A stretch of DNA of 63,556 nucleotides, the filler included, from an uncultured Methanosarcinales archaeon (lineage in GTDB: Archaea > Nanobdellota > Nanobdellia > Woesearchaeales > CAYNLP01): assembly GCA_964398115.1 (NCBI GenBank). It is 3 parts of 3 records of this genome, joined end to end, with 100 filler letters (N's around TTAATTAATTAA, not from the genome) between each part and the next. Parts side by side here need not be neighbours in the genome. Positions count along the whole stretch, not along the records: positions 1 to 26,594 come from CAYNLP010000012.1; 2 more parts are not named here. The stretch is one strand, 5' to 3'. A model generated the notes under the pieces. That model was not told where the DNA came from and made no database searches. It saw only the letters and a list, made by a program, of their open reading frames with translations. Both the position numbers and the translations under genes were made by a program. Each line of letters opens with the position of its first letter. Within the stretch, counting starts at the first letter, position 1. Below are positions 1-63,556 of this stretch, in pieces.

Positions 1-117
1 CATGACGCTATTCGTAACAGGTCTAGGTTGTATGAAGATGGTGATGTTTCTCAGAGTCAGTTATTTTCTAGGTATGGGCCTGGTTTGATTTTAGGCGTAT
101 CAGCCGAGACTAAGTAG
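1..117 (+). CDS. 3' end of an unknown gene (partial)
   Basis: Open frame from base 1 (HDAIRNRSRLYEDG...SAETK) to TAG at 115-117. Confidence 0.5.
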   Translation, partial: HDAIRNRSRLYEDGDVSQSQLFSRYGPGLILGVSAETK

Positions 118-200
118 TTATTATATAGTAGTAAATCGAAACATTTAAATACCAGTTATTCTATTGTTACATTAGAGTAGTAAAAAACGGGGTTGTTTCG

Positions 201-1625
201 ATGAAAAACAAACTAATAACCGGGATCACAACAATCATAACAATACTCCTACTAGCAAATACAACACTAGCACAAACACCACCAAACCTACAACCAATAC
301 AAGACCAAAAAATCCAATGCAACCAAGAATTCTCCACAATAAACCTACACTCACACACAATAGATCCAGACACAAACCTATCAGAAATGCACTACGAAAC
401 ATACGACAACTACGACTTCAACATAAACATACAAGACGGCATAGCCACAATAAACCACCCACAAGGCGAACCAAGAACAGAATACATAGGATTCAGAGTA
501 ACAGACCCAACCGGCTTAACAGACACAGGCAAAGCAGAATTCAGCGTACAAAACTGCATACAAACCCAAAATACAGACTCAAACATAACACACCCACACC
601 CAGAACACCCAAGACCACCAAGGCCACCAAGAGGAACACACTTCCAAGGCGTACAATTCTTCCCAGACCAATACCAAACACACCCACCAGAAACATGCGC
701 GATAAGCACAGGACACGGACTACTAGACGACCTAGACTGCGACAAAATACCAGACAAGAAAGACAACTGCCCACAAACACCAAATCCCAGACAACTAGAC
801 CAAAACAAAAACGGCCTAGGAAACGCATGCGACATAACAATACAACGAATGGACATAGCTAACAACAAACTAACCTGCGGAAGAGCAACCGTCATAAACG
901 CACAAATAACGAACAACAGAAAAATAGGATTCAAAACAGTAAAAGCCACACTCACAAGCCAAAACCTAGCCTTAGAACAAACCAAATATATAGACAACTT
1001 AGAGCCAGGCTCAGCACAACGTGTAGAACTGACGTCAAGAATCCCCCTCCAAGCTGAGCCAGGCTCTTACAACCTAAACCTAAACTTACAATACCACGTA
1101 GCCGATAGACTAGAACACACAAGCACATCCAAAAACATACAAGTACAAGAAGGAACTTGCAAACAACAACCACAAGACAGCCTAGTAGCAGTAAAAGAAA
1201 TACAAGACATCAAACCCGGCAAGACAGCAGTCTACCCAATCAAGATAACCAACACACATGACAGAGCTTACAGCTACACCTTCGACGTGAAAGGAATAGA
1301 TTTCGGATACTACAGCATCGATCCAGGAAGTCTAACCATAATAGAACCTGGTGAAACAAAAACAATCTACTTGAACGTATACGCCAACCAACAAGCAAAG
1401 GAAGGCGAAAAAACGTTCGTATTCGAAGTGAACAAAGAAAAAGAAGCAGAACAAATCGTGCTAGTAGCAAGCATCCTGCCAAATGAAGAAAAACAATCCA
1501 GTTATACATGGCTGTGGACCATTGCCTTCCTAATAGCAATACTAGTCGTGTTAATAACCTGGTTTTTCAAAGACAATGAAATAGAAGATTTGAAGGCTTT
1601 CTTACCTTCTACAAAACAAAGATAA
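201..1625 (+). CDS. Secreted, C-terminally anchored surface protein with cadherin/Ig-like domain, thrombospondin type-3 Ca-binding repeat and CARDB/Ig-like domains
   Basis: Signal peptide; DLDCDKIPDKKDNCPQTPNPRQLDQNKNGLGNACD (TSP3 pattern); C-terminal TM helix; BRE-TATA at ~138-151. Confidence 0.8.
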   Translation: MKNKLITGITTIITILLLANTTLAQTPPNLQPIQDQKIQCNQEFSTINLHSHTIDPDTNLSEMHYETYDNYDFNINIQDGIATINHPQGEPRTEYIGFRVTDPTGLTDTGKAEFSVQNCIQTQNTDSNITHPHPEHPRPPRPPRGTHFQGVQFFPDQYQTHPPETCAISTGHGLLDDLDCDKIPDKKDNCPQTPNPRQLDQNKNGLGNACDITIQRMDIANNKLTCGRATVINAQITNNRKIGFKTVKATLTSQNLALEQTKYIDNLEPGSAQRVELTSRIPLQAEPGSYNLNLNLQYHVADRLEHTSTSKNIQVQEGTCKQQPQDSLVAVKEIQDIKPGKTAVYPIKITNTHDRAYSYTFDVKGIDFGYYSIDPGSLTIIEPGETKTIYLNVYANQQAKEGEKTFVFEVNKEKEAEQIVLVASILPNEEKQSSYTWLWTIAFLIAILVVLITWFFKDNEIEDLKAFLPSTKQR

Positions 1626-1707
1626 ATAGTAACTACTATAAAATAGTTAAAAATCAAAACATTTATATACAAAACAAGATTAAAACAACTCCAGGGAGGC
1701 ACAACAG

Positions 1708-2478
1708 ATGAAGAAAACCTTCACAATAATCACCACCATACTAATTCTAACTATACTAAGCTCCGGAGTAAACGCCACCCACCGCCCTGCACACACATGC
1801 AGCATAAGCACAGGACACGGCCTCCTAAGCGACGACGACTGCGACGACGTACCAGACCAAAAAGACAACTGCCCACAAACACCTAATAAAAGACAAAGTG
1901 ACAGCGACCTAGACGGCATAGGAAACGCATGCGACCCAACCTACAAAGCACCAGGAACACAAACACAACAACAAGAACAACAAACCAAGCAAACACTACA
2001 AGCCACGATAAACGCTATAGAAATACAAGACATACTCGCCGGAGGACCTGGAGCAGTTTACCCCATAAAAATAACCAACAACGCAGACACCACTCAAAGA
2101 TTCACACTAGACCTAGAAGGCGTAAGGTTCGGCACATACAGATTCGACCCAGGAAACGAAATAATAGTAAACCCTGGAGAAACGAAAACCGCATACATAC
2201 ACGCCGTAAGCAACGAAGACATAGAAGAAGGACAATACACATTCACACTAACAATAAGCAACCAAGACACATCAAGAAACATAGCCATGACAGCCAACGT
2301 ACTACACAAAGAAACCAAAACAAGTATCTTACAAACAATCGGCGAAATAATCGCCTGGATCCTCCTAATAACCGTAGCCATCATAATCATAGGACTCATA
2401 ATAAGAGAAATAAGAAAATCTCTACCGACAAAGAAAAACAAACAAACAGAAGACGAAGAAATACAAAGCTACTACTAA
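1708..2478 (+). CDS. Paralogous surface protein with TSP3 repeat, one Ig-like domain and TM anchor
   Basis: Shares TCxISTGHGLL-TSP3 block and AVYPIKITN...PGETKT domain with the upstream gene; RBS GGAGG. Confidence 0.8.
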   Translation: MKKTFTIITTILILTILSSGVNATHRPAHTCSISTGHGLLSDDDCDDVPDQKDNCPQTPNKRQSDSDLDGIGNACDPTYKAPGTQTQQQEQQTKQTLQATINAIEIQDILAGGPGAVYPIKITNNADTTQRFTLDLEGVRFGTYRFDPGNEIIVNPGETKTAYIHAVSNEDIEEGQYTFTLTISNQDTSRNIAMTANVLHKETKTSILQTIGEIIAWILLITVAIIIIGLIIREIRKSLPTKKNKQTEDEEIQSYY

Positions 2479-2480
2479 CA

Positions 2481-4799
2481 ATGAAAAAAACAATAATAAC
2501 CGGGATGCTCGCACTCATTCTCCTACTCCCAGTTGCACAAGCAGATATCAAAGTAAACAAATTCACAAACGAATTCAGCCTATCCAGTTCAAAAATAGAC
2601 GGGAAAGCATGCGCAGGAAGCACCCACACACTACCAGTAGAGATCAACAACGTTGGGGATGTAGAAGGGGTGTTCGAAATCAAAGTAGAAAGTGAGAAGG
2701 ACTGGTTCTCGCTCAGCGAGACCAGCTTCCACTTAGGGGTTGACGAAAAAACCACACAAAAAGTAACAACAAAACTACCATTCACATACACAGGCCGATT
2801 AGACTACACCATAAAGGTATCAAGCACATACGGACGAACTAAAAGACTACACAGAACCTTAAACGTTGTGAAATGTAACAGCATAGAGCTCAAAGACAAA
2901 GCAACCACAGACATAGTAAACCCAGCACAAACAGCCAAGTTCAGATTTACAGTAAAGAACCCAGCAAGCTTCACAGACGAATACGAAATCAAACCTTTGA
3001 AACACGAAGACAAAGTAAGAATCAGCGAAAACCAATTCCCCCTAGGACAAGACGAACAAAAACAAGTATTTGTATACACAAGGTTTGCACCACACATCTG
3101 GGGCGACTACACCATACCAGTACAAGTCAAGAGCAAACAAAACGGGCAAACCAAGAAAGTCAACCTAGACCTAACCATAAAGAGAGAATACGACTACAAA
3201 ATACAAGTTTCAGGACAAGTAAAAACATGCACACAAACACAAAAAACCGTGCCAGTCACGATAACCAACAACGCCAACGTGTCTAACACTTACAAGCTAA
3301 ACTTTGAAGGACCACAATACACAAGTCTAAACAGAAAAGAAGTAACCTTAAACCCCGGTCAAACTAAAACGTTAGAAATAACCCTCAACCCAAGCGACGC
3401 ACAAACCGGAAAAGAACAAATCAAACTCTCCGCAACCAGTCAAAGAGGACAAATAGAATTAGAAAGAGTAATATCAGTAAACGCAGAAAACTGCTACGAA
3501 CACCAAGTTTCAATGCCAGAAACTCACACAATGATTTGCGGCAACGACACCATAAACGTGAACGTGAGAAACGACGGAACACAACCTGAAAAATTCCAAC
3601 TCAGAACCAAAGCACCCCTGTGGATGAACCTAGAACAAAAAATAGTAAGACTAGACCCAAACGAAAACAAGAACATACCAATGACTATAAACGCGCCATG
3701 CAGCAATCAAAACTACGACATAATGGTAGAAGCAGTAAACCGAGACCAAAACCACATCACAGAAAAAGCCAACATGAAACTAAACGTACACACCCAACAA
3801 AGCGCATACAAAGTAACACTCGACAAAAACAACTACGACATCAGGAAAAGAGACAAACAATTCCAAATAAAGGTAAACAACGAAGGAATAAGAGGAGGAA
3901 CATACCAACTAAGCCTAGATAGCGACTTCCTCACACTAGAACAACAAACCCTAACCCTCAAAAATGGAGAAAGTAAAAACATAACAATCAACATAGGAAA
4001 CATTACAAACCTAGAAGGAGAATACCTACACCCTCTAACCATCTCAATCAAAGACAATCAATACCAAACCACGATAGGAACAAACATACAAGGACCAAAC
4101 ATTATCGAAAAAGCATTCACATGGACGTACCAAACCCTAGTCAAGAGCGAATGGTACAAAAAGATCGGATGGTGCGGATGGAGCACAATACTACTCTTCC
4201 TAGGACTAGCAGCACTCATCGCAGTAGCCATCCTAATCAACCAAGGAGTGATAGAAACCACAAGATTCACAACCCAGTACAGAACACACTTCCAAATAAT
4301 AAACACAGCCTTCCTAATCATAGCCATAATGGGAATAGTATTCTTCACAGCAACCTATAGTACAACCGCTGACAGACTATACGAACCAAGCCAAATGAAC
4401 GGAAGCCCACTCTATCACGAATGGAAACAAGGAAACAACTACCAACTCAACCTAAGCAGATACTTCGAAGACCCAGACGAAGACAAACTAACCTATGACT
4501 ACAAAAACGCAAGTATCAAAGTAGTCATGAAAGATAGCATTGCAGAAATACAACCACAAAACGGATGGAGCGGAACCACCACAATAATCTTCACAGCAAC
4601 CGACGAAGAAGGACTAACCGCCACCAGTCCAGAAATGACCCTACACGTAAGAGAAAAAACACAAACAAGCTGGTGGGATTACTGGCTCGCCAACTGCACC
4701 AGCATCAACGCCCTACTCATAGCACTAATATTCCTCACACTCTTCTACCTAGCAGACAAAGTAGAACCCAGAGGAAAAGAATACTACTTCGGCGAATAA
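2481..4799 (+). CDS. Large membrane-anchored surface protein with tandem Ig-like (CARDB/NPCBM-associated-like) domains and a cadherin-like domain
   Basis: True start MKKTIITGMLALILLLPVAQA (signal peptide) at 2481, not 1929; repeated V.N.G/LxPGE beta-sandwich motifs; LSRYFEDPDEDKLTY...ATDEEGLT; several TMs. Confidence 0.75.
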   Translation: MKKTIITGMLALILLLPVAQADIKVNKFTNEFSLSSSKIDGKACAGSTHTLPVEINNVGDVEGVFEIKVESEKDWFSLSETSFHLGVDEKTTQKVTTKLPFTYTGRLDYTIKVSSTYGRTKRLHRTLNVVKCNSIELKDKATTDIVNPAQTAKFRFTVKNPASFTDEYEIKPLKHEDKVRISENQFPLGQDEQKQVFVYTRFAPHIWGDYTIPVQVKSKQNGQTKKVNLDLTIKREYDYKIQVSGQVKTCTQTQKTVPVTITNNANVSNTYKLNFEGPQYTSLNRKEVTLNPGQTKTLEITLNPSDAQTGKEQIKLSATSQRGQIELERVISVNAENCYEHQVSMPETHTMICGNDTINVNVRNDGTQPEKFQLRTKAPLWMNLEQKIVRLDPNENKNIPMTINAPCSNQNYDIMVEAVNRDQNHITEKANMKLNVHTQQSAYKVTLDKNNYDIRKRDKQFQIKVNNEGIRGGTYQLSLDSDFLTLEQQTLTLKNGESKNITINIGNITNLEGEYLHPLTISIKDNQYQTTIGTNIQGPNIIEKAFTWTYQTLVKSEWYKKIGWCGWSTILLFLGLAALIAVAILINQGVIETTRFTTQYRTHFQIINTAFLIIAIMGIVFFTATYSTTADRLYEPSQMNGSPLYHEWKQGNNYQLNLSRYFEDPDEDKLTYDYKNASIKVVMKDSIAEIQPQNGWSGTTTIIFTATDEEGLTATSPEMTLHVREKTQTSWWDYWLANCTSINALLIALIFLTLFYLADKVEPRGKEYYFGE

Positions 4800-4850
4800 A
4801 AAAACCGAAACTCATTTAACACTACGACAATTCTAAAAACAAAAACGAAA

Positions 4851-5351
4851 ATGACCAATTTAGCAACACGACTAAAACAAGAACAAATCATCAAAGAAAG
4901 AAAGGTGGAACTCAAACACGCTGGACAAAGCCACCTCTACGTAGACCTGAAAAAAGCATACGGCAACCCTAGTCTAAGAAAACACATAACTCAAGAACTC
5001 CACAAAAAGATACCATTAAACGTCACAACCCTAGCCGCGAGTGGACACGGTGGAATACCACTCGCAACCACCTTATCAGACCAACACGACTATAACTTAA
5101 CCTTGATAAGGGAAGAAAGAAAAGGATATGGAACAGAAAAACACATCGACGGCTACCAACCACAAAACCACGACGTCATAGCAGTAGTAGATGACGTCGT
5201 CACAACAGGAAACAGCCTCAAAAAAATAGTAGATAAGCTAGAACATACAAAAGGCAAAGTTCAAGGATGCTACGTTGTAGTCGACCGCAGCGATCAAAAA
5301 CTACCAGTCCAAGTAGAATCCCTACTAACTTTAGAAGACTTAACGGAATAA
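4851..5351 (+). CDS. pyrE: Orotate phosphoribosyltransferase-like protein
   Basis: SHLYVDLK, REERKGYGT, PRPP motif VVDDVVTTGNS. Confidence 0.8.
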   Translation: MTNLATRLKQEQIIKERKVELKHAGQSHLYVDLKKAYGNPSLRKHITQELHKKIPLNVTTLAASGHGGIPLATTLSDQHDYNLTLIREERKGYGTEKHIDGYQPQNHDVIAVVDDVVTTGNSLKKIVDKLEHTKGKVQGCYVVVDRSDQKLPVQVESLLTLEDLTE

Positions 5352-5600
5352 ACTAACAAAAACATGTTTCAAAATTTCTTCCTTTTCATCCGCGTGCTTA
5401 ATACGCCTAGCCAAACCCCTATCACCAAAAACATCCTTAATCCAATGATAGAAGTCATTCTTCTCATCATTCACATGATGCCTAAAAACGTGCTCAGGCA
5501 TGTCCTGAAGCTCTTGAAATAAATCCTCATAATCCTTAATAATGGTCCCATCCTTAGCATAGAAATACTTCTTCGGATGCAAACCATCATTCCCTTTCAT
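5340..5600 (-). CDS. Small DUF5752-like protein
   Basis: FYAKDG...VFRHHVNDEKNDFYHWIKDVFGD pattern. Confidence 0.6.
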   Translation of the reverse strand: MKGNDGLHPKKYFYAKDGTIIKDYEDLFQELQDMPEHVFRHHVNDEKNDFYHWIKDVFGDRGLARRIKHADEKEEILKHVFVSLFR

Positions 5601-5718
5601 TCCTGCGCCTCACTCACTAAAACCACTGCGAAAACAAATCGGGGCAAAGAATATATTTAAACTTTATGATTCGAACAAAGGTTTAAAAACTCGAGAAATG
5701 TCTCACAAAACAGCAGAT

Positions 5719-5871
5719 GGGGACGTGGTGTAACCCGGCATCATGGGTGGCTCCAGACATGGAGCAATGAGTCCTCGGACGATGATTAAGCTCTTTCGGA
5801 AGACACCACCAGATCCCGGTTCAAAAAGTGCAGAGCGTTCCAGCTCTCACATGAAATTCCGGGCGTCCCCA
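5719..5871 (+). tRNA. tRNA-Trp(CCA) with two introns (37/38: 5757-5804; 59/60: 5826-5857)
   Basis: Acceptor GGGGACG/CGTCCCC-A; anticodon stem GGTGG/CCACC with CT-CCA-G; T stem CCCGG/CCGGG; removing both inserts restores a cloverleaf. Confidence 0.92.
5757..5804 (+). ncRNA. Intron-encoded box C/D-type guide element (putative Cm34 guide)
   Basis: TGGAGC antisense to anticodon positions 31-36, D'-like ATGA (5767-5770), GTCC/GGAC stem, C'-like ATGATTA (5782-5788). Confidence 0.65.
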
Positions 5872-5891
5872 CTTCTAATTTCAGAAAAAGA

Positions 5892-6299
5892 TTATTGTTC
5901 TATCTCTACGAGGAATTTGTCTGGTTCAAGAACCTTTATTTTCACTTTTCCTTCCTTATTCCAATTTTGGGTTAAATCTTTTGGGAATCGGAAGAAATAG
6001 TTTTTACCATCATAGTTGAGACTTCTTTCTATTGTTATTTCTTTGTCTTCTAGAAGCATTTCAATTATCCAGAATTTTTCTAAACGACTTGCTTGTTCTG
6101 GATCTAAGTATTCTTCTCCGCAATTGGGGCATTCCCATACTTCATATGTGTATTCCAGTCCTTTGTATTTCCTTTTCTTTGTGGTTTTTTCCGTTTTTGT
6201 ATCGCAGCAAGTAAAGGGGCCTTCAAACGCGTTTTCATCTACTTCTAATTGTATTTCTTCATCCCGCACGTCTTCTTCTCTTATTTTGTTTTTAGTCAT
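5892..6299 (-). CDS. Putative antitoxin: YgiT/MqsA-type Zn ribbon fused to AbrB-like domain
   Basis: CC...WECPNCGEEYLDPEQ; C-terminal DGKNYFFRFPKDL; overlaps the toxin gene stop by 4 nt. Confidence 0.65.
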   Translation of the reverse strand: MTKNKIREEDVRDEEIQLEVDENAFEGPFTCCDTKTEKTTKKRKYKGLEYTYEVWECPNCGEEYLDPEQASRLEKFWIIEMLLEDKEITIERSLNYDGKNYFFRFPKDLTQNWNKEGKVKIKVLEPDKFLVEIEQ

Positions 6300-6559
6300 T
6301 TTTTCTTTTCATACAGCTTTTTCTGCCATTCAGATGAAGGATACGCTGTTATTATTTTAGCTGCTCCTTCCTTGTATTCAAATATTATGGTCAAATAACG
6401 TGGATGTTTAACTATGGCTAGGTATCTGTTATCTTTTGTTTTAGTTACGTATTTTTCTTTGTAAAGTAAGGATTTCTTTATTTCTTGTTCTTTTATTAGA
6501 TGTTTCTTGAATACTTTTTCTGCTACTTCTGTTGTAATCTTTACTTCTTTTACTTTCAA
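6296..6559 (-). CDS. Putative BrnT/DUF4258-like (RelE-fold) toxin
   Basis: 87-aa basic protein; KKH.I...EI, RYLAI...RYLTIIF...KIITAYP. Confidence 0.65.
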   Translation of the reverse strand: MKVKEVKITTEVAEKVFKKHLIKEQEIKKSLLYKEKYVTKTKDNRYLAIVKHPRYLTIIFEYKEGAAKIITAYPSSEWQKKLYEKKK

Positions 6560-6864
6560 TTAAAACCCTCATTTCGTACTATTTAACGTACGTTTTATTT
6601 ATATGTTTTTTCTTTTACGGCGCCGTAGGCGTGATTTTCGGCATCCCGCTTAGATGCATTCGAACCCGCAAGATGCAGGTTGGTGCATTTACCAGCTTTC
6701 TCATCTGGTTTTTCTCTCTTTTTTTAAGAATGATTTGAATATATAGTTCACGCGTGTGTTTGTCCAGTGCTACTTTTTCTCGTCACGAAACGTTTTCGAA
6801 TGTCCAGTGATGTGTGAGTTAAATTTAAATAAGGTGAGGAATAAACCGTAATGAGTGGGTAGCT

Positions 6865-7500
6865 ATGGCAGATCAAGACAGGTTTAACAGAGAAATGGAT
6901 GATTACATTCGTTCGCAGCGACGTAAGCAAAAACAGGCTGGTAGTGTCGACATAGCAGTTGATAAAGAAAAAGCTTCTCAAAAGAGTGGCGATATCGAAA
7001 GTGGAATGATTGTAGAGTATGATGATGGCCGTAGCTTCTGGGATAAAATAGTCGATTTCTTCCATTTTGAAGATGAAGAAGAGCAAGAACCAGTTGAGTA
7101 TCAAGAAGAACTTAGTCCGCATGAGAAGAAGAAACTGGCGGATATGGAAGAAGCTGAAGTTGACGCTCAAAACGTTGAGGATGAGTATAAAAATATTGAA
7201 GAAATGGATGAAGAGCTTGACGTGCCAGAACCAGGATTTCTCGAAAAACTTGCAAGCTTCTTAGGTTTTGGAGAAAAAGTTCCAGAAGATGACTACAAAG
7301 ATATTGAAGAGTTCAACCCAGAACAATTTGCAGAAGAAGAAAGCGAGAAGTTAATGTTTGAAGAAGATGTCAAAGAGGTTTTGAAAATCACACACAAATG
7401 GATTGAAAGACTACCGGCTAAGAAGAAGAAAGAGTTTAAAGATAGTGAAGACTTCGACAAATACAAGACCTTGTTGGACAAGATGGACTTGTTGAAATAG
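6865..7500 (+). CDS. Acidic hypothetical protein
   Basis: 211-aa ORF, TATA ~6824, twice-repeated FW/LxKIxxFF amphipathic motif. Confidence 0.7.
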   Translation: MADQDRFNREMDDYIRSQRRKQKQAGSVDIAVDKEKASQKSGDIESGMIVEYDDGRSFWDKIVDFFHFEDEEEQEPVEYQEELSPHEKKKLADMEEAEVDAQNVEDEYKNIEEMDEELDVPEPGFLEKLASFLGFGEKVPEDDYKDIEEFNPEQFAEEESEKLMFEEDVKEVLKITHKWIERLPAKKKKEFKDSEDFDKYKTLLDKMDLLK

Positions 7501-7501
7501 G

Positions 7502-8689
7502 TTAAGTCTTTATTTCTATGACTGAATTGTCTTCTACAGTTTTATCTTTCGCGATTGGTTTTTTCGTTTTCATATCTATCGCTTTCTTGAAATTATCTCC
7601 AATGTCTGAGTGTATTTGATAAGCAAAGTCTAACGTGGTCGCCTCATTTGGTAGGAGTACTGCGTCAGGCAACACGTTGCCATCCTTGTCTGTCAAGTCA
7701 GAATTCGCCACAGGGTAAGCGACTTTGTAATCTAGGGTTTCAAAAACGGCTTTGTTCAAAACCTTTTGAGCTCCCGTTCCATTGTTTTCTTTGAGAATTT
7801 CTTTCATAAACTCTAGTCCTTTCTTTTGCTGTTCCGATAATTTGTCTTCTTCTAATATTTCGAAAGCGTCTTCTCCTGGCGTGTAATTGATTAATCCTTT
7901 CTCGTCCGCTTCTCGCAGGGCAAGTTCTGTCTCAGCACTCATAGGTATGAACTCGTATTCAGAGAATTCTTCTCTTAATTTTTCCAAGCTTTGTCTTGCT
8001 CCTTCCACATCTATCTTGTTGGCGGCAATTATCATCGGCTTGCTTTTCATCCTCAACTTTTTAGCCAGTTTTAGCGTTTGTTCTTCACTCCAGTTGGTAA
8101 TGTCTTCTGACAAGTCAAGTTCTTTCAAGGCTTGTTCGGTCATTTCTTCAGTCACCCTAACGCCGCTCATGTGTTCAGCAATCGCTTTACTGAGTTGCTG
8201 GCTTTCGGCTTTCATCTTCCTAACAAACTTATCCCAGCCGTCTTCTAGTATGTCATGATACCAATGATCGAGTTCTATCTCCATATAGCGGATGTCTTGA
8301 CTAGGGTCGTAACTGCCAGGATCAACCGGCTCCCCCTTTTCATTCGTACTACCACTAACGTCTATCATGTGGATTAAAACATCTGCTTGGTTTAAGTCAT
8401 TTAGAAATTCAGAACCCATGCCTTTTCCTTTATGAGCCCCTGGTACTAGGCCTGCAACGTCTATCAAATTGACAGGGATGAACCTTTCACCATTGACACA
8501 CTTGCCTTCTCTAGGCTCGCATTCTACGTTGAATTCTTGCTCTGGACAAGGGTGTTTAACAAATGCTACGCCTTGATTTGGATCTATCGTGGTAAAGGGA
8601 TAGTTGCCCATGTCTATATCTGCTAAGGTCATTGCTTTGAAAAAAGTGCTTTTTCCCACGTTGGCTTTTCCCCAAACTCCTACCTTCAT
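7502..8689 (-). CDS. ychF: YchF/OLA1-family (Obg-like) ATPase with TGS domain
   Basis: GKANVGKST, YPFTTIDPN, DVAGLVPGA, NKID; start taken at MKVGVWG. Confidence 0.92.
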   Translation of the reverse strand: MKVGVWGKANVGKSTFFKAMTLADIDMGNYPFTTIDPNQGVAFVKHPCPEQEFNVECEPREGKCVNGERFIPVNLIDVAGLVPGAHKGKGMGSEFLNDLNQADVLIHMIDVSGSTNEKGEPVDPGSYDPSQDIRYMEIELDHWYHDILEDGWDKFVRKMKAESQQLSKAIAEHMSGVRVTEEMTEQALKELDLSEDITNWSEEQTLKLAKKLRMKSKPMIIAANKIDVEGARQSLEKLREEFSEYEFIPMSAETELALREADEKGLINYTPGEDAFEILEEDKLSEQQKKGLEFMKEILKENNGTGAQKVLNKAVFETLDYKVAYPVANSDLTDKDGNVLPDAVLLPNEATTLDFAYQIHSDIGDNFKKAIDMKTKKPIAKDKTVEDNSVIEIKT

Positions 8690-8803
8690 TTTTTTATTCA
8701 AAAGATGAGTCTGTTTTTAACGTTTTGTCGAAAACATTTATTATCTATATTGAAAAGAAATAAAGAATAAAAGGAACAACAATTTCTCTCCTTTTGATGA
8801 CAA

Positions 8804-8875
8804 GCGCCTGTGATCTAGCGGCGAGGATCATGCCTTCCCAAGGCATGTGCCCGGGTTCAAATCCCGGCAGGCGCA
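8804..8875 (+). tRNA. tRNA-Gly(CCC)
   Basis: GCGCCTG/CAGGCGC-A; ATGCC-TT-CCC-AA-GGCAT; GGTTCAAATCC. Confidence 0.95.
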
Positions 8876-8879
8876 TATC

Positions 8880-9020
8880 ATGAGCGAAGTTAAAGAAGTA
8901 GAATTTGAATGCGAAAATTGTGGCAAGAAAGTCAAGGCGTACAAGCACGAAGATGTAGAGTTTAACATGCTATGTCAACAATGCGGGATGGACGTTCAAA
9001 CAAGTGATGCTAGAAATTAA
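8880..9020 (+). CDS. 46-aa zinc-finger microprotein (absent from ORF track)
   Basis: MSEVKEVEFECENCGKKVKAYKHEDVEFNMLCQQCGMDVQTSDARN; two CxxCG motifs. Confidence 0.7.
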   Translation: MSEVKEVEFECENCGKKVKAYKHEDVEFNMLCQQCGMDVQTSDARN

Positions 9021-9393
9021 TACGTTAATGTTTTGATTTCTTCTATATCTTTGAAATGTTTGTTGTTAGAAGAAACTATCTTGTCTGTGTTGTTGGTAAG
9101 GTAAGTACCTGCTATTATACTGTCCGGTTGTGGAATGTTGTCACCTGTTTTTTCCCTTCCCTATAGATTTCTGAACTTTTCAAAGTTGCATTTCTATCCA
9201 GGTTGAAAGTTTCAAACCTTGATATGAAAGCTAGGAAGGTTTCTTTTTCTTCTTCGGTGAGGTTTCCGCAAAGGAATTCAAATATTACTGGTTCGCAAAT
9301 TTTTATTTGTTCTTTGTTTTCTTTCATGAACTTGAGGGCTTCTTCTTTTTCATCTAAGAAGTCGATGAGAAAGCTGGTGTCTGCACCTATCAT
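9017..9393 (-). pseudogene. vapC: VapC PIN-domain toxin, frameshifted at an A6 run (9148-9153)
   Basis: MIGADTSFLID...EFLCG; the -1 frame continues TGDNIPQPDSIIAGTYL...VSSNNKHFKDIEEIKTLTY* with the C-terminal PIN motifs. Confidence 0.75.
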
Positions 9394-9596
9394 CTTTCAC
9401 TCCACTCTTTTCTCGCTTCTCTTCTCTTTTTTCTGATAGAGTCTAGATCTGCGTCTTTTAGGGCGCCGGCGTATTTCATTATGTCTTTTTTATCTGCTTT
9501 GAGTGAGAGTATGACTTCTGAGAAGCTTTTGTCCCCTTTCATCTTTTTTAGGAAGTCGTATGCCTCGTCCGTTATGCTTATAGTCTTAGTTCCCAT
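9390..9596 (-). CDS. vapB: Archaeal VapB-type antitoxin
   Basis: MGTKTISITDEAYDFLKKMKGDKSFSEVIL; 4-nt overlap with vapC. Confidence 0.85.
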   Translation of the reverse strand: MGTKTISITDEAYDFLKKMKGDKSFSEVILSLKADKKDIMKYAGALKDADLDSIRKKRREARKEWSER

Positions 9597-9696
9597 ATGT
9601 ATATGTACACGTATTTGCACTTTATATATTTTATTCAACAAAAACCGGAAAAATATTACCAATATTTAAATAAAAGTTCTTAATAAAAAAATCCTA

Positions 9697-10803
9697 ATGT
9701 ACCAATTCAAGAAAAAACCACTTACAGAACGATTGAAAGACACTTTCTACTTATTAAAAAACACTTTTACAGTAGTTCCAAAAGACGAAGATATTAAGAA
9801 ACCAACCACCCGCATGACCTTACTAACATTTCTCATAATAACCATTAACTTCTACGCGTTCTACACATTCCTTTCCGGAAACAACGTAATTACCGGAATT
9901 GCAGCTTTACTCTTCAACTTTTTTATACTCCTGCCCTTCCGAGTTTTCTTCGACGTGAGAAACAAAGCCGATCAAAGCTGGATAACATACAATGCAATCA
10001 TAGGAAAAGACGTCAGCCAAGACCAAGCACACGAACACACCGGACAAAGAAAATCAACTTTGAGGAAAATGGCTGGTATAGACTTAGCCATGAAAATTGC
10101 GAAAAGCCAACAAGGCGAAGCTAAAGGTATAACAGGGGTTTTACTCAACCTATTCCTAGCAGCTCTAACTGAAGCTTGGGATTTAGTGATACACTTCCTA
10201 ATGCCCGCAGTGATAGTAGAAGAAAAAGGTATCAAAGAAGTACTCCCCCGGATTAAAAGTTTGAAAGAAAACGTTCCAGCATCTCTAACAGGCGTCTTCG
10301 GTATAGACTTCGCTGGACACGTAGTTAGCTCGATACTCTGGCCGATCTACATATTATTCCTCTTAATAGGCATAGGGATCGGAACGTTGATACCTGCAAA
10401 CACTGTAACCGTGTTCGGATTTACTTTCTCCTGGATTCCAGTCTTAATCATGCTATACATAGTAATCCTCGCCGGCAGTATAGTCAAAGAAATAACAGAA
10501 TCTGTCAAAGTAATATACTTCACCATATTCTACACTTCTATAACCAGGCCTCAAAAAATGAGTGCTGATATTAGAAAAGAAATGACGAACTATCTCAAAA
10601 TGGAAAAAGATGGAGGGGGTAGCGAAATAAATCAATCGAATTCTCAAAGCCAAGTGAGTGATTACACAAAGAAACTAGCAAACTATATTGAATACTACAC
10701 GAACGAAGGAACTAGCGAAGAAGAAATCCACAACTACTTATTAGAAGAAGGATACAGCAAAGAAGACATAGAAAAAGCAGAAAGATATCTAGAACGAAAA
10801 TAA
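9697..10803 (+). CDS. Multi-pass membrane protein, unknown function
   Basis: 368 aa, about 5-6 hydrophobic segments, soluble C-terminal helical domain. Confidence 0.7.
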   Translation: MYQFKKKPLTERLKDTFYLLKNTFTVVPKDEDIKKPTTRMTLLTFLIITINFYAFYTFLSGNNVITGIAALLFNFFILLPFRVFFDVRNKADQSWITYNAIIGKDVSQDQAHEHTGQRKSTLRKMAGIDLAMKIAKSQQGEAKGITGVLLNLFLAALTEAWDLVIHFLMPAVIVEEKGIKEVLPRIKSLKENVPASLTGVFGIDFAGHVVSSILWPIYILFLLIGIGIGTLIPANTVTVFGFTFSWIPVLIMLYIVILAGSIVKEITESVKVIYFTIFYTSITRPQKMSADIRKEMTNYLKMEKDGGGSEINQSNSQSQVSDYTKKLANYIEYYTNEGTSEEEIHNYLLEEGYSKEDIEKAERYLERK

Positions 10804-10834
10804 TTTTAACCGGAATAATTTTCTAACCAGAAAT

Positions 10835-11095
10835 ATGAACTTCATACTGATATTCCTAGTCGGTTTGATACTAGGACTTTCTGCCAACTTTTTACAAAAA
10901 TATCAAAAACAAATAGATTTGACAACCAATTCTCTATTAATATTGATGCTGTTCTTCATCGGCGCAAGCATAGGCAGCCATCACGAAATATTTAACCAAA
11001 TAGTAGAAATCGGATATCAATCATTACTACTCGCCCTACTACCTATAATAGGATCTTTTGCAATATTCGCATCGATAAAGAGGTGGGTGAATTGA
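10835..11095 (+). CDS. LysO-family exporter, small subunit/N-terminal half
   Basis: 3 TMs; LLILMLFFIGASIG. Confidence 0.7.
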   Translation: MNFILIFLVGLILGLSANFLQKYQKQIDLTTNSLLILMLFFIGASIGSHHEIFNQIVEIGYQSLLLALLPIIGSFAIFASIKRWVN

Positions 11096-11679
11096 TTCGA
11101 TACGTCTTTCTCTCCCTCATCAGCGGAGCATTATTCGGATACTTCAACATACTCTCCCAAAACCTGTTAGACAATATAAGCCAAGTCCTCCTACTAGCCC
11201 TGGGATTCATAATAGGGATAGACATCGGCGTGAACAAACACGTCTTCAAAGACTTGAAACAAACAGGATTCAAAGTATTACTCATACCAGCTTCGGTCAT
11301 AATAGGAAGTTTAGGAGGAGCAGCAGCCGTTTCGACAATCTCTGATTTGGCACTGAACGAAACGTTAGCAATAGGCAGCGGGATGGGATTTTACAGCCTG
11401 ACCACAGTACTCGTAACAAGTAATTTAGGACCTCAACTGGGAACGATAGCATTCGTCGCAAACATCTTAAGAGAACTCATAACCTTTGCCACGACTGCAT
11501 TTTTATCCAAGTATTCAAAAAACGCGCTGGTCGTGATGGGCGGCGCAACCGCTATGGACACAACACTGCCAATAATTAAGAAATACGGTGGTAGAAAAGT
11601 TGGATTGATAGCGGTCATCAGCGGGTTTATCATAACCTTGCTAGTGCCTGTACTCGTTCCATTCTTCGCTAACCTTTAG
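11083..11679 (+). CDS. LysO/DUF340-family lysine exporter
   Basis: GSGMGFYSL, NILRELI, GGATAMDTTLPII. Confidence 0.85.
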   Translation: MGELIRYVFLSLISGALFGYFNILSQNLLDNISQVLLLALGFIIGIDIGVNKHVFKDLKQTGFKVLLIPASVIIGSLGGAAAVSTISDLALNETLAIGSGMGFYSLTTVLVTSNLGPQLGTIAFVANILRELITFATTAFLSKYSKNALVVMGGATAMDTTLPIIKKYGGRKVGLIAVISGFIITLLVPVLVPFFANL

Positions 11680-11683
11680 AAAG

Positions 11684-11767
11684 TGCGGGTGGCAGGATTC
11701 GAACCTGCGAAGGCACTAAGCCCCTGCGCCCTGAACGCAGTCCGTTTGACCGCTCCGGCACACCCGC
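11684..11767 (-). tRNA. tRNA-Leu(CAG)
   Basis: Reverse strand GCGGGTG...CTGCG-TT-CAG-GG-CGCAG, long variable arm, GGTTCGAATCC, CACCCGC-A. Confidence 0.95.
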
Positions 11768-11850
11768 AAACTTTACTTCTGAAAAATCGGAGTTGGTTTT
11801 AAAATTTACTTTAAACAAGTTTTAAATACAAAGTTTTATTTTCTTCTTCC

Positions 11851-13056
11851 ATGGGAGAGGATTGGGTTCAAAAGTACCAGCCGAAAAGCGTGAATGAAAT
11901 ACAAGGCCAAAACAAACCAGTTGGACAGTTGAAAAACCATGTTGAAAAGCATGAGAAAGGCAGCAAACCAGTGTTGCTTCACGGGCCACCAGGTACGGGA
12001 AAGACTAGCGCGGTTTACGCAATCGCTGGCGACTTAAACCTGGAGGTTGTAGAAGTCAACGCTTCTGACGTGAGAAACAAGCAAAGCATTAAAGACGTCG
12101 TTGGCGGCGCGTTGGAACAACAAAGCTTATTCAGTCAAGGAAAAATAATACTAGTTGATGAAATCGACGGACTTAGCGGAAATCAAGACCGAGGAGGAAT
12201 TCAAGCTTTGACAAAGTTAATGAAAAACAGCAGCTATCCTATCATCTTCACCGCGAATGACCCATATGATCAAAAATTCTCCAAACTACGAAGGAAGTGT
12301 CGTATGATTCAATTCGGCAATTTAAACTATAGGAGTGTAGCGGCTAGGTTGAAAGACGTGATGAAAGCCGAAGGAATAGAATGGGAAGAAAACGCTTTGA
12401 AAAAACTAGCAAGGAGAGCAGACGGGGACATGAGGGGTGCTATCAACGACTTACAAACCATTGCTGGAGATGGTGAATTAACAGAAGAAGACTTGGAAGT
12501 TTTAGGTGTGAGGCAAAGAAAGGACAGCATTTTCGACGCTTTAAAGAGAGTTTTCAAAACAACAAATGCAGACGTTGCAAGAGGTGCTTATGACGAAATT
12601 GCAGAGGACTTAGATGAAATATTCTTGTGGTTGGAGAAAAACATTCCAAAAGAGTATAAGAAGCCAAAAGATTTAGCGAGGGCGTATGATGCGTTATCTA
12701 TCGCCGACGTTTTTTACGGCAGGATTCAAAGATGGCAACATTACCGCTTCTACGTATACTGCTATGACTTACTAAGTGCAGGTATAGCATTAGCGAAAGA
12801 TGAAAAATATGGAGGTTGGACGAAGTATCAGAGGAGTCAAAAACCGTTGAAGATTTGGCGTGCCAATAATAAGTTGAAGAAGAAAAAAGACATCGCTCAC
12901 AAAGTTGCAACAAAAACTCATACTTCAATTAGTAGAGCGATGCAAGATACAATCCCTTTCTTTAAGTTACCGTTTAATAAGAATGAAAGTTTTGCTACAG
13001 ACATTACAGGTTTCTTTGACTTAAGTGATGACGAAGTTGACTGGATGAAAGAATAA
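11851..13056 (+). CDS. rfcL: Replication factor C large subunit
   Basis: WVQKYQPKS, GPPGTGKTS, EVNASDVR, DEIDG, GDMRGAINDLQ. Confidence 0.93.
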   Translation: MGEDWVQKYQPKSVNEIQGQNKPVGQLKNHVEKHEKGSKPVLLHGPPGTGKTSAVYAIAGDLNLEVVEVNASDVRNKQSIKDVVGGALEQQSLFSQGKIILVDEIDGLSGNQDRGGIQALTKLMKNSSYPIIFTANDPYDQKFSKLRRKCRMIQFGNLNYRSVAARLKDVMKAEGIEWEENALKKLARRADGDMRGAINDLQTIAGDGELTEEDLEVLGVRQRKDSIFDALKRVFKTTNADVARGAYDEIAEDLDEIFLWLEKNIPKEYKKPKDLARAYDALSIADVFYGRIQRWQHYRFYVYCYDLLSAGIALAKDEKYGGWTKYQRSQKPLKIWRANNKLKKKKDIAHKVATKTHTSISRAMQDTIPFFKLPFNKNESFATDITGFFDLSDDEVDWMKE

Positions 13057-13058
13057 CT

Positions 13059-13183
13059 TTTGTATTTCTAAAAAAATTTTATATTATTTTTTTGTTTTTC
13101 CCAAATTTTTCTAGTATTTTATTTGTTTTTCCTAACTATATTTAAATAAGTGCTTGTTTTTTCCAAAAAATTTATATAACCTT
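13059..13183 (+). promoter_or_regulatory. Four ~31-bp-spaced TTGT(T/A)TTT(T)C boxes upstream of the Lrp gene
   Basis: Anchor G at 13062, 13094, 13125, 13156; TATA-like TTTATATA at 13171. Confidence 0.55.
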
Positions 13184-13246
13184 TATGTGATTTGTAAAAA
13201 TACGATTAGTGACTTACCAAAAACAATTCAGTGACGACGAGTTCCA

Positions 13247-14167
13247 GTGGACGACACAGACCAGAGGCTACTTGCAGCGATAACCGAAAACGCCCGAAAG
13301 CCNNNNNNNNNNTCACGAGAGGTAGCCGATTATCGTTTGAAAAAATTAGAAGAAGAGGTGATAAGGGGGTACCAAGCAAGACTAAATTTATCAAAATTCA
13401 CAAAGAGCTCACATATCATGTTCCTCCAACTCAAACGGTGGAAAGGGAGGGAGGAACAACATCACGTTCTCGATTTCTTGCGAGAAACATACCCCCATTG
13501 GATAGGGAGGGCGTCCGGTTATTGGGACGTCCTCTTCTTCTTTTCAATACCTCAAGATAAAACACTAAATGAGATACAAGACAAAATATACGACTACTTC
13601 GGAGACGATCTAAAACGACATAAAACCTTAACTATTTCTGAAGAATACAAAGACACATTTCAAGGCTTATTCAAACAAGAAGGTAAAGTAACAAATCATG
13701 GAAATTTCACTGGAGAATTGGATGACAAAGACAAAAAAATCCTAAAAATTCTTACTAAAGACGCGAGAACTTCCAACAAAGATATAGGAGAAAAAATAGG
13801 TTTAAGTAGTGAAGCCGTCAGATACAGGATACAAAAATTGGAAGAAAAAAACATAATTTTGAACTATCGTGTCGTCTATAATTTAGAAAGTTTGAATCAA
13901 AGAGCATACGCTGTAAGTCTAAAAACTTCCGGAGTGACAAGCAAAGAAGAAAAAGAAATTAACGAATTTGTTTCTAACATGCTTGACACAACCTTTGTCA
14001 GTCGAACCACTGGAGAACACACAACTTTTACAATAATGACAGCAGAAGAACTCGAAAGTTTTGAAAAGAAACTAAGAAAAATTAGACAAAAATTCGATAG
14101 TCACTTGTTAGACTTTGAAGTTTCCCCACTACTAGATTTTTCTAACGAACAAAAAGTCATGCTATAA
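13247..14167 (+). CDS. Lrp/AsnC-family regulator with two tandem HTH-RAM units (10-N gap inside)
   Basis: MDDTDQRLL..ENAR...YRLKKLEEE and LDDKDKKILKILTKDARTSNKDIGEKIGLSSEAVRYRIQKLEE. Confidence 0.85.
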   Translation: MDDTDQRLLAAITENARKXXXXSREVADYRLKKLEEEVIRGYQARLNLSKFTKSSHIMFLQLKRWKGREEQHHVLDFLRETYPHWIGRASGYWDVLFFFSIPQDKTLNEIQDKIYDYFGDDLKRHKTLTISEEYKDTFQGLFKQEGKVTNHGNFTGELDDKDKKILKILTKDARTSNKDIGEKIGLSSEAVRYRIQKLEEKNIILNYRVVYNLESLNQRAYAVSLKTSGVTSKEEKEINEFVSNMLDTTFVSRTTGEHTTFTIMTAEELESFEKKLRKIRQKFDSHLLDFEVSPLLDFSNEQKVML

Positions 14168-14810
14168 CTACTTTACAACTTGCTTTATCCCTAAAGGTTT
14201 GCGCATCTGTTTCGTCACCAGCCACTTCGCCATAGTGCATTGGAATGGCCACATCTGGCTTGATTTTTTCAACAGCTTCAACTGCTTCTTCAGCAGTCAT
14301 GACATAAGTACCGGACACAGGAATTAAAGCAATATCGCAATCCACTCCCTCCATTTCCTCTATGACATCAGCATCTCCAGTGTGATAGAGTTTGACACCG
14401 TCGAAATCCACAACATAACCAACGTGGCCATCCTCTTTTGGATGGAATGGCTGATCAGGAGCTCTAAACTTGTTAGTATTATACGCCGCTACGGTTTCAA
14501 CACTTAAACCGGCTACGTTAAAACTTTGTCCAGGTTGTACTGACTTCAAATCACCAACGTTTAAATTAGAAACTTTACTAACACTGTTGGTGTTAACCAC
14601 TAACGTAGTGTTGGCTCCACTTACTTTCTCAATATCTTCTGGATTACAATGATCATAATGTTCATGACTCACAAAGACAACATCGGCTTCATCTTCTCTA
14701 TCAACTTTGTAAGGGTCAAAATAAACCGTTTTCCCTGATCCTCGCACTCTAAAGCAATCATGGTTTACACGTTCAATATCTAATCCCATAACATCTACCA
14801 ACATAACCAC
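14157..14810 (-). CDS. MBL-fold metallo-hydrolase (UlaG-like)
   Basis: SHEHYDH, YHTGD, IPMHYG. Confidence 0.88.
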   Translation of the reverse strand: MVMLVDVMGLDIERVNHDCFRVRGSGKTVYFDPYKVDREDEADVVFVSHEHYDHCNPEDIEKVSGANTTLVVNTNSVSKVSNLNVGDLKSVQPGQSFNVAGLSVETVAAYNTNKFRAPDQPFHPKEDGHVGYVVDFDGVKLYHTGDADVIEEMEGVDCDIALIPVSGTYVMTAEEAVEAVEKIKPDVAIPMHYGEVAGDETDAQTFRDKASCKVVIA

Positions 14811-14919
14811 CTCACAGGAACGGAGGAATTATTTAGATTTTAAGAATGTTACGTAAACCGGTTCTCCTCTAATCTCACCAAAACCTTTATATAGATACGT
14901 TTAGATAGACAAACCCTGT

Positions 14920-15462
14920 ATGGCGTCAGTTTTCAGAGGAGCTTTGGATTTTTTCTCAAGGCTCGGAATATACGATGTAGTATTGCCGTTTCTTCTAGTT
15001 TTCACCATCGTATTTGCAATCTTAGAAAAGAGCAAAATTTTCGGAACTATCGAGAGCGATGGCAACGAATACACGAGGAAGAATTTAAACGCGATGGTCG
15101 CGTTCGTAACCGCCTTCCTAGTTATTGGAAGCAAACAACTCGTTAGCGTTATCAATCAAGCCGTGGCAAACGTGATGTTACTACTTGTCTTATCCATAAT
15201 GTTCATGATTTTAGCTGGTAGCTTCCACGGAGATGAAGAATTCAGCCTAAGTGGGGGGTGGAACAAAACATTTATGTGGATAATGTTTGTAGGCGTAGTA
15301 CTAATATTCCTTCACGCTTTAGGTTGGCTGCAAGGACTGTTAGGATACCTCGCAACTTATTGGAACAGCACTACCGTATCAAGTCTTGTACTCATAATAC
15401 TGGTAATAGGGCTAATGTTTTATATAACTAAAACACCAAATGAAGCACAGGAGGAAAGCTGA
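14920..15462 (+). CDS. Membrane protein, paralog 1 of 3
   Basis: LPFLLVFTIVFAILEKSKIFG; about 5 TMs. Confidence 0.75.
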   Translation: MASVFRGALDFFSRLGIYDVVLPFLLVFTIVFAILEKSKIFGTIESDGNEYTRKNLNAMVAFVTAFLVIGSKQLVSVINQAVANVMLLLVLSIMFMILAGSFHGDEEFSLSGGWNKTFMWIMFVGVVLIFLHALGWLQGLLGYLATYWNSTTVSSLVLIILVIGLMFYITKTPNEAQEES

Positions 15463-15464
15463 AA

Positions 15465-16037
15465 ATGGTTGTAAACTTTTATGACATGATGCACTGGTTG
15501 AGAGTTTGGGGAGTCGATGAAATCTTACTTCCTTTCTTACTAGTTTTCACAATAGTATACGCCGTGTTGAAAAAATCAAAGATTTTAGGTGACGATTCTG
15601 AACGTTTCAACAAAGTAATAGCCTTAATAATGGGCTTAGCTGTTGTCATACCACACAGTCTTGGAATGTATGGAAGGCCAAGCGTCGTAGATATTATAAA
15701 TAGAGCGTTGCCACAGGTCAGCCTGGTAGTGGTAGCTATAGTGATGTTCTTACTAATGGTTGGCATATTCGGAAAAGATGTTAGCTTTGCAGGTACAACC
15801 GCTAGTGGATGGGCTGTTTTTCTCTCCTTGATCGCAGTTTTCATAATATTCGGAAACGCGGCTGGATGGTTTGCAATGCCTGCAATTCTCTACTTTTTGA
15901 ACGATCCACAGATTCAATCCTTGGTCATAATCATCCTGGTGTTCGGCTTGGTTATCAAGTTCGTCACGGGAGAAGAAAGTGATGATGAAGGAGGATTCTC
16001 CAAGTTCCTCGATGACTTAGGAGACGTATACGAGTAA
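15465..16037 (+). CDS. Membrane protein, paralog 2 of 3
   Basis: LPFLLVFTIVYAVLKKSKILG; about 5 TMs. Confidence 0.75.
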   Translation: MVVNFYDMMHWLRVWGVDEILLPFLLVFTIVYAVLKKSKILGDDSERFNKVIALIMGLAVVIPHSLGMYGRPSVVDIINRALPQVSLVVVAIVMFLLMVGIFGKDVSFAGTTASGWAVFLSLIAVFIIFGNAAGWFAMPAILYFLNDPQIQSLVIIILVFGLVIKFVTGEESDDEGGFSKFLDDLGDVYE

Positions 16038-16043
16038 CTGAAA

Positions 16044-16652
16044 ATGGCAACCTTGCTTGACGTTGGACTTTTGCAGAACTTTTCAGGTATTTTTACATTC
16101 TTGCTAGTGTGGGTAGTGACATTTGGCGTTCTGGAATACACCAATCCAATGGGTGATGACAAGCAAGGGTTACACGCTTTGATATCTGTCGTGTTATCCT
16201 TTTTCGTCTTATTCTCAGGACAGGCTAGGGCTTTGTTTGAATTCATAGTTCCTTGGGCTACAGTACTCGCCTTAGCAGCGTTCTTCTTAATTTTCACAAT
16301 GGTAGCTTTTGGAAATGACGTGAGTGATGTGCACGAATGGGCAGATGGAGGTTTGAAAACTTGGGTTAGCATTCTTTTTGTTGTAATCTTATTATTCGGG
16401 CTTGGCGGGGTCTTCAGTGGTTCTAATCAGGATCAACAAAACCAGCAATACGTTCCTCCTCAGGATAACACAACTCAGAGTGGTTTAAGTGGTCAACAAG
16501 AAGGTTATCAAGGACAAACTACTCAGCAAGAAAGTGAAGAAGGATTTTCAGACATAATTGCTAGCGTATTTACAAATCCGCAGTTTCTAGGAGCGTTGTT
16601 CTTACTCTTGTTAGCGAGTTTTACTGTTGGTAATTTAAGCAAGACCAATTAG
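16044..16652 (+). CDS. Membrane protein, paralog 3 of 3 (Gln-rich loop)
   Basis: FTFLLVWVVTFGVLEYTNPMG; about 5 TMs. Confidence 0.72.
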   Translation: MATLLDVGLLQNFSGIFTFLLVWVVTFGVLEYTNPMGDDKQGLHALISVVLSFFVLFSGQARALFEFIVPWATVLALAAFFLIFTMVAFGNDVSDVHEWADGGLKTWVSILFVVILLFGLGGVFSGSNQDQQNQQYVPPQDNTTQSGLSGQQEGYQGQTTQQESEEGFSDIIASVFTNPQFLGALFLLLLASFTVGNLSKTN

Positions 16653-17251
16653 TTTTCTTTCTCTTCTTTTAAATCTTCAACCAGTTCTGTTAATTGACTT
16701 ACACTGTTGGCAAATTCAGGAATGATTTTAGAAAAAGCTTTCTCCATAGCTTTAATTTCAGCGCCCACGTTCATGATGTTCTTGTCATATTCTCCTACTT
16801 TTCCGATGACGGCGTCGTGTAGTTTGTCGAATCTTTCTTCCAAGTCGTTGATTTTACTTTCCATATCTTGTATTCGCTGTTCCGTGTCTTTTTTCCACTG
16901 TACGACTTTCCGAATGTTTTCTTCAATCTCTTCCCATTTTTCATCTATAATGCTTTCTACTAACTCTTCTACGCCTTCGTTAGTACTGGTGCTTGGTGGC
17001 CCGCTTGGTTGTGGCGGTCCTTGTGGGGGAGGGCTTTCATCTTGTACGTTTTGCATAATGTCTGGAAAGTCTTCAGTCACTTCTTCCACCTCTTTTGCAG
17101 GTTCCATATCTGCTTGTGACATCGCATCGAAAATCTGCGATGATTTATAACCGTCTTGTTGTAAGGTTTCTACGATTTTATCATCGCTCATCCCCTGTGC
17201 TTTCATCCTTTGAACTTGGTCGGTAGGGGTGTCTTGTGGACGGTCAGGCAT
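16649..17251 (-). CDS. Coiled-coil protein with Pro-rich linker
   Basis: EELVESIIDEKWEE, heptad-rich C-terminal half. Confidence 0.72.
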   Translation of the reverse strand: MPDRPQDTPTDQVQRMKAQGMSDDKIVETLQQDGYKSSQIFDAMSQADMEPAKEVEEVTEDFPDIMQNVQDESPPPQGPPQPSGPPSTSTNEGVEELVESIIDEKWEEIEENIRKVVQWKKDTEQRIQDMESKINDLEERFDKLHDAVIGKVGEYDKNIMNVGAEIKAMEKAFSKIIPEFANSVSQLTELVEDLKEEKEN

Positions 17252-17293
17252 GTCTGGAAAATACGAGTGAGAGTATTTAAACCTTTTGAACCT

Positions 17294-17722
17294 TTATTCT
17301 TCTTCCAAGACTTCTTCTAATTTCTTTCTCAGTTGTTCTCTCGTGATAAACCGTCCTGGATTCCATAAGTCAATGTATTTCTCTACTACTTTGAACTCGT
17401 GTTCTTTAACAGTATTGTCCATTTCTGAAGTTATAGCGCTGAGTTTATCTTTCAAATCTCTAATCATGTGTTTCAAGTCTGTCAAGTCTTCTTCTATCGC
17501 TTTTATATCACTCCGTAAGTCTTTTTCAAATTCTAATAAGTTGTTGTCAGCTAATTGAGACTTATTCCTTAAAGTCGTGTATTGTTCTTCTAACACTCGA
17601 AGCCTGCTCCCAAGTGCAGATATGTTTTGTGAAATATTGGAGTAAGCGTTTTCGTCAGAACTTTTTTCTCTAACGTGTTGTTCAGGTTCTGGTTGGTCCG
17701 GGAACAAGTCAGGATCTGCCAT
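17294..17722 (-). CDS. Coiled-coil protein
   Basis: RLRVLEE...VEKYIDLWNP.RFITRE; RBS AGGTGA. Confidence 0.72.
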   Translation of the reverse strand: MADPDLFPDQPEPEQHVREKSSDENAYSNISQNISALGSRLRVLEEQYTTLRNKSQLADNNLLEFEKDLRSDIKAIEEDLTDLKHMIRDLKDKLSAITSEMDNTVKEHEFKVVEKYIDLWNPGRFITREQLRKKLEEVLEEE

Positions 17723-17833
17723 TGTTCACCTATCTTTATGTTGTATCTTTGACTTATAACTCTTGCTGTTCGGTGGTAATATTTATATACTTTGTTCGAG
17801 AAGAAAGTATTTAAAGTAAGGTGAGGGAGTTAT

Positions 17834-20119
17834 ATGGCACTTTTCAGTAAGGAAACTACAGGTTCTTATGAAGTAATTCGTGAAGGCGGGGATAACATCC
17901 TGAAGATTAACTACGAGGACGAACCTAAAGTTCCAAGTATAGAAGACGACCCTGCAACTATGGCGCGTGTTATCGACTTATTGATTGAAAACCCTGATAC
18001 TACTAAAGTTGTCTTCACACAAAAAAGAGAATATGAGTATGATTACAGCCAAACACAACTTCTTAATGAAATAGCGGATTTGTATAAAAAACTGGTTAGG
18101 AATAAGGAATTATTCCAGTATAGCGAAATTGCAAGTGTAGGTAACCAGCAGCAAGCAGACAAGATTTATAGCGAAATCCAGCAGATAGTGTTTCAAAAGT
18201 TGAAATCTGACCCGGTAGGTTGTTATGTAGAGTTGAAACGTTTAGAAAGGCGTGAAAGGATTGAATTGGATAAAAGCGTGGGTGAAGAACAAGCCCTGCA
18301 CAAAGGCTATCATAGACTCTTACAATACTTGCTGAACGAAATGGAGAACACTAAGTTGATAACAGTAGCTGAGCCATACCTCGCTGGTCATCACGTAGGA
18401 GACAGAGAAGTTTATCGGAAAATCTTCGCTCCAAATATCAAACCAGACTTTATGTTCACCAAGTTGATGTCTCAATTTCCTAAAAGAGCTACCGAACTTG
18501 ACAGCTATAACATAGATGACACCGAGGTCAGCATTTTTGAGTTAGAAGATGACGTTCAGTACTTGTATCACGTGACACCACCAGAGTTTAAACTCACACA
18601 AGAAAAATATGAAATTTTGGACATGGCTAGGAATATAATGGCGGAGCATAAGCCTAGCCGGCAAGAGTTTGTCGATCCCCATCGTATGAGGCAAGTTTTC
18701 AGAAATGTTGGTGAAGACCTACTTGAGGAACTAGGTAATTACAAAGGCGTTGATTTCTCCACGGAAGAGGTTGAAGAGTTATGTGATATCTTGATCAGGT
18801 ACACTGTAGGGTTTGGCTTGGTGGAAGTTTTGTTGTCAGATCAAAAAATTCAGGATATCACTGTAAACAGTCCTACTGGTAAGATACCAATGTTTGTTGT
18901 TCACCAAGATTATGGAGAATGTAAAACAAACATTATCCCTAGTGTGAGTGACGCTGAGAGTTGGGCGACAAAGCTACGGATGATTAGTGGTCGTCCTTTA
19001 GATGAAGCTAACCCTATACTTGATACAGGTATTGAAATTCCTAACGTGGCTAAAGCTCGTGTGGGAGTGATAACGGAGCCTTTGAATCCTCAAGGACAGG
19101 CTTATGCTTTCAGAAGACATAGGGATCATCCTTGGACCCTCCCCTTGTTTATTAGGAATAAAATGGTTTCCCCCATGGCCGCGGGTCTCTTAAGTTTCTT
19201 GGTAGACGGCAATCGAACCATGCTAATTGCGGGTACTCGTAGTGCTGGAAAGACAAGCTTACTTGGTAGTTTGTTGGTGGAGATTATGAGGAAGTACAGG
19301 ATTATCACGATTGAGGATACTATGGAGCTTCCTACGAATAGTTTGAGAAAATTGGGTTATAACATTCAACCTATGAAAGTCGCTGGTGCTTTGAGTACGG
19401 ATACTAGTGAGGTTAGTGCAAGCCAGGGTATAAGGACGACTTTGCGTATGGGAGATAGTGCTTTGATTGTAGGCGAAGTTAGAAGTGAAGAGGCTCAGGC
19501 TTTGTATGAAGCTATGCGTGTTGGCGCTCAAGCAAACGTTGTTGCGGGTACTATCCACGGTGAAAGTCCTTACGGAGTTTTTGACCGTGTTGTTAATGAC
19601 TTAGGTGTTCCACGGACGAGTTTTAAAGCGACTGACATCATCATAGTGGCTAATCCGATTAAGAGCCCTGATGGTTTGCATAGTTGGAGGCGTGTCACGC
19701 GTATTACAGAGGTTAGGAAGGATTGGGATGAGGACCCGAGTGATGAGAATGGTTTTGTGGATTTGATGAAGTATAATCCTGAAACGGATCAGTTGGAACC
19801 GACTGATGCTTTGTTGAATGGTGATAGCGACGTTTTGAAGGACATCGCTGCTAACGTGCGGGAGTGGGCTGGTGATTGGGATGCTGTTTTGGAGAATATT
19901 GATTTAAGGAGTAGGATTAAGGAAAGGTTGGTTGAAGTGGCTGATGAATATAATGATGGTGACATGTTGGAGGCTGAGTTTGTAATAAATGCTAATGATA
20001 AATTTCATAAGATTAGTGATAGGGTTAAGGAGAAGACTGGTGAGTTGGATAGTGACCGTATTTTCTTTGAGTGGAATGAGTGGTTGAAGCGTCAAGTGAG
20101 GAAGCGAAATGCTGATTAA
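17834..20119 (+). CDS. Type II/IV secretion (VirB11/TadA/FlaI-like) ATPase with long N-terminal domain
   Basis: Walker A GTRSAGKTS, Asp box TIEDTMEL, Walker B LIVGEVR, GTIHG. Confidence 0.9.
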   Translation: MALFSKETTGSYEVIREGGDNILKINYEDEPKVPSIEDDPATMARVIDLLIENPDTTKVVFTQKREYEYDYSQTQLLNEIADLYKKLVRNKELFQYSEIASVGNQQQADKIYSEIQQIVFQKLKSDPVGCYVELKRLERRERIELDKSVGEEQALHKGYHRLLQYLLNEMENTKLITVAEPYLAGHHVGDREVYRKIFAPNIKPDFMFTKLMSQFPKRATELDSYNIDDTEVSIFELEDDVQYLYHVTPPEFKLTQEKYEILDMARNIMAEHKPSRQEFVDPHRMRQVFRNVGEDLLEELGNYKGVDFSTEEVEELCDILIRYTVGFGLVEVLLSDQKIQDITVNSPTGKIPMFVVHQDYGECKTNIIPSVSDAESWATKLRMISGRPLDEANPILDTGIEIPNVAKARVGVITEPLNPQGQAYAFRRHRDHPWTLPLFIRNKMVSPMAAGLLSFLVDGNRTMLIAGTRSAGKTSLLGSLLVEIMRKYRIITIEDTMELPTNSLRKLGYNIQPMKVAGALSTDTSEVSASQGIRTTLRMGDSALIVGEVRSEEAQALYEAMRVGAQANVVAGTIHGESPYGVFDRVVNDLGVPRTSFKATDIIIVANPIKSPDGLHSWRRVTRITEVRKDWDEDPSDENGFVDLMKYNPETDQLEPTDALLNGDSDVLKDIAANVREWAGDWDAVLENIDLRSRIKERLVEVADEYNDGDMLEAEFVINANDKFHKISDRVKEKTGELDSDRIFFEWNEWLKRQVRKRNAD

Positions 20120-20134
20120 AAGAGGTGGGATTTT

Positions 20135-22366
20135 TTGTCGGAGGATATTGAAGATTTCAAGTCTAAGTATTTGAAACGTTTAAATCAAGAACTTGGTGAA
20201 AGTCCTGAAGACATTTCTGAGGTTACAACTCAACAGTATCGTGAGTTCAGGCAGGAGTACATGCCTAAGCCTTTGAGTTGGTATGAGAAAGTTTGTCAAA
20301 TTTCTGGTAGTATCTTACAGGTTAGTCCTGATGAAGAAGATGCGGAGGAGATGAAGGAAGCGATTGACATCACTCATTTGAATATTACGCCTACGGATGC
20401 GATGAGTTTTGCTATTTTAGGTCCGTTATTGTTTATAGTGGTGGCTTCACTTTTTGGTTATATACTTCCGCCTTTGCTTACGCCGGAGCAGGCTAGTGGA
20501 AGTATTTTCATGGTTTTGTTTGCAATGATTTCTGGGATGGTAATGATTTATCCGTTGCAGAAGATGCCTCAGTTTTTGAGTAATAGTTGGCGTATGAAGG
20601 CTAGTAATCAAATGGTGTTGTGCGTTTTTTACGTCGTTACTTTTATGAGGCATACGAGTAATTTGGAGTTAGCTATTGATTTTGCTGCAAAGCATTTGGA
20701 TCCGCCTTTGAGTTTGGATTTAAAGAAGATAATTTGGGATATTGAAACAGGTAAGCATGATAGTTTGAAGGAGAGCTTGGACAGTTATTTGGAGAATTGG
20801 AGGGATTGGAATAAAGAGTTTATTGAAAGCATGCATTTGATTGAGTCTAGCTTGTATGAAACGAGTGAGAATCGTAGGATCGACACGTTGGATAAAGCGT
20901 TGGATATCATGTTGCAGGAGACTTATGAGAAGATGTTGCATTACGCTCATAATTTGAAGAGTCCTTTGCAGGCTTTGCACATGCTTGGTATTGTTTTGCC
21001 TATACTGGGATTGGTTATATTGCCTTTGATTGTTAGCTTTATGGGAGGGGTTCACTGGTATCATATTATGATTTTGTATAACGTGGCGTTGCCTATTGGA
21101 GTTTTTTACATGGGGAAGAATATTTTGAGTAAGCGCCCTACTGGTTATGGAGAGACTCAACTCACCGGTGTGGATGAGCAAGAGTATAAAAAGGTTAGTT
21201 TTAACTTTTTAGGGAGTGAAGTAAGTTTTAGTCCGGCTTGGTTTGCTATTTTGATTTTTTCGACATTATTGTTGATTGGAAGTTTTCCACTTGTCATGCA
21301 TAGTATGAATCCTGGTTTTGATTACGTCTTTACAAGTAGTGGAGTCTCTACTATAAGTGATTATACAAGTGAAGACGCGGTTTTTTACTTCTTAGGATAT
21401 AGGCCTATGATTCAAGATGGTGAAACCACAGATGTTTTCATTGGCCCTTTCGGCTTAGGAGCTACTCTCTTGAGCTTGTTAATACCGTTGGCTTTTGGAT
21501 TGGGAATTGGCTTGTATTATAAGTTGAAGACTAAAGATTTGATAGAAATACGTGAGAAGGCTAAGGAATTGGAGGAGGAATTTGCGGGGGCTTTGTTCCA
21601 ACTTGGTAATCGTTTGGCTGATGGTATTCCTGCGGAGATTGCTTTTGAAAAAGTGGCGAATGTTATGCAGGAAACCACGTCTGGTAAGTTTTTTGAACTG
21701 GTTAGTGTGAATATTCGAAAGTTGGGGATGGGTTTGAAAAAAGCTATTTTCGATCCTGACAAGGGTGCTTTGGCGTATTATCCTAGTGATTTGATTGAGA
21801 GTAGTATGAAAGTTTTGGTAGAGGCGGTGAATAAAGGGCCGAGGGTGGCTAGTCAGGCTTTGATGAATGTTTCTGAATATATCAAGCAGATGCATCGTGT
21901 TGATGAAAGACTTCGTGACTTGATGGCGGATGTTATTAGTGATATGCAAAGCCAGATTAGTTTTTTGACTCCGGCTATTGCTGGTATAGTAGTTGGGATT
22001 ACGAGTATGATCACTAAAATCTTGGGTAGCTTGGGTGAGAATATTAGTCAGTTGCAGACTGAAACTGCTCAAAGTGCTGGTGGCACGGCTGGTTTTGGTG
22101 GGCAGTTGTTGAACTTGTTCGGTACAGGAATGCCTACTTATTGGTTCCAGATCATTGTGGGTTTGTATGTGGTACAGGTTGTTTACATCTTGACGGTGTT
22201 GGTGAATGGGATTAAGAATGGTCAGGATAAGGTTATGGAGAAGAGTTTGCTTGGTAAGTATTTGACGAGGACTACTTTGACTTATTGCCTCATTGCAGGA
22301 GTTGTTATGACTTTGTTCAACGTCATCGCGGGTACTATTGTGCCGACGGCTGGTGTTGGGGGTTAA
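20135..22366 (+). CDS. Fused TadB/TadC (GspF/FlaJ-like) membrane platform protein
   Basis: 743 aa, two GspF-like cytoplasmic domains (LEEEFAGALFQLGNRL.DG.P.E), many TMs; follows the ATPase. Confidence 0.8.
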   Translation: MSEDIEDFKSKYLKRLNQELGESPEDISEVTTQQYREFRQEYMPKPLSWYEKVCQISGSILQVSPDEEDAEEMKEAIDITHLNITPTDAMSFAILGPLLFIVVASLFGYILPPLLTPEQASGSIFMVLFAMISGMVMIYPLQKMPQFLSNSWRMKASNQMVLCVFYVVTFMRHTSNLELAIDFAAKHLDPPLSLDLKKIIWDIETGKHDSLKESLDSYLENWRDWNKEFIESMHLIESSLYETSENRRIDTLDKALDIMLQETYEKMLHYAHNLKSPLQALHMLGIVLPILGLVILPLIVSFMGGVHWYHIMILYNVALPIGVFYMGKNILSKRPTGYGETQLTGVDEQEYKKVSFNFLGSEVSFSPAWFAILIFSTLLLIGSFPLVMHSMNPGFDYVFTSSGVSTISDYTSEDAVFYFLGYRPMIQDGETTDVFIGPFGLGATLLSLLIPLAFGLGIGLYYKLKTKDLIEIREKAKELEEEFAGALFQLGNRLADGIPAEIAFEKVANVMQETTSGKFFELVSVNIRKLGMGLKKAIFDPDKGALAYYPSDLIESSMKVLVEAVNKGPRVASQALMNVSEYIKQMHRVDERLRDLMADVISDMQSQISFLTPAIAGIVVGITSMITKILGSLGENISQLQTETAQSAGGTAGFGGQLLNLFGTGMPTYWFQIIVGLYVVQVVYILTVLVNGIKNGQDKVMEKSLLGKYLTRTTLTYCLIAGVVMTLFNVIAGTIVPTAGVGG

Positions 22367-23655
22367 GTTCTATGGGTGTAGTGTTGTAATGACTTTCGGA
22401 CTTCGTCGCTTTCTCTTATTTTTTTGAATCCTCTATTTCTGAGTTGTCGTATTCTTTCTCTTGTAACTCCCATTATGCTTCCGATTTGTTCGAGGGTTAG
22501 TTCTTCTTGTCCGTCTAGTCCGTAGTAGAGTTCCATTATTTGCCTTTCTCTGTCGCTCAATAGGGAGAGTGCTTTTTGGATTTGTTCTCTTCTGTCTCTT
22601 TCTTCTGCTTTTTCGTGCACGGTTGGTTCTTCTAACGCTAGTGTTTCGCTGACTTCGGTGTCTCCGTCTTCTTTGTATCTTGGACTGTCCAAGCTTATTT
22701 CTCCAAATGCGATGCGACTGAAGTCTTTGTAGATGTCTACGCTTATATTCGCGCCTGTTTCTTCTATCGCTTCTCTTATTTGTTTATCTGTTGGTCTTCC
22801 ACTCATACGGCTGTTTAAGTATTTTCTTACTGCTTTACCTCCGTTCCAAACGTTCTGTGGTATGTTCACTTGTTTGCTTGTTCGTGCTAGGGTGGTGTGT
22901 ATGTTTTGCCTGATCCACCAGACTGCGTAGCTGATGAATTTCACTCCTCTGTCAGGGTTGAATTTCTTTGCTGCTTCTACGAGTCCTTTGTTGCCGAGGC
23001 TGATGAGTTCTTCGTAGTTTAATCCTTCTCCTCTGTATTTCTTGACGTAACTCGCTACAAATTTCAGGTTTGCCGTGACGAGTTTTTCTAGTGCTTTTTC
23101 GTCGTCTTCGTTTTGGATTCTTCTGCCCAGTCTTTGTTCTTCTTCTCTACTTAAGGGTTCGCTTTCTGTGATTGAGCTGAAGTAGGTTTCTACTGGATCT
23201 TCGTTGTATTCAGTATTAGCTATGAATTCTGGTCTTCTTTCTCTTTCTACTTGTTCTACTTCTTTTTCTAACTCGCTTTCTTCCGCCGTTTCTCGTCTTT
23301 CTACTAGGTGGTGAATGTCCGAACTGCTTACGTATAAGTCTCTTGCACCGCCGTTGCTTTTTTCTTTTACTAGTCTTCTTCCGTCTATGCTTGCTTTCCA
23401 GATTTGTGATAGTTCTTTTTCTGCAAATTTTGCGAACAGTACTGCGGGGGTATAACTATTTTGGGCTTTTTCTTCTGGTATTTGTCCTTGTCTGTGGAGA
23501 TGGTTTATGACCAGGCCGCCGAAGAATCCTTGATTGGTTACTTTGTACGGGTCGTTTTTAATACTTTGTAGTGTTTCTTCGTCTAGTCCTTTTTGTTGTA
23601 GTTCTTTTTCTGTATAGGTACTTGCTGGATCTAGGTCATCGATTATTTCTTCCAT
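22363..23655 (-). CDS. Bacterial-type sigma70-family (RpoD/RpoS-like) factor with ~150-aa N-terminal extension
   Basis: Region 1.2 VETYF...PLSREEEQRL; region 2 LVTANLKFV...GNKGLVEAAKKFNPDRGVKFISYAVWWIRQ; region 3 ISLDSP; region 4 LSDRERQIMELYYGL...TLEQIG...GVTRERIRQ. Confidence 0.93.
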   Translation of the reverse strand: MEEIIDDLDPASTYTEKELQQKGLDEETLQSIKNDPYKVTNQGFFGGLVINHLHRQGQIPEEKAQNSYTPAVLFAKFAEKELSQIWKASIDGRRLVKEKSNGGARDLYVSSSDIHHLVERRETAEESELEKEVEQVERERRPEFIANTEYNEDPVETYFSSITESEPLSREEEQRLGRRIQNEDDEKALEKLVTANLKFVASYVKKYRGEGLNYEELISLGNKGLVEAAKKFNPDRGVKFISYAVWWIRQNIHTTLARTSKQVNIPQNVWNGGKAVRKYLNSRMSGRPTDKQIREAIEETGANISVDIYKDFSRIAFGEISLDSPRYKEDGDTEVSETLALEEPTVHEKAEERDRREQIQKALSLLSDRERQIMELYYGLDGQEELTLEQIGSIMGVTRERIRQLRNRGFKKIRESDEVRKSLQHYTHRT

Positions 23656-23659
23656 TTTT

Positions 23660-25603
23660 TTAGATGTTCCCTCGGTAGTGTTGTAATGCGTTTATAAAGT
23701 CGCCGTAGTGGAATTTCATCCCGCCGTCTAACATGGTGTTTATATTTATACCATGGTTGTCTGAATAGTCTACTATTTCTATTGCTTGTTCAGTTGATAA
23801 TCCTAACCTGTCTTTCATGTCTGGTAGGGTGTAGTGCCTTGTTCTGAAATGCTTCCAGTTTTCTTCTGTTTGAGATATTCGTCTACCATCGAAATTATCT
23901 GAGAGTATGAAGTTTGTTACTTCTAAACTGCATGTTCCTTCGATGAAATAACATGGTCTTTTTGGAGTGTGTAGGTTTCTAACAAAGGGTTTGTATGAGT
24001 TGTTTTGTTTTGAAAGTACGTTTGCTACTTGTTTGGTTTTTCTAAAGAGGGTTTCATCTTCTATTTCGGGATGTTGTCCTAATGCGTGATGGAGACTTGG
24101 CATTCCAGTTGTTTGTTCTTGTACTCTTTGGAATTCGTGGCCGGTTACTTTGTCGTTTTCGTCTGATTCTAGCATTCCTGTTCTTATTAAGTAATTTAGT
24201 GTTCCTCTTTTTTTCCCGGTTTTACTTGCGAGGTCTCCTGATGTGTATTTCACGTTGGGGAATAAGGGCATTTTTTCTTGCGTGTTGGCTTCTTTCTTTT
24301 CTTTGATTGCTTGCCAGATTTTGTTGGTTTCTTGTTCTAATTCGCTTGGTGTTGGGTTTTCTAGTCGGTGTTGTGCTATTGCTCTTGCGGCCATGTTTAA
24401 GACTTGCATTTCGTAGTGGCTTTTTCTAAAACCTGACATGTGTTGTAGGCTAGGATGATGTGGGTTGATGATTATCGTGTCTTCGTCATGGTTGAAAGTG
24501 CTGTTTTGTTCTAGGTTTTCGTCGTATCTTATTTCGGTTTGCATGTGTACTTCATCTATTGGACTTCCTCGTAGTTTCTTCTGTGCTTGTTTTGGGACGT
24601 CGCTTTTCTGACTTTGGAATTTTTGTGTTTTCCTCACTTTCTTCCGGGTCTTGGCGTATTTTCTTACTCTTTGCATGCTACTTCGTAGTTCTGCTCTGAA
24701 TTCTTGCACTCCGGGGTGGTCGGGTTGGAATTGGCTTCTGTCGAATGCGATGGCTTCTTCTAAGTCGTCAGCATGTAATATGCCTATAATTCTTGCCCGG
24801 TCGGTTTTTGGTACGTCTTCTAACATTTTTTTGGGATCCCCGACTCTTCTGCCGTGTACGTATACGTGGATTCCTCTCATGTCTGCTGGGCTGTTAGCGT
24901 AGTAGAGGCTTCCGTGAACGTGTCCCATTTCGTTTCCGGTTCGGTCGAATTCGAATTCGGTGGCTTTTTCTATACTTTTGCTTTGTACTTTTTCTCCGTT
25001 TACGTAGACTTCGAAGTCAGGTAGTATGGGGAGTTCCCATCTAATCCTTCTTCTTAGTTCTTTGAGTTTGAATCCTGTGTCAGGTCCGAACCTTAGGCGG
25101 GTCATTTCTATTTGTGTACCGCTTTCTTCACTTGTGGGTTGGGTTTGTATTTCTATTTCTTTCCCTGTTCGTAGCATGTCTTCGTTGAATTCTTCTTCTA
25201 CTATGCTTTCTAAGCCGTCTTTTCTTGTGGTGAGTTTGTAGGCGTCGCTTAATGCTTTGATTAGGATGGTTCCTATTCCTCGGTCTCCCAGCTTTCTTCT
25301 GTTTAGCTCGGGTGTGTATTTTTCTTCTAGTTTTGGACTGTCTCCTAGTTTGTAGAAAGCGTTTTCTAGTTCGGTTGGTGTCATGCCGAGGCCGTTGTCT
25401 TCTACTACTAAGAGGTCGTTTTCTTCATTGTATTGTAGGTGTACTTGTGTGGCGTCGGCGTCGTAAGAATTGGCTATGAGTTCGATTATACTGGTTTCTG
25501 TATCTTGCTTGGTGAGGTTTGCGAGCATTTCGGGGAGGTTTTTCCCTGGTGCTCTTCTCACAACTTGTGTTTCTTCGGTTTCTTGTGTGGTTCCCCCAAC
25601 CAT
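23660..25603 (-). CDS. GHKL (MORC-like, HATPase_c_3) ATPase with S5-like middle domain and C-terminal putative winged-helix repeats
   Basis: ELIANSYDADA (N box), VEDNGLGM (G1), GDRGIG (G2), SGTQIEM; IIINPHHP. Confidence 0.85.
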   Translation of the reverse strand: MVGGTTQETEETQVVRRAPGKNLPEMLANLTKQDTETSIIELIANSYDADATQVHLQYNEENDLLVVEDNGLGMTPTELENAFYKLGDSPKLEEKYTPELNRRKLGDRGIGTILIKALSDAYKLTTRKDGLESIVEEEFNEDMLRTGKEIEIQTQPTSEESGTQIEMTRLRFGPDTGFKLKELRRRIRWELPILPDFEVYVNGEKVQSKSIEKATEFEFDRTGNEMGHVHGSLYYANSPADMRGIHVYVHGRRVGDPKKMLEDVPKTDRARIIGILHADDLEEAIAFDRSQFQPDHPGVQEFRAELRSSMQRVRKYAKTRKKVRKTQKFQSQKSDVPKQAQKKLRGSPIDEVHMQTEIRYDENLEQNSTFNHDEDTIIINPHHPSLQHMSGFRKSHYEMQVLNMAARAIAQHRLENPTPSELEQETNKIWQAIKEKKEANTQEKMPLFPNVKYTSGDLASKTGKKRGTLNYLIRTGMLESDENDKVTGHEFQRVQEQTTGMPSLHHALGQHPEIEDETLFRKTKQVANVLSKQNNSYKPFVRNLHTPKRPCYFIEGTCSLEVTNFILSDNFDGRRISQTEENWKHFRTRHYTLPDMKDRLGLSTEQAIEIVDYSDNHGININTMLDGGMKFHYGDFINALQHYRGNI

Positions 25604-25628
25604 CGTTTTTAGGTCAAGAATTTGCTGT

Positions 25629-25636
25629 TATTTAAA
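25629..25636 (-). promoter_or_regulatory. Archaeal TATA box for the GHKL-sigma operon
   Basis: TTTAAATA 25 nt upstream of the ATG at 25603, typical of near-leaderless archaeal transcripts. Confidence 0.55.
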
Positions 25637-25723
25637 TCCTGTGTTTTGTTTTCATTCTAGGAAAGTAACAAGTTAGGTTTTTTGGATAGTTTTTTATATA
25701 AGGTTTTGCAGATGTTTGTTTTA

Positions 25724-26521
25724 ATGGTTGATGCGAAGCAGTATTTGAAAACTTTCCGTAGGGTTTTACCTCGGCGTATTCGTAAGTTGAGAAAGTTGGC
25801 TAGGGAGAAGCGAAAGTTGGATGACAAGCTTCGTGCTGGTGCTTATAATGATTCTGTTATTGAGCGTTTGAAGGAAATTATTGGTGAGGATAAAAAGTTG
25901 TTAGTTTTTGGTAAGAGTGCTGAGAAGCGTCATCAGACTACTTTGCGTCATAGTGCTTGGAAGATATTGGAGAGCATTCGTAAGTTTAGGCAGTATTGTG
26001 ATAACAAAACTTTAGGTGAGGATATCGTTCATATTGAGGATGAAAACTTGCGTCGGAAGACTAGGAAAGTTACTGATAGTATGAAGGCGTGGTTGCAAGA
26101 GGTTTACAACTTTTGTGAAGAATTAGATGAAGTTTTTAAGGAAGAGGTTGATCACTTGGATAATGGTAGGTTGAAGGAGTATCTCGAGGCGAGTAACAAG
26201 GAGAAGAAGATCTTGTCAGATCCTAATTTCAAGTCTGACGTGGATAATATGAAAGGAGCGGTTAAGCGTGGTGTGAAGTTGTTGGGTGAGATGGAGGATA
26301 ACCATCCTTATGTTGCGAGTTTGGTTTTAATTCTGGCTACTGTTCATGTTTTGAGTTATGGCTTATTGATTATTGGCAGTGATATTGCAATGCCTGCCTA
26401 TCTAAGTAGCTTTTTAGGTTTGGTTGCTTCTAAAATTCCTGTAGAGTTTGACATGGAAGCGGAGGATTTTTTGGAGCAATTAACTAGTGTAGCGGTTGAT
26501 GTTCAAGAACAAATGGTATGA
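25724..26521 (+). CDS. Helical/coiled-coil protein with C-terminal hydrophobic hairpin
   Basis: Likely start MVDAKQY about 23 nt after TTTATATA; basic N-terminus; two adjacent hydrophobic helices near the C-terminus. Confidence 0.65.
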   Translation: MVDAKQYLKTFRRVLPRRIRKLRKLAREKRKLDDKLRAGAYNDSVIERLKEIIGEDKKLLVFGKSAEKRHQTTLRHSAWKILESIRKFRQYCDNKTLGEDIVHIEDENLRRKTRKVTDSMKAWLQEVYNFCEELDEVFKEEVDHLDNGRLKEYLEASNKEKKILSDPNFKSDVDNMKGAVKRGVKLLGEMEDNHPYVASLVLILATVHVLSYGLLIIGSDIAMPAYLSSFLGLVASKIPVEFDMEAEDFLEQLTSVAVDVQEQMV

Positions 26522-26522
26522 G

Positions 26523-26594
26523 TGGGCTTGCCCGGATTTGAACCGGGGACACCTGCGTCTTCAGCGCAGTGCTCTCCCGCTGAGCTACAAGCCC
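26523..26594 (-). tRNA. tRNA-Phe(GAA)
   Basis: Reverse strand GGGCTTG...CTGCG-CT-GAA-GA-CGCAG...GGTTCAAATCC...CAAGCCC-A; contig ends at its 5' base. Confidence 0.95.
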
Positions 26595-26694
26595 NNNNNN
26601 NNNNNNNNNNNNNNNNNNNNNNNNNNNNNNNNNNNNNNTTAATTAATTAANNNNNNNNNNNNNNNNNNNNNNNNNNNNNNNNNNNNNNNNNNNN
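26595..26694. other. Artificial contig linker
   Basis: N-run / TTAATTAATTAA (stops in all six frames) / N-run. Confidence 0.95.
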
Positions 26695-27082
26695 GGATTA
26701 AGAATAAGATTTTATGGTCTTCAATTTCTTGCTTGAATTTTTCACCGATTTCTTTGAAATCTTCAGATTCAAAACTAAAACCTCCACCGCCGTATCCAAG
26801 AAAGAGAACTTCATCCATTTCATGATGGTGTTCGTGGATGAACTTCACGTTTTCTGTCTTTTTACACGCTTCTCTCATGCGATCATCAAATTCATGATTT
26901 CCATGTACAATTATCACAGGCTTTCCAAGAGCATCTAATTCTTGTATTATTTCTTCAAGTCCTTCTTCAAAAACAGTTATGTCACCTGCGCAGACTAACA
27001 CGTCAGCCTCATCAGATTTTTCCTTAACTTTCTCTAAACTTTTATGATCACCGTGAAGGTCTGTAAATGCGAGTACTTTCAT
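26695..27082 (-). CDS. Metallophosphoesterase (Icc-like), truncated by contig end
   Basis: DLHG, AGDIT, HGNHE. Confidence 0.85.
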
Positions 27083-27390
27083 TTTTTTCGTGTAACTTTA
27101 CCTTATATTTAAAGCTTTATCGATAACCAAAAACGCTATTTTAATCGTTATTAATCTATAAAAGGTTAAAATAAGCTTTATTTAATTTTTTGCTGGGTAA
27201 AAACTTCTTTATTAGGTTATTTAACTACTTATTAGTTCTTTTTACTAGTTTTCCAGCTTGTTAAACTATGTGAAATTGCTTAAGGAAAACATTTATATAT
27301 GACTTAAAGAGTATTAAGGTTGGAGAATCAGTAATTCCAAGTGATAACAAAGCAGCGCGGTTGTTTTTCGCTGTAGAATAGGTATACAAA

Positions 27391-28340
27391 ATGGTTCAAC
27401 AAGTGGCGCAGAAAGCGGTTGTAGATAGTAATCCGAATCCTCTTAACGGGTCTGAAGGATTGGAAGAAGAGTCTATGGGTTCTTCAATGGAACTTGATGG
27501 GGGGAATGTTCCTTTAGAAGCTATTGTTGGACGTTTGTCTAGTTATTTTTCGCCAGACGATTATAGGTTTTCAAACGTGTCTTATGGGGTTAAAGTTACG
27601 TCGAGGAATAGTAGAAACTGGCGTACTACTGTTAATAAATACTTTGATGAAAAAGTTAGAGAAGGTAGGAGTCGAGCTATCAAAGAAAAGGAGCTATATG
27701 GTAGACTTGGCAAGAAATTGTTAACCGAGATTTTGAAGTAGAAGAGACTCCTCAATGGGTTGCCGAAGCCGTTTATCAACCAGGAAATGAACACGGCACT
27801 TTGGAAGTAAGAGTTAATCCTGAAGCTGCACAACACGTAGGGGTGGATATGAATGAGTTAGAATCTTCCCTCTCGGAACCAGGCACGCCGCAAGATTTTC
27901 CTGGAGGGGTTGAAGGAGCTCGCAACCAAGTTTACCGGATGTTCCGTGAAATGATTGGAAGGAACAGTTCATGCACTACTACCAAGAAAGAAATCGCTCT
28001 CTACATGGGGTGGGATATGGATATTGAAGAACTTGACGAAGCTATCAGAGAACACTTGGGAGGTCCAAACGTAAATTATGAAGCTATGGATAGATCACTC
28101 GGAATAGATGATATGAATGATGAAGAAAGACAAAGATTGTATGAAACAGGTATTTTAGCAAGTTACATAAGAAGAGGAGGTTCTTCTTCGCAGGCGGACC
28201 CTCCTGAAAGAGTTGCAAAAGCAGCAAGTTACCTCCTCTCTGGTCATACAGTGCCTGAAACTGTAATGAAATTTAGAGGAGATGAGGACATCTTTATGGA
28301 GCATTTGAGAAAGACAAGGGATGAATATACAGGAGCTTAA
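27391..28340 (+). CDS. Hypothetical protein, apparently one gene split by a -1 frameshift near 27704 (track ORFs 27391-27741 and 27801-28340)
   Basis: The downstream frame is open and protein-like from 27705 (TWQEIVNRDFEVEETPQWVAEAVYQPGNEHGTLEVRV), overlapping the first ORF. Confidence 0.5.
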
Positions 28341-28344
28341 AAAT

Positions 28345-29568
28345 ATGAGTAATAAAGGAGCGGAATTGGAAGTACTCGTTGCAAGAGAAGATGAAGATGG
28401 TTTAGAACCAGTTCATGAAGCAGATCAAATACTGTATCAAGGTCATAGACCTATCCAAAAAGAAGATGGTGAATACATAGGTGGTACTGCTCCAGAAGTT
28501 GCAAAGTCCATGATGGAAGTAGTGACTAGTCCAAACGAATCAGTTATGGATACAGGGAGTGAACTAGTAAGGATGCTCAAAAAGGAAGAACGGAAAGCAA
28601 GAAAGGCAGATTTGACATTAATGCCGATTGACATGCCATTTGGGGATTTCACGCCGGAAATGAGAGAAAATCCTAGGTATAATGCAAAGGCAGAAGTGCT
28701 TGGTCCTGAAAAGTTCAAGAATATAGCAGGAAAAGTACAAGGACAACACACTCATGTAGAAGTTGATGAAGAGAACTTGGTAACTTTACTTAATGAAGGT
28801 AAAGCTTTGGATCCGGTAGCCATTGCCCTTACAGCTAGCAGTCCAAGAGATGGATTTGATAATTGGAGGGTGCACGCTTATAGAGAGGTGTTATATGAAG
28901 ACTCGGATGTTGATTTGAAACTTAGATCTTTCAAAGAAGACAGGGAAGAATATGAAGCCGAGTTAGAACGTAACTTTGAATACTTCATTAATAGAGTTGA
29001 AGAATTAGGACAGGTTAGTGAAGGGATGACTCCACATAACGTGTTGCGTGGGCCTGTTAGTTACAATCAAAAATATGGGACTTTAGAGTTTAGAACAGCA
29101 GGTGCCAATCCTGACATCGGATTGATGGTCGGATACTTAGCAATGATGGATGGTGCTTTGAAAAGATCTATGAATGGCGATAGCGTGATTAAAAGAGTGC
29201 CTGGTGAAGATAGGGAAGAAAAGTTTGAGGCTTTGCGAGAGTTGAGTGAGAGGGCTAAGAGAGATGGTTTGAAGGATCCTGCTGTCAGGTCTTACACTGC
29301 TGACGTTTTACAATATGCGCGTGAAGGTTTGGATGATAGAGAAGAAGTATTGTTAGACCCGGTTGAAGGGGCGGTTAGTTCAGGTATTAATACTTCAGAT
29401 AGGATTAGAAGGTTAGCTAGTGACAGAGGTTTGGATTTGAATGATGCCAGTTCTGGGCCTCAGCTTATGAAGGCTGTGTATGATGAAATTTATCAGCCGA
29501 GTCTAGTAAGGACGAGCGAGGTTTTGAATGGTTTAAGGTATGATCAAGCAACTGACAAAGTAGCTTAA
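28345..29568 (+). CDS. Glutamate-cysteine ligase family 2 (GCS2/YbdK-like carboxylate-amine ligase)
   Basis: GAELE, EVAKSMMEVVTSP, GQHTHVEV, ALTASSP, YGTLEFR. Confidence 0.8.
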   Translation: MSNKGAELEVLVAREDEDGLEPVHEADQILYQGHRPIQKEDGEYIGGTAPEVAKSMMEVVTSPNESVMDTGSELVRMLKKEERKARKADLTLMPIDMPFGDFTPEMRENPRYNAKAEVLGPEKFKNIAGKVQGQHTHVEVDEENLVTLLNEGKALDPVAIALTASSPRDGFDNWRVHAYREVLYEDSDVDLKLRSFKEDREEYEAELERNFEYFINRVEELGQVSEGMTPHNVLRGPVSYNQKYGTLEFRTAGANPDIGLMVGYLAMMDGALKRSMNGDSVIKRVPGEDREEKFEALRELSERAKRDGLKDPAVRSYTADVLQYAREGLDDREEVLLDPVEGAVSSGINTSDRIRRLASDRGLDLNDASSGPQLMKAVYDEIYQPSLVRTSEVLNGLRYDQATDKVA

Positions 29569-29635
29569 TCACTATTCTATAGTAGTTACAATCCGAATTT
29601 ATAAAAGGGGTGAGGTATTAGTAAAAAGATAAAAA

Positions 29636-31021
29636 ATGGCAGTTACAGACCTAGAAATAGAAGAACAAAGCCTAAGAAACTCACAGCAAGAACGCTATTC
29701 TACAGGCATCCAAAACTTAAACGTGACCCGTATATGGGACTATTTCTTACACGGAAACGTACAAGCAGCCATGGAAAGAAGAGAAGGATTAGACGCTCTA
29801 GATCAAAGAGCCATAATAACAGCGGGCTCGGATGAAAACGTAGTAGTTAGAAGACAAGACTGGGATAGAGACCTAGTTAAATACTTGAACTCAATCAAAC
29901 CCAACGGGCTAGGAGCCCAACCCCAAAACATATTTGCGGTAGGAAGAGAAAAATACCAATCTTTAGCTGAAATACTCTTAGAAAACGATGAAATAAGCAA
30001 AGAAATAATAACACAGAAAAACGGAGAGGGGGCTATACAAACCTATCACAACTCCAATATTGCTAAGAAACTAGCTGATAAATGGGATGTGAAATACTTA
30101 GGATCCAATGAAGAAGTAGCAGACCAGTTCGGAAACAAAGTTAGATTCCGAAGACTCACACATGAAATCTTTCAAAACATGCACGACTACAGCTCTGTCA
30201 AGAAATCAGAAGGCAAAGAACAAATAATTGATAAACTAAAAAAATTCACCGAAGAATTCGGATCAATATTCATCAGAGGAACAAAAGGAGCAGGAGGAAG
30301 ATCCACCTACTCATACGAAGGAGAGAAAGATTTAGATGAACTAGTAGAAGCAATGCTCACCGACACAGGGAGCGAAGAATTCTTAATAGAACCACACCTG
30401 AATTCAGGATATTCTAGGATAGTCCATAACCCTTCAATATTGTACAGGATAGTAGATGATGAAGCACACTTGATAAGTCCTGTGTCTGGACAAATTTTGA
30501 TAGATAACGGTCACATAGGTAACTTTTACCCAAGCGGACTAGAGGACCGTAAGGAAGAAGGTATAAAGAACATGACGAGAACGATGATAGAAGAAGAAAG
30601 AAAAAGAGGTTACGTAGGCGAGGGTAGTATAGATTTTAGCATACTGAACCAAGGATGGATAGTACCCACGGAAAATAACACTAGGGTTACAGGCGCTTCC
30701 CCAATAGCTCATTTGAATGAAGAGTTAACGGACAGGTTCAATCAGCAACCTTACATCTTAATGTTCAACTTCGACGCCGGTTACCAAGACTTTACAGGCT
30801 TAGCAGATGAGTTAGAAGAACCAGATAGTTTACTTTTTACAGGTCAAGAAAAAGAAGGAGTGCTCCCTATAATGGCAAGATATGACGGTCACGTTATAAC
30901 TTCTGTTTTTTCACCAAATCCTGAACGCACCACAGAACTGGCTAGGGAAACTACTAAACGACTCGGAATTGAAGAATTAGATTCAGTCCTTGACGATCAG
31001 ATTCCTTGGTATAATGAGTAA
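29636..31021 (+). CDS. ATP-grasp ligase (pre-ATP-grasp/PGM1-like peptide ligase type)
   Basis: GNKVRFRRL, GAGGRSTY, GQILIDNGHIGNFYP, GYVGEGSIDF, ENNTRVTGASP. Confidence 0.75.
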   Translation: MAVTDLEIEEQSLRNSQQERYSTGIQNLNVTRIWDYFLHGNVQAAMERREGLDALDQRAIITAGSDENVVVRRQDWDRDLVKYLNSIKPNGLGAQPQNIFAVGREKYQSLAEILLENDEISKEIITQKNGEGAIQTYHNSNIAKKLADKWDVKYLGSNEEVADQFGNKVRFRRLTHEIFQNMHDYSSVKKSEGKEQIIDKLKKFTEEFGSIFIRGTKGAGGRSTYSYEGEKDLDELVEAMLTDTGSEEFLIEPHLNSGYSRIVHNPSILYRIVDDEAHLISPVSGQILIDNGHIGNFYPSGLEDRKEEGIKNMTRTMIEEERKRGYVGEGSIDFSILNQGWIVPTENNTRVTGASPIAHLNEELTDRFNQQPYILMFNFDAGYQDFTGLADELEEPDSLLFTGQEKEGVLPIMARYDGHVITSVFSPNPERTTELARETTKRLGIEELDSVLDDQIPWYNE

Positions 31022-31064
31022 ATCCAAAAACCTTAAATAATGGATGAATTTAGAGGGGTTACCC

Positions 31065-31655
31065 ATGCAAACTTACATTCAGACCACGGAGTACACCACT
31101 GCTGCATGTTCTTTAATGCTCGCAATCAATCACTTAGATGAAAGCTTCGAAGTTTGCAAAGATAACGAGTTCAAAATTTGGATGAGCAGCGCTAACCTAC
31201 CCACCCGAGCTTGTAGCATTTACGGACTAGCATGCTTTGCGAAAAAACAAGGTTTAGATCCAAAAATTGTATTAGGTGAAAAAGAGTATGAATACCCAGA
31301 TTACCGCTTCAAAGGATATACTAAGAAAGAAATTGACGAAGCAAAGTTTTCAAGTAAAATTTATCACAAAAGAGCCAGAGATATGGATATACCTATTGAA
31401 GAAAGAGAGTTCGACTTAGATGAAGTAAAGGATAATTTGAGGGATGGACATACAATATTGTTGAGAGTGAATGCCGGGGCTTTGAGGGATAGTGGAAGCG
31501 TTTCCAACTATGTTGCCGTTTATAGTTACAAAAACAAGTTCAGCATGGTTGACCCTGTCCAAGGAAAAATTAGTGTTGGAGAAGACAAGTTGCAGGAAGC
31601 TTTTGAAACTTTGGTTTCTAAGAAGAAAAGAGATCACAGAATGATTATCTTCTAG
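31065..31655 (+). CDS. Peptidase C39-like (DUF3335-type) protein, catalytic residues apparently altered
   Basis: YIQTTEYTTAACSLMLA, EFKIW...ACSIYGLA, NYVAVY...MVDP. Confidence 0.7.
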   Translation: MQTYIQTTEYTTAACSLMLAINHLDESFEVCKDNEFKIWMSSANLPTRACSIYGLACFAKKQGLDPKIVLGEKEYEYPDYRFKGYTKKEIDEAKFSSKIYHKRARDMDIPIEEREFDLDEVKDNLRDGHTILLRVNAGALRDSGSVSNYVAVYSYKNKFSMVDPVQGKISVGEDKLQEAFETLVSKKKRDHRMIIF

Positions 31656-32071
31656 ATTCTATGATGGTCATTATATATCTCTAATATCTTATTTTTCACG
31701 CTTTCGGGAACTCCTCTTGGAGCGTGTACATCTGCTTCTCTTATTACATCAAGTAGGTCATCTTCGTTTCCATATCCAGGGTTCTTTGCTATTCTCAATG
31801 CAGATTTTAAATAATCCATTTTTACCTTGTCTCCTTGTTCTTTGTGGAATCTATAATAAGTTTGCCAGAGGTCGTGTCGGTATTTGTCCCAGTCTTCTAT
31901 ACCTACATCTTCTGGTTCTAATTCAGTGGTTTCAAACGTGTAGTAATAATAATTTTGGATGTGGCGTTCAAATTCTGTATGTGAGATTTCTTCATGTTTT
32001 GCAAATGCTTCTATCTGGCTAATGTTTCTATCTACATCTTCTTCTGTAAGAGGTGGTAAATCTTCCGACAT
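31652..32071 (-). CDS. Acidic hypothetical protein
   Basis: 139-aa ORF with upstream TATA-like element. Confidence 0.6.
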   Translation of the reverse strand: MSEDLPPLTEEDVDRNISQIEAFAKHEEISHTEFERHIQNYYYYTFETTELEPEDVGIEDWDKYRHDLWQTYYRFHKEQGDKVKMDYLKSALRIAKNPGYGNEDDLLDVIREADVHAPRGVPESVKNKILEIYNDHHRI

Positions 32072-32209
32072 ACTTTCTCTTTAAATACACCACACTTAAA
32101 CATTTTTGTTACTATATAGTTTCAAACATTTATTGTCTATATTGAAAAGAAATGTTTTCTGAAGATAACATATTAAAATGAAAAATAGCTAACCTTTGAT
32201 TTCCTCCTA

Positions 32210-32968
32210 TCATCTATGTTCTGGATTGGGAAAGTCAAAGTTGCAACCTGCGTCCCACTCACTCCTCTGATTCCCGTGAGCAGGTATTCCTCCTTGATCT
32301 TTAAGCATTCTCGCCATATGCATCATGTTCCAAGTCATAAAAGTAGTGTTACGATTGGTAAACTCATTTTCCTGAGCTCCACTATCTTCATCTTTATAGC
32401 TAGGACCAGGACCTATTTCACCTATCCAACCAGAATCAACAGCAGGTGGTATGGTGAAACCGATATGTTGCAAAGAGTAAAGTATGTTCATAGCACAGTG
32501 CTTCACTCCATCCTCATTTCCTGTTAGCAGACAACCCCCAACTTTGCCATAATAGCAATATTGTCCTTTCTCATTAAGTTCCGAGGAAGTTGCATATAAC
32601 CTTTCGATTAACTGACTACATACTGAAGACTTCTCACCCAGCCAAATGGGAGATCCAATGACCACAATATCGCTGTCCATCACTTTTTCATACAATTGCG
32701 GCCACTTATCTGTTTCAAATCCATGTTCAGTCATGTCAAACCACACCCCTGGTGCGAGATCGTAATCGACTGGTCTGACCACTTCTACATCCACGTCGTT
32801 TTCTTCCATGATCGCTTTTGAAATATCTATAACTCCTCGCGTGTGAGATTCTTTCGGCGACGGCTTTAGCGTACAATTCAAGAATAAAGCTCTAAGATCA
32901 GAATAATCTGCTGGAGCCTCATCACACATTTTCTTTTGTTTTTCATTAAGTATATTCATTGATGACAC
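32210..32968 (-). CDS. Flavodoxin-family (NADPH-dependent FMN reductase/WrbA-like) protein
   Basis: LNCTLKPSP..SHT, GSPIWLGEKSS, TGNEDG. Confidence 0.85.
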   Translation of the reverse strand: MSSMNILNEKQKKMCDEAPADYSDLRALFLNCTLKPSPKESHTRGVIDISKAIMEENDVDVEVVRPVDYDLAPGVWFDMTEHGFETDKWPQLYEKVMDSDIVVIGSPIWLGEKSSVCSQLIERLYATSSELNEKGQYCYYGKVGGCLLTGNEDGVKHCAMNILYSLQHIGFTIPPAVDSGWIGEIGPGPSYKDEDSGAQENEFTNRNTTFMTWNMMHMARMLKDQGGIPAHGNQRSEWDAGCNFDFPNPEHR

Positions 32969-33090
32969 CTCAGAGAATTAGATGAAACGAAGTAATTTAA
33001 CTTTTGTGTTTAATGAATAAAAAATTCTAGCCCGTTGGAAAAAACAGAAAAACAATTAAAGAAAAAATTCGAAAATAGAATTAAGAAATA

Positions 33091-33609
33091 ATGAACATAA
33101 AGAAAATATTTAAGAAAGAAAGGAAGATATGGCACGAACACTTCATACCAGGAGTTCTAGCAGGCGTCTTAGTAGCGTTAATCTCAGAATTCTTTAAAAT
33201 GAGCGGATCAAACATCGCATTGTTTGCAAGCATTGGAGCCAGCGCCGTCATCCTAACACACGAATACAGACACCACCTAACCATGTTAAGAACAATTATA
33301 GGAAGCTACATACTAGCAGGACTAGTAGGTATAGGACTACTCCACGTGGAAATAGCTCATCCAGTAAGGATTGGCCTAGCAATAATAGCCATAACCATGA
33401 TCCTGTACTCGGTAAACCTATTCCATCCACCCGCAATAAGCGCGGGACTCGCAATACTACTCTACGACCGAGAACTACTAAGCCTAGTGTACGTGTTGCT
33501 TGTGACTTTAGCTGCCTTCATAATCCTAAGATTCTTCATCTACGTATTCCGACACAGACTAGAGGTAAAAGAATTCATGCACGAATTCCTACACGAAGAA
33601 CCTAGCTAA
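33091..33609 (+). CDS. HPP-family membrane protein
   Basis: FASIGASAV, LFHPPAISAG. Confidence 0.8.
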   Translation: MNIKKIFKKERKIWHEHFIPGVLAGVLVALISEFFKMSGSNIALFASIGASAVILTHEYRHHLTMLRTIIGSYILAGLVGIGLLHVEIAHPVRIGLAIIAITMILYSVNLFHPPAISAGLAILLYDRELLSLVYVLLVTLAAFIILRFFIYVFRHRLEVKEFMHEFLHEEPS

Positions 33610-34792
33610 AACTATAATAATCTTCTAAAACCATGCCATCCATATCCTCTAAATTCTTAACCTTGTAAAGACGACCCTCACCAATCTCCACAACCTTCCT
33701 CGCTAACTTACTACCATCCCTATCCAAATTAATACCTAACAAACTAATCGTGACATCCTTGCTACGAGCAAAACTAGCAGCCTCCAACGTTTCCTGAATA
33801 GGCTCCCTACCCCTCGTAGGCAAAGCATCCGTCAACAACATCAAATGCTTCGTCACCCTCCTATCCGAAAACATATCCACAGCCTTCCGAATAGTCTTAC
33901 TAATATTAGTCTCCATACCCGCTTGAGTACTAGCCAACTCATGCAACAAGCGCGGGAAATCCTCACACGGCTCAACAACCCTCTTAATATCACTGCCGAA
34001 AATAATCAAACCAACCTTGTTCTTCTCCCTCACCGCCTTATACGCCAAAGCAATACCTGACTTTTTAGCCATGCCAATCTTATCACCCTTCATACTACCA
34101 CTAGCATCTAACGCGTAAATAACCTCAATTTTACCCTGCTTCCGACGCTCATGAACCTTCAAATCTTCAGGCAACAACCTATCATGATTCCTCCTAATAG
34201 CTTGCTTAACACTCTGCTTTAAAGCCACATCCCTGTAACGCTCACCATGATAATCCTTAACTACATGCTTCTCACCATAAACATCCTTCTTCCTCTCCTC
34301 CTTCTTACCCCAACCTTTCAAACGCAACTTATCCAACTCCTCCATATACATTATTAAACTACTAATCTCAACCGCTTCCTGCGTAACTTGCCCATCCTTG
34401 TCAAGCATTTTCTTATCTTTTAATCTGTCAATATTATCTTCCAAGTTTTTCCGCAACTCATCACGAAATTCAGGAATGTTAACATTCTTCTTCACAAAAC
34501 TAGGATCGTAACCACTAAGTTGTCTGATCATCGTCTCCCCGTACAAGTTCTCAGCCATCTTATAATTATTAACCAAATTCTTAAACATCATATCACGATT
34601 AAAACTCGTAATACCCTGATTGATACTTTCCACAATCATCCTACCATCCTCTACTTCTTCCTTATCACCTTCAATGATAGAATGCATCAAACGCTCCTGC
34701 AAATCATCACTCTTCTTCAAACTACCTTGTTTTTCCTCAACAGGGTGTGCTTCATCAGGAATTTCAACACCCTGACTGTCAAAGATACTCAC
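33602..34792 (-). CDS. von Willebrand factor A domain protein (partner of the AAA+ ATPase)
   Basis: MIDAS LDASGSM, ETNIS, LLTDALP; GTG start overlapping the ATPase end. Confidence 0.88.
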   Translation of the reverse strand: MSIFDSQGVEIPDEAHPVEEKQGSLKKSDDLQERLMHSIIEGDKEEVEDGRMIVESINQGITSFNRDMMFKNLVNNYKMAENLYGETMIRQLSGYDPSFVKKNVNIPEFRDELRKNLEDNIDRLKDKKMLDKDGQVTQEAVEISSLIMYMEELDKLRLKGWGKKEERKKDVYGEKHVVKDYHGERYRDVALKQSVKQAIRRNHDRLLPEDLKVHERRKQGKIEVIYALDASGSMKGDKIGMAKKSGIALAYKAVREKNKVGLIIFGSDIKRVVEPCEDFPRLLHELASTQAGMETNISKTIRKAVDMFSDRRVTKHLMLLTDALPTRGREPIQETLEAASFARSKDVTISLLGINLDRDGSKLARKVVEIGEGRLYKVKNLEDMDGMVLEDYYSFS

Positions 34793-35792
34793 CGCTTTCC
34801 GCAACGTTTTCAGAAAAAGATTCAAACTGTTTCTCCACGTAATCTTCCACACTCTTCAAATACTTAACACTAGGCTTCAAACTCATACGGTGCGCTAAGA
34901 CAGAAACAACAGCATCCGCAACATCCTGACTATTAACTTTTTCTCTACCATCAACTCTAGCGTTAGCCTGAGCTCGCTCATACAAGCCAATACTAGCCCG
35001 TACACTAGGCTTCTTCTCCACGTTATCATCCTCACGCAAGTCACGCACAAACTTCATAACAGCTTGTAACAAATCATCAGAGAAGTCAACCAAATCCTTC
35101 CCCTTCTCCCTGACAATCCTAACCTCAGTCTCCAAACTTTCAGGATAATTCATATGAATCAAATCAAAACGATCAAGGAAAACATCACTCAAAGGCTCCG
35201 TGCTAACATCCTCCGGATTCATAGTACCAATAAATATAAAATCAACGTCAAAATCAACCAAGTAACTCCCAATTGTAACCTGATTTTCTTCCAAAGCCTG
35301 CAACAAAGCATTCTGCAACTTCTCACTACACCTATTTATTTCATCAAAGAACAATACGCCTTGGTGAGCACGGAAAATCTTACCAGGAGTAAAAGCCTCC
35401 AAAGACAACGGACCATACTCGATAGCTTTGATAGGATCAATATCCCCAAGCATATCCTCCGCTGTCAAGTCAGGACTCCCCTGTATACGAACAAACAATT
35501 CTTCACCACTATACTCTCGCGTTTCAACACCCTCTCCATTACGCTTCTTACTACGACACTGCGGACAAATAGGATTGTCAGGATCACACCTAAAGTCACA
35601 AGTAGACAACTCTTTCGAAGGCAACAGTTTAGAAACATTCTTAGCCAAAGTAGTCTTACCAATACCCGGCTCCCCCACCAGTATCAAGTGACGGTCAGAA
35701 ACCAAAGCAGATTTCAACTCTTTCTTCACACCTTCCTGACCAAAGATATCCTCTAAATCTGAATCCACTATATTCTCTTTAAAATCATCCAT
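34779..35792 (-). CDS. MoxR/ChlI-like AAA+ ATPase
   Basis: GEPGIGKTT, FFDEINR, GTMNP, FLDRF; Cys insert CDFRCDPDNPICPQC. Confidence 0.88.
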   Translation of the reverse strand: MDDFKENIVDSDLEDIFGQEGVKKELKSALVSDRHLILVGEPGIGKTTLAKNVSKLLPSKELSTCDFRCDPDNPICPQCRSKKRNGEGVETREYSGEELFVRIQGSPDLTAEDMLGDIDPIKAIEYGPLSLEAFTPGKIFRAHQGVLFFDEINRCSEKLQNALLQALEENQVTIGSYLVDFDVDFIFIGTMNPEDVSTEPLSDVFLDRFDLIHMNYPESLETEVRIVREKGKDLVDFSDDLLQAVMKFVRDLREDDNVEKKPSVRASIGLYERAQANARVDGREKVNSQDVADAVVSVLAHRMSLKPSVKYLKSVEDYVEKQFESFSENVAESGEYL

Positions 35793-35823
35793 ACCCAGTT
35801 AAAAAAATGTGAAATTTATAAAA

Positions 35824-36105
35824 TTATTCTATCTTGAACTTCGCCGGTTCAATCTGTTCCTTATGACAATCAGGACACTTACTAGGAGTTTCAACCTTCC
35901 TCCTATCCCTATACTGATAACCACAACTCTTACACTGAGCCGGCTTCATAAACAAAGTTTGACCACTACCCTTAATATCATTCTCAATAAAGTTAAAATC
36001 ATCTATTATCTCTTTCAATGGAGCACGGTAATGAAAAGCGATCTCCTGCAAACTAAAAAAATCCTCTTCCAACAATTGCTTAATAGCTTCTCGTCTCGTA
36101 AGCAT
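35824..36105 (-). CDS. Archaeal HTH + Zn-ribbon predicted transcriptional regulator
   Basis: MLTRREAIKQLL...PAQCKSCGY...PSKCPDCH. Confidence 0.8.
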   Translation of the reverse strand: MLTRREAIKQLLEEDFFSLQEIAFHYRAPLKEIIDDFNFIENDIKGSGQTLFMKPAQCKSCGYQYRDRRKVETPSKCPDCHKEQIEPAKFKIE

Positions 36106-36145
36106 GTAAAAAAAGAGAATGATAAATATGTTTTTAAGCGTTCGG

Positions 36146-36991
36146 CTACCGACCAAGCCTTTCAACCACAAACACAGAACCAAAACCAATAAAAGCAAAC
36201 ATGATAACCCCCATCAAACTCTCTCTCCAACTCCCATTCCAAATAACTTCAGCAGGAAGTCTCAAACTACCAACCATTAAACCCGTTAAGAAACCAATAG
36301 TTTTATTCCTATACTTATGCAATAAGTAATGGAGCAACTTAGAAAAACTTAGTAACCCAATCGCAGCGCCAATTCCAAAAACAGCAATCTCCCCCATTCT
36401 AAAATTATTAATCATCTCAAGAACATACTCATACTGATTCAAAATTAAAAGAATAAAAGCACCTGAAACACCAGGCAATATCATAGCCGTAATAGCTAAA
36501 GCACCACTAAAAAACAATACAGACAAAGAATGGCTAGCACCTAAACCATTAATACTCACTATCAAAAATCCTAACAAAATCCCTGAAAAAGAATACAATA
36601 TAGTGTACTTATCCACCTTTTCAAGATCTTGATAGAGAAAAACCGCTGATCCAAGTATCAAACCAAAAAAGAAAGAATAAGTTACCAATCTAAAATCCTT
36701 CAATAATCCTGCAATAACAGTAGAAAGAACTGCAAAAGCCACTCCAATCCCAAACAAGAGAGGAACAAATAGAGACCAGTCAATCCCTCTCAAGTTTTCA
36801 AGATGAGAATCAAAATCAGTTATATCCTCCCAATTTCTAGGATTAAATAAATCCGCAACATAAGAAATTCCATCTACAAGTCTAGTGTAAATACCCGTTA
36901 TGAAAGCGATAGTCCCTCCCGAAACTCCTGGAATGATATCCGCAGAGCCCATGAACAAACCTTTCAAAAAAATAAGAAATTCCTCTCTCAA
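36146..36991 (-). CDS. DUF368 membrane protein (polyprenyl-phosphate transporter family)
   Basis: MGSADIIPGVSGGTIA and AMILPGVSGAFIL repeats. Confidence 0.88.
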   Translation of the reverse strand: MREEFLIFLKGLFMGSADIIPGVSGGTIAFITGIYTRLVDGISYVADLFNPRNWEDITDFDSHLENLRGIDWSLFVPLLFGIGVAFAVLSTVIAGLLKDFRLVTYSFFFGLILGSAVFLYQDLEKVDKYTILYSFSGILLGFLIVSINGLGASHSLSVLFFSGALAITAMILPGVSGAFILLILNQYEYVLEMINNFRMGEIAVFGIGAAIGLLSFSKLLHYLLHKYRNKTIGFLTGLMVGSLRLPAEVIWNGSWRESLMGVIMFAFIGFGSVFVVERLGR

Positions 36992-36994
36992 AAG

Positions 36995-38284
36995 TCACAC
37001 CTCAAACTTAACCTTCTTAACTCTTCGCTCAATGTACTTGTGTTCAACAACATCTTCTAACTGATCTCGAGGACTATCATACTTTCTATCAATCCTGGCA
37101 AAAACCCTGCCTCCTTCAACATACGTGTTAGAATGCTTGTCAGTAAATTTCTTCAAATCTTTCTTCTTAGTAACTGGAGGCCCCTTCCTCTCAATAAATT
37201 CAGGAGCATCCTCATCCACTATGAAATAAAAAAATCCTTTAGGCTGATTCTCTAACTTCCTACTATCCTTACCAGTATCTTCACCTTCTCTAAACTCCCA
37301 ATCACTCTCAATAATAGGCCACTCTCTTTCCTCCAACTTCCTAAACATATACTCATAACACTGTCTCAACTTAGAACCCATAACATCTTCCTTATCCTTG
37401 TAAGGCCAAAGCTTGACAACAACTAACCCATTCTCTCCAGCTTGGTCTTCTAAATCTTCAATGCTGAAATCTTTAACCTTGAAAAAATCTTCATCTGGGC
37501 TGTCCAAAAACTGTCGACAACGCGTCTTGAAAAGTTCAAACTTTTCCTTACTAAGAGCGGCAGCAGCGTTTCTCTCCGGCTGGATAGGATCTACCAAGAC
37601 TAAAGGACTCTCCAACTTACTATCATTCAACTCTTTCAAAGGATTACTCCAATGACTCTCCATATCAATAACGACACGATCCCCCCAATCAGCTGCAGCT
37701 TTAACCAACTTCATAAAACCACCATAATAAGCAACTAACAAATCAACTACATGACCACTAAAACCCTGTATGTAACTCTCAGCTCCATAAACACGATTCG
37801 CTTTAGCAAACTGCTTGGCCAACCTAATACCTTCATTCAAATTATCAATTTTCTTCTCCTGTTCCTTGATATACTCAACATGTAAAGGACTCATATCTGT
37901 GATGTTCTTAGCTTCTTCATGATTAGAAACTTTCAAAACAGGAACTATTTCAAACTCTAAATTACCATATCTTTCAGCTTTAAAATAATCTCTACTCCCG
38001 TTAACCCTTTCAACTTCAAAAGGTAAAACATCTTCAAGGATGTCACTTATATCGCCACTATCATACTTGTTCTTATCAAACCGAACAAATAAATCAACAT
38101 CATGATCCCCACGCAAATGAGTATTTTTCGCAAAACTACCCCCTATCATACACTCAGCCTTTACATCATTCTTATCCAAACTCTTATTTATACGTCTAAC
38201 AGTGGCTTCAACATTATCCATGTTAGTCTTACCTGGCTCCAACCTCTCCTTTACTTTTTCTAGAACCTCTTCAACCATTTTCAC
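36995..38284 (-). CDS. cca: Archaeal (class I) CCA-adding enzyme
   Basis: GGSFAKNTHL..DHDVDLF, YGAESYIQGFSG, DPIQPERNAAAA. Confidence 0.93.
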   Translation of the reverse strand: MKMVEEVLEKVKERLEPGKTNMDNVEATVRRINKSLDKNDVKAECMIGGSFAKNTHLRGDHDVDLFVRFDKNKYDSGDISDILEDVLPFEVERVNGSRDYFKAERYGNLEFEIVPVLKVSNHEEAKNITDMSPLHVEYIKEQEKKIDNLNEGIRLAKQFAKANRVYGAESYIQGFSGHVVDLLVAYYGGFMKLVKAAADWGDRVVIDMESHWSNPLKELNDSKLESPLVLVDPIQPERNAAAALSKEKFELFKTRCRQFLDSPDEDFFKVKDFSIEDLEDQAGENGLVVVKLWPYKDKEDVMGSKLRQCYEYMFRKLEEREWPIIESDWEFREGEDTGKDSRKLENQPKGFFYFIVDEDAPEFIERKGPPVTKKKDLKKFTDKHSNTYVEGGRVFARIDRKYDSPRDQLEDVVEHKYIERRVKKVKFEV

Positions 38285-38374
38285 TCATATCGAGGATTTA
38301 ATTCTATAAAAAGTTTGTGTAGGGGAAAACTTAATAAGGTAATTCGAAGATTAAATCCGAAAAAAGAGGTAGTT

Positions 38375-39604
38375 ATGGAAGGATTAACCATCTTAACGAA
38401 CATCGCACTTATCTTTCTCATAGGACTTCTAACCACGCTCATTTCTAAAAAACTAGAAATTTCAAACGTGTTACTCCTAGTATTAGCAGGTATAGGACTT
38501 CAATTCCTAGAAGTAGGAGGAGAACGAATATTTCAATTCACACCAACCTTTCTCGTAAGCGTTTCAATACTCGCCATTGTAATGATAGTTTTCGACAGCA
38601 CCTCCCGATTCAGATGGAAAGAAATGGATGAAATATCCGTCACCAGCTTAAAACTAACAGGGTGGTTTACACTCGCCAACCTAGTTGTATTCTCACTAGT
38701 TGCAATGCTGATAGTATTTGGAGAATTCTCACTAAAAAACTACCTATACGGCATGATATTCTCCGCAGCTATGATAGCCACTGATCCAAGCACTTTATTC
38801 GTAATGATGGGAGATGTCAAACACCGAATAATAAACTTGATGGAACTAGAAAGTATAATAAATACTCCCTTAACCGTACTACTACCCTTCGTAATACTTG
38901 ACCTGATAGAAACCATAGGAGAAACAAATATACTAAGCAGTTTCCTACAACAAATAGTACCGTTCGTACAACAAATCGTAGTAGGTATAGGGGCAGGAGT
39001 GGTGATAGGCGTTATAGTTTTCAAAGTTATGAAAAACTTTTATTCTGAACAATTATCACCCGTAGGGATTGTAACCGCGGCATTACTCGCATATATTTTA
39101 GCAGCGAACATGGGAGGAAGCGGAGTACTCTCAGTAGCTACACTAGGACTCTTCTTCGGATCCGTATATGTAAAGCAAAAAACCACGTTGAAAGAATTCA
39201 GCAGCATGTTATCAAACAGTCTAGAAATTCTAGTATTTGTCCTTGTAGGATTAATGATACAAATCCCACTAGAAGTAAGCTTTTACCTAGAATCAATACT
39301 GTTATTCTTAATACTGCTTGCATGTAGAAGCTTCGCAGTGTTTTACGCTTTACGAGAGGAACCCTACACATTCCCAGAGAAATTATTCGCTACTTTGAAC
39401 ATACCAAAAGGGATTGCAATGGCAGTCGTTGCCTTCTCATTTACCGTGAGAGACATACCCGCCTTAGCACAGATGCTAGACTACATGCTGGCGATAATGG
39501 TAATATCTTTGATAGTATCCACGATAGTAGTGAGTTTCAGTGAAGAATTTATCAACATTGATATACAAAAACCCGAAGAAACTAAACCTAACCCAAATAG
39601 TTAA
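38375..39604 (+). CDS. CPA1/NhaP-type cation:proton antiporter
   Basis: ATDP, LESIINTP, SGVLSV, PKGIA; about 12 TMs. Confidence 0.88.
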   Translation: MEGLTILTNIALIFLIGLLTTLISKKLEISNVLLLVLAGIGLQFLEVGGERIFQFTPTFLVSVSILAIVMIVFDSTSRFRWKEMDEISVTSLKLTGWFTLANLVVFSLVAMLIVFGEFSLKNYLYGMIFSAAMIATDPSTLFVMMGDVKHRIINLMELESIINTPLTVLLPFVILDLIETIGETNILSSFLQQIVPFVQQIVVGIGAGVVIGVIVFKVMKNFYSEQLSPVGIVTAALLAYILAANMGGSGVLSVATLGLFFGSVYVKQKTTLKEFSSMLSNSLEILVFVLVGLMIQIPLEVSFYLESILLFLILLACRSFAVFYALREEPYTFPEKLFATLNIPKGIAMAVVAFSFTVRDIPALAQMLDYMLAIMVISLIVSTIVVSFSEEFINIDIQKPEETKPNPNS

Positions 39605-40274
39605 GCCTTCTACTATCAGCTTCTTCTTGAGCTTCCTGAGATTGCTGCATTATTTTCTGTAACTTGTTTTCAAACTGGGTAGCTTTTTCAATCAATGGTT
39701 CGGGATCAACATCTAACCCCAGATAATTATCTAAAACTCTTATCAAGTTAGCAGCAGCCTCTCCATCAGGTAATTGAGAATGAGCCCCAGCAAACAACGG
39801 AGTTATATCATCACTTCGAAGTATCAAAGCAGCTGTTATACCAACAAGGATAGACTCTTCTAATGGTTCAGCACCTGCCTCGACCATCTCCTCATTCTCA
39901 TAAGTGAAAGCGACATCCCCCTCCTGATCAACAGGAACCCCCTCCAAAGTTATAATCTCTTCAGCCTTCAATTCATGAGCTAAATCTAAAATAGTCTCAG
40001 CCATCTCCCACTCAATTTCAGAAACATTCATAGTCGTATGAAGCATAACCAAGTCATGTTCATCAGAATACAAAATACTCATAGGATGCACCATCTCACC
40101 CTCATGAATAGCGACAGTAGGCCTCAACTCATCATACACAAATTCACCAATCTTTCTAAAATCAAGATGATCCATTAAAAATTCTATACTTATAGTAGAC
40201 ACCAAACCAAAACTTGGAAATCCTTCAATAACTGTTACTTCAGTAGGTTTCTCTTCTAAATTATAATCAATCAT
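39588..40274 (-). CDS. PAC2-family proteasome assembly chaperone
   Basis: IEGFPSFGLVSTI, LPDGEAAA, DPEPLIEKA..FE; C-terminal YLG. Confidence 0.85.
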   Translation of the reverse strand: MIDYNLEEKPTEVTVIEGFPSFGLVSTISIEFLMDHLDFRKIGEFVYDELRPTVAIHEGEMVHPMSILYSDEHDLVMLHTTMNVSEIEWEMAETILDLAHELKAEEIITLEGVPVDQEGDVAFTYENEEMVEAGAEPLEESILVGITAALILRSDDITPLFAGAHSQLPDGEAAANLIRVLDNYLGLDVDPEPLIEKATQFENKLQKIMQQSQEAQEEADSRRLNYLG

Positions 40275-40809
40275 TTTTCTGTTCCTCCACAATATGTTCA
40301 ATCTCGTCTTCTTCCTTTTTAAGTTCTTCGTCATCCTCCATACCATCCATTTCCTCTAACATTTCTTCTTCCGGATCTTCACTCTCTTCCTTTTCTTCAC
40401 CCAATAATTTCTTTTCTAACTCAGTATATTTCTCAGTTATAACATTCCAAGGATCATCTTCTCCCCTCACCCTTTTCTGACTTTTCTCCTCTAACAATAT
40501 CACCCCTCTCTTACGAAGCATATGATGCTGGTAAAGGAAACAGAACAAGAAAAATGTTAAGAAACCAAACTCTACAAATTTCAACAAACTAGTAACCAAA
40601 ATAGTGTCAAAAACTAATCCTCTAAACATCTGTAAGGCTGTAATAACTTGAGACACGAATAAAAACATAGAACCAATGAAAAGAAAAACCCACGGCCTCC
40701 TTTCCTCATACTTTTCCGTACGAGTTAGGAAAAAATAAGCGTAAAACATGATGAATATTGTGATAAGAACTTTTGCAAACTCCAAAGTTCCTATTAAAAG
40801 GCTAACCAT
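40267..40809 (-). CDS. Membrane protein with acidic tail
   Basis: 3 TMs then Glu-rich C-terminus. Confidence 0.65.
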   Translation of the reverse strand: MVSLLIGTLEFAKVLITIFIMFYAYFFLTRTEKYEERRPWVFLFIGSMFLFVSQVITALQMFRGLVFDTILVTSLLKFVEFGFLTFFLFCFLYQHHMLRKRGVILLEEKSQKRVRGEDDPWNVITEKYTELEKKLLGEEKEESEDPEEEMLEEMDGMEDDEELKKEEDEIEHIVEEQKND

Positions 40810-40884
40810 CGGTATAATAACACTATTAATTAAGTATATAAAATTTCCCGCAACTTTTTTAAAGCAAGTTTTTTTCCGACATCT

Positions 40885-41271
40885 GTGAACACAAAGAAAA
40901 TAATCCTGGATACAAACTTTTTACTCATACCAGGTCAATTCAACATAGACATCTTCAGTGAGATAGAAAGGATCATGGATGAACCATTCGAAATATACAT
41001 CCTTGAAGGCTCACTGGAGGAATTAGAAAAATTGTCTAAAGGGGATTCAAAAGACTCTCAAGCAGCCAAAGTTGGAATTGAGTTGGCTAAGCAGAAAGGC
41101 TTAAAAACCCTGCGTGGTTCTCATGACCACGTTGACGATGCAATAGTTGACATAGCTGACAACGACACTTTTGTAGCCACCCAGGATAAAGAACTCAAAG
41201 AGCGAATACAAGAAAATCAAGGAAAACTGATAGTAATGAGGCAGAAAAAACACCTCGTTAAGGAGGGATAA
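40885..41271 (+). CDS. PIN-domain rRNA-processing protein (Fcf1/Utp24-like)
   Basis: ILDTNFL, VDDAI, VATQDKELK; usual position before rpo7. Confidence 0.88.
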   Translation: MNTKKIILDTNFLLIPGQFNIDIFSEIERIMDEPFEIYILEGSLEELEKLSKGDSKDSQAAKVGIELAKQKGLKTLRGSHDHVDDAIVDIADNDTFVATQDKELKERIQENQGKLIVMRQKKHLVKEG

Positions 41272-41272
41272 A

Positions 41273-41851
41273 TTGTTTTACAAAGTCAAAGTACAAGATC
41301 ACATCAGAGTACCACCAAAAGATTTCGGTAGTGAACTGAACCAAGCGATAATTCATCAGATTAAAGAAAAATACGGGGGATATATCTCCGAAGAATTAGG
41401 ATTTGTAATAGATGTATCCGATATTGAAGAAGTAGGTGAAGGAGTAGTAATACCAGAAGATGGTGCCTCATATTACGAAACCACTTTCCAACTCCTGACG
41501 TTCCAACCAGAAATGCAAGAAGTTGTTTACGGCAAAGTTCGAGATATTGCAGACTTTGGAGCTTTTGTCAATATAGGACCTGTCGATGGCATGATGCACA
41601 TCAGCCAAGCAATGAACGATTACGTAAGCGTTACAGAACAGAAAACTCTGCAGGGTAAAGACAGCAACCGCGTTTTGAAAGTCGACGATAACTGCAGAGC
41701 AAGAATAGTAGCGGTTTCTTACAAAGACCCTGCAAATCCAAAAATTGGCTTGACAATGAGACAAGACGGCCTTGGAAAAGCCGAATGGATAAAAGAAGAT
41801 ATGAAGAAAAAGAATCAACAGAAAAAATCGGATGAAGAAGAGGATGAATGA
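41273..41851 (+). CDS. rpo7: RNA polymerase subunit E' (Rpo7)
   Basis: IRVPP..FG, FGAFVNIGPVDGMMHISQ, KIGLTMRQDGLGK. Confidence 0.95.
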   Translation: MFYKVKVQDHIRVPPKDFGSELNQAIIHQIKEKYGGYISEELGFVIDVSDIEEVGEGVVIPEDGASYYETTFQLLTFQPEMQEVVYGKVRDIADFGAFVNIGPVDGMMHISQAMNDYVSVTEQKTLQGKDSNRVLKVDDNCRARIVAVSYKDPANPKIGLTMRQDGLGKAEWIKEDMKKKNQQKKSDEEEDE

Positions 41852-42042
41852 AAATGGCTAAGAAAAAAGCATGTAAGAAATGTAAAATATTCGTCAAAGG
41901 CGACATGTGTCCCATCTGCAAAAAGGACAGCTTTACTGACAACTGGCAAGGCAGAATACACTTTCTCAAACCAGAAGAATCAGCCATAGCCAAAGAACTA
42001 GGCATCGATCATAAAGGAGAATACGCTATAAAGGTGAGATAA
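41848..42042 (+). CDS. spt4: Transcription elongation factor Spt4 (RpoE'')
   Basis: ACKKCK...CPIC...WQG...S.IAK.LGI...GEYAIKVR. Confidence 0.93.
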   Translation: MKMAKKKACKKCKIFVKGDMCPICKKDSFTDNWQGRIHFLKPEESAIAKELGIDHKGEYAIKVR

Positions 42043-42390
42043 ATGGATGTAAAAATTCAAGAAACAAAAGAACGTCCACAATTGGAAAGACAAGAAGTAA
42101 ACGCTAGAATTGAATATACAGGAGCCACGCCAGACAGGATTAAAGTCAGAGAAGAATTATCCAGCGAGTTAAAAGCTGATCCCGAGCTTATAATCGTACG
42201 AAAAATCAAACCAGAGTTTGGAAGCACGGAAGCTAACGTTAACGCTCGAGTTTATGAAGACGAAGAAAGCATGACTGAAATAGAAGGCGATTACATGCTC
42301 GAAAGACACGCTGTTGAAGAAAAGGAAGAAACAGAGGAAAGCTCAGAGGAAGGTGAAGAAACAGAAGAAAGTGAGGAGGATGAAGAATAA
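42043..42390 (+). CDS. rps24e: 30S ribosomal protein S24e
   Basis: LERQEV...GATPDR...FG...ARVY; acidic tail. Confidence 0.9.
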
Positions 42391-42590
42391 TGCCTGAAGA
42401 AGACGGAGCGAGTCCCAGCGAAGGAGTAAACGCTTACAGCGTTTCAAAAACTTACGAGGTAGAAGGAAACGAGTTAAAAAAAGCTCCAAGTTGTCCAAAA
42501 TGCGGGGAAGGATATAGACTAGCCGTTCATGAAGATCGAAAGACATGCGGACACTGCGGATACACCGAATTCTCCGTAGATGAAGAATAA
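42390..42590 (+). CDS. rps27ae: 30S ribosomal protein S27ae
   Basis: [25 protein letters not shown]. Confidence 0.92.
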
Positions 42591-42642
42591 CTTCTTTCTT
42601 TATACAAAAACTAATAAACACAGCAAAATTTATGTGGTTTGC

Positions 42643-42999
42643 ATGACTGATTTAGTAGCGTGTTTAAGCACCGGAAAGGGAACTTGGAATCCAGTTATTA
42701 AATTGATTAACACAGGAGAATTCAACAACATATTTCTAATAACTAATGAATTCGGTAAAGAAAACTTTGAAGGGCCTGAAAATGTAGAAATGATAGTTCT
42801 TAATAGAGAAATGTCTACAGAAGAGATGAAAGATAAGATAAAGAAAGAGTTAGATGGAGAGCTGGAAGGAACTCAAATCGCTGTAAACTTAACTTCTGGA
42901 AGTGGAAAAGAACATATGGCGTTGCTTTCAAGCGTTATAGGATTAGGACACGGTTTTAGAATGGTAGTTCCTGGAGAAAATGATTACGAAATAGTATGA
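42643..42999 (+). CDS. Small Rossmann-like, possibly CARF-like protein
   Basis: MTDLVACLSTGKGTW...IFLIT...IAVNLTSGSGKEHMALL. Confidence 0.6.
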   Translation: MTDLVACLSTGKGTWNPVIKLINTGEFNNIFLITNEFGKENFEGPENVEMIVLNREMSTEEMKDKIKKELDGELEGTQIAVNLTSGSGKEHMALLSSVIGLGHGFRMVVPGENDYEIV

Positions 43000-43000
43000 T

Positions 43001-43786
43001 TTATTCCATGACACCCATGATTTTATAGGCGAACTTGTCCGCAACACGGATTAAGTCTTCTGCAGATTTACCTTCTAATATAATACAATCTCCTTCTTGA
43101 TGTATGATATTATTATCAGTAACTTTGAGCAATATAACGATATTGTTTTCATTAGCGTTTTCACAAGTAACTATAGGATTGTTTGTGTTAGCTCTTTTTC
43201 GCTTCGGTTCTTCTGTCAAAGCTCCATGAGTTTCGAGATTTAATATGTTAAATCTACTCCCCGTAAGTTTTGATATTTCTACCCCTGCTATCACGGCTCG
43301 ACTGCTCAAACTTGGATCCATAGTTATGAAAACTGTGGTGTTCTCTCTATTATTCCGAGAAGCGCTTATCAACGTGTTCTCTGCTGTAGGATCTGAAATA
43401 ATATCCTCTACTTCCCAAGGAGGGTAGTGGAACTGAATTTGGTAAGGTTGATCTCCTTTTTGTGCTTGAACAATCCAAACATTGTTTTGTTTTTTAAAAG
43501 GGAAGTTATTATATTCTCGAACTTCATCTCCCCCGATAAGTTTAGGTCCTAACAAAGTTGCAGCGAATAATAATATTAAGACTAAAGCGGTTACTCCAAA
43601 AGCAACCCAAGGTGAATCTTGAACTTTTTTTCCAATCCATGAAGTTTCTTGTTCTTGTCTTTCTTCTAGGAACTGATCTATCATTTCATCTTTTAAGTCA
43701 TTAGTAGAAAGTTCTATGCCATATTCTTCTGCATACTCTTTTATCTCATCCTTAGTCATCTTCTCCATTTCTTCCCTAGTTTCCAT
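43001..43786 (-). CDS. Single-TM protein with N-terminal HeH/Rho-N-like domain; paralog of the next gene
   Basis: MTKDEIKEYAEEYGIE...KDEMID; YNNFPF...PIVTCENA...CIILEG...DLIRVADK. Confidence 0.7.
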   Translation of the reverse strand: METREEMEKMTKDEIKEYAEEYGIELSTNDLKDEMIDQFLEERQEQETSWIGKKVQDSPWVAFGVTALVLILLFAATLLGPKLIGGDEVREYNNFPFKKQNNVWIVQAQKGDQPYQIQFHYPPWEVEDIISDPTAENTLISASRNNRENTTVFITMDPSLSSRAVIAGVEISKLTGSRFNILNLETHGALTEEPKRKRANTNNPIVTCENANENNIVILLKVTDNNIIHQEGDCIILEGKSAEDLIRVADKFAYKIMGVME

Positions 43787-44402
43787 TTATAACACCCAAG
43801 ATTTCATAGATCACTTTTTCTGTTGCTCTTATCAAGTCCCCTTCTAGACCATTAATAGTGACGCAACCATTTTTATAGTTGATGTTTGTTTGATTTTCAC
43901 TATTCAGATATATTACAGGGTTGGAAGGCGTGGCGTTGTCACAAGTAATAATGGGAAGAGTGTATTGAGAACTGTTTCTAGTAACAGCGGCTACAACTCT
44001 TTTATCCAAGTTTCTCGTTATTTGATACCGTGCAAGCTCAATTGATTGTATATCTGAACTGTTAGGATTGAAAGTTAGGATGTAAACAGGAGCATTTTGT
44101 AGACTTTGCCGTGCTTGTGCAGGCATTTCAATACCTTGGGTATCTAGAGGCGTGAATAAAAAATTCCTTTCTTTATCTTGTATGTCTGCTTTATAGTAAT
44201 CTCCTGTGAATTCAAACTCATAACCATTATAGGAAACGGTGTTTCCTCCTTGTCTAGGTTGTTGAGCTGTACTTGTTCCTTGAGGACGGTTAACGATAAT
44301 GCTAGCTAGTGTAAATCCAAACACCATTAAGAACAACAATATCAAGCTGATTATAGTCCGTCTTCTTTTCTTCTTTTTCTCTCGTCTTTCCCTTCTTCCC
44401 AT
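43776..44402 (-). CDS. Single-TM extracellular protein
   Basis: Basic N-terminus + TM; YNGYEF...PIITCDNA...CVTING...DLIRATEK. Confidence 0.7.
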   Translation of the reverse strand: MGRRERREKKKKRRRTIISLILLFLMVFGFTLASIIVNRPQGTSTAQQPRQGGNTVSYNGYEFEFTGDYYKADIQDKERNFLFTPLDTQGIEMPAQARQSLQNAPVYILTFNPNSSDIQSIELARYQITRNLDKRVVAAVTRNSSQYTLPIITCDNATPSNPVIYLNSENQTNINYKNGCVTINGLEGDLIRATEKVIYEILGVINGN

Positions 44403-44434
44403 GTTCGACTAGACATGTTATTCTTTTATATAGT

Positions 44435-44773
44435 TTATCTTAACGATTCAACTATATATCTCAAGTTCGGTAGAACTTGTCCACAAATATCTGAGTTCTT
44501 CTTTAATTCTTCTCCATTCCCATTCTGTAATGACTTCAAATACTTTTGGAGATGATACTCAACTAATGTTTTATGATTCCAAGCTTCTTCAGAAGTCAAA
44601 TCCCCATCTTTCTGTCTATAAGGCAAGAGTTGTATTTCAGATGCACAATTACTCAAACAAGAAGGGGCAGGTGAATTAGTATCTCCCAAACCTTTTCTCA
44701 TACCCTTAAGAAGAGATTGGTAGAAAAGAACTTCTCCTCTCAATTCGTCTTCTAACGTGGTTAAATTCATCAA
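44435..44773 (-). CDS. Hypothetical protein
   Basis: 112-aa ORF filling the gap; no recognised motif. Confidence 0.5.
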   Translation of the reverse strand: MMNLTTLEDELRGEVLFYQSLLKGMRKGLGDTNSPAPSCLSNCASEIQLLPYRQKDGDLTSEEAWNHKTLVEYHLQKYLKSLQNGNGEELKKNSDICGQVLPNLRYIVESLR

Positions 44774-44851
44774 ATTTTAAGAGCACAATTTAATGTATAA
44801 AAAATTTGTGCGTAAAAACATTAATAAACAACTTAGACATCCCTTTTTACT

Positions 44852-47392
44852 ATGCTTTCGGACAAAGAAGTTAAAGAAAAGTTTAAGAAAGAAACTAAGA
44901 AAAATCCTGAAAAGTACTTTGCTGTAGACGCTTTGAAGAGAGAAGGCTTTGAAAGGAAGAAATGTAGAGAATGTAAAACTTATTTCTGGACTGTGAATAA
45001 AGATCAAAAAGTTTGTGGAGACCCTGCTTGTAGTGGAGGATTCAGATTTTTTGAAGACAATCCAGTGGATAAAGATTGGGATTATGTAAAGACTTGGAAA
45101 GAATTCAGTAACTTCTTTGAAAGTCTTGGATATACGACTATCGATAGGTATCCTGTAGCTGCCAGGTGGAGAGATGACACTGATTTCGTTCAAGCATCTA
45201 TCTATGACTTCCAACCTTGGGTTGTTTCTGGTGAGGTAGATCCTCCAGCCAATCCCTTGGTAGTTCCACAATTTTGTCTACGTTTTAACGACATTGACAA
45301 TGTTGGCATTACGATGAGCCACAACACAGGATTTGTAATGATTGGACAACACGCGTTTAATAACGAAGAAGAGTGGGATCAAGAAAAGTACTTTACTGAC
45401 TTGTTGAAATGGTTTACAAAAAAATTAGGTATTCCTAAAGAAGACTTAACATTACATGAAGACGCTTGGGCAGGAGGAGGAAATTTCGGTCCATGTATGG
45501 AGTTCTTCAGTAAAGGCTTAGAACTAGGAAACCAAGTTTATATGATGTTTGAACAAACACACGACGGGCGTCGAGAGCTCGATTTGAAAGTACTTGACAT
45601 GGGGATGGGTCATGAAAGAAACGCGTGGTTCATCAAGGGCGAGGGGACACAGTACGACGCTACCTTCCCTGACGTGGTAGATAAACTACTTGCTAAAACA
45701 GGTGTGGATTACGATGAAAACTTCATACGTGAATACTTGCCTCACGGTGGTTACTTGAACATTGATGAAGTAGAAGACGTAGACAAAGCGTGGGAGCGAG
45801 TAGCTGATGCTATGGATACTTCTGTAAAAGAATTACGGGAGAAGATAATGCCACTTGCAGCGTTGTATTCAGTAGCTGAACACGCTAGGTCTTTACTAGT
45901 AGCTCTAGCAGATGGGTCACTTCCCGGTAATGTCAAAGGAGGCTATAATTTAAGAACTATCTATAGAAGGGCACAAGGATTTATTGACAAACACGGTTGG
46001 GATGTTTCCATGAATGAAGTTTGTAGATGGCATGCTGAATACTTAGAGCCGTTATTCCCAGAATTGAAAGAACATTTAGATGAGGTTGATGAAATACTTA
46101 ATGCTGAATATGAAAAGTATAAGCGAACTAAGAAAAGAAACAAGCAGAAGGTTAAGAGAGTGGTTGAAGAAGGGGAAATATCAACAGAGAAATTATTAGA
46201 ACTTTATGATAGTCATGGAATTGACCCTGAGGATGTTAAGGAACAAGCTGAAAGAATAGGAGAAACAGTTGAAATACCTGATAATTTCTACGCGTTGGTT
46301 TCACAAAGGCATGAACAAGGAGATAAGAGTCGTAAGAGAAAAGAGGGAGGAAGTAAGTTAGACTTGGATGGTGTCCCTCCTACGAAAATATTGTATTATG
46401 ACCATTATGACTATATTGATTTCGAAGCACCAGTAACGAAAATAATTGATAACTTAGTTGTATTAGAAGAAACCGCTTTCTACCCAACTAGCGGAGGACA
46501 AATGCATGATACGGGAACTATTGAGGGTTATGAAGTAGTCGATGTTTTCAAACAAGGAAAGGTGATAGTTCACAAGTTGATGGATGAGCCAGATTTTGAA
46601 GAAGGTGAAATGGTCGACTGCAAAGTAGACTGGGATAGAAGAAAACAACTAGCACAACACCATACAGCCACTCACATAATCGGAGGGGTATGCAGGAAAG
46701 TACTGGGAGATCATGTATGGCAGGCCGGGGCTAAGAAAACCGAAGAAAAATCGAGATTGGATATTACTCACTATGAAAACTTGGATGATGACCAGGTTAA
46801 AGAAATTGAGGAAGAAGCAAACAGAGTTATTGAGGAAAACTTACCGATTTATAAGAATATTTTCGACCGAGGCGTTGCTCAGAAAGAGTATGGTTTCAGA
46901 ATATATCAGGGAGGAGCAGTACCAGGGAAAGATATTAGGATAGTTGAAATCGATGATTTAGATGCCCAAGCTTGTGGAGGAACTCACCTAAACACTACAG
47001 GCGAAGCGGAACATATTAAGATAATTAAAACGAGTAAAGTTCAGGATGGTGTTGTAAGGCTTGAATACGTAGCTGGGAATCGCGCAAAAGAAATTATTAA
47101 GAAAGAAAATACTATCAAAGAACGAGTTGCTAACCTTTTAGACTGTACTGAAAAGCAAATACCAAGTAGAGCAGAAGAATTGTTTAACAAGTGGAAAAAA
47201 GGACGTAAAGCTGTGAAGAAAGACCGAGATGTAAGTGCGGAAGAGTTAGAATTGACAAGTGAAGAAGAATTCGAAGGTGATGTTATTAAAGAAACAGCAG
47301 ATATTTTAAGGACTCAACCAGAACACATTATCAAGACGATAAAACGATTTAAGAATGAGTTAAAAGAGTTCAAAAACCAGCTTTCTATGTAA
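44852..47392 (+). CDS. alaS: Alanine--tRNA ligase (archaeal type)
   Basis: YPVAARWRDD, WAGGGNFGP, FYPTSGGQ, editing HTATH and ACGGTH. Confidence 0.96.
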   Translation: MLSDKEVKEKFKKETKKNPEKYFAVDALKREGFERKKCRECKTYFWTVNKDQKVCGDPACSGGFRFFEDNPVDKDWDYVKTWKEFSNFFESLGYTTIDRYPVAARWRDDTDFVQASIYDFQPWVVSGEVDPPANPLVVPQFCLRFNDIDNVGITMSHNTGFVMIGQHAFNNEEEWDQEKYFTDLLKWFTKKLGIPKEDLTLHEDAWAGGGNFGPCMEFFSKGLELGNQVYMMFEQTHDGRRELDLKVLDMGMGHERNAWFIKGEGTQYDATFPDVVDKLLAKTGVDYDENFIREYLPHGGYLNIDEVEDVDKAWERVADAMDTSVKELREKIMPLAALYSVAEHARSLLVALADGSLPGNVKGGYNLRTIYRRAQGFIDKHGWDVSMNEVCRWHAEYLEPLFPELKEHLDEVDEILNAEYEKYKRTKKRNKQKVKRVVEEGEISTEKLLELYDSHGIDPEDVKEQAERIGETVEIPDNFYALVSQRHEQGDKSRKRKEGGSKLDLDGVPPTKILYYDHYDYIDFEAPVTKIIDNLVVLEETAFYPTSGGQMHDTGTIEGYEVVDVFKQGKVIVHKLMDEPDFEEGEMVDCKVDWDRRKQLAQHHTATHIIGGVCRKVLGDHVWQAGAKKTEEKSRLDITHYENLDDDQVKEIEEEANRVIEENLPIYKNIFDRGVAQKEYGFRIYQGGAVPGKDIRIVEIDDLDAQACGGTHLNTTGEAEHIKIIKTSKVQDGVVRLEYVAGNRAKEIIKKENTIKERVANLLDCTEKQIPSRAEELFNKWKKGRKAVKKDRDVSAEELELTSEEEFEGDVIKETADILRTQPEHIIKTIKRFKNELKEFKNQLSM

Positions 47393-47394
47393 CC

Positions 47395-47723
47395 TTACCT
47401 GATTAGCTTAGCAAAGACGCCGAGTAGGAATAAAAAGCCTCCTACTAGTAAAAGCCCAACTCCATTTGTTAGGTTCCAAACTTCGTTTAAGTAGTTAGCT
47501 AATCCTACCAAGCCGAAAATTAANNNNNNNNNNAGATAAGTAGGAAGACAGTGCTGGCCTTTATAGCTTTTACAGTAACAACTTCTATCTTTTTCTCAGC
47601 TTTTTCCAATGTTTCATCCATTGTCTTACTCACATCCTCGACGAGTCTTTGGGCGTCACCAGCGATAAAACCAGCGACGGCGTCCCATAACTTTCTCCAT
47701 CCCATCGTCCTTTTCTTATCCAA
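47395..47723 (-). CDS. Small 2-TM membrane protein (holin-like superfamily appearance), spans a 10-N gap
   Basis: Amphipathic N-helix, then after the gap LIFGLVGLANYL...GVGLLLVGGFLFLLGVFAKLIR*. Confidence 0.55.
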
Positions 47724-47831
47724 GTTAGTGTTTAAAAACTTTATTATTTTTGCTACCCTAAAAAAACTACGTTAACTTTATAAATAACCTGTCATACACT
47801 GTATGTCGAGTGGAAAATTTGGAGGGAACAA

Positions 47832-48032
47832 GTGGTACATAAAACATTAGAGCAACACGTTAAAGATTTATGTCAAAATAGTAATTGTCGTAAGAAAAGA
47901 AATGGTGAAGATTTAGAAAGTGCTTTCTCAGGGCCTAAACACTACGTGATTTGGGAATGCAAAGATTGTGGAAGAGAAAACTGGTTTGAAACTAAAATGA
48001 GTTCTAACGTCCGCCATATGAAAAGACCTTAA
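47832..48032 (+). CDS. Small Zn-ribbon protein
   Basis: CQNSNC...CKDCG; RBS GGAGG before GTG. Confidence 0.65.
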   Translation: MVHKTLEQHVKDLCQNSNCRKKRNGEDLESAFSGPKHYVIWECKDCGRENWFETKMSSNVRHMKRP

Positions 48033-49656
48033 CCTTCTTCCCAAATACTCAACAAAATTGCAATGATTAAGACAGTAGCTATAGCCAAACCTGTAAAAGT
48101 AAATTCTGGTATTCCAAAAATTTCTCCTTGAGGCTGACTGGATATCAATGCAGAAAATATTATTAGAGAACTAGCAATCAACCCCATTACTAAACGACTA
48201 GTTGCAACACTCACTTCCTCTGTAACGTCACGAATATCTTTATCAATCCTTTCTAACTCTTCTTCTGCTTTTTGAAAAGTTACATAAGTATCACGTCCCA
48301 TCTCCGGAACGTCTTGCAGAAACTCAACCACCCTCTCACTAGTTTTTACAAGTTCTCTTACTAGCCTTGATGGATCCATCCTTTTTTCTATCAAATAACT
48401 CACATACGGTNNNNNNNNNNAGCCACTTCGACCAGGTTAAAGTCAGGATCTAACTTTTCACAAGTACTCTCTAAAGTTGCCACGGCCTTTCCCAAAAGAA
48501 CAAAGTTCTTAGGCATACGCATATTATTCTTCCTAGCAACTTGGAATCCTTCCATTATCAAATCACTTAATTGGATTTCATGCAGAGGCACGTCATAATA
48601 TATCCCTAATGTTTCACTCAAGTCTTGTTTCAGCTCATTACGATTTACATCATGATCGATAAGGTTCAAGTGTCGGAAAGAATCAACTATCTCATCCACA
48701 TCTCTTTGTATCAAACCAATAAATAAACGACTCAGATCGTTTTTCATATCATTACTCAAACGACCTACAATTCCAAAGTCTAAAAACGCTATCTCCCCTT
48801 CAGAAACCATTATATTACTCGGATGAGGATCAGCATGGAAGTATCCGTCTTCAAAAACTTGTTTAAACATTGCATGACAAATTTTCGTCGCAATAGCGGG
48901 TCGAGGACTTCCTTCACTTATAAGCTCCTTACATTCTTTCCCCTCGACATATTCCATTACTAACAAGTCTTCTGTGGTATAATCCCAGTAAACGTCTGGT
49001 ATTTTCACATCTGTATCCGAGAAGTTACGATTAAACTTTTGCATATGATAACCTTCTTTAGTATAGTCAAGTTCTTTTTCAGTATAATCTTTGAATTCCG
49101 TTACTATCTGTCTAGGGCTGAAAACTTCCGGCTCGAAATGTTTTTCGACCTTGTTGGCTAGGTAAACAAGGATATCTATATCCGCGTGCATTTTTTCTTC
49201 TATCCCTGGCCTCCTAACCTTCACCGCGACTTCTTCTCCCGATTTTAAAACTGCTTTGTGAACTTGACCTACTGAAGCACTAGCTATAGGCTGAAGGATG
49301 AAAATGTTGAATACTTGATCAATGTCTGCTTCTAATTCACGTTCTACCACTTCTTCAACTTTTTCAGTAGAAAAGCTAGGAACACTGTCTTGAAGTTTAG
49401 AAAATTCTCTACAATACTCCGCGGGTATCAAGTCAGGTCTTAAGCTGAGAAGCTGTCCTAATTTAACAAAAGTTCCTCCCAACTCTTCCAAGAGTTTCCT
49501 AAGCCGTACTGGTGTGGGTTTTTCACTAATCTTATCGAGTTCTTTCTTCTTCAGGTTTAGGTGTTCCAATAAGAAACTCATCTCGTGTTCTACAACTTTA
49601 GAAAGTATCTCCTCGAACCTTTTTACATCCCGAAGTTTTTGAGGAGTTTCAAACAT
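48029..49656 (-). CDS. ABC1/UbiB (AarF) family atypical kinase, one gene split by the gap at 48411-48420
   Basis: KLGQLLS.RPD, ASASVGQVH, VAVKVRRP, FHADPHPSN, LDFG; C-terminal TMs in 48029-48403. Confidence 0.9.
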
Positions 49657-49689
49657 ATATCTTTTTGCCTTGCTCTGTGTATATAAATC

Positions 49690-50577
49690 TTACTTGGTTG
49701 TTATTATAGGATTGTCTTTCACTATCACGGTATGTTCTGCTTGACTGATTAATCCTTTGTCCTTGTCAACGAGTGGAGGATAGCTTTCAACAATTTCTTT
49801 GTCTCGGAGTTCTTTCATCCCAATCTTTACCGTTCCAAGACTGTTTTTCCTAGCTAACCATCTCGAAGCAAAAGGCAACCCTTGATACTTTTCAATATCT
49901 TTCAATAAGTTTCTTGNNNNNNNNNNATTCCTAACAGGTTTTTTGTTCTTCAAACTATAAACAGTTGGATGTTCGCTTTCGTAAATAACCCCTGCACCAG
50001 CACTTGCAAAAGGTTCTATAGCAACTACCATGTCTTCCTTTAATTTGAAATCCGAACCATTATTGTAATTGGGAATGTTTGGTTTTTTATGAACGACATA
50101 CCTGTCTAAGCCATGACCTGACAAGTTCCTTACAGGTGCATAATCATAACTTTCGATAACCTCTTGGATTGCACTTCCAATTTCAGAAATTTTAACTCCT
50201 ACACCTACCACGTCTAAAGCTGCGTCTAAAGCTTCCCTTGCCGCCCTCACAAGTTCATCATGATCACCAAGGTTTACCGTTACAGCACTATCCGCGATAT
50301 AACCATCTATATGAACTCCAATGTCGAGTTTTATCAAATCTCCTTCTTCACACAAGGTTTCCTCATCAACTCTAGGACATGCGTGTGCCGCTACAGCGTT
50401 TTTACTAAGTTGAGCAGGGAAAGCGATATCTCCTCCTAATTCTTCTATTTTATCTTCAACCTTGTCACAAACATCTAAAACTTTAACTCCAGGCTCTATT
50501 AATTTTTTACCATAATTCAATGATTCAGACAGGATTTCGCCTGCTTCTTCATATTTTTTTAGAATTTCCTTTTCCAT
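49690..50577 (-). CDS. map: Methionine aminopeptidase type II
   Basis: KLDIGVHIDGYIADSA, NLSGHGL, AIEPF, QAEHTV. Confidence 0.95.
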   Translation of the reverse strand: MEKEILKKYEEAGEILSESLNYGKKLIEPGVKVLDVCDKVEDKIEELGGDIAFPAQLSKNAVAAHACPRVDEETLCEEGDLIKLDIGVHIDGYIADSAVTVNLGDHDELVRAAREALDAALDVVGVGVKISEIGSAIQEVIESYDYAPVRNLSGHGLDRYVVHKKPNIPNYNNGSDFKLKEDMVVAIEPFASAGAGVIYESEHPTVYSLKNKKPVRNXXXXRNLLKDIEKYQGLPFASRWLARKNSLGTVKIGMKELRDKEIVESYPPLVDKDKGLISQAEHTVIVKDNPIITTK

Positions 50578-50617
50578 ATTATATATCTCGAGTGTTCACT
50601 TCTTTAAATGTTTTCGC

Positions 50618-51037
50618 TCACATCCAAACACTTTGTTCAATTATTAAAATATCTAGGACTAAATGTATTATTATACCAAGGACTAAGAATCCGTAAATCT
50701 CATTTATTTCTTTCATCTCTTTCTTCCTAATAACTTTATGATGGTAAAGTTGTCCCGTCACAGCTACTACAAAAATTAACATAGATATCCAATAGCCAAA
50801 GTCCGAAGTTACCCTATCTATCGCTTGATACAAAACACTTTTTTCAATACTGAACAAGTAGATAGTGCTCTGAGCTATTGCTGAAATGCCGAATTTTAAA
50901 GCATCTGGAAGAATAGCTCCGATGAAAACCGCTATAGAAAATTCTGTGCGGAAGTGCATGAAATGAACCATAAATGCTGACAACACTGCTACCAATATAT
51001 GTATTAGAGCTCCAGCCATAAACTCTTTATCTATCAA
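50618..51037 (-). CDS. Membrane protein resembling membrane-bound metal-dependent hydrolases
   Basis: H...GAILPD...HLVLD motifs in TM helices. Confidence 0.55.
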   Translation of the reverse strand: MIDKEFMAGALIHILVAVLSAFMVHFMHFRTEFSIAVFIGAILPDALKFGISAIAQSTIYLFSIEKSVLYQAIDRVTSDFGYWISMLIFVVAVTGQLYHHKVIRKKEMKEINEIYGFLVLGIIIHLVLDILIIEQSVWM

Positions 51038-51072
51038 TAATTCTTTAAATAATGACTGATAAAAAATTAGTT

Positions 51073-51744
51073 ATGAAAATAGCGGTGTTGACTGATATAC
51101 ACGGTCGAAGCTTGGATGATTTCTTGAATGAAATTTCTGACGTAGACAAAATTTATTGTCTAGGTGATTTCGACTTTGTCTCTACGATTCACGAGGTTAT
51201 GGATTTACGAAAAGACTTTGATGTTGAAGTGGTTCCGGGTAATCATGAACACGCCATCTACAAAGGAGTTCGGATAACTTCTGGTACTATGAGAGAGCAA
51301 GGGGTTACAGCGTCGGAGCTTCACACTGATTTGATGAATGATGAACGGGCCAAAGAATTCGTGGAGGATTTATTACAGCATCATAAATTGGAGGTTGAAG
51401 TTTCAGACTTTTCTACGGTAGTTATGCATGCCGCTTTGAATGGTAACTTGTGGTCGATGCCAGATGCGAAAGGGAAGGTGAGGGAATTGTGGTATAGGTT
51501 ACTCTCTAAAGAAGATCATGTTAAGAATTTTGAAGTTATGAAAGAACAGGGGTTTGAGTTGATGATTCGTGGTCATGACGCTCATAATGAATTTGCAGTA
51601 TATAAAGATGGAGAAGTGGAGATAAAGCGTGGTTCTAAGCATGAATTAAAGTCGGGGAGGCTTCAGACTGTGACTGTAGGAGATTATTATGAGGGTTATT
51701 ACGCTGTTGTAGAGGATGGTGTGGTTTCTTTCCGAGAGGTTTAA
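51073..51744 (+). CDS. Metallophosphoesterase
   Basis: TDIHG, LGD, GNHE, GHDAH. Confidence 0.85.
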   Translation: MKIAVLTDIHGRSLDDFLNEISDVDKIYCLGDFDFVSTIHEVMDLRKDFDVEVVPGNHEHAIYKGVRITSGTMREQGVTASELHTDLMNDERAKEFVEDLLQHHKLEVEVSDFSTVVMHAALNGNLWSMPDAKGKVRELWYRLLSKEDHVKNFEVMKEQGFELMIRGHDAHNEFAVYKDGEVEIKRGSKHELKSGRLQTVTVGDYYEGYYAVVEDGVVSFREV

Positions 51745-51878
51745 ATCTCTTTTAGAATTACTTGGCCTTGGGTGTTTTCTATAAATCTTAATTTGGTATT
51801 TTTATCCCAGTTTTTGTCTTTTACTAGGTCTTTGGGAAGTGTTATTCTGTATTGTCCGTTACTTTCTACGATTTTCAT
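51741..51878 (-). CDS. 45-aa AbrB/SpoVT-like DNA-binding microprotein (absent from ORF track)
   Basis: MKIVESNGQYRITLPKDLVKDKNWDKNTKLRFIENTQGQVILKEI. Confidence 0.8.
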   Translation of the reverse strand: MKIVESNGQYRITLPKDLVKDKNWDKNTKLRFIENTQGQVILKEI

Positions 51879-51880
51879 TT

Positions 51881-51924
51881 TAGTCTTTATATAGTGTTTA
51901 TATAGTACTAATTTAGTGTTTTAT
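51881..51924. repeat. Four tandem 11-bp repeats (TAGTnTTTATA) between the AbrB-like gene start and its TATA box
   Basis: tagtctttata-tagtgtttata-tagtactaatt-tagtgttttat. Confidence 0.65.
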
Positions 51925-52074
51925 ATTTAAAGGTTAGGGTGGATAAACCGAAAGATTTAAATAATAGAAATAACACTGTTTCGTTGCCGTCCATGGGGGA
52001 AGCGTCGGTTCTACACAGAGAAACCAGATAAATAGCCAGATATAAAGACAAATTCACACGAGGGTTGGTCAAAA

Positions 52075-52547
52075 ATGCAAACTAAAAACAAAGTCAAATT
52101 ATACGATTGTCCAGAATGTGGAGGTAACAGCCTCAAAATCACAGAAGATAGCGGCGAAGTCATATGCATAGATTGCGGACTCGTCGTTGAAGAAGACATG
52201 GTAGACTTCGACAAAGAATGGAGAGAAATTGAAGACGAAGCAGAAAAACGCAGAAGAACAGGTGCACCTCTAACATACACACATGCAGACAGAGGACTAG
52301 GCACTGAAGTAGGTGACAAGTCAGATCTCTACCAAATGAGCAAGAAAGACAAGAATAAGTTCTTTAGACTTAGAAAATGGCAGAGAAACGTAGCTTCAGC
52401 CATAGAGAGAAACTTACAACTAGCCTTGACAGAAATCCAAAGGTTAGTCTCTGTACTAAACCTAAGTTCAGTAGTAGAAGAAGAAGCGGCAAAGCTCTAC
52501 ACCATGGCAGCTCAAAAAGGACTAGTCAAAGGAAGAAGCACAGAAAA
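52075..52547 (+). CDS. tfb: Transcription initiation factor IIB, truncated by contig end
   Basis: CPECG...GEVICIDCGLV, EWR...RTGAP, RLRKWQ, ERNL. Confidence 0.95.
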
Positions 52548-52647
52548 NNNNNNNNNNNNNNNNNNNNNNNNNNNNNNNNNNNNNNNNNNNNTTAATTAAT
52601 TAANNNNNNNNNNNNNNNNNNNNNNNNNNNNNNNNNNNNNNNNNNNN
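52548..52647. other. Artificial contig linker
   Basis: N-run / TTAATTAATTAA / N-run. Confidence 0.95.
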
Positions 52648-53281
52648 CATCACTCATGTCCATTCCACAGTCAAGTAAAATTCTTGATTCTGGTGTCTGT
52701 AGTAAGAAGCAACTCCTTCCTACTTGTCTTCCACTCCCTAAAACGCTTAGCCTAATCCATTCTTCTTTCTTTTCTCTCAACCAACCATTGTATATCCTCT
52801 TTCCTGTCTTGTGTAGGAATTTCCTTCTATAATCACTATTTTGGTATAGCACTGCTCGAATGTTTTCTATAAGCTTGCTTCTAATAGGAGGTGTTCTTTT
52901 AACAACGGGAACCCACGTTATAGCTTCTTTAATCTCTTGCAAGGTTTCTCCTCCCTTGCCTATCGCTACTCCTGGCTTTTCAACTTCTATAATTACTGTG
53001 CTTCTTTGCGGGTCAAATATTATGTTTTCAATGCCTGCTTCTTCCCCTATTATTTCTTCTAATTCGACTTCAGCGTCTTCCTGGTCCATCGTTATTTCAG
53101 GATCAGGTCTTAACTCTATCCTTTTCTTTATTTTATCAACTACTTCGCGTATGAGTCCTCCATCGTCTAGGAAGAAGTCTTTGTCCTTGGTGTACAGAAC
53201 GATATTTGCTCCTTCAAACATTACGTCGCTTATTTTACCTTCTGGGACGTGGTTCTTAATCTCTTCAACTATTTCCGACAT
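52648..53281 (-). CDS. Beta-CASP ribonuclease aCPSF1/FttA (KH domains + start of MBL), truncated
   Basis: FEGANIVLY, KPGVAIGKGG, LGSGRQVGRSC..L.TPESRILLDCG; adjacent to psmB. Confidence 0.92.
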
Positions 53282-53332
53282 TGTATGTTCAATCCTCTAA
53301 AAAATAATTTTTTTTGTAAGAAAGTTTTTTCT

Positions 53333-53962
53333 TTATTCTACTTTGGTTTCCAACATTTTACTGAACTCTTCATGGAGTCCATCTTTGTCAATGCTGTAAA
53401 TGTCGATCCCGTTTCCGCTTGCACTGTCTCTTTCCAAAGCTGCCATTATTGCTTTCTTTGCGAGTTCGACACCTTCTTCTTTGCTCATATTTTCTTCGTA
53501 ATTGGTTTCTAAAACTCCGTATGCGAATACGCTTCCGCTACCGCTTGCTACGAAGTCATCAATTCTTGTAATGCTTCCTCCTGGGAATATGTCGTAGAGT
53601 TCTGGTTCTTCTTCTACTCCTCCAAAGAGGAAATGGCTTACGCTAGGGAATAATTGTCTAACGTTTCTATAAACCATATTGCTTAAAAGACTAGCGGCTT
53701 CCTTAACTGTGCTACCTCTCTTGCTTCTAATATTTTTGAGTTTAAGCTCTGCTTTGATAATCCTTAGCAGTTTTTGTATGTCGCTGACGCTTCCTGCAGT
53801 GGTGACAGCCATTCGGTCACCTACTGGTATGACTTTGTCTACTTCTTTGTGCACTACCATATTTCCAGCGGTAGCTCTCTTATCAGCTCCTAGTATTACA
53901 GAATCTTCACAAATAATTCCTACTGTGGTTGTTCCGGTTTTTAATTCGTCTTTTTCACTCAT
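53333..53962 (-). CDS. psmB: Proteasome beta subunit
   Basis: KTG-TTTVG, ADKRAT, GSGS, RDSASGNG. Confidence 0.95.
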   Translation of the reverse strand: MSEKDELKTGTTTVGIICEDSVILGADKRATAGNMVVHKEVDKVIPVGDRMAVTTAGSVSDIQKLLRIIKAELKLKNIRSKRGSTVKEAASLLSNMVYRNVRQLFPSVSHFLFGGVEEEPELYDIFPGGSITRIDDFVASGSGSVFAYGVLETNYEENMSKEEGVELAKKAIMAALERDSASGNGIDIYSIDKDGLHEEFSKMLETKVE

Positions 53963-54044
53963 AGGTTTTCCCCCAGAATTTCTTTTTTTACTGAGAATCT
54001 GTTAATTCACTAAAATGCGGGTTTGTTTTTAAAGGTTTCGCTTT

Positions 54045-54512
54045 TTATTGGACTGTTGTGTAAATCTCGCCTGATACGTTGTGGTCAGGCGGGTCTCCAG
54101 AGGCGTTTCTTTCAAACTTTACAACTGTAGGGATTCCATACTTTTGTCCTTCTACAAAGGTTTGACCTGCAAGTTCACAACTTATTTCTTTAATGTTACC
54201 AATCGCGACTTCTTTCGGCATGTCTGAACAATTACCAACCGCGAATTCTTGACTTCTGCTACCAGCATCGAGTATCCGTATAGCTCTTCCGTAATTATTC
54301 CTTACCTTCCATTGTATCAGCGTATCCCCTCCCTGTTTTTGGATGCGATAGTCTTCACAAATCATTTGAGGCCCGAACCAGCACCGGTCTGGTAAGAACT
54401 TGGAGGGGGTTAGGAATCCGAAATACATTAGTGCACCTACTGCTACGACTGCTGTGAGTAAAACCCACCCGTACGTGGTTAAGTATTCAAATGCTGCTTG
54501 TCCTCTTTTCAT
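54045..54512 (-). CDS. Class III signal-peptide pilin
   Basis: KRG-QAAFEYLTTYGW + hydrophobic helix; LPDRC. Confidence 0.85.
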   Translation of the reverse strand: MKRGQAAFEYLTTYGWVLLTAVVAVGALMYFGFLTPSKFLPDRCWFGPQMICEDYRIQKQGGDTLIQWKVRNNYGRAIRILDAGSRSQEFAVGNCSDMPKEVAIGNIKEISCELAGQTFVEGQKYGIPTVVKFERNASGDPPDHNVSGEIYTTVQ

Positions 54513-54976
54513 ATTACGTTAGCGTAAACTTCTCCTTCTGCATAGTGCGGGTAGCCATCCGTTTCTAGCTTATACACCAGGGTTACAAAAACTTTTTCTT
54601 TATTTCCTGACGTTAAAACTCTATCCCCTATTGAAGACGCGTCACACCCTACGTTTTTCTTATTTTGCGGCAACCACTCTCCTCCAAGGCTCGTGTTACG
54701 CACTTCCTCTTGTGCCTTGGGAAAAGTGCAAGTAACGTTTTGCAAGTAAATCGTTTCTCCCACGTTCTGATTTAACCTTAGCTTGACAGAATCACTTTGT
54801 CCATCCAGCTGGAAGTCATCACAGGAAAAATCTGTGTCGAAAGTACATCTTTCCGGTAGGAATTTATCCGGGTTTAAAACTCCAAAGTAGCTCAAGGCTC
54901 CTAGCATTATTAGTAATGCCATGAAAGCCCAACCGTAAGTGGTTAAAAATTCAAATGCTGCTTGTCCAGTTTTCAT
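54509..54976 (-). CDS. Class III signal-peptide pilin
   Basis: MKTG-QAAFEFLTTYGW; LPERC; start corrected to 54976. Confidence 0.85.
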   Translation of the reverse strand: MKTGQAAFEFLTTYGWAFMALLIMLGALSYFGVLNPDKFLPERCTFDTDFSCDDFQLDGQSDSVKLRLNQNVGETIYLQNVTCTFPKAQEEVRNTSLGGEWLPQNKKNVGCDASSIGDRVLTSGNKEKVFVTLVYKLETDGYPHYAEGEVYANVI

Positions 54977-55000
54977 CTTGATATCAAAAAATATGATAGG

Positions 55001-55045
55001 AAAAAAGAAAAAATATAGGGCTAAACCCAATCCTTTGGATTTAGC
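55001..55045 (-). terminator. Stem-loop plus U-tract between the first and second pilin genes
   Basis: Minus strand GCTAAATCCAA-AGGA-TTGGGTTTAGC followed by CCTATATTTTTCTTTTTT. Confidence 0.6.
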
Positions 55046-55068
55046 TATGTAACAACCACTTCAAAGCT

Positions 55069-55557
55069 TTATTGAAGTGTTGCGTAGACTTCACCTGAAA
55101 CTGTGTGGTTAAATCTTCCACCAATCTCTTGGTAGGTTATGGTGAAGCCAATCTTTTGTTTAGATCCCTCTGCTGGGAAGTTTCCAGTAACTTCACATGA
55201 AACCGTGGTTGATCCACTTCCTGCAAGTTGAATTGGAGCGTTTCCAACACAGGTAGTGGTACCAGTAATGGCCTCAGGGTTAGTGTCAACCGTCATACCT
55301 TGTATGTTAATAGAGTTTCCAACTTGGTTTCTCAATTGCAAACTCATATTGACATTCCCCGTGGCAGGATCTAGTTCTAACTGGTAATCTTGACATTGTA
55401 GTTCTTGCTGTAGATTACACCTTTCTGGTAGGAAGTTTTGTGGGCTTAACACACCGAAGTATGCTAGTGCGGAGATCATAATCAGTATTACTAGGAAAGC
55501 CCATCCATAGGTTGTCAGGAATTCAAGTGCTGCTTGTCCTCTTTTATCTTGACTCAC
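55069..55557 (-). CDS. Class III signal-peptide pilin (probable major pilin)
   Basis: KRG-QAALEFLTTYGW; strong RBS GAGGTGA; own upstream AT-rich promoter region. Confidence 0.85.
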   Translation of the reverse strand: MSQDKRGQAALEFLTTYGWAFLVILIMISALAYFGVLSPQNFLPERCNLQQELQCQDYQLELDPATGNVNMSLQLRNQVGNSINIQGMTVDTNPEAITGTTTCVGNAPIQLAGSGSTTVSCEVTGNFPAEGSKQKIGFTITYQEIGGRFNHTVSGEVYATLQ

Positions 55558-55640
55558 AAATAATCACCTCTAAATTGTCTAACTCTATTCGCTTTTTATG
55601 AAACCAGTTATTTATTAAGTTTTCGTTTTTTTCACCCTTG

Positions 55641-56672
55641 TTATAAGGTGGTAAATCCTGAGAATATCCCTGTCATAGCCGCGCTGAAGATTGTGAACAT
55701 GATTAAAGATGCTGAAACATAGATAGGAATGTATTTCAAACCTGTTTTGATATCGCCTTTGTCGATTATTGAAACTATCATGGATGAAAAAGTGGATATT
55801 ATGCCCAAGGCTAGGTAGGAAAAGTTTTTGAAATCAGCTGGTTCTACATTGGAACCTCCGAATTGGAAGGGGGTGCTCACACTTTGTAAACTACCGGAAA
55901 GATTTGCGGTGAAGCTGGTTATCATGGTTAAGAGTTGTTGACTGACAGCAAACAAGGCTGGTGCAATGAATATGACGATTACGCTGATGAAAATCATGTA
56001 GGTTCTAGTTGCAACTCGAAGTTCTTTTTTCAACTTTTCAGTCTTTTTCAAATTCTCTACAATGTTATCTATAACGTCTACAATACGACCTCCTCCTTCT
56101 ATCTCTCCGACGAGTAAGTCAATAGCCCTTCTTAATATAGGACTGTTATATTTCCTGCTGAACTTTCTCAAAGCGTTTTTTACATCATTTCCTGTCATAA
56201 CACTTTTACTGACAATAGTTATTTCCTTCGCTAACACTTTAAATTCGGGTTTTATAGCTGTCCATAATGATTTTTCGAAGCTCATTCCTCCTTTAAGGTT
56301 GACACTAACAAGGTTGAGATAATCTGGTAGTTTATCTTCTATTTGCTGTGTTCTCTTGTAAATTCTCAAGTAGAGGTGAAAGTATAGGATGAAAGCTAGC
56401 ATTCCAGCCACCACGGCGTGGATACTCGCCCAAGATATGAAAGTCCAGACAAAAAACAACAAGGGGTTTAAATCGTTTATTTGAGGGAATACAAGAGGTA
56501 AGTAAACGAAGTAAGTTATAGCGGCTGAAATCCAGAACATAATCCCAACCCACGTATATTTTACTTCTTCATAACCAGCTTTCAAGAAATATTCCTTAAT
56601 GTAAGGACGAGCTCTCTCCGGGATGAACGCTTTTCCAAACTTGTCCAAGTAAAAAACTTTTTGCCAATTCAT
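55641..56672 (-). CDS. TadC/GspF-family platform protein
   Basis: IEDKLPDYL.LVS.NLKGGMS.EKSL; multi-TM. Confidence 0.88.
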   Translation of the reverse strand: MNWQKVFYLDKFGKAFIPERARPYIKEYFLKAGYEEVKYTWVGIMFWISAAITYFVYLPLVFPQINDLNPLLFFVWTFISWASIHAVVAGMLAFILYFHLYLRIYKRTQQIEDKLPDYLNLVSVNLKGGMSFEKSLWTAIKPEFKVLAKEITIVSKSVMTGNDVKNALRKFSRKYNSPILRRAIDLLVGEIEGGGRIVDVIDNIVENLKKTEKLKKELRVATRTYMIFISVIVIFIAPALFAVSQQLLTMITSFTANLSGSLQSVSTPFQFGGSNVEPADFKNFSYLALGIISTFSSMIVSIIDKGDIKTGLKYIPIYVSASLIMFTIFSAAMTGIFSGFTTL

Positions 56673-57481
56673 ATATTCACGTCCGGTCTGATATGTTTAA
56701 ATATGGTTATGAAAAAGACTTCAATCATTACTAGTATGAAAGCCATAGCAACGAATGCACCGGTTCCTATATTTAATGACACTAAGCTTGCCATGACAAT
56801 CGAGAGTGCAAGGCCGAGACTGGGTAAGACGACAGCGAATAGCATGTAGAACAACGCTACCGAACTAAGCTTCTTCCCGTAATCCTCTATTTCCAAAAGT
56901 TGAGAATGTGCTATGTCATCTAATACTGACTCTAATATTTGAGTTACGTCAATACCAATATTTAAAGCATTAGTTATTTGGAATAATATCTTTTGCATTT
57001 TTTCGCTGGGACAAGTCCGCGTGGCTTTTTCCAACGCTTCCTCAACGGGAGTGCCTAGGTCAATATCTTGCACTATTTCCTGAAAGTACTGGTTTGCCAC
57101 TCCATAACTTTCGCTAGCGTCATCCAACGCTTCTATTAAACCCTTCCCAGAATTCAGCTTTACCAATAAGAATCGTCCAGCAAATAAGACGTCTTTATCA
57201 ATTTCTGCTGCTCTTTTGCTTATCTGACTATCAACTTGTTTGTAAAGCATTCCAAAAACTGCTAGATACCAAACTATAAGCGAGGCAGGTATTATTAACA
57301 GGTTGAGATCCATTTTTAGAACAAACATCGCTGTCATGACGGTTAATCCTACTGCCATGTAGGTGGCGCTTATCAATCGTTTTCTCAACCACTTTTCTGG
57401 TTCTTCATCTATCTTTGCCATACGTAGCTTTTGCGGCAAAGTTGGAAAGTATTCGTTGAGGATTCTGCTCGTAACTGTCAT
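56669..57481 (-). CDS. TadB/GspF-family platform protein
   Basis: LNSGKGL.EAL...DIDLGTPVEEAL. Confidence 0.85.
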   Translation of the reverse strand: MTVTSRILNEYFPTLPQKLRMAKIDEEPEKWLRKRLISATYMAVGLTVMTAMFVLKMDLNLLIIPASLIVWYLAVFGMLYKQVDSQISKRAAEIDKDVLFAGRFLLVKLNSGKGLIEALDDASESYGVANQYFQEIVQDIDLGTPVEEALEKATRTCPSEKMQKILFQITNALNIGIDVTQILESVLDDIAHSQLLEIEDYGKKLSSVALFYMLFAVVLPSLGLALSIVMASLVSLNIGTGAFVAMAFILVMIEVFFITIFKHIRPDVNI

Positions 57482-57490
57482 GTTCTTCTC

Positions 57491-58975
57491 CTAATCAAGT
57501 TTGAGAGATCCGAGGTAGTACTCAGACATTTTCTTTCCTATTTCGTGAACGTTTTCGATATCGTTATCAACCATCCATTGCAGGATTTTTTCTTTCTGCT
57601 TTAAGTCAAAGTGTATTTCATCTTCTGTCATTCCTGTGTAGAGTTTTAATTGTTCAATCATGGTTTCTGACTCGTTCACTTTTTCTATCTTGTCTTCTTG
57701 CGCGTTTAATCTCATCAACACGTTTGGATCGCCGTTTGGTAGTATTTCAGCAATTTGTAAAGTTCGTCGGTTACCTGTCCTTCTATTTCTGTTTTGAACT
57801 ACGATGAGGGATAGACTTGAAATCATCGGCTTTGGTATGTCAATTGGGGGATTGGTAAGTCTGGTTATTACTTCTTCTGCGTTGTTTGCGTGTAGCGTGC
57901 TGTAGACGGAGTGTCCGGTGTGTACTGCTTCAAGCATTACTTCTGCTTCTTTCTTCCTTCTGACTTCTCCTACTAGGATTCGGTCGGGTCGCATTCGCAA
58001 GCTGTTTACAACGAGGTCGAGCATGCTCACACCGCCTTTACCTTCTGGGTTAGGCAGCCTAGTCTCTAACGGCACCCAGTGAAGGTTTTTCGGCAGTGTG
58101 AGTTCTCTCGTGCCCTCGATGCTTACAATCCTTTGATTTGGCGGGAAGAAGTTGCTTATGACGTTAAGCATAGAAGTTTTTCCTGATCCTGTTCCTCCCG
58201 CTATCAGTATTGAAAGTTCGTTCTGTGCTGCTAACCATAGTAATGCTGCTGCTTCTACATTTATGGTTCCTATTTTGATGAATTTGGTGATAGTCCATGG
58301 GTCTTCTGCGAATTTTCTGATGGTTAGCGTGTTTCCTTTTGTTGATATTGGTTCGAGGGTTGCGTTTACACGATCTCCACTTTCTAGGTGTGCGTCCATT
58401 AGTGGGTTTAGGTTGGTTATTTCTTTGCCTACGTTTCTTCCTATCATGGTTGCGTAGTGTCTGATGCGGTCTTCGCTTAATATTCGGATGTTTGTTTCTA
58501 GCCAGCCGTGTTCTTGGTGGTATACCCATACTGGTTCTTTGTGGTTGTTAACTACGATTTCTTCTAGTCTTTTGTCTTCTAGTAGGATTTCTATCTTTCC
58601 TAATCCTAGGTTTTCTTCTAAGAGGTAGTTTATGAGCATGTTAGTTGTGTCTTCATCAGTGTTTGGGAAGTATTTGTCGATTAAGTTTCTGATTTCTTTC
58701 TTGAACTTGTCTCGGATGTCTTCTGCTTCGTTATCGCTCAGGTCTCGGATGTCTTGTAAGTTTATTTTGTTGATGAATTCTTCTCTTATCTTTTCTAGTA
58801 TTACTTTGGTGGTGTCAGAAATGTTGGTTATGTTAACTATGTATTTGGGTACTGCTTCTTCTTCGAACCATTCTATTCTTATCTCAACTGCTATTTTGTT
58901 GACGGTGATTTGGTAGTTGTCAATTAGTCTTTTTTCTTTCTCGTTTTGATCTTCGTCTAGTTGTTGGTTAACCAT
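57491..58975 (-). CDS. TadA/CpaF pilus assembly ATPase
   Basis: GGTGSGKTS, LRMRPDRILVGEVR, TGHSVYSTLHA. Confidence 0.93.
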   Translation of the reverse strand: MVNQQLDEDQNEKEKRLIDNYQITVNKIAVEIRIEWFEEEAVPKYIVNITNISDTTKVILEKIREEFINKINLQDIRDLSDNEAEDIRDKFKKEIRNLIDKYFPNTDEDTTNMLINYLLEENLGLGKIEILLEDKRLEEIVVNNHKEPVWVYHQEHGWLETNIRILSEDRIRHYATMIGRNVGKEITNLNPLMDAHLESGDRVNATLEPISTKGNTLTIRKFAEDPWTITKFIKIGTINVEAAALLWLAAQNELSILIAGGTGSGKTSMLNVISNFFPPNQRIVSIEGTRELTLPKNLHWVPLETRLPNPEGKGGVSMLDLVVNSLRMRPDRILVGEVRRKKEAEVMLEAVHTGHSVYSTLHANNAEEVITRLTNPPIDIPKPMISSLSLIVVQNRNRRTGNRRTLQIAEILPNGDPNVLMRLNAQEDKIEKVNESETMIEQLKLYTGMTEDEIHFDLKQKEKILQWMVDNDIENVHEIGKKMSEYYLGSLKLD

Positions 58976-60801
58976 TATGCTCTCACCTTTCTATCTTGCA
59001 TGTTTTTACTGGTGTTGGCTAGGTGTAGTTTACTCTTGATATTGTCTAAGGTGTTGTATAGTTCTTTTCGTTCTTCATCGTCTTCTACTTTTCTCACTCT
59101 TTTTTGCAAGTCGATAAATGCGTTTTGTGCTTTGTCTACTTCATTTCTTCTGATTAAGTCTTTCACTTTTTGCACGTCTTCCCAGCAACTACTGTTTTTG
59201 GCGGTTTCGTAATCTTCTTTTGTTGTCATCTTATCTTTTTTTGCTTTCACTATTTGGTCGTGTAAGTCCATTAAGTCTCTTTTCTGACGTTCTTTTTCAT
59301 CTTGTTTTTCATCTGGGATTTGTTCAAATAAGTCTGTTAGTTTGTTGTATTGTGCTATTGCGCTTTCTACCGCGTCTTTGTCAAGGTATCTGTGCGCTTT
59401 TATCTTGCCTTGTCTTATTTTTTCTATGGTGCTTTGTTCTTTTTCTCTTTCAAAATTGCTTTTTTCTGGTGGTTTACTTTGGTTTTTTTCCATGATGTGG
59501 TCTTCTAGTTCTTTCAGGCTGTGGTGTGCTGCTACGATGTCTTTGAATAGTTCTTCTTTTTCTTTATTCGGCAGGTCTAGTTTTTCAAACTCTTTCTGGA
59601 CTTTTTTGTATTGGTTGTGTGCTTTTTTTGGTTGTTTATTTCGTATGTAGTTTTTCATTTCTTCTAGTTTTGATAATACGCTTTCTTTACTTGGCTTTGA
59701 CTGTTTGCGTGGTGTTTCTTGTTGTGGTTGTTCCGGCTGGGGTGGTTTTGGTTCTTGATTTGGAGTTTCTGGTTCTGAATCTTTTTTAGAGGGTGGTTTT
59801 GGAGGTTTTTGTGGTTTTTTACTTTCTTCGTCAGGGGTTGGTGGGGAGGATGTGTCTTTTTCTGGTTCATCTACGCCTGGTGGAGGGGTTGGTTTTTGTG
59901 GAGTCTCTGATTTTTCATTAGTTTCTTCTTGTTTTGTACTTGTTTGTTGGTCTTCTGAATTCGTCGTCTTTTTGCTTTCTTCTTCAGGTTTTTGGCTTTT
60001 TTGAGAAATATCTTGCGTTTCTTGTTTTTTATCTTGTGAAGAGGTGTCTTTTTGTAATTGTTCGGGAACTTTTTCGTCTTCCATTTGGTCAGCGGTTTTT
60101 CGTATTTGGTAATAGCAGGTTATTATTTCGTCGTATATTTCTTTTCTGGCGTTTTCAAACCTTTCAGGGATTTTTCGGAAATCTTCTTTTATATTTCGGT
60201 ATAGAATGACTGCTGCGTAGACATCTTTTTTGTCAAGTAGTTTTTCGATACGGTCTATGTTTGTTCTTATGCTTTCGACCAGTTCTTCTTTTCTTTTTCT
60301 TTGTTCTTTTATGTTTTCTATTTGTTGTTCTCTTTCTTGTTGTTCGGAATCACTTTCTTTGTCAGGTGTTTCTTCTATTCCTGGCTTTTTAGGTTTTTTA
60401 GGTGGTTTTCTCTCTTTTTCTTCCTTTTCTTTTCCTGGTTTTTCCGGTAGGTTTATTCCTAATTCTTCTGGTGTGTCTGGTTCTTTTTCAACGGGATTTT
60501 GTTCTAGGTAGTCTGAAATTTTGTTCCAGACGTTTTTCATGATATAGTATGCTTTTTTCTGATCGGTGCTGTTTTCTGGGAAGGTGTTGTATTCTTCTTT
60601 GAGGTCTACGAATATTTGCCTTGCTTCGTCTAGTTGTCCTTTTTCTAAGGCTTGGTCTGCTTTTTCTTCGTAGTCTCTGCTTAGGTCGAAAGCGGTCATT
60701 TCGTCTTCTCTGACCATTCCTGGACTTTCTTCTTTTCTCTCGTTCGCTTTTAAGTCTAGGAATTCTTGCATATCTTTTTCTATGAATTTTTCGAGTTTCA
60801 T
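58975..60801 (-). CDS. Repeat protein: five helical-bundle modules with Pro/Glu/Lys-rich linkers
   Basis: Repeated pattern such as LDKKDVYAAVILYRNIKEDFRKIPE; translationally coupled to tadA. Confidence 0.75.
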   Translation of the reverse strand: MKLEKFIEKDMQEFLDLKANERKEESPGMVREDEMTAFDLSRDYEEKADQALEKGQLDEARQIFVDLKEEYNTFPENSTDQKKAYYIMKNVWNKISDYLEQNPVEKEPDTPEELGINLPEKPGKEKEEKERKPPKKPKKPGIEETPDKESDSEQQEREQQIENIKEQRKRKEELVESIRTNIDRIEKLLDKKDVYAAVILYRNIKEDFRKIPERFENARKEIYDEIITCYYQIRKTADQMEDEKVPEQLQKDTSSQDKKQETQDISQKSQKPEEESKKTTNSEDQQTSTKQEETNEKSETPQKPTPPPGVDEPEKDTSSPPTPDEESKKPQKPPKPPSKKDSEPETPNQEPKPPQPEQPQQETPRKQSKPSKESVLSKLEEMKNYIRNKQPKKAHNQYKKVQKEFEKLDLPNKEKEELFKDIVAAHHSLKELEDHIMEKNQSKPPEKSNFEREKEQSTIEKIRQGKIKAHRYLDKDAVESAIAQYNKLTDLFEQIPDEKQDEKERQKRDLMDLHDQIVKAKKDKMTTKEDYETAKNSSCWEDVQKVKDLIRRNEVDKAQNAFIDLQKRVRKVEDDEERKELYNTLDNIKSKLHLANTSKNMQDRKVRA

Positions 60802-61298
60802 TATGCGCTAAGTAGTTTTTCTTTGTATTCCTGCCATAGTTCTTGCTGGTTGTCTAGTCCTCTCTTTGAGGCTTCTTTCATGAAGAAGTCTTTTTTCTTT
60901 TCTAGAGCTTTTTCTACGTGGTTTGTCCATAAGCTGTTTAGGTTTTTCTGTGGGATGTTTTTGTCTTGTGCTTTGTCCATAAAGTCTTCTTTTATTCCTT
61001 CTAGATTTTGTATTTGTTCTTCTTCTTTTTCTTCTTCCTCTTGGTCTGGTGTGTTTAAGTATATGTATGGTTTGGTGAATTTGTATTCTACTCCTACTAT
61101 TTGTTCTTCGACTAAGAAGTCTACCCATTGCTGTACGACGTCGAGGTCTACGTCTAGTTCTTCTGCGGCTTCTGCCATGGGGATTTTTTCTTGTGTTTTT
61201 AGTAGTTCGAGAAGTTGATCTACGTCTGTGGTTAGTTTTTCGTCGTCTTCGAGACGTTCTTCATCTAGAACTTCTCCACCTCTTATTTGTTCATCCAT
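60801..61298 (-). CDS. Winged-HTH-like protein, first gene of the Tad operon
   Basis: TDVDQLLELL...IPMAEAAEELDV...VQQWVDFLVEEQIV. Confidence 0.7.
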   Translation of the reverse strand: MDEQIRGGEVLDEERLEDDEKLTTDVDQLLELLKTQEKIPMAEAAEELDVDLDVVQQWVDFLVEEQIVGVEYKFTKPYIYLNTPDQEEEEKEEEQIQNLEGIKEDFMDKAQDKNIPQKNLNSLWTNHVEKALEKKKDFFMKEASKRGLDNQQELWQEYKEKLLSA

Positions 61299-61398
61299 GA
61301 ATTTTTACACCGTAGAGTGTCTTGGGGGGCTGCCTTGAGTCCTTTATTGACGAGGACCTTATTTAAAACTTGTTTATTATTCCCAAGTAGTAGTTAAT

Positions 61399-62412
61399 TT
61401 AACATCCTGGTTGTTCCGTCCAGTTCTCGCTTTGTATGTTGAAATTGACTAAGTGTTTGTCATCCATCCGTATACCATCTAATACAGGTACAGGATCAGG
61501 GGGTGGTGAAGTGCTAATGTCGTAAACTGTTGAACAGTTAAATCTAACAACGTTTTCTAAATAGTCATAGTAGTAGTGATCTATTTGTGACACGTTTTCG
61601 ACCTTGTTCACACCACTGTGTACATTTTCAGAAAATACGGTTTCTATACCGCAGCATGTGCTGTTTGAAAGTTGTCCTGCATATCTCATAAGTAGTGAAG
61701 GTGCGTCTTCATGATACCTGTAATCGGAGCTTCTTGTAAAGTTTGACAAGTTTTCTTTATTCCATCCTGACGGTTCTATATGGGTTTCATAGATTTCGTT
61801 GTCGACGTCTCGGTAGTATAAAGTCATCGGTTCGTTGATTCCTTGTATGGAAACTGCTGTGGATACAGTCACGTTTCTATTGACTTTTGCGAAGAAGTCT
61901 CCTACTGAGTAGTTTAGTGTCATTTTCGCGTTTATTTGGAAGGGGAATTTTTGTGAAACGTTTATTTCTTCTATGCTGTAGTTTAGTTTTAAGTTCATTT
62001 TAGAGTGGCTTAGGTTTTGTAGTTCGTCAAGCCAGTACGAAATGGTAATGTTTTCTCGTTGGTTTTGAGCCGAACAATTATGTTTCTCTCCAGCCAAATT
62101 AAGGGTTGCATTTATCATGCATTGTTTAAGATTAGATTTGACATCATCAACTGAGTTGAAGAATGCATCGTTTTCTTCTACTTCGTCAGACATGTAGATT
62201 AGTGATCGGTACAGGCTTGTTCTTAGAGCGTCTCTGGAAAAGCTTTCGAATGTTTGTGCTTGTCTGTCTATTATCCCTACCCGGAATCTTATGGTTTCTG
62301 TTTCTGAATCTAGGGGGACGGTGGTTTGTCCGCTGAAAGTTAGTATTAGGAATGAACTTACTACGAGGCTTACGAGGGTGAAGAGGACTCCTTTCTTGTT
62401 CAGGTGGTCCAT
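61399..62412 (-). CDS. Pilin-like secreted protein (class III-like signal), many N-glycosylation sequons
   Basis: NKKG-VLFTLVSL hydrophobic segment; numerous NxS/T. Confidence 0.7.
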   Translation of the reverse strand: MDHLNKKGVLFTLVSLVVSSFLILTFSGQTTVPLDSETETIRFRVGIIDRQAQTFESFSRDALRTSLYRSLIYMSDEVEENDAFFNSVDDVKSNLKQCMINATLNLAGEKHNCSAQNQRENITISYWLDELQNLSHSKMNLKLNYSIEEINVSQKFPFQINAKMTLNYSVGDFFAKVNRNVTVSTAVSIQGINEPMTLYYRDVDNEIYETHIEPSGWNKENLSNFTRSSDYRYHEDAPSLLMRYAGQLSNSTCCGIETVFSENVHSGVNKVENVSQIDHYYYDYLENVVRFNCSTVYDISTSPPPDPVPVLDGIRMDDKHLVNFNIQSENWTEQPGC

Positions 62413-62900
62413 AGGTACACCTCAACCAGTTTTGGCCCGTAGACGAGTGTTCGGTTTACGTTTACCATAGAGATTTTTCTTGTAGCGAGTGATAGTGGTG
62501 CTTCTTCGCGAGGGGTTATTTTTTGTTCGTATGTGACGTTTCCGTCATATTTGAATTGGAAGTTGAATTGGCTTGGTACGGAAGATACTACTATCTCCCG
62601 TGTGAAGTTTTCAGCTAGTTGGGTTTGGTTGTGAGCGTAGAATATAGCTATTTGTTCGAATAACGTGACGGTTGGGTCTGTTATGTTACCCTGTTTTATC
62701 AGTGTTTGTGTGTAGTTTCCTCGGAAGTCTCTGACTTGAGTGTTTTGGATGTAGCTTAGGAAGTCTTCCATTATGGTGAGTGGTTGCCTTCCCGGGTCTC
62801 CTTCTGAATAACTGTTTAGTATTACTACTAGACTAACAACTATTATGATTGCTCCTAAGAAAGCGTCTAAGACGAAAAAGTATACACCTCTTTTATCCAT
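62400..62900 (-). CDS. Minor pilin-like protein (class III-like signal)
   Basis: MDKRG-VYFFVLDA + hydrophobic helix. Confidence 0.7.
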   Translation of the reverse strand: MDKRGVYFFVLDAFLGAIIIVVSLVVILNSYSEGDPGRQPLTIMEDFLSYIQNTQVRDFRGNYTQTLIKQGNITDPTVTLFEQIAIFYAHNQTQLAENFTREIVVSSVPSQFNFQFKYDGNVTYEQKITPREEAPLSLATRKISMVNVNRTLVYGPKLVEVYLWTT

Positions 62901-62938
62901 AACACTTATTGTTTTTGAGAATCTTTCTATAAAAACTT

Positions 62939-63556
62939 TTAGATGTTTATCTCTTCACCGTCAACTTCTACTATTGGGTCGTAGAATACTTGGTCTAAGT
63001 GTATGATTGCGTAGATGCTTCCGCCGAACCAGTAATTGCTTCCTATGGCGAAGTGGGCAGTTCCAGCTACTTTCTCATCTACTACTGTGCATCCTATAAC
63101 GTTAGCGTTTGGATTTAGTCCTATGCCGAATTCTCCTATTCTTCTCACACCCCAAGGGTATTTGGCGTTTTTATGCGCCCACCTGAGGGTGTCTTCTAAT
63201 TCTTCGCTTTGCGGGGTGTCGTTCATCGCCACTACTGTTCCTTTTTTCACTGTCATCTCTATTGGTTCTTCTACGAGTTGTGTTCCGTGTCGTGTTCTCA
63301 TACTCGCGTCTATCACTATCTTGCCTTCTACGTTGTCTTTCTTAGGTGGGATATATGTTTCCGTGCCGGGAAGGTTTCCACCGGTTCCAGGTTCGCGGTA
63401 TATGCCGTCGCTAACTACGGCTTCCATTCCTTCTACGTTGTATTTTAGGTCTGTGCCTTTTTCTGTCTTGACGTGGATTTCTTCAGCTGGGTCAAAGATT
63501 TCTTTTAGTTCTTGTGCTTGTTCGCTGAGTTTTTCATAGTCGACGTCGTATGCGTT
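62939..63556 (-). CDS. M29-family aminopeptidase, 5' end outside the window
   Basis: GNLPGTE, IGEFGIGLNP, DEKVAGTAHFAIGSN, IHLD. Confidence 0.88.
   Translation of the reverse strand, partial: NAYDVDYEKLSEQAQELKEIFDPAEEIHVKTEKGTDLKYNVEGMEAVVSDGIYREPGTGGNLPGTETYIPPKKDNVEGKIVIDASMRTRHGTQLVEEPIEMTVKKGTVVAMNDTPQSEELEDTLRWAHKNAKYPWGVRRIGEFGIGLNPNANVIGCTVVDEKVAGTAHFAIGSNYWFGGSIYAIIHLDQVFYDPIVEVDGEEINI

Follow-up and report, generated by a model that had tools for sequence, protein, structure and literature searches.

What is a bacterial-type sigma factor doing in an archaeal genome, directly behind the gene of a GHKL ATPase? The question is raised by a stretch of 63,556 nucleotides (the window hereafter), whose source is an archaeon, probably of the Woesearchaeota. 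The first-pass annotation of this DNA had read the two genes as a complete sigma70 and a MORC-like ATPase, and proposed them as a candidate new two-gene system.

The gene pair and its surroundings

ORF and Pfam calls place both genes on the minus strand, exactly where the first-pass annotation had drawn them. The features of the locus, all on this strand, are as follows.

25629..25636, minus: candidate TATA-box-like element TTTAAATA, read by eye in AT-rich DNA
23660..25603, minus: GHKL ATPase gene (gene 1), 647 aa; ORF and Pfam HATPase_c_3
24569..25507, minus: N-terminal half of the ATPase, residues ~33–345; Bergerat-fold ATP-binding domain and expected S5-like transducer region
23663..24568, minus: C-terminal half of the ATPase, residues ~346–647; family-specific
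23656..23659, minus: spacer of 4 nt from GHKL stop to sigma start, TAA-aaaa-ATG
22363..23655, minus: sigma fusion gene (gene 2), 430 aa; ORF, Pfam, NCBIfam and AlphaFold2 model
23251..23655, minus: N-terminal domain (NTD), residues 1–135; compact alpha/beta, by profile search and AlphaFold2 model
23098..23199, minus: sigma region 1.2, residues 153–186; Pfam Sigma70_r1_2 32.6 bits (cut-off 22)
22876..23082, minus: sigma region 2, residues 192–260; Pfam r2 54.7 bits (cut-off 24), YAVWWIRQ stretch
22621..22869, minus: sigma region 3, residues ~263–345, diverged; alignments to RpoD_Cterm and SigA 8x6f_E
22411..22572, minus: sigma region 4, residues 362–415; Pfam r4 58.7 bits (cut-off 24.1), VTRERIRQ

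The two genes are 4 nt apart, as first reported, and form an operon, probably with coupled translation. The element TTTAAATA is centred ~30 nt upstream of the GHKL ATG, and is by its sequence a candidate archaeal promoter of this operon. According to the list of N-runs, the block from 13313 to 26594 contains no N, and the GC of the pair is 0.41 against 0.39–0.42 in the flanks, so that the claims of a gap-free stretch and of local base composition both hold. In codon usage, GHKL and sigma each stand at a distance of 0.30 from the other window genes, where the range is 0.106–0.424 across 29 window genes with these two included. By composition and codon usage, the pair is native to the window.

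Archaeal markers in the window comprise Rpb7, proteasome, RFC, the archaeal CCA-adding enzyme, FttA-KH, PAC2 and S24e; the tfb gene noted at first is seen as the N-terminal part of TFB at 52075–52599, interrupted by a gap. N-runs separate most of the markers from the pair. At 0.9 kb from the GHKL start there is a tRNA-Phe gene, of which no repeat is found within the 13.3-kb block. Neither a nuclease nor a DNA methylase is present among the scanned window neighbours, in line with the first reading, and no defence-island context is found around the pair in the window. The first-pass annotation had named near-identical bacterial homologs as a danger to its reading; actually, the nearest bacterial sigma relatives show just 43–50% identity over 52–66% of the sigma protein, and because of this the gene is no near-identical bacterial contaminant.

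The search for the same pair in other archaea, proposed earlier, has succeeded. Of 4487 ORFs in the window and 79 further loci, the NTD-HMM matches 3, and each of them lies directly downstream of, and co-directional with, one of the three top-scoring GHKL genes (836–878 bits). These loci are the window and two independent Woesearchaeota records, L001 (21.9 kb) and L002 (228.6 kb); the linkage count refers to these three loci, the contigs of 13 other GHKL relatives and of 34 NTD proteins standing outside it. The spacer is 1 nt in L001, and the ORFs overlap by 17 nt in L002. The flanks of the three pairs are unrelated, and BLAST of the window (13.3–31.1 kb) against L001–L004 finds no gene in common besides the pair. 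On the other hand, two more distant Woesearchaeota loci depart from this arrangement: in L003 the GHKL gene is truncated and abuts a convergent ECF-type sigma without NTD, and L004 has a GHKL family member without sigma neighbour. The NTD is found by its HMM in none of the 75 non-Woesearchaeota loci, where the bacterial relatives of the ATPase have no NTD-sigma partner. Overall, the GHKL and NTD-sigma genes make up a real and conserved pair, a self-contained operon in a clade of Woesearchaeota-type archaea, and no assembly accident.

A constant N-terminal domain and an exchanged sigma module

The second gene encodes a lineage-specific NTD, joined through an acidic linker to a sigma module that is complete and RpoD-like. 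The sigma70 reading therefore stands in that the module is real, but the protein is no plain sigma-70, since it is fused to an NTD that was missed before. Its AlphaFold2 model has a mean pLDDT of 83.8, with values of 90–96 over residues ~10–125 of the NTD. A profile search with the NTD yields 37 representatives at E<=0.001, and the domain is N-terminal in every one. Pfam sigma domains (E<=0.01) are seen in 26 of the 37; the family sigma HMM matches 27 (25 of which are its own training rows), and detects no sigma module in six full-length NTD proteins. The mean pairwise identity is 29% for the NTD versus 24–27.5% for the sigma regions. The NTD has no match in Pfam, among phages or in the atlas, and by hhalign it is unrelated to the GHKL protein (probability 0.7%). 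Across this family of partner proteins, the NTD is what stays constant.

The claim of a complete sigma70 is borne out by Pfam for regions 1.2, 2 and 4, while region 3 of the window sigma receives no Pfam call, though alignments span it. The NCBIfam RpoD_Cterm alignment runs continuously from residue 189 to 427 (model 2–237 of 238), the solved SigA 8x6f_E aligns continuously to residues 152–418, and region 3 is helical in the AlphaFold2 model. The window sigma is identical to E. coli RpoD at the positions of Y430, W433, W434, R436 and Q437, and at those of R584, E585, R586 and R588, and the FliA-side members retain E. coli FliA residues (GLD in 13/19, ESRS in 12/19). Judged from these alignments, both sigma classes retain the residues that recognise promoters at -10 and -35. 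The RpoD core-binding positions 402, 403, 406 and 407 are altered (EESL vs LDQE), but this is true of the bacterial relatives as well. Promoter consensus sites show no excess: the 13.3-kb block has 24 sites of sigma-70 type against 24.9 +/- 5.1 expected, and sigma-28-type sites (<=3 mismatches) show no enrichment in L001 and L002.

The sigma modules behind the NTD are of two classes. In NCBIfam, the window protein and P0185 match RpoD/RpoS/MzaA best, and P0183, P0189 and P0198 match FliA/WhiG best. In a phylogeny of 43 sigma modules, a 100/98 split places 19 NTD rows with E. coli FliA; the RpoD/RpoS clade, supported at 100/99, includes both the window protein and P0185. A single clade for the 26 NTD-linked modules is rejected by the AU test (delta lnL 60.8, p=0.00093). 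That is, the window module is RpoD-like, and most other NTD-linked modules are FliA-like. In the GHKL+S5 tree, by contrast, a branch at 98% sets all 18 family rows apart, and the window, L001 and L002 belong to one 10-row clade (96%). These trees show that sigma modules of different classes have replaced one another in the partner protein, and that the ATPases have meanwhile remained one clade.

The ATPase and the possible role of the pair

The call of a MORC-like GHKL ATPase is confirmed, with HATPase_c_3 at 57.9 bits (cut-off 25) and intact motifs; PF13589 and PF02518 are the only Pfam matches. The family has 14 other full-length relatives at 28–41% identity, and its named members (P0127, P0133; L001–L004) are all Woesearchaeota. 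E41, N45, D48, D50, D69, G71, G73, G106, G109 and T112 are invariant in 15/15 members, and sequence comparison assigns the protein to the MORC/paraMORC-like ATPases with intact ATP-binding motifs. Its best PDB sequence matches are MORC2 and MutL (E ~3e-7), restricted to the ATP-binding region (profile positions ~25–105). Phage and plasmid matches by tblastn, one annotated ParaMORC3, cover residues ~22–348 at 23–26% identity, and phrog_6203 aligns with residues 35–332; the N-terminal half alone is common to bacterial, phage and plasmid relatives. In the C-terminal half, Y453, G488, G500, L504, P539 and F540 are invariant, the 15-member family shows no conserved acidic, His or Lys constellation suggesting a nuclease, and the atlas search gives no match. 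Weak HTH_17 matches in 3/15 members, beside S4 matches in 4/15, possibly reflect HTH-like segments, and this half may hold a cryptic effector domain. For the closest bacterial GHKL relatives, 8 of 12 loci have PADLOC matches among the neighbours, for example a methylase with Vsr, type III R-M, or ThsA/LmuA-like genes.

Based on these sequence features, we tentatively propose that the NTD tethers a DNA-reading sigma module to the MORC-like ATPase, which acts on the marked DNA. The NTD would dock the gene 2 protein onto the ATPase, the sigma module would read promoter-like or locally melted DNA without bacterial RNA polymerase, and ATP-driven dimerisation or clamping of the ATPase would then act on the sigma-marked DNA, perhaps by compacting or silencing it or by passing it on to other factors. 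The pair could thereby recognise and neutralise foreign, bacterial-type or mobile DNA. Of the two readings offered earlier, the one in which sigma reads DNA on behalf of the ATPase fits the conserved promoter residues and the constant NTD. Sigma factors on their own have little affinity for promoter DNA when core polymerase is absent, and this counts against the proposal, as do the two exceptional loci L003 and L004, the six NTD proteins with no sigma module, the consensus sites that are not enriched, and the lack of defence-island context in the window. Since the bacterial ATPase relatives sit in R-M and defence islands, genome conflict is the most likely role; by this analogy, the pair probably serves genome conflict or silencing, the alternative being regulation of a set of host loci.

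It appears unlikely that the sigma is instead an archaeal transcription regulator, working for example on the RNA polymerase clamp coiled-coil, with the GHKL protein as an anti-sigma-like regulator that would retain or free it in an ATP-dependent manner, much as SpoIIAB and RsbW do with group-3 sigmas in bacteria. The conserved region 2 and region 4 determinants do indicate selection on sigma-like functions, and the host transcription machinery is ordinary because TFB and RNA polymerase subunit E/Rpb7 are present, which speaks for such a regulator. A dedicated GHKL neighbour would also fill a gap, as DPANN sigmas are without known anti-sigma in the available text of Castelle et al. (PMC8204110), and SpoIIAB and RsbW are described as GHKL-family kinases partnering sigmas in the accessible part of PMC13373217. 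However, a 647-aa HATPase_c_3 ATPase of MutL/MORC type is no small anti-sigma kinase, the neighbours of the pair include no STAS antagonist, and established knowledge, as given in review excerpts, has no sigma use by archaeal polymerases. The swapping between RpoD-like and FliA-like modules is hard to square with a co-evolved polymerase interface, and the altered core-binding positions, though bacterial relatives also deviate at them, point the same way.

Somewhat more doubtful is a defence module with the sigma as bait, in which a viral or plasmid protein (anti-sigma-like, or one that hijacks polymerases) would engage the sigma and so activate the ATPase. Such a bait would suit the defence and R-M neighbourhoods of the 8/12 bacterial loci and the exchange of sigma class, reminiscent of the way conflict systems typically renew their sensors; MzaA, from what is accessible on it, likewise belongs to the sigma family and to a validated defence system. 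No effector such as a nuclease or toxin is found in or beside the pair, and the conserved DNA-contacting residues suit DNA reading better than bait. Moreover, archaeal viruses are not known to target bacterial-type sigmas.

We consider it improbable that the pair is a selectively neutral relic of horizontal transfer, or a provirus or mobile-element part without function for the cell. Two DPANN viral genes annotated as rpoS, one in a prophage, were reported in 2025 in the portion of that source at hand, and the nearby tRNA-Phe gene would agree with an integrated element. But both ORFs are intact, motif and contact residues are conserved despite a family identity of 20–35%, and codon usage is ameliorated. 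No capsid, portal, terminase or integrase gene is among the 23 neighbours scanned across the window, L001 and L002; the tRNA is not repeated in the block, and none occurs near the pair in L001 and L002 or near the GHKL gene in L004.

Very improbable, in our view, is that the sigma protein serves as an inter-domain effector, delivered to or acting on a bacterial RNA polymerase, be it that of the host, the prey or a neighbour of this DPANN cell. The module appears by sequence fully competent for bacterial polymerase and was repeatedly renewed from bacterial sources, but the protein has an acidic N-terminus with no evident signal sequence (by eye), its gene is probably translationally coupled to a cytoplasmic-type ATPase, no secretion gene is common to the window, L001 and L002, and the known DPANN hosts are archaea in the available text of PMC8204110. 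The earlier idea of an effector or decoy acting on bacterial RNA polymerase thus finds no support. An assembly or binning artefact that joined a bacterial fragment to archaeal DNA is hardly credible: the strongest archaeal markers do lie across N-runs, but against it stand the N-free block, the native composition and codon usage, a top bacterial sigma identity of 50% over about half of the protein, the Woesearchaeota-only named members of the ATPase family, the recurrence of the pair in two independent records, and the exclusion of mis-binning of DPANN sigmas in the consulted part of Castelle et al. (PMC8204110).

Comparison with known systems

Castelle et al. 2021 (PMC8204110) have reported, in the text available, bacterial-type sigma-70 genes (fam00359) in DPANN genomes that are 'particularly prevalent in Woesearchaeota'; they excluded mis-binning, and identified no factor, anti-sigma or other, that controls these sigmas. 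Therefore, the sigma-70 genes of Woesearchaeota are not new in themselves. The fam00359 sigmas are treated as stand-alone in that text, whereas here we have the NTD fusion and the GHKL neighbour; NTD, neighbour and class exchange are not described in the accessible text and supplement, and the word 'ATPase' has 0 occurrences in the main text. Our literature search found ATPase linkage, NTD and module swapping nowhere in print.

The paraMORCs (Iyer, Abhiman and Aravind 2008, PMC2292703) share the N-terminal GHKL domain, the intact ATP motifs, more conserved sequence behind that domain, and a family-specific C-terminal extension. The bacterial paraMORC relatives occur with methylases, Vsr and restriction enzymes, whereas the partner here contains a sigma rather than being a nuclease, helicase or methylase, and the C-terminal half is without nuclease motif. 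'Sigma' has 0 occurrences in PMC2292703 and in the 2026 Tiamat/GHL survey. SpoIIAB and RsbW are likewise GHKL-superfamily proteins encoded with a sigma, on which they act (PMC13373217, in the part available), but they are small kinases with STAS antagonists, in contrast to the 647-aa MutL/MORC-type HATPase_c_3 protein with no STAS nearby.

A bacterial precedent for a sigma with a MutL/MORC-type ATPase, mzaA/mzaB, was overlooked by the first-pass annotation. The validated anti-phage system mzaABCDE, as far as the accessible source goes, combines the sigma-family MzaA with the MutL-type ATPase MzaB; MzaA is the top NCBIfam match and the sole PADLOC match of the window sigma. Both have a long non-sigma N-terminal part and C-terminal sigma r2–r4, and are encoded beside a GHKL ATPase. 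However, the MzaA scores are far under the curated cut-offs (167 vs 800 bits; 28.5 vs 850) and no better than those of ordinary RpoD, RpoS and RpoH models. Just profile positions 473–715 of 726 align, so that the NTD is unrelated to the MzaA N-terminus; the gene order is reversed, the host is archaeal, and the pair is without MzaC, MzaD (nuclease assayed in the preprint, in its available part) or MzaE. With the present module, archaeal sigma genes gain their first consistent partner, a MORC-like ATPase.

Recurrence of the gene pair in Woesearchaeota

The sigma/ATPase gene pair is very probably a real, conserved module. The first-pass annotation had proposed a two-gene system, and this proposal has been borne out by the same pair in the window and in two further loci, L001 and L002. 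By scanning one genome per species with the ATPase family alignment A1, we have obtained 79 loci, i.e., four from Woesearchaeota with long matches (L001-L004), one from Bathyarchaeota and 74 from bacteria, the bacterial ones matching the N-terminal part of the ATPase only. The main features are as follows.

Features of the gene pair in the window and in loci L001 and L002
22363-23655, minus strand: sigma ORF, 430 aa, with Pfam Sigma70 regions 1.2, 2 and 4
23660-25603, minus strand: ATPase ORF, 647 aa, with HATPase_c_3 at residues 36-157 (57.9 bits, cut-off 25)
About 30 nt upstream of the ATPase ATG: TATA-like element TTTAAATA, read from the sequence, a candidate promoter
25682-26521, divergent from the GHKL gene: 279-aa ORF, extending right to the 3' end of tRNA-Phe
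26522-26594, minus strand: tRNA-Phe(GAA), ending exactly where the first 44-N run (26595) begins
L001, 5556-7481: ATPase gene, with a 343-aa sigma-domain gene 1 nt downstream
L002, 6037-7938: ATPase gene, with an overlapping 402-aa sigma-domain gene downstream

The partner proteins in the window, L001 and L002 have in common a non-sigma N-terminal domain (NTD) of ~135 residues. Its HMM gives 3 matches in the 4487 ORFs of the 79 loci and the window, each encoded directly behind one of the three best-scoring ATPase genes (window, L001 and L002), and the domain is absent by HMM from all 75 non-Woesearchaeota loci. The pairing of the NTD-sigma protein with the paraMORC-like ATPase looks obligate, at a linkage count of n=3 loci. 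No further gene in common has been found by BLAST of the window neighbourhood against L001-L004. The ATPases of L003 and L004 are more distant family members. At L003 (5878-8085), the GHKL gene is truncated (463 aa, without the C-terminal half), and a convergent gene for an ECF-type sigma that lacks the NTD meets it with 0 nt in between, which adds a third sigma class beside this ATPase family; L004 encodes a 764-aa ATPase variant with no sigma neighbour.

In the window itself, the junction from the ATPase stop to the sigma start reads TAA-aaaa-ATG, and both genes lie in the N-free block 13313-26594, so the 4-nt spacing on a gap-free stretch described in the first-pass annotation is confirmed. 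The local base composition claimed there holds as well: the pair has the same GC (0.41) as its flanks, and its codon-usage distance of 0.30 lies between the extremes of 0.106 and 0.424 found for 29 window genes. It was also right that no nuclease or methylase is adjacent, as neither these nor an SF2 helicase partner has been found among the scanned window neighbours of the pair. The probable assignment of the window to Woesearchaeota rests on named relatives; full-length relatives of the ATPase number 14, at 28-41% identity, and among its 16 closest matches only two are named, both as 'Candidatus Woesearchaeota archaeon'. The window carries archaeal markers (Rpb7, a proteasome subunit, RFC, the archaeal CCA-adding enzyme, FttA-KH, PAC2, S24e and the N-terminal part of TFB), and N-runs stand between the pair and most of them. 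Two identical N patterns, each consisting of 44 N, 12 bases and 44 N, occupy 26595-26694 and 52548-52647. In the protein database, both genes of the pair are assigned to a contig of 26,594 bases, which matches the point where the first pattern begins, so that window 1-26594 is probably one contig and the later parts may come from further contigs in that genome bin. The second pattern interrupts the TFB gene (52075-52599); tfb and the pair, though both in the window, need not share one contig.

Several further observations concern the surroundings. A 19-nt direct repeat of 89% identity (22378-22396 and 23675-23693) lies at the 3' ends of the two genes, whose proteins both terminate with an LQHY motif; this could be chance or a small duplication. 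A type IV pilus/archaellum-like locus at 17834-22366 encodes a 761-aa T2SSE ATPase and a 743-aa polytopic membrane protein, the gene of the latter ending 4 nt inside the 3' end of the sigma gene, and a second, separate locus of this kind (55641-58975) encodes a 494-aa T2SSE and two T2SSF proteins. A family search with the 279-aa ORF product has given no match. In L001, a class I methyltransferase gene (8511-9179, minus strand; Methyltransf_24, and phrog_2675 'DNA methyltransferase' at 45.5 bits) runs convergently to the sigma gene, the end of which it overlaps; we place it outside the conserved module because it is present in L001 alone. In L002, a TATA-like element TTTTATAT followed by a perfect (GA)19.5 tract occupies 5912-5965, immediately before the GHKL gene or within its 5' end. 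Tracts of this kind give slipped-strand phase variation of bacterial defence or surface genes, and L002 alone has one. In L003, a tRNA-like call of 96 nt (3884-3979), whose anticodon has 4 bases, is possibly an intron-containing archaeal tRNA.

The N-terminal domain and the sigma modules attached to it

The fusion domain, which the first-pass annotation missed, is the key to the system. A profile search over 1.84 billion representatives has found 37 NTD proteins at E<=0.001, 24 of them at 1e-10; a word-index search returned the query alone, and the relatives surfaced only by the profile search. In every one of the 37 proteins the domain is N-terminal, and most are 340-430 aa long. Pfam sigma domains are present in 26 of them; with the family sigma HMM the count is 27, 25 of these being rows on which it was trained. 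Six full-length proteins carry other C-terminal regions, with no detectable sigma module or Pfam family (P0196 of 892 aa, P0200, P0206, P0211, P0213 and P0216), and four are fragments. This composition suggests a general adaptor with alternative payloads. With a mean pairwise identity of 29%, the NTD is no less conserved than the sigma regions (27.5% and 23.9%).

The NTD is modelled as a compact alpha/beta domain (pLDDT 90-96). It has no match in Pfam or in 50,697 phage records and no usable match in a language-model atlas, the same being true in the atlas for the C-terminal half of the ATPase. In a fold search of the PDB and viral libraries, the NTD-sigma model has matched sigma factors only, with no match to the NTD. 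A by-eye motif hinting at kinship between the NTD and C-terminal segments of the ATPase has been discarded (hhalign probability 0.7%), as has P0002 as a family member: this top sigma match by bits is of bacterial type, lacks the NTD and has region 2 in duplicate. Most FliA-like and intermediate members end in a conserved tail, F.RTR.Y.G...V..L.L (alignment A4, columns ~495-540, P0181-P0214), which is missing in the window protein and in P0185, another NTD protein. This tail might give the protein a second point of contact with the ATPase.

The sigma factor had been described as complete, with regions 1.2, 2, 3 and 4. Regions 1.2 (32.6 bits, cut-off 22), 2 (54.7, cut-off 24) and 4 (58.7, cut-off 24.1) are indeed above the Pfam cut-offs, and the TIGR02937 superfamily model scores 114.8 bits (cut-off 42.9). 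Region 3, on the other hand, is not called by Pfam Sigma70_r3 at E<=0.01; the structural model is helical there, and alignments to RpoD_Cterm (residues 189-427 against 2-237 of 238) and to the solved SigA chain 8x6f_E (152-418) span it. The window sigma falls short of the equivalog cut-offs for primary RpoD/SigA factors, with PRK09210 (158.9 vs 572), RpoD_Cterm (157.8 vs 354) and Sig70-cyanoRpoD (160 vs 384.5).

The NTD proteins do not all carry the same class of sigma. The best-scoring models are RpoD, RpoS and MzaA for the window protein and P0185, which are 35% identical over their full length, and FliA/WhiG for P0183, P0189 and P0198. In a tree of 43 sigma modules, without P0002, because its region 2 is duplicated, and without the ECF protein of L003, of which region 4 alone was recovered, 19 NTD rows group with E. 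coli FliA (split support 100/98), and the window protein and P0185 fall within an RpoD/RpoS/Gemmatimonadota-type clade (100/99), where the former adjoins bacterial sequences (92/93). The AU test rejects the grouping of all 26 NTD-linked modules in one clade (delta lnL 60.8, p=0.00093), the bacterial sampling of tree and test being thin and several branches long. The ATPases behave differently. In a quick tree search of the GHKL+S5 region (ORFs of at least 90 bits, L010 left out), all 18 ATPase family rows lie on one side of a 98% branch from 27 bacterial rows, and the window, L001 and L002 stand together in a 10-row clade (96%), though their partners belong to three module types. Since the ATPases form a single clade and a single sigma clade is rejected, the ATPase and the NTD are the stable core and the sigma module its exchangeable part; judging from these trees, the module has been swapped between classes within the NTD family.

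The DNA-reading residues were compared in an alignment of the modules with RpoD, RpoS and FliA of E. coli. We take RpoD positions 430, 433, 434 and 436 to act in melting and -10 recognition, 437 in -12 recognition, and 584, 585, 586 and 588 in -35 recognition. The window sigma is identical to E. coli RpoD at every one of these positions; at 425 and 440 it has V and H, which the bacterial relative P0004 shares, and another bacterial relative, P0019, also carries V at 425. At the same columns, FliA-side members often carry the E. coli FliA residues (GLD in 13 of 19, ESRS in 12 of 19), and a small intermediate group (P0181, P0186, P0187, P0194 and P0209) has lost the WW pair and kept RE(R/M)R. 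These modules still look like DNA readers, and the preference of the first-pass annotation for a repurposed DNA-reading role seems to have been well placed, the promoter-reading residues being kept. In primary sigmas, the N-terminal region 1.1 makes it harder for the factor on its own to bind DNA; here the NTD takes the place of this region.

No enrichment of cognate promoter sites has been found, either of sigma-70 type in the 13.3-kb block (24 vs 24.9 expected) or of sigma-28 type at up to 3 mismatches in L001 and L002. The best sigma-70-type consensus match of the block, ATGACA-17-TATAAT (11/12; 25821-25849, plus strand), is ~220 nt from the GHKL start, within the 279-aa ORF, and points away from the GHKL gene. 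In a post hoc observation with the sigma-28 promoter consensus, L001 has two 1-mismatch matches (5285-5311, plus strand, and 12050-12076, minus strand), where 0.04 are expected and 0 of 200 shuffles reach 2. One of them is intergenic and ~245 nt upstream of the GHKL-sigma operon. Because the L001 sigma is not FliA-like, these sites do not fit the idea of cognate sites.

The ATPase and possible readings of the pair

All 15 members of the ATPase family have HATPase_c_3, and the Bergerat-fold residues E41, N45, D69, G71, G73, G106, G109 and T112 are invariant among them. The solved structures closest in sequence are those of MORC2 and MutL, with alignments confined to the ATP-binding region (profile positions ~25-105). 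Relatives from phages and plasmids, among them one annotated ParaMORC3, align over residues ~22-348 at 23-26% identity, and homology, including phrog_6203, reaches residues ~332-348, past the GHKL domain into the stretch where an S5-fold domain would be expected. The C-terminal half has no Pfam family, with weak matches to HTH_17 in 3 and to S4 in 4 of the 15 members, and its invariant residues over these members include no acidic residue, His or Lys suggestive of a nuclease active site.

In a scan of 67 of 136 neighbour ORFs (longer, non-nested) and 6 ATPase ORFs, PADLOC matches were found near 8 of the 12 closest bacterial ATPase loci. These include a C5-methylase with Vsr (L027), a methylase with a type III R-M system (L016) and a ThsA/LmuA-like gene (L009), the remaining matches of the eight loci being weaker. 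Such restriction-modification and defence contexts fit the paraMORC literature, as far as represented by passages of PMC2292703. At the gammaproteobacterial locus L008 (5743-8335), the gene after the GHKL gene encodes a 288-aa protein that combines a TrmB-like winged helix with a borderline Sigma70_r4-like HTH (24.0 bits vs a cut-off of 24.1); this may hint that the ATPase lineage had HTH partners before the archaeal sigma fusion arose.

Our preferred reading is that the NTD would dock the sigma fusion onto the ATPase, that the sigma module would select DNA, either as promoter-like duplex or as a -10-type strand in the melted state, with no bacterial polymerase involved, and that the MORC-like ATPase would then clamp, compact or hand on the selected DNA. 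Foreign or mobile DNA might be excluded or silenced in this way, or particular host loci controlled. The conserved operon, the constant NTD, the exchangeable sigma with its DNA-reading residues, the intact ATPase site and the R-M/defence cousins support a tethered sigma. On the other hand, the lack of enrichment of promoter-like sites near the genes of the pair, the linkage at n=3 loci and the absence of an effector among our findings count against it. On this sequence-based evidence, we put forward the whole reading tentatively, at somewhat less than even confidence. A more specific version appears unlikely to us: archaeal xenogeneic silencing or defence in a clade of DPANN archaea, built from a repurposed initiation factor, whose modules would read bacterial-type promoters in the absence of bacterial polymerase while tethered by the NTD to the MORC-like ATPase, so that incoming bacterial or mobile DNA would be recognised and then silenced or excluded, a class swap (RpoD-, FliA- or perhaps ECF-type) changing the target.

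Among the alternatives, the ATPase may be an anti-sigma-like regulator of a sigma that truly acts on archaeal polymerase. At RpoD core-binding positions 402-409 the window protein is unlike RpoD (EESLN vs LDQEN), and bacterial relatives differ there as well; an archaeal host offers no bacterial core polymerase. In passages of Castelle et al. 2021 (PMC8204110) on archaeal sigma-70 genes, mis-binning was excluded, anti-sigma factors were not found and the mechanism was left open. The pair may also serve as a decoy sensor, or as an inter-domain effector. A neutral relic or a provirus gene is a further rival; as for the latter, the pair has no viral context, viral hallmarks being absent among 23 neighbours. 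A tRNA-integrated island was likewise rejected, as tRNA-Phe has no att-like repeat in the block and no tRNA lies near the pair in L001, L002 or L004. The weakest rival, an artefact such as a contaminant, is opposed by the recurrence of the pair in L001 and L002 and by the distance of the bacterial sigma relatives: the near-identical bacterial homologs that the first-pass annotation had regarded as a sign against the system were not found, and the best relatives (best 120 of 7611 matches at E<=0.001, 8000 candidates scored) are short RpoD/SigA-like proteins, many from Gemmatimonadota, just 43-50% identical over 52-66% of the query.

Comparison with known systems

The novelty of a sigma factor in an archaeon had been overestimated, as such genes have been in print since 2021: the sections concerned of Castelle et al. 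(PMC8204110) report sigma-70 genes (fam00359, module_15) as particularly prevalent in Woesearchaeota. Its main text is without the word 'ATPase', and the sole HATPase_c_3 family in passages of its supplement is canonical MutL. Why Woesearchaeota and other DPANN archaea, whose transcription uses TBP, TFB and an archaeal polymerase, retain sigma-70 genes of bacterial type, and how these are controlled, has been open since that paper, judging from the same sections. Our results show that in at least one well-populated class of archaeal sigmas the sigma is fused to a lineage-specific domain, and that a MORC-like ATPase gene adjoins the NTD-sigma gene in each inspected locus with a close ATPase relative (n=3). 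Elsewhere, an excerpt of a 2025 report mentions two DPANN viral genes annotated rpoS (PMC12647753). The term 'sigma' has 0 occurrences in the available text of Iyer et al. 2008 (PMC2292703) and in a 2026 Tiamat/GHL survey. The literature searched, with subscription journals and bioRxiv supplements outside reach, holds no description of a sigma/GHKL pairing, and in it we have found neither the pairing with a paraMORC-like ATPase nor the lineage-specific tether domain nor the class-swapping of sigma, all of which are apparently absent from print.

The window ATPase resembles MORC/paraMORC proteins in its GHKL domain with conserved ATP-binding motifs, but the pair is without the nuclease, SF2 helicase or methylase operon partner that bacterial relatives have. 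A textbook GHKL-sigma pairing is that of the anti-sigma kinases SpoIIAB/RsbW, in the relevant passage of PMC13373217. These kinases are of a different GHKL type, small and HATPase_c_2-like with a STAS antagonist, whereas the window ATPase has 647 aa, only PF13589 and PF02518 in Pfam and no STAS neighbour.

The mza system, reportedly first described by Gao et al. in 2020, also joins a sigma-family protein, MzaA, to an ATPase, MzaB, according to the NCBIfam names. The system mzaABCDE is listed in part of PMC13223576, a passage of PMC9523054 speaks of 'mzaA (a sigma factor)', and activity against T4 and the MzaD nuclease are given in a portion of bioRxiv 2022.06.16.496414. The MzaA model gives the window sigma 167.3 vs 800 bits, over model positions 473-715 of 726 only, and the PADLOC model 106 bits over positions 429-659 of 683. 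For MzaB, the window ATPase scores 28.5 vs 850 bits over residues 34-107 only, and 21.5 bits with PADLOC; as for MzaC, MzaD and MzaE, no PADLOC match among the 4 scanned window neighbours goes below E=0.008, and Pfam gives none. We have therefore rejected the pair as an MZA system: every score falls well short of its cut-off, and the top rank of MzaA reflects the generic sigma module. Overall, these results connect the archaeal sigma oddity with MORC/paraMORC biology and with the sigma subunit, as yet unexplained, of the Mza defence of bacteria. A sigma module working without bacterial polymerase, if true, would put one of the most thoroughly studied protein families to a new use.

Follow-up and report, generated by a model that had tools for sequence, protein, structure and literature searches.

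Relation to described systems

Sigma70 genes of DPANN archaea were reportedly first noted in 2013. A native bacterial-type sigma70 of Woesearchaeota (fam00359), of unknown function, was described by Castelle et al. (2021; PMC8204110); the available part of that article suggests bacterial episymbiosis and mentions no partner. The anti-phage Mza system consists of a sigma factor (mzaA) and mzaBCDE (PMC9523054, accessible part; NF041931 and NF041932), and MORC and paraMORC ATPases occur mostly in restriction-modification (R-M) neighbourhoods (Iyer et al., 2008, PMC2292703). Sigma factors encoded by phages (PMC9429907) are a further case of a sigma in an entity without bacterial core polymerase; the genes of phages are expressed inside the host, whereas an archaeal protein would need delivery.

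The window, meaning the whole stretch of DNA analysed (63,556 nucleotides, three joined contigs of a Woesearchaeales genome), encodes a MORC-like GHKL ATPase followed by a sigma70 (Table 1). Unlike the DPANN sigma70 of PMC8204110, as its available part describes it, this sigma is fused to a conserved domain and linked to an ATPase, and swapping between sigma classes could be shown. An earlier note on this DNA had proposed a new two-gene system. The pair itself was not found in the literature searched and recurs in other loci, whereas sigma70 in these archaea was already published (PMC8204110, available part) and is present in 100 of 301 genomes. The combination of a MORC-type ATPase with a sigma is also less novel than the note held, given the bacterial precedents of Mza and GHKL-sigma70 fusions. 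The preferred reading, to which a probability of roughly 0.45 is given, is that the module is aimed at bacterial RNA polymerase-promoter complexes, which implies a bacterial host.

Table 1. Features of the ATPase-sigma locus, in window coordinates.
Feature	Position	Strand	Description
GHKL ATPase gene, MORC-like	23660..25603	-	647 aa; ORF, Pfam, family alignment, model pLDDT 94
GHKL + S5 ATPase module, aa 1-326	24626..25603	-	conserved E41, N45, D69-G71-G73, G106, G109, T163, R252, R289
Middle domain, aa 326-441	24281..24628	-	zincin/Wss1-like fold without HExxH motif
C-terminal helix-turn-helix repeat region, aa 444-647	23663..24274	-	predicted DNA-binding
N-terminal domain + sigma70 fusion gene	22363..23655	-	430 aa; ORF, Pfam, model pLDDT 85.6
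Conserved partner N-terminal domain, aa 1-125	23281..23655	-	two HTH-like units; orthology mark of partner gene
Sigma70 cassette, aa 150-427, regions 1.2-4.2	22375..23208	-	Gemmatimonadota origin
Archaeal TATA box	25629..25636	-	33 nt upstream of GHKL ATG; putative promoter
14-nt stretch, copy 1	22378..22391		just before a stop codon; identical to 23675-23688
14-nt stretch, copy 2	23675..23688		3' end of GHKL gene, just before stop codon

The pair resembles Mza in placing a sigma70-type protein beside a GHKL ATPase, and the top NCBIfam matches were MzaA for the sigma and a GHKL-bearing restriction enzyme for the ATPase. A reduced Mza-like or restriction-like defence, with the sigma as sensor or decoy and a nuclease encoded elsewhere, would account for these matches, for the methylase-like genes adjoining bacterial GHKL-sigma fusions and for the R-M neighbourhoods of MORC/paraMORC (PMC2292703). 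It is nonetheless unlikely, since the scores lie far under the cut-offs and reflect generic domains only (167 against 800 bits for MzaA, 28.5 against 850 for MzaB, and 97.5 against 550 for the BbrUII/HgiDII restriction enzymes, over residues 39-219 only), and no reason is known why viruses of archaea should target sigma. The GHKL is of a different subfamily, no Z1, nuclease or AIPR partner was found in the window system, and the pair is not Mza. Z1 is a component of Mza; the genome gave 0 matches to it in a search whose control rang in 1 of 14, and 0 to AIPR, for which the controls rang in 0 of 14. The earlier note had seen no nuclease or methylase adjacent, and likewise a Pfam scan of 59 neighbouring proteins, most of which had no Pfam match, revealed no SFII helicase, nuclease or DNA methylase.

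Locus, putative promoter and origin of the pair

The sigma ATG lies 4 nt past the GHKL stop, as the earlier note had it. The gap-free archaeal contig, archaeal TATA box and local base composition reported there were confirmed too: the sequence is free of N from 13313 to 26594, with the pair on contig C12; the TATA box, TTTAAATA, begins at the genome-wide peak position of the motif, where 643 starts gave 25, 21 and 24 matches at positions -33 to -31, with 0.21 expected at each; and the two genes have GC3 values of 0.35 and 0.38, the genome mean being 0.35. Among 594 genes, their codon-usage scores rank at the 98th and 90th percentile, and the GHKL and sigma are probably co-transcribed. The tfb gene that the note placed in the window is complete on contig C3, the window having only a contig-end fragment on C13.

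Continuity across 20-26.6 kb, which the note had left to be checked, was followed in contigs of two runs of one study, X1 (possibly the source sample) and X2. In X1, contigs covered all 30 of the 30 bins into which 17000-26590 was divided and showed no joint, and a piece at 23451-23995 bridged from one gene to the other; contigs of X2 covered 23 of 30. Among the matches listed for either run no piece spanned the sigma/platform junction. An assembly chimera or bacterial contamination might be suspected from the low depth (1.4-7.9), the single study and the nearby contig end, but is hardly credible given the host codon usage, the continuous strand skew, the archaeal TATA box, the GHKL relatives named Woesearchaeota and the recurrence of the pair in independent assemblies. 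The evidence supports a native, ameliorated pair that is neither chimera nor contaminant.

The ATPase and the partner domain

The GHKL protein matched HATPase_c_3 (E 1.5e-15), as the earlier note would predict, and the closest structures to its ATPase module were MORC3 (Z 19.6, rmsd 4.4, 279 aligned) and MORC2 (Z 19.0). The likeness to MORC/paraMORC extends to the four GHKL motifs, which are intact, and the S5 domain (Iyer et al., 2008); E41 is kept in 89 and N45 in all 97 of 97 ungapped rows of the family alignment. The MORC signature is shared in part: within the S5 motif GhXhhpXXRhl, G244 and R252 are kept, the polar position is V and the next hydrophobic one is R. The protein further differs from MORC/paraMORC in the lack of identified helicase, nuclease or methylase neighbours, in its zincin-like middle domain, for which the match to Wss1 is borderline (Z 8.0, rmsd 4.2, 107 aligned), and in its tail, which has two repeats (444-500 and 584-647) that align at 92.8%. 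No nuclease motif was recognised in the C-terminal region, and Pfam models, used without family profiles, gave no nuclease or TIR match in the tail of the kind of the paraMORC1-5 extensions, which are ExxxH, REase, TIR and HxH. HTH_17 matches in relatives were weak, and a mad1 HTH match had E 0.003. The ATPase represents a MORC-like family that is centred on Woesearchaeales, has no nuclease and carries helix-turn-helix repeats at the C-terminus; it would be expected to hydrolyse ATP, clamp and bind DNA. A sigma4-like tail in the GHKL of locus L070 (22.4 bits, cut-off 25.7) and a PcrA-Tudor match in P0232 (19.2 bits, cut-off 23.9) were not counted.

The sigma gene begins with a 125-aa non-sigma domain that is absent from the earlier note. 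Its profile, run against 3821 sequences, matched solely genes directly behind a GHKL; the domain occurs in 6 of 401 genomes, 4 times behind a GHKL. It is weakly similar to the GHKL repeats (41% and 63%). PDB sequence searches with alignments of this domain and of the GHKL tail gave weak HTH-like matches only, and the ESM Atlas yielded no usable match for either. The domain may couple the ATPase to the sigma through contact between the two proteins.

Recurrence and relatives

The search for the same pair elsewhere succeeded in other Woesearchaeales: of 35 readable loci, 10 have the partner immediately next to the GHKL stop, with gaps of -23 to +4 nt. A sigma is seen in seven of these 10, its type being FliA, RpoD or, in the window, Gemmatimonadota, and the cargo sigmas derive from at least three sigma classes. 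Monophyly of the pair sigmas was rejected (AU p = 0.00018, 9 rows), which indicates that the cassette was swapped. The pair is not a fixed unit, sigma being absent in 22 of the 35 loci. At L263 the partner has no sigma, at L275 a partner-sigma lacks a GHKL, and several partners are eroded (L102, without a region-4 Pfam match, and L101, short); neither gene was found in a same-genus genome (G001, 83% complete) or a same-family one (G002).

With sigma70 in a third of genomes, long branches, broken copies (G000:C31 and split GHKLs in L061 and L105) and most GHKLs unpartnered, frequently captured sigmas might land behind unrelated GHKLs by chance and then decay. Such juxtaposition is very unlikely: the same N-terminal domain links the pair in 10 loci, where GHKL identity to the window protein is about 26-35%, the linkage outlived cassette replacement, and open frames persist after full amelioration.

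In a Nanoarchaeota record, one member of the GHKL family carries a fused, complete CarD, for which Pfam gave E 1e-24 and 2e-11 and a comparison with a CarD-family protein of solved structure gave 146 bits. To our knowledge CarD works only on bacterial polymerase. The fusion forms one protein cluster, and CarD was rejected as a general Woesearchaeales feature, exceeding the cut-off in 0 of 251 genomes. Another GHKL of the family occurs in a bacteriophage-like IMG/VR record of 331 kb; this record shows ribosome-binding motifs and encodes a FliA-type sigma of its own, and neither a TATA peak nor TBP was found in it. The viral nature of IMG/VR record G423 rests on its IMG/VR class; no capsid or terminase Pfam match was found among 87 of its 443 ORFs. 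In bacteria, HTH-GHKL proteins are paired with a sigma4/alpha-CTD/HTH protein (L122, L123), and GHKL and full sigma70 form one unit in fusions (L168, from the Actinobacterial Microbacterium dauci, and L259). The Actinobacterial fusions differ from the window pair in being a single polypeptide with an MzaB-like ATPase, located in an R-M-like island of a cell with cognate polymerase, and the bacterial fusions are unrelated to it by descent.

The sigma cassette

The earlier note described a complete sigma70. Regions 1.2, 2 and 4 bear this out, Sigma70_r1_2, r2 and r4 all exceeding the Pfam cut-off; region 3 is divergent, with no Pfam match, helices in the model and 8 of 44 positions matching the donor consensus. 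The cassette gave Z 14-17 against known sigma-factor structures. In the sigma phylogeny it is sister to a Gemmatimonadota clade (support 100/98) and is 43-50% identical to the short RpoD/SigA-family sigmas of that clade. Compared with these, the window sigma has a longer branch, the divergent region 3, an added N-terminal domain and a GC3 of 0.35 against 0.89.

The -10 residues F419, F427, Y430, W433, W434 and Q437 are kept, Y425 is V as in the donor, and K414 and T440 are changed. All 8 of the tested positions that we take to be -35-recognition residues of region 4.2 are retained. Agreement with the donor consensus is 16/18 in region 2.3 and 21/28 in region 4.2, against 11/21 in region 2.2 and 4/14 in the C-terminal tail. 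At D403, Q406, E407 and N409 of region 2.2 the window sigma has E, S, L and N and the donor clade E, C, I and N; the departures mirror the donor clade. Across the group of 50 Woesearchaeales sigmas, conservation of the region-2 core-binding positions is 0.74, compared with 0.81 in 37 bacterial sigmas; D403 and E407 are conserved at 0.90 and 0.76, and for the region-4 core-contact positions the value drops to 0.45 against 0.72. These counts exclude the L005 sigma, an apparent bin contaminant that clusters with a sigma of Paceibacterota. The less conserved region 2.2 and tail, with the group value of 0.45, fit DNA binding better than core binding.

This pattern bears on a role inside the archaeon, in which the sigma domains would have been repurposed as polymerase-independent DNA readers aiming the MORC clamp at DNA. 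Sigma4 would read double-stranded -35-like and sigma2 single-stranded -10-like sites, for example in compacting or silencing bacterial-type incoming DNA, or as a regulator. Within the window sigma, conservation is indeed highest at the DNA-contact residues, and the HTH-like partner domain and GHKL tail, the partner without sigma, the archaeal promoter, the lack of an evident export signal and the bacterial L122 and L123 pairs all agree with it. Such a role leaves unexplained why the whole sigma architecture and D403/E407 were kept, as well as the CarD fusion and the copy in a bacterial-type viral record; free sigma70 is moreover a poor binder of duplex promoters. It is possible, if doubtful.

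Host polymerase and proposed target

The genome's own Rpo1' clamp has I, L and H at the positions of E. coli R275, E295 and A302, and acidic residues at R281, R293 and R297. Neither a bacterial rpoC nor an alpha-CTD was found in the genome (91% complete), only archaeal A'/A''. Lacking the sigma-docking residues, the polymerase appears unable to dock sigma, which hints at action on bacterial host transcription.

A bacterial promoter complex as target would place the action inside a bacterial host cell. The module would be a nuclease-free two-gene device of Woesearchaeales, in which the conserved partner domain would join an ATP-driven DNA clamp of MORC type, equipped with helix-turn-helix repeats, to a bacterial transcription-initiation factor that can be exchanged. 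The sigma would load on the host core enzyme or bind -10/-35 elements, and the ATPase would clamp DNA at the promoter complex and silence or redirect transcription. The earlier note had offered two readings, a promoter-like DNA sensor for the clamp and an effector or decoy acting on the polymerase of a bacterial host or prey; they remain the two best, and the evidence leans to the second. In favour of the bacterial target are the partner-GHKL linkage, the swapped cargo, the CarD fusion, the retained sigma residues, the clamp without docking residues, the IMG/VR copy, the bacterial GHKL-sigma70 fusions, an SLT transglycosylase domain encoded in the genome and the episymbiosis suggested in the available part of PMC8204110. 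Against it stand the 22 sigma-free loci, L263, L275, the eroded partners, the single CarD-fusion cluster and the sigma conservation pattern, together with export: no signal peptide was evident at either N-terminus when read by eye, and no translocation system was identified in the genome. A bacterial host and delivery of the module are presumed here; the articles consulted show no bacterial host of a Woesearchaeote.

A wider and more tentative suggestion is that Woesearchaeales are symbionts or parasites of bacteria delivering a polymorphic effector, a MORC clamp with a sigma or CarD that was acquired from the lineage of the present host. The donor would then name the host, in this case a Gemmatimonadota bacterium. 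If true, this would be a protein system of archaea that acts on the RNA polymerase of bacteria, and the genomes of uncultured DPANN archaea could be used to predict their hosts. The results bear on the role of sigma70 in archaea without bacterial polymerase and on who hosts Woesearchaeota, and both questions become testable through the defined partner, swap history and concrete donors. They also add a MORC family that is free of nucleases and linked to transcription factors, as a prokaryotic counterpart of MORC silencing in eukaryotes.

Two local features were rejected as conserved ones. The adjoining type IV pilus genes are convergent and lie nearby again only for L282. The 14-nt repeat is matched by at most 6 nt in 9 other pair loci; a 14-nt identity was reached by 1 of 20000 random gene-end pairs.

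Structure and context of the gene pair

ORF and domain analysis confirmed both ORFs, their 4-nt spacing on a gap-free stretch and their domain content. The sigma70, described in the earlier note as complete, retained its domains but proved divergent in region 3, and the tfb gene that the note had placed in the window is absent from the contig of the pair. The archaeal TATA box proposed upstream of the GHKL gene coincides in position with the genome-wide peak of the motif. The codon usage of both genes is host-like and far from that of a Gemmatimonadota homologue. Contigs from two sequencing runs of one study show no joint, and a single contig piece links the two genes. On one side lie genes for a membrane protein and an archaeal type IV pilus ATPase, in convergent orientation with a 4-nt overlap. 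On the other side a divergent orphan gene without a match in Pfam or NCBIfam separates the pair from tRNA-Phe, which stands where the contig ends. Some proteins of same-order genomes are identical to Woesearchaeota-labelled proteins. Recombination between two identical 14-nt stretches, one ahead of each stop codon, would remove the sigma gene almost cleanly, or the stretches may mark a cassette swap.

Coordinates of features in the window, its genome (G000) and compared loci (L)
Feature	Location	Remark
Sigma fusion gene	window 22363-23655(-)	430 aa
GHKL ATPase gene	window 23660-25603(-)	647 aa
Identical 14-nt stretches	window 22378-22391, 23675-23688	
Orphan gene	window 25682-26521	279 aa; between GHKL and tRNA-Phe
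GCS2-like ligase, ATP-grasp-like protein, C39-like peptidase	window 28321-31655 (contig C13)	consecutive
ECF-like sigma gene	G000:C32:3913-4776	
Group-2-like sigma gene	G000:C31:6835-7707	two ORFs (177 + 112 aa)
SLT transglycosylase domain	G000:C9:13693-13923 (L357)	
Split reverse transcriptase and neighbours	L102:4031-5516	
1050-aa GHKL partner	L065:5691-8864, L185:9901-13029	L185 = viral-collection record G423
Actinobacterial GHKL-sigma70 fusions	L168:10825-13401, L259:10819-13494	
Bacterial HTH_17-GHKL genes, then sigma4/alpha-CTD/TrmB-type HTH proteins	L122:7749-10338, L123:7761-10680	

The ATPase family

The catalytic motifs of the GHKL protein are intact and its predicted model (pLDDT 94) gave MORC3 and MORC2 as best structural matches. 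The strict MORC motif, as given in the accessible part of Iyer et al. (PMC2292703), is not matched. The ATPase module is followed by a zincin-like domain lacking HExxH and by HTH-like repeats. Full-length relatives are centred on Woesearchaeales: with E 1e-30 as the limit there were 329 representatives, 150 of them listed, and one database search gave 11 full-length relatives, the named ones being Woesearchaeota. Matches at E 1e-25 in 19 of 401 genomes comprised 16 family members and three weak matches to other GHKLs; one family locus, L113, is labelled Methanosarcinales. GHKL paralogues stand as tandem pairs at L061, L070 and L261, falling in two sister clades; at L061 a sigma and a 635-aa multi-HTH gene follow.

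Identity with Mza was rejected by profile searches and comparison with the accessible part of PMC9523054, as was identity of the ATPase with GHKL restriction enzymes. A literature search, mostly at the level of search listings and with most subscription journals outside its reach, found no description of the pair or the ATPase family.

Recurrence and exchangeable cargo

The family sample comprised 40 GHKLs at 37 loci, of which 35 were readable, two lacking downstream sequence. The pair recurs at other loci: at 10 of the 35 (window, L061, L101, L102, L103, L105, L106, L180, L181 and L263) the GHKL stop codon adjoins a partner gene that encodes one shared 125-aa N-terminal domain, with gaps of -23 to +4 nt. 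Seven partners contain a sigma, two are truncated by contig ends (L180, and L103, which depends on unpublished G337) and one bears an unrelated 892-aa body. A different sigma lies nearby at three further loci (directly downstream at L190, divergent at L262, two genes upstream at L114), and none was found in the available flank, sometimes short, of the other 22. In an even sample the domain occurred in 6 of 401 genomes, behind a GHKL in four; excluding the window's genome, these values are three of five, with a partner in 3 of 15 GHKL genomes. Partnered GHKLs, which are related and not independent draws, are scattered across a supported 24-row clade with one outside (six state changes), which fits an old link repeatedly lost. 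At L102 a split reverse transcriptase lies close to an integrase and to the pair, and the genes around it resemble a diversity-generating retroelement.

Behind the N-terminal domain the sigma is of FliA/WhiG type in seven proteins (L061, L102, L106, P0314, P0315, P0317, L275), RpoD type in L105, Gemmatimonadota type in the window, and short and ambiguous in L101. A single clade for nine domain-linked sigmas was rejected by the AU test (p 0.00018), from which L101 was omitted because it was too short. Judged by these sequence comparisons, the sigma cargo under the shared domain is swapped. A scan of 42 long family members found a GHKL-HTH fused to a complete CarD in one (P0283, in Nanoarchaeota-named records) and no such cargo above cut-off in the other 41; none of 251 genomes had a CarD over cut-off. 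P0283 also has a probable second, degenerate RNAP-interaction domain. The GHKL and sigma genes form a real, old and apparently undescribed module with exchangeable bacterial initiation-factor cargo.

Origin of the sigma cassette

Sigma70 alone is already known in Woesearchaeota: the accessible part of PMC8204110 (Castelle et al. 2021) reports it as prevalent, with mis-binning excluded, and its supplements may list the ATPase family. Counting G000, 17 of 41 and 100 of 301 same-order genomes contained a match to the window sigma (7 of the 100 flagged unpublished), at no more than 40% identity when the whole sigma portion is compared. The best database matches to the window sigma were instead Gemmatimonadota sigmas at 43–50% identity (among the 120 listed of 7611). 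It was sister to one Gemmatimonadota clade in a 108-row tree (97 SH-aLRT) and a 49-row tree (100/98, bootstrap not fully settled). Woesearchaeales sigmas are polyphyletic, some clustering with Lentisphaerae (96), one with Planctomycete RpoD (99, depending on unpublished G113) and several within an FCB-type clade. Sigma70 paralogues stand in tandem in Woesearchaeales genomes, four of them at L074 (G041:C3) and three at L075 (G193:C6).

Polymerase use and possible targets

The only polymerase encoded in the window's genome is archaeal. The three beta' residues named for sigma binding in the accessible part of bioRxiv 2020.09.07.285775 are missing from its clamp helices, which also carry three reversed charges. 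In the window sigma the residues for melting and for -35 recognition are retained and the substitutions in region 2.2 parallel those of the donor, but conservation is lower in region 2.2 and the C-terminal tail than in 2.3 and 4.2. In a comparison of 50 Woesearchaeales with 37 bacterial sigmas (three unpublished genomes among the rows), mean conservation was 0.74 vs 0.81 for the region-2 core, 0.63 vs 0.79 for melting, 0.77 vs 0.97 for -35 and 0.45 vs 0.72 for region-4 core positions. Residue conservation is mixed evidence on polymerase use. Host-directed action is the best reading of the module, at somewhat under even odds (about 45%), with binding, expression and export putative; the main rival, putative targeting of DNA within the cell, is considered rather unlikely.

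Bacterial partners are a matter of speculation in the accessible parts of PMC8204110 and PMC6349945. A viral-collection search gave 12 matches, one of them full-length, in a record of 331 kb. The GHKL of this record falls within the Woesearchaeales family members, and the 1042-aa gene that follows it shares 34% identity with the one following the GHKL in another genome, G084. GGAG precedes 84 of 216 starts in this record, a FliA-type sigma lies 40 kb from the GHKL, and neither TBP nor a TATA peak was found in it (own genome: 168 matches at -34 to -28, 643 starts). A second partner type, of 1050 aa, is common to a Woesearchaeote and this bacterial-type viral record; it has no match in Pfam, NCBIfam or PADLOC, and metallophosphoesterase-like motifs were read by eye. 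The actinobacterial fusions, with a single-chain, MzaB-like GHKL of another subfamily than that of the window, adjoin methylase-like and GHKL-HEPN-like genes. The SLT domain encoded by the window's genome belongs to a protein that has a hydrophobic stretch at its N-terminus; the genes around it are pilin-like. Elsewhere in the window, the ligase, ATP-grasp-like and peptidase genes are possibly a peptide-ligation cluster.
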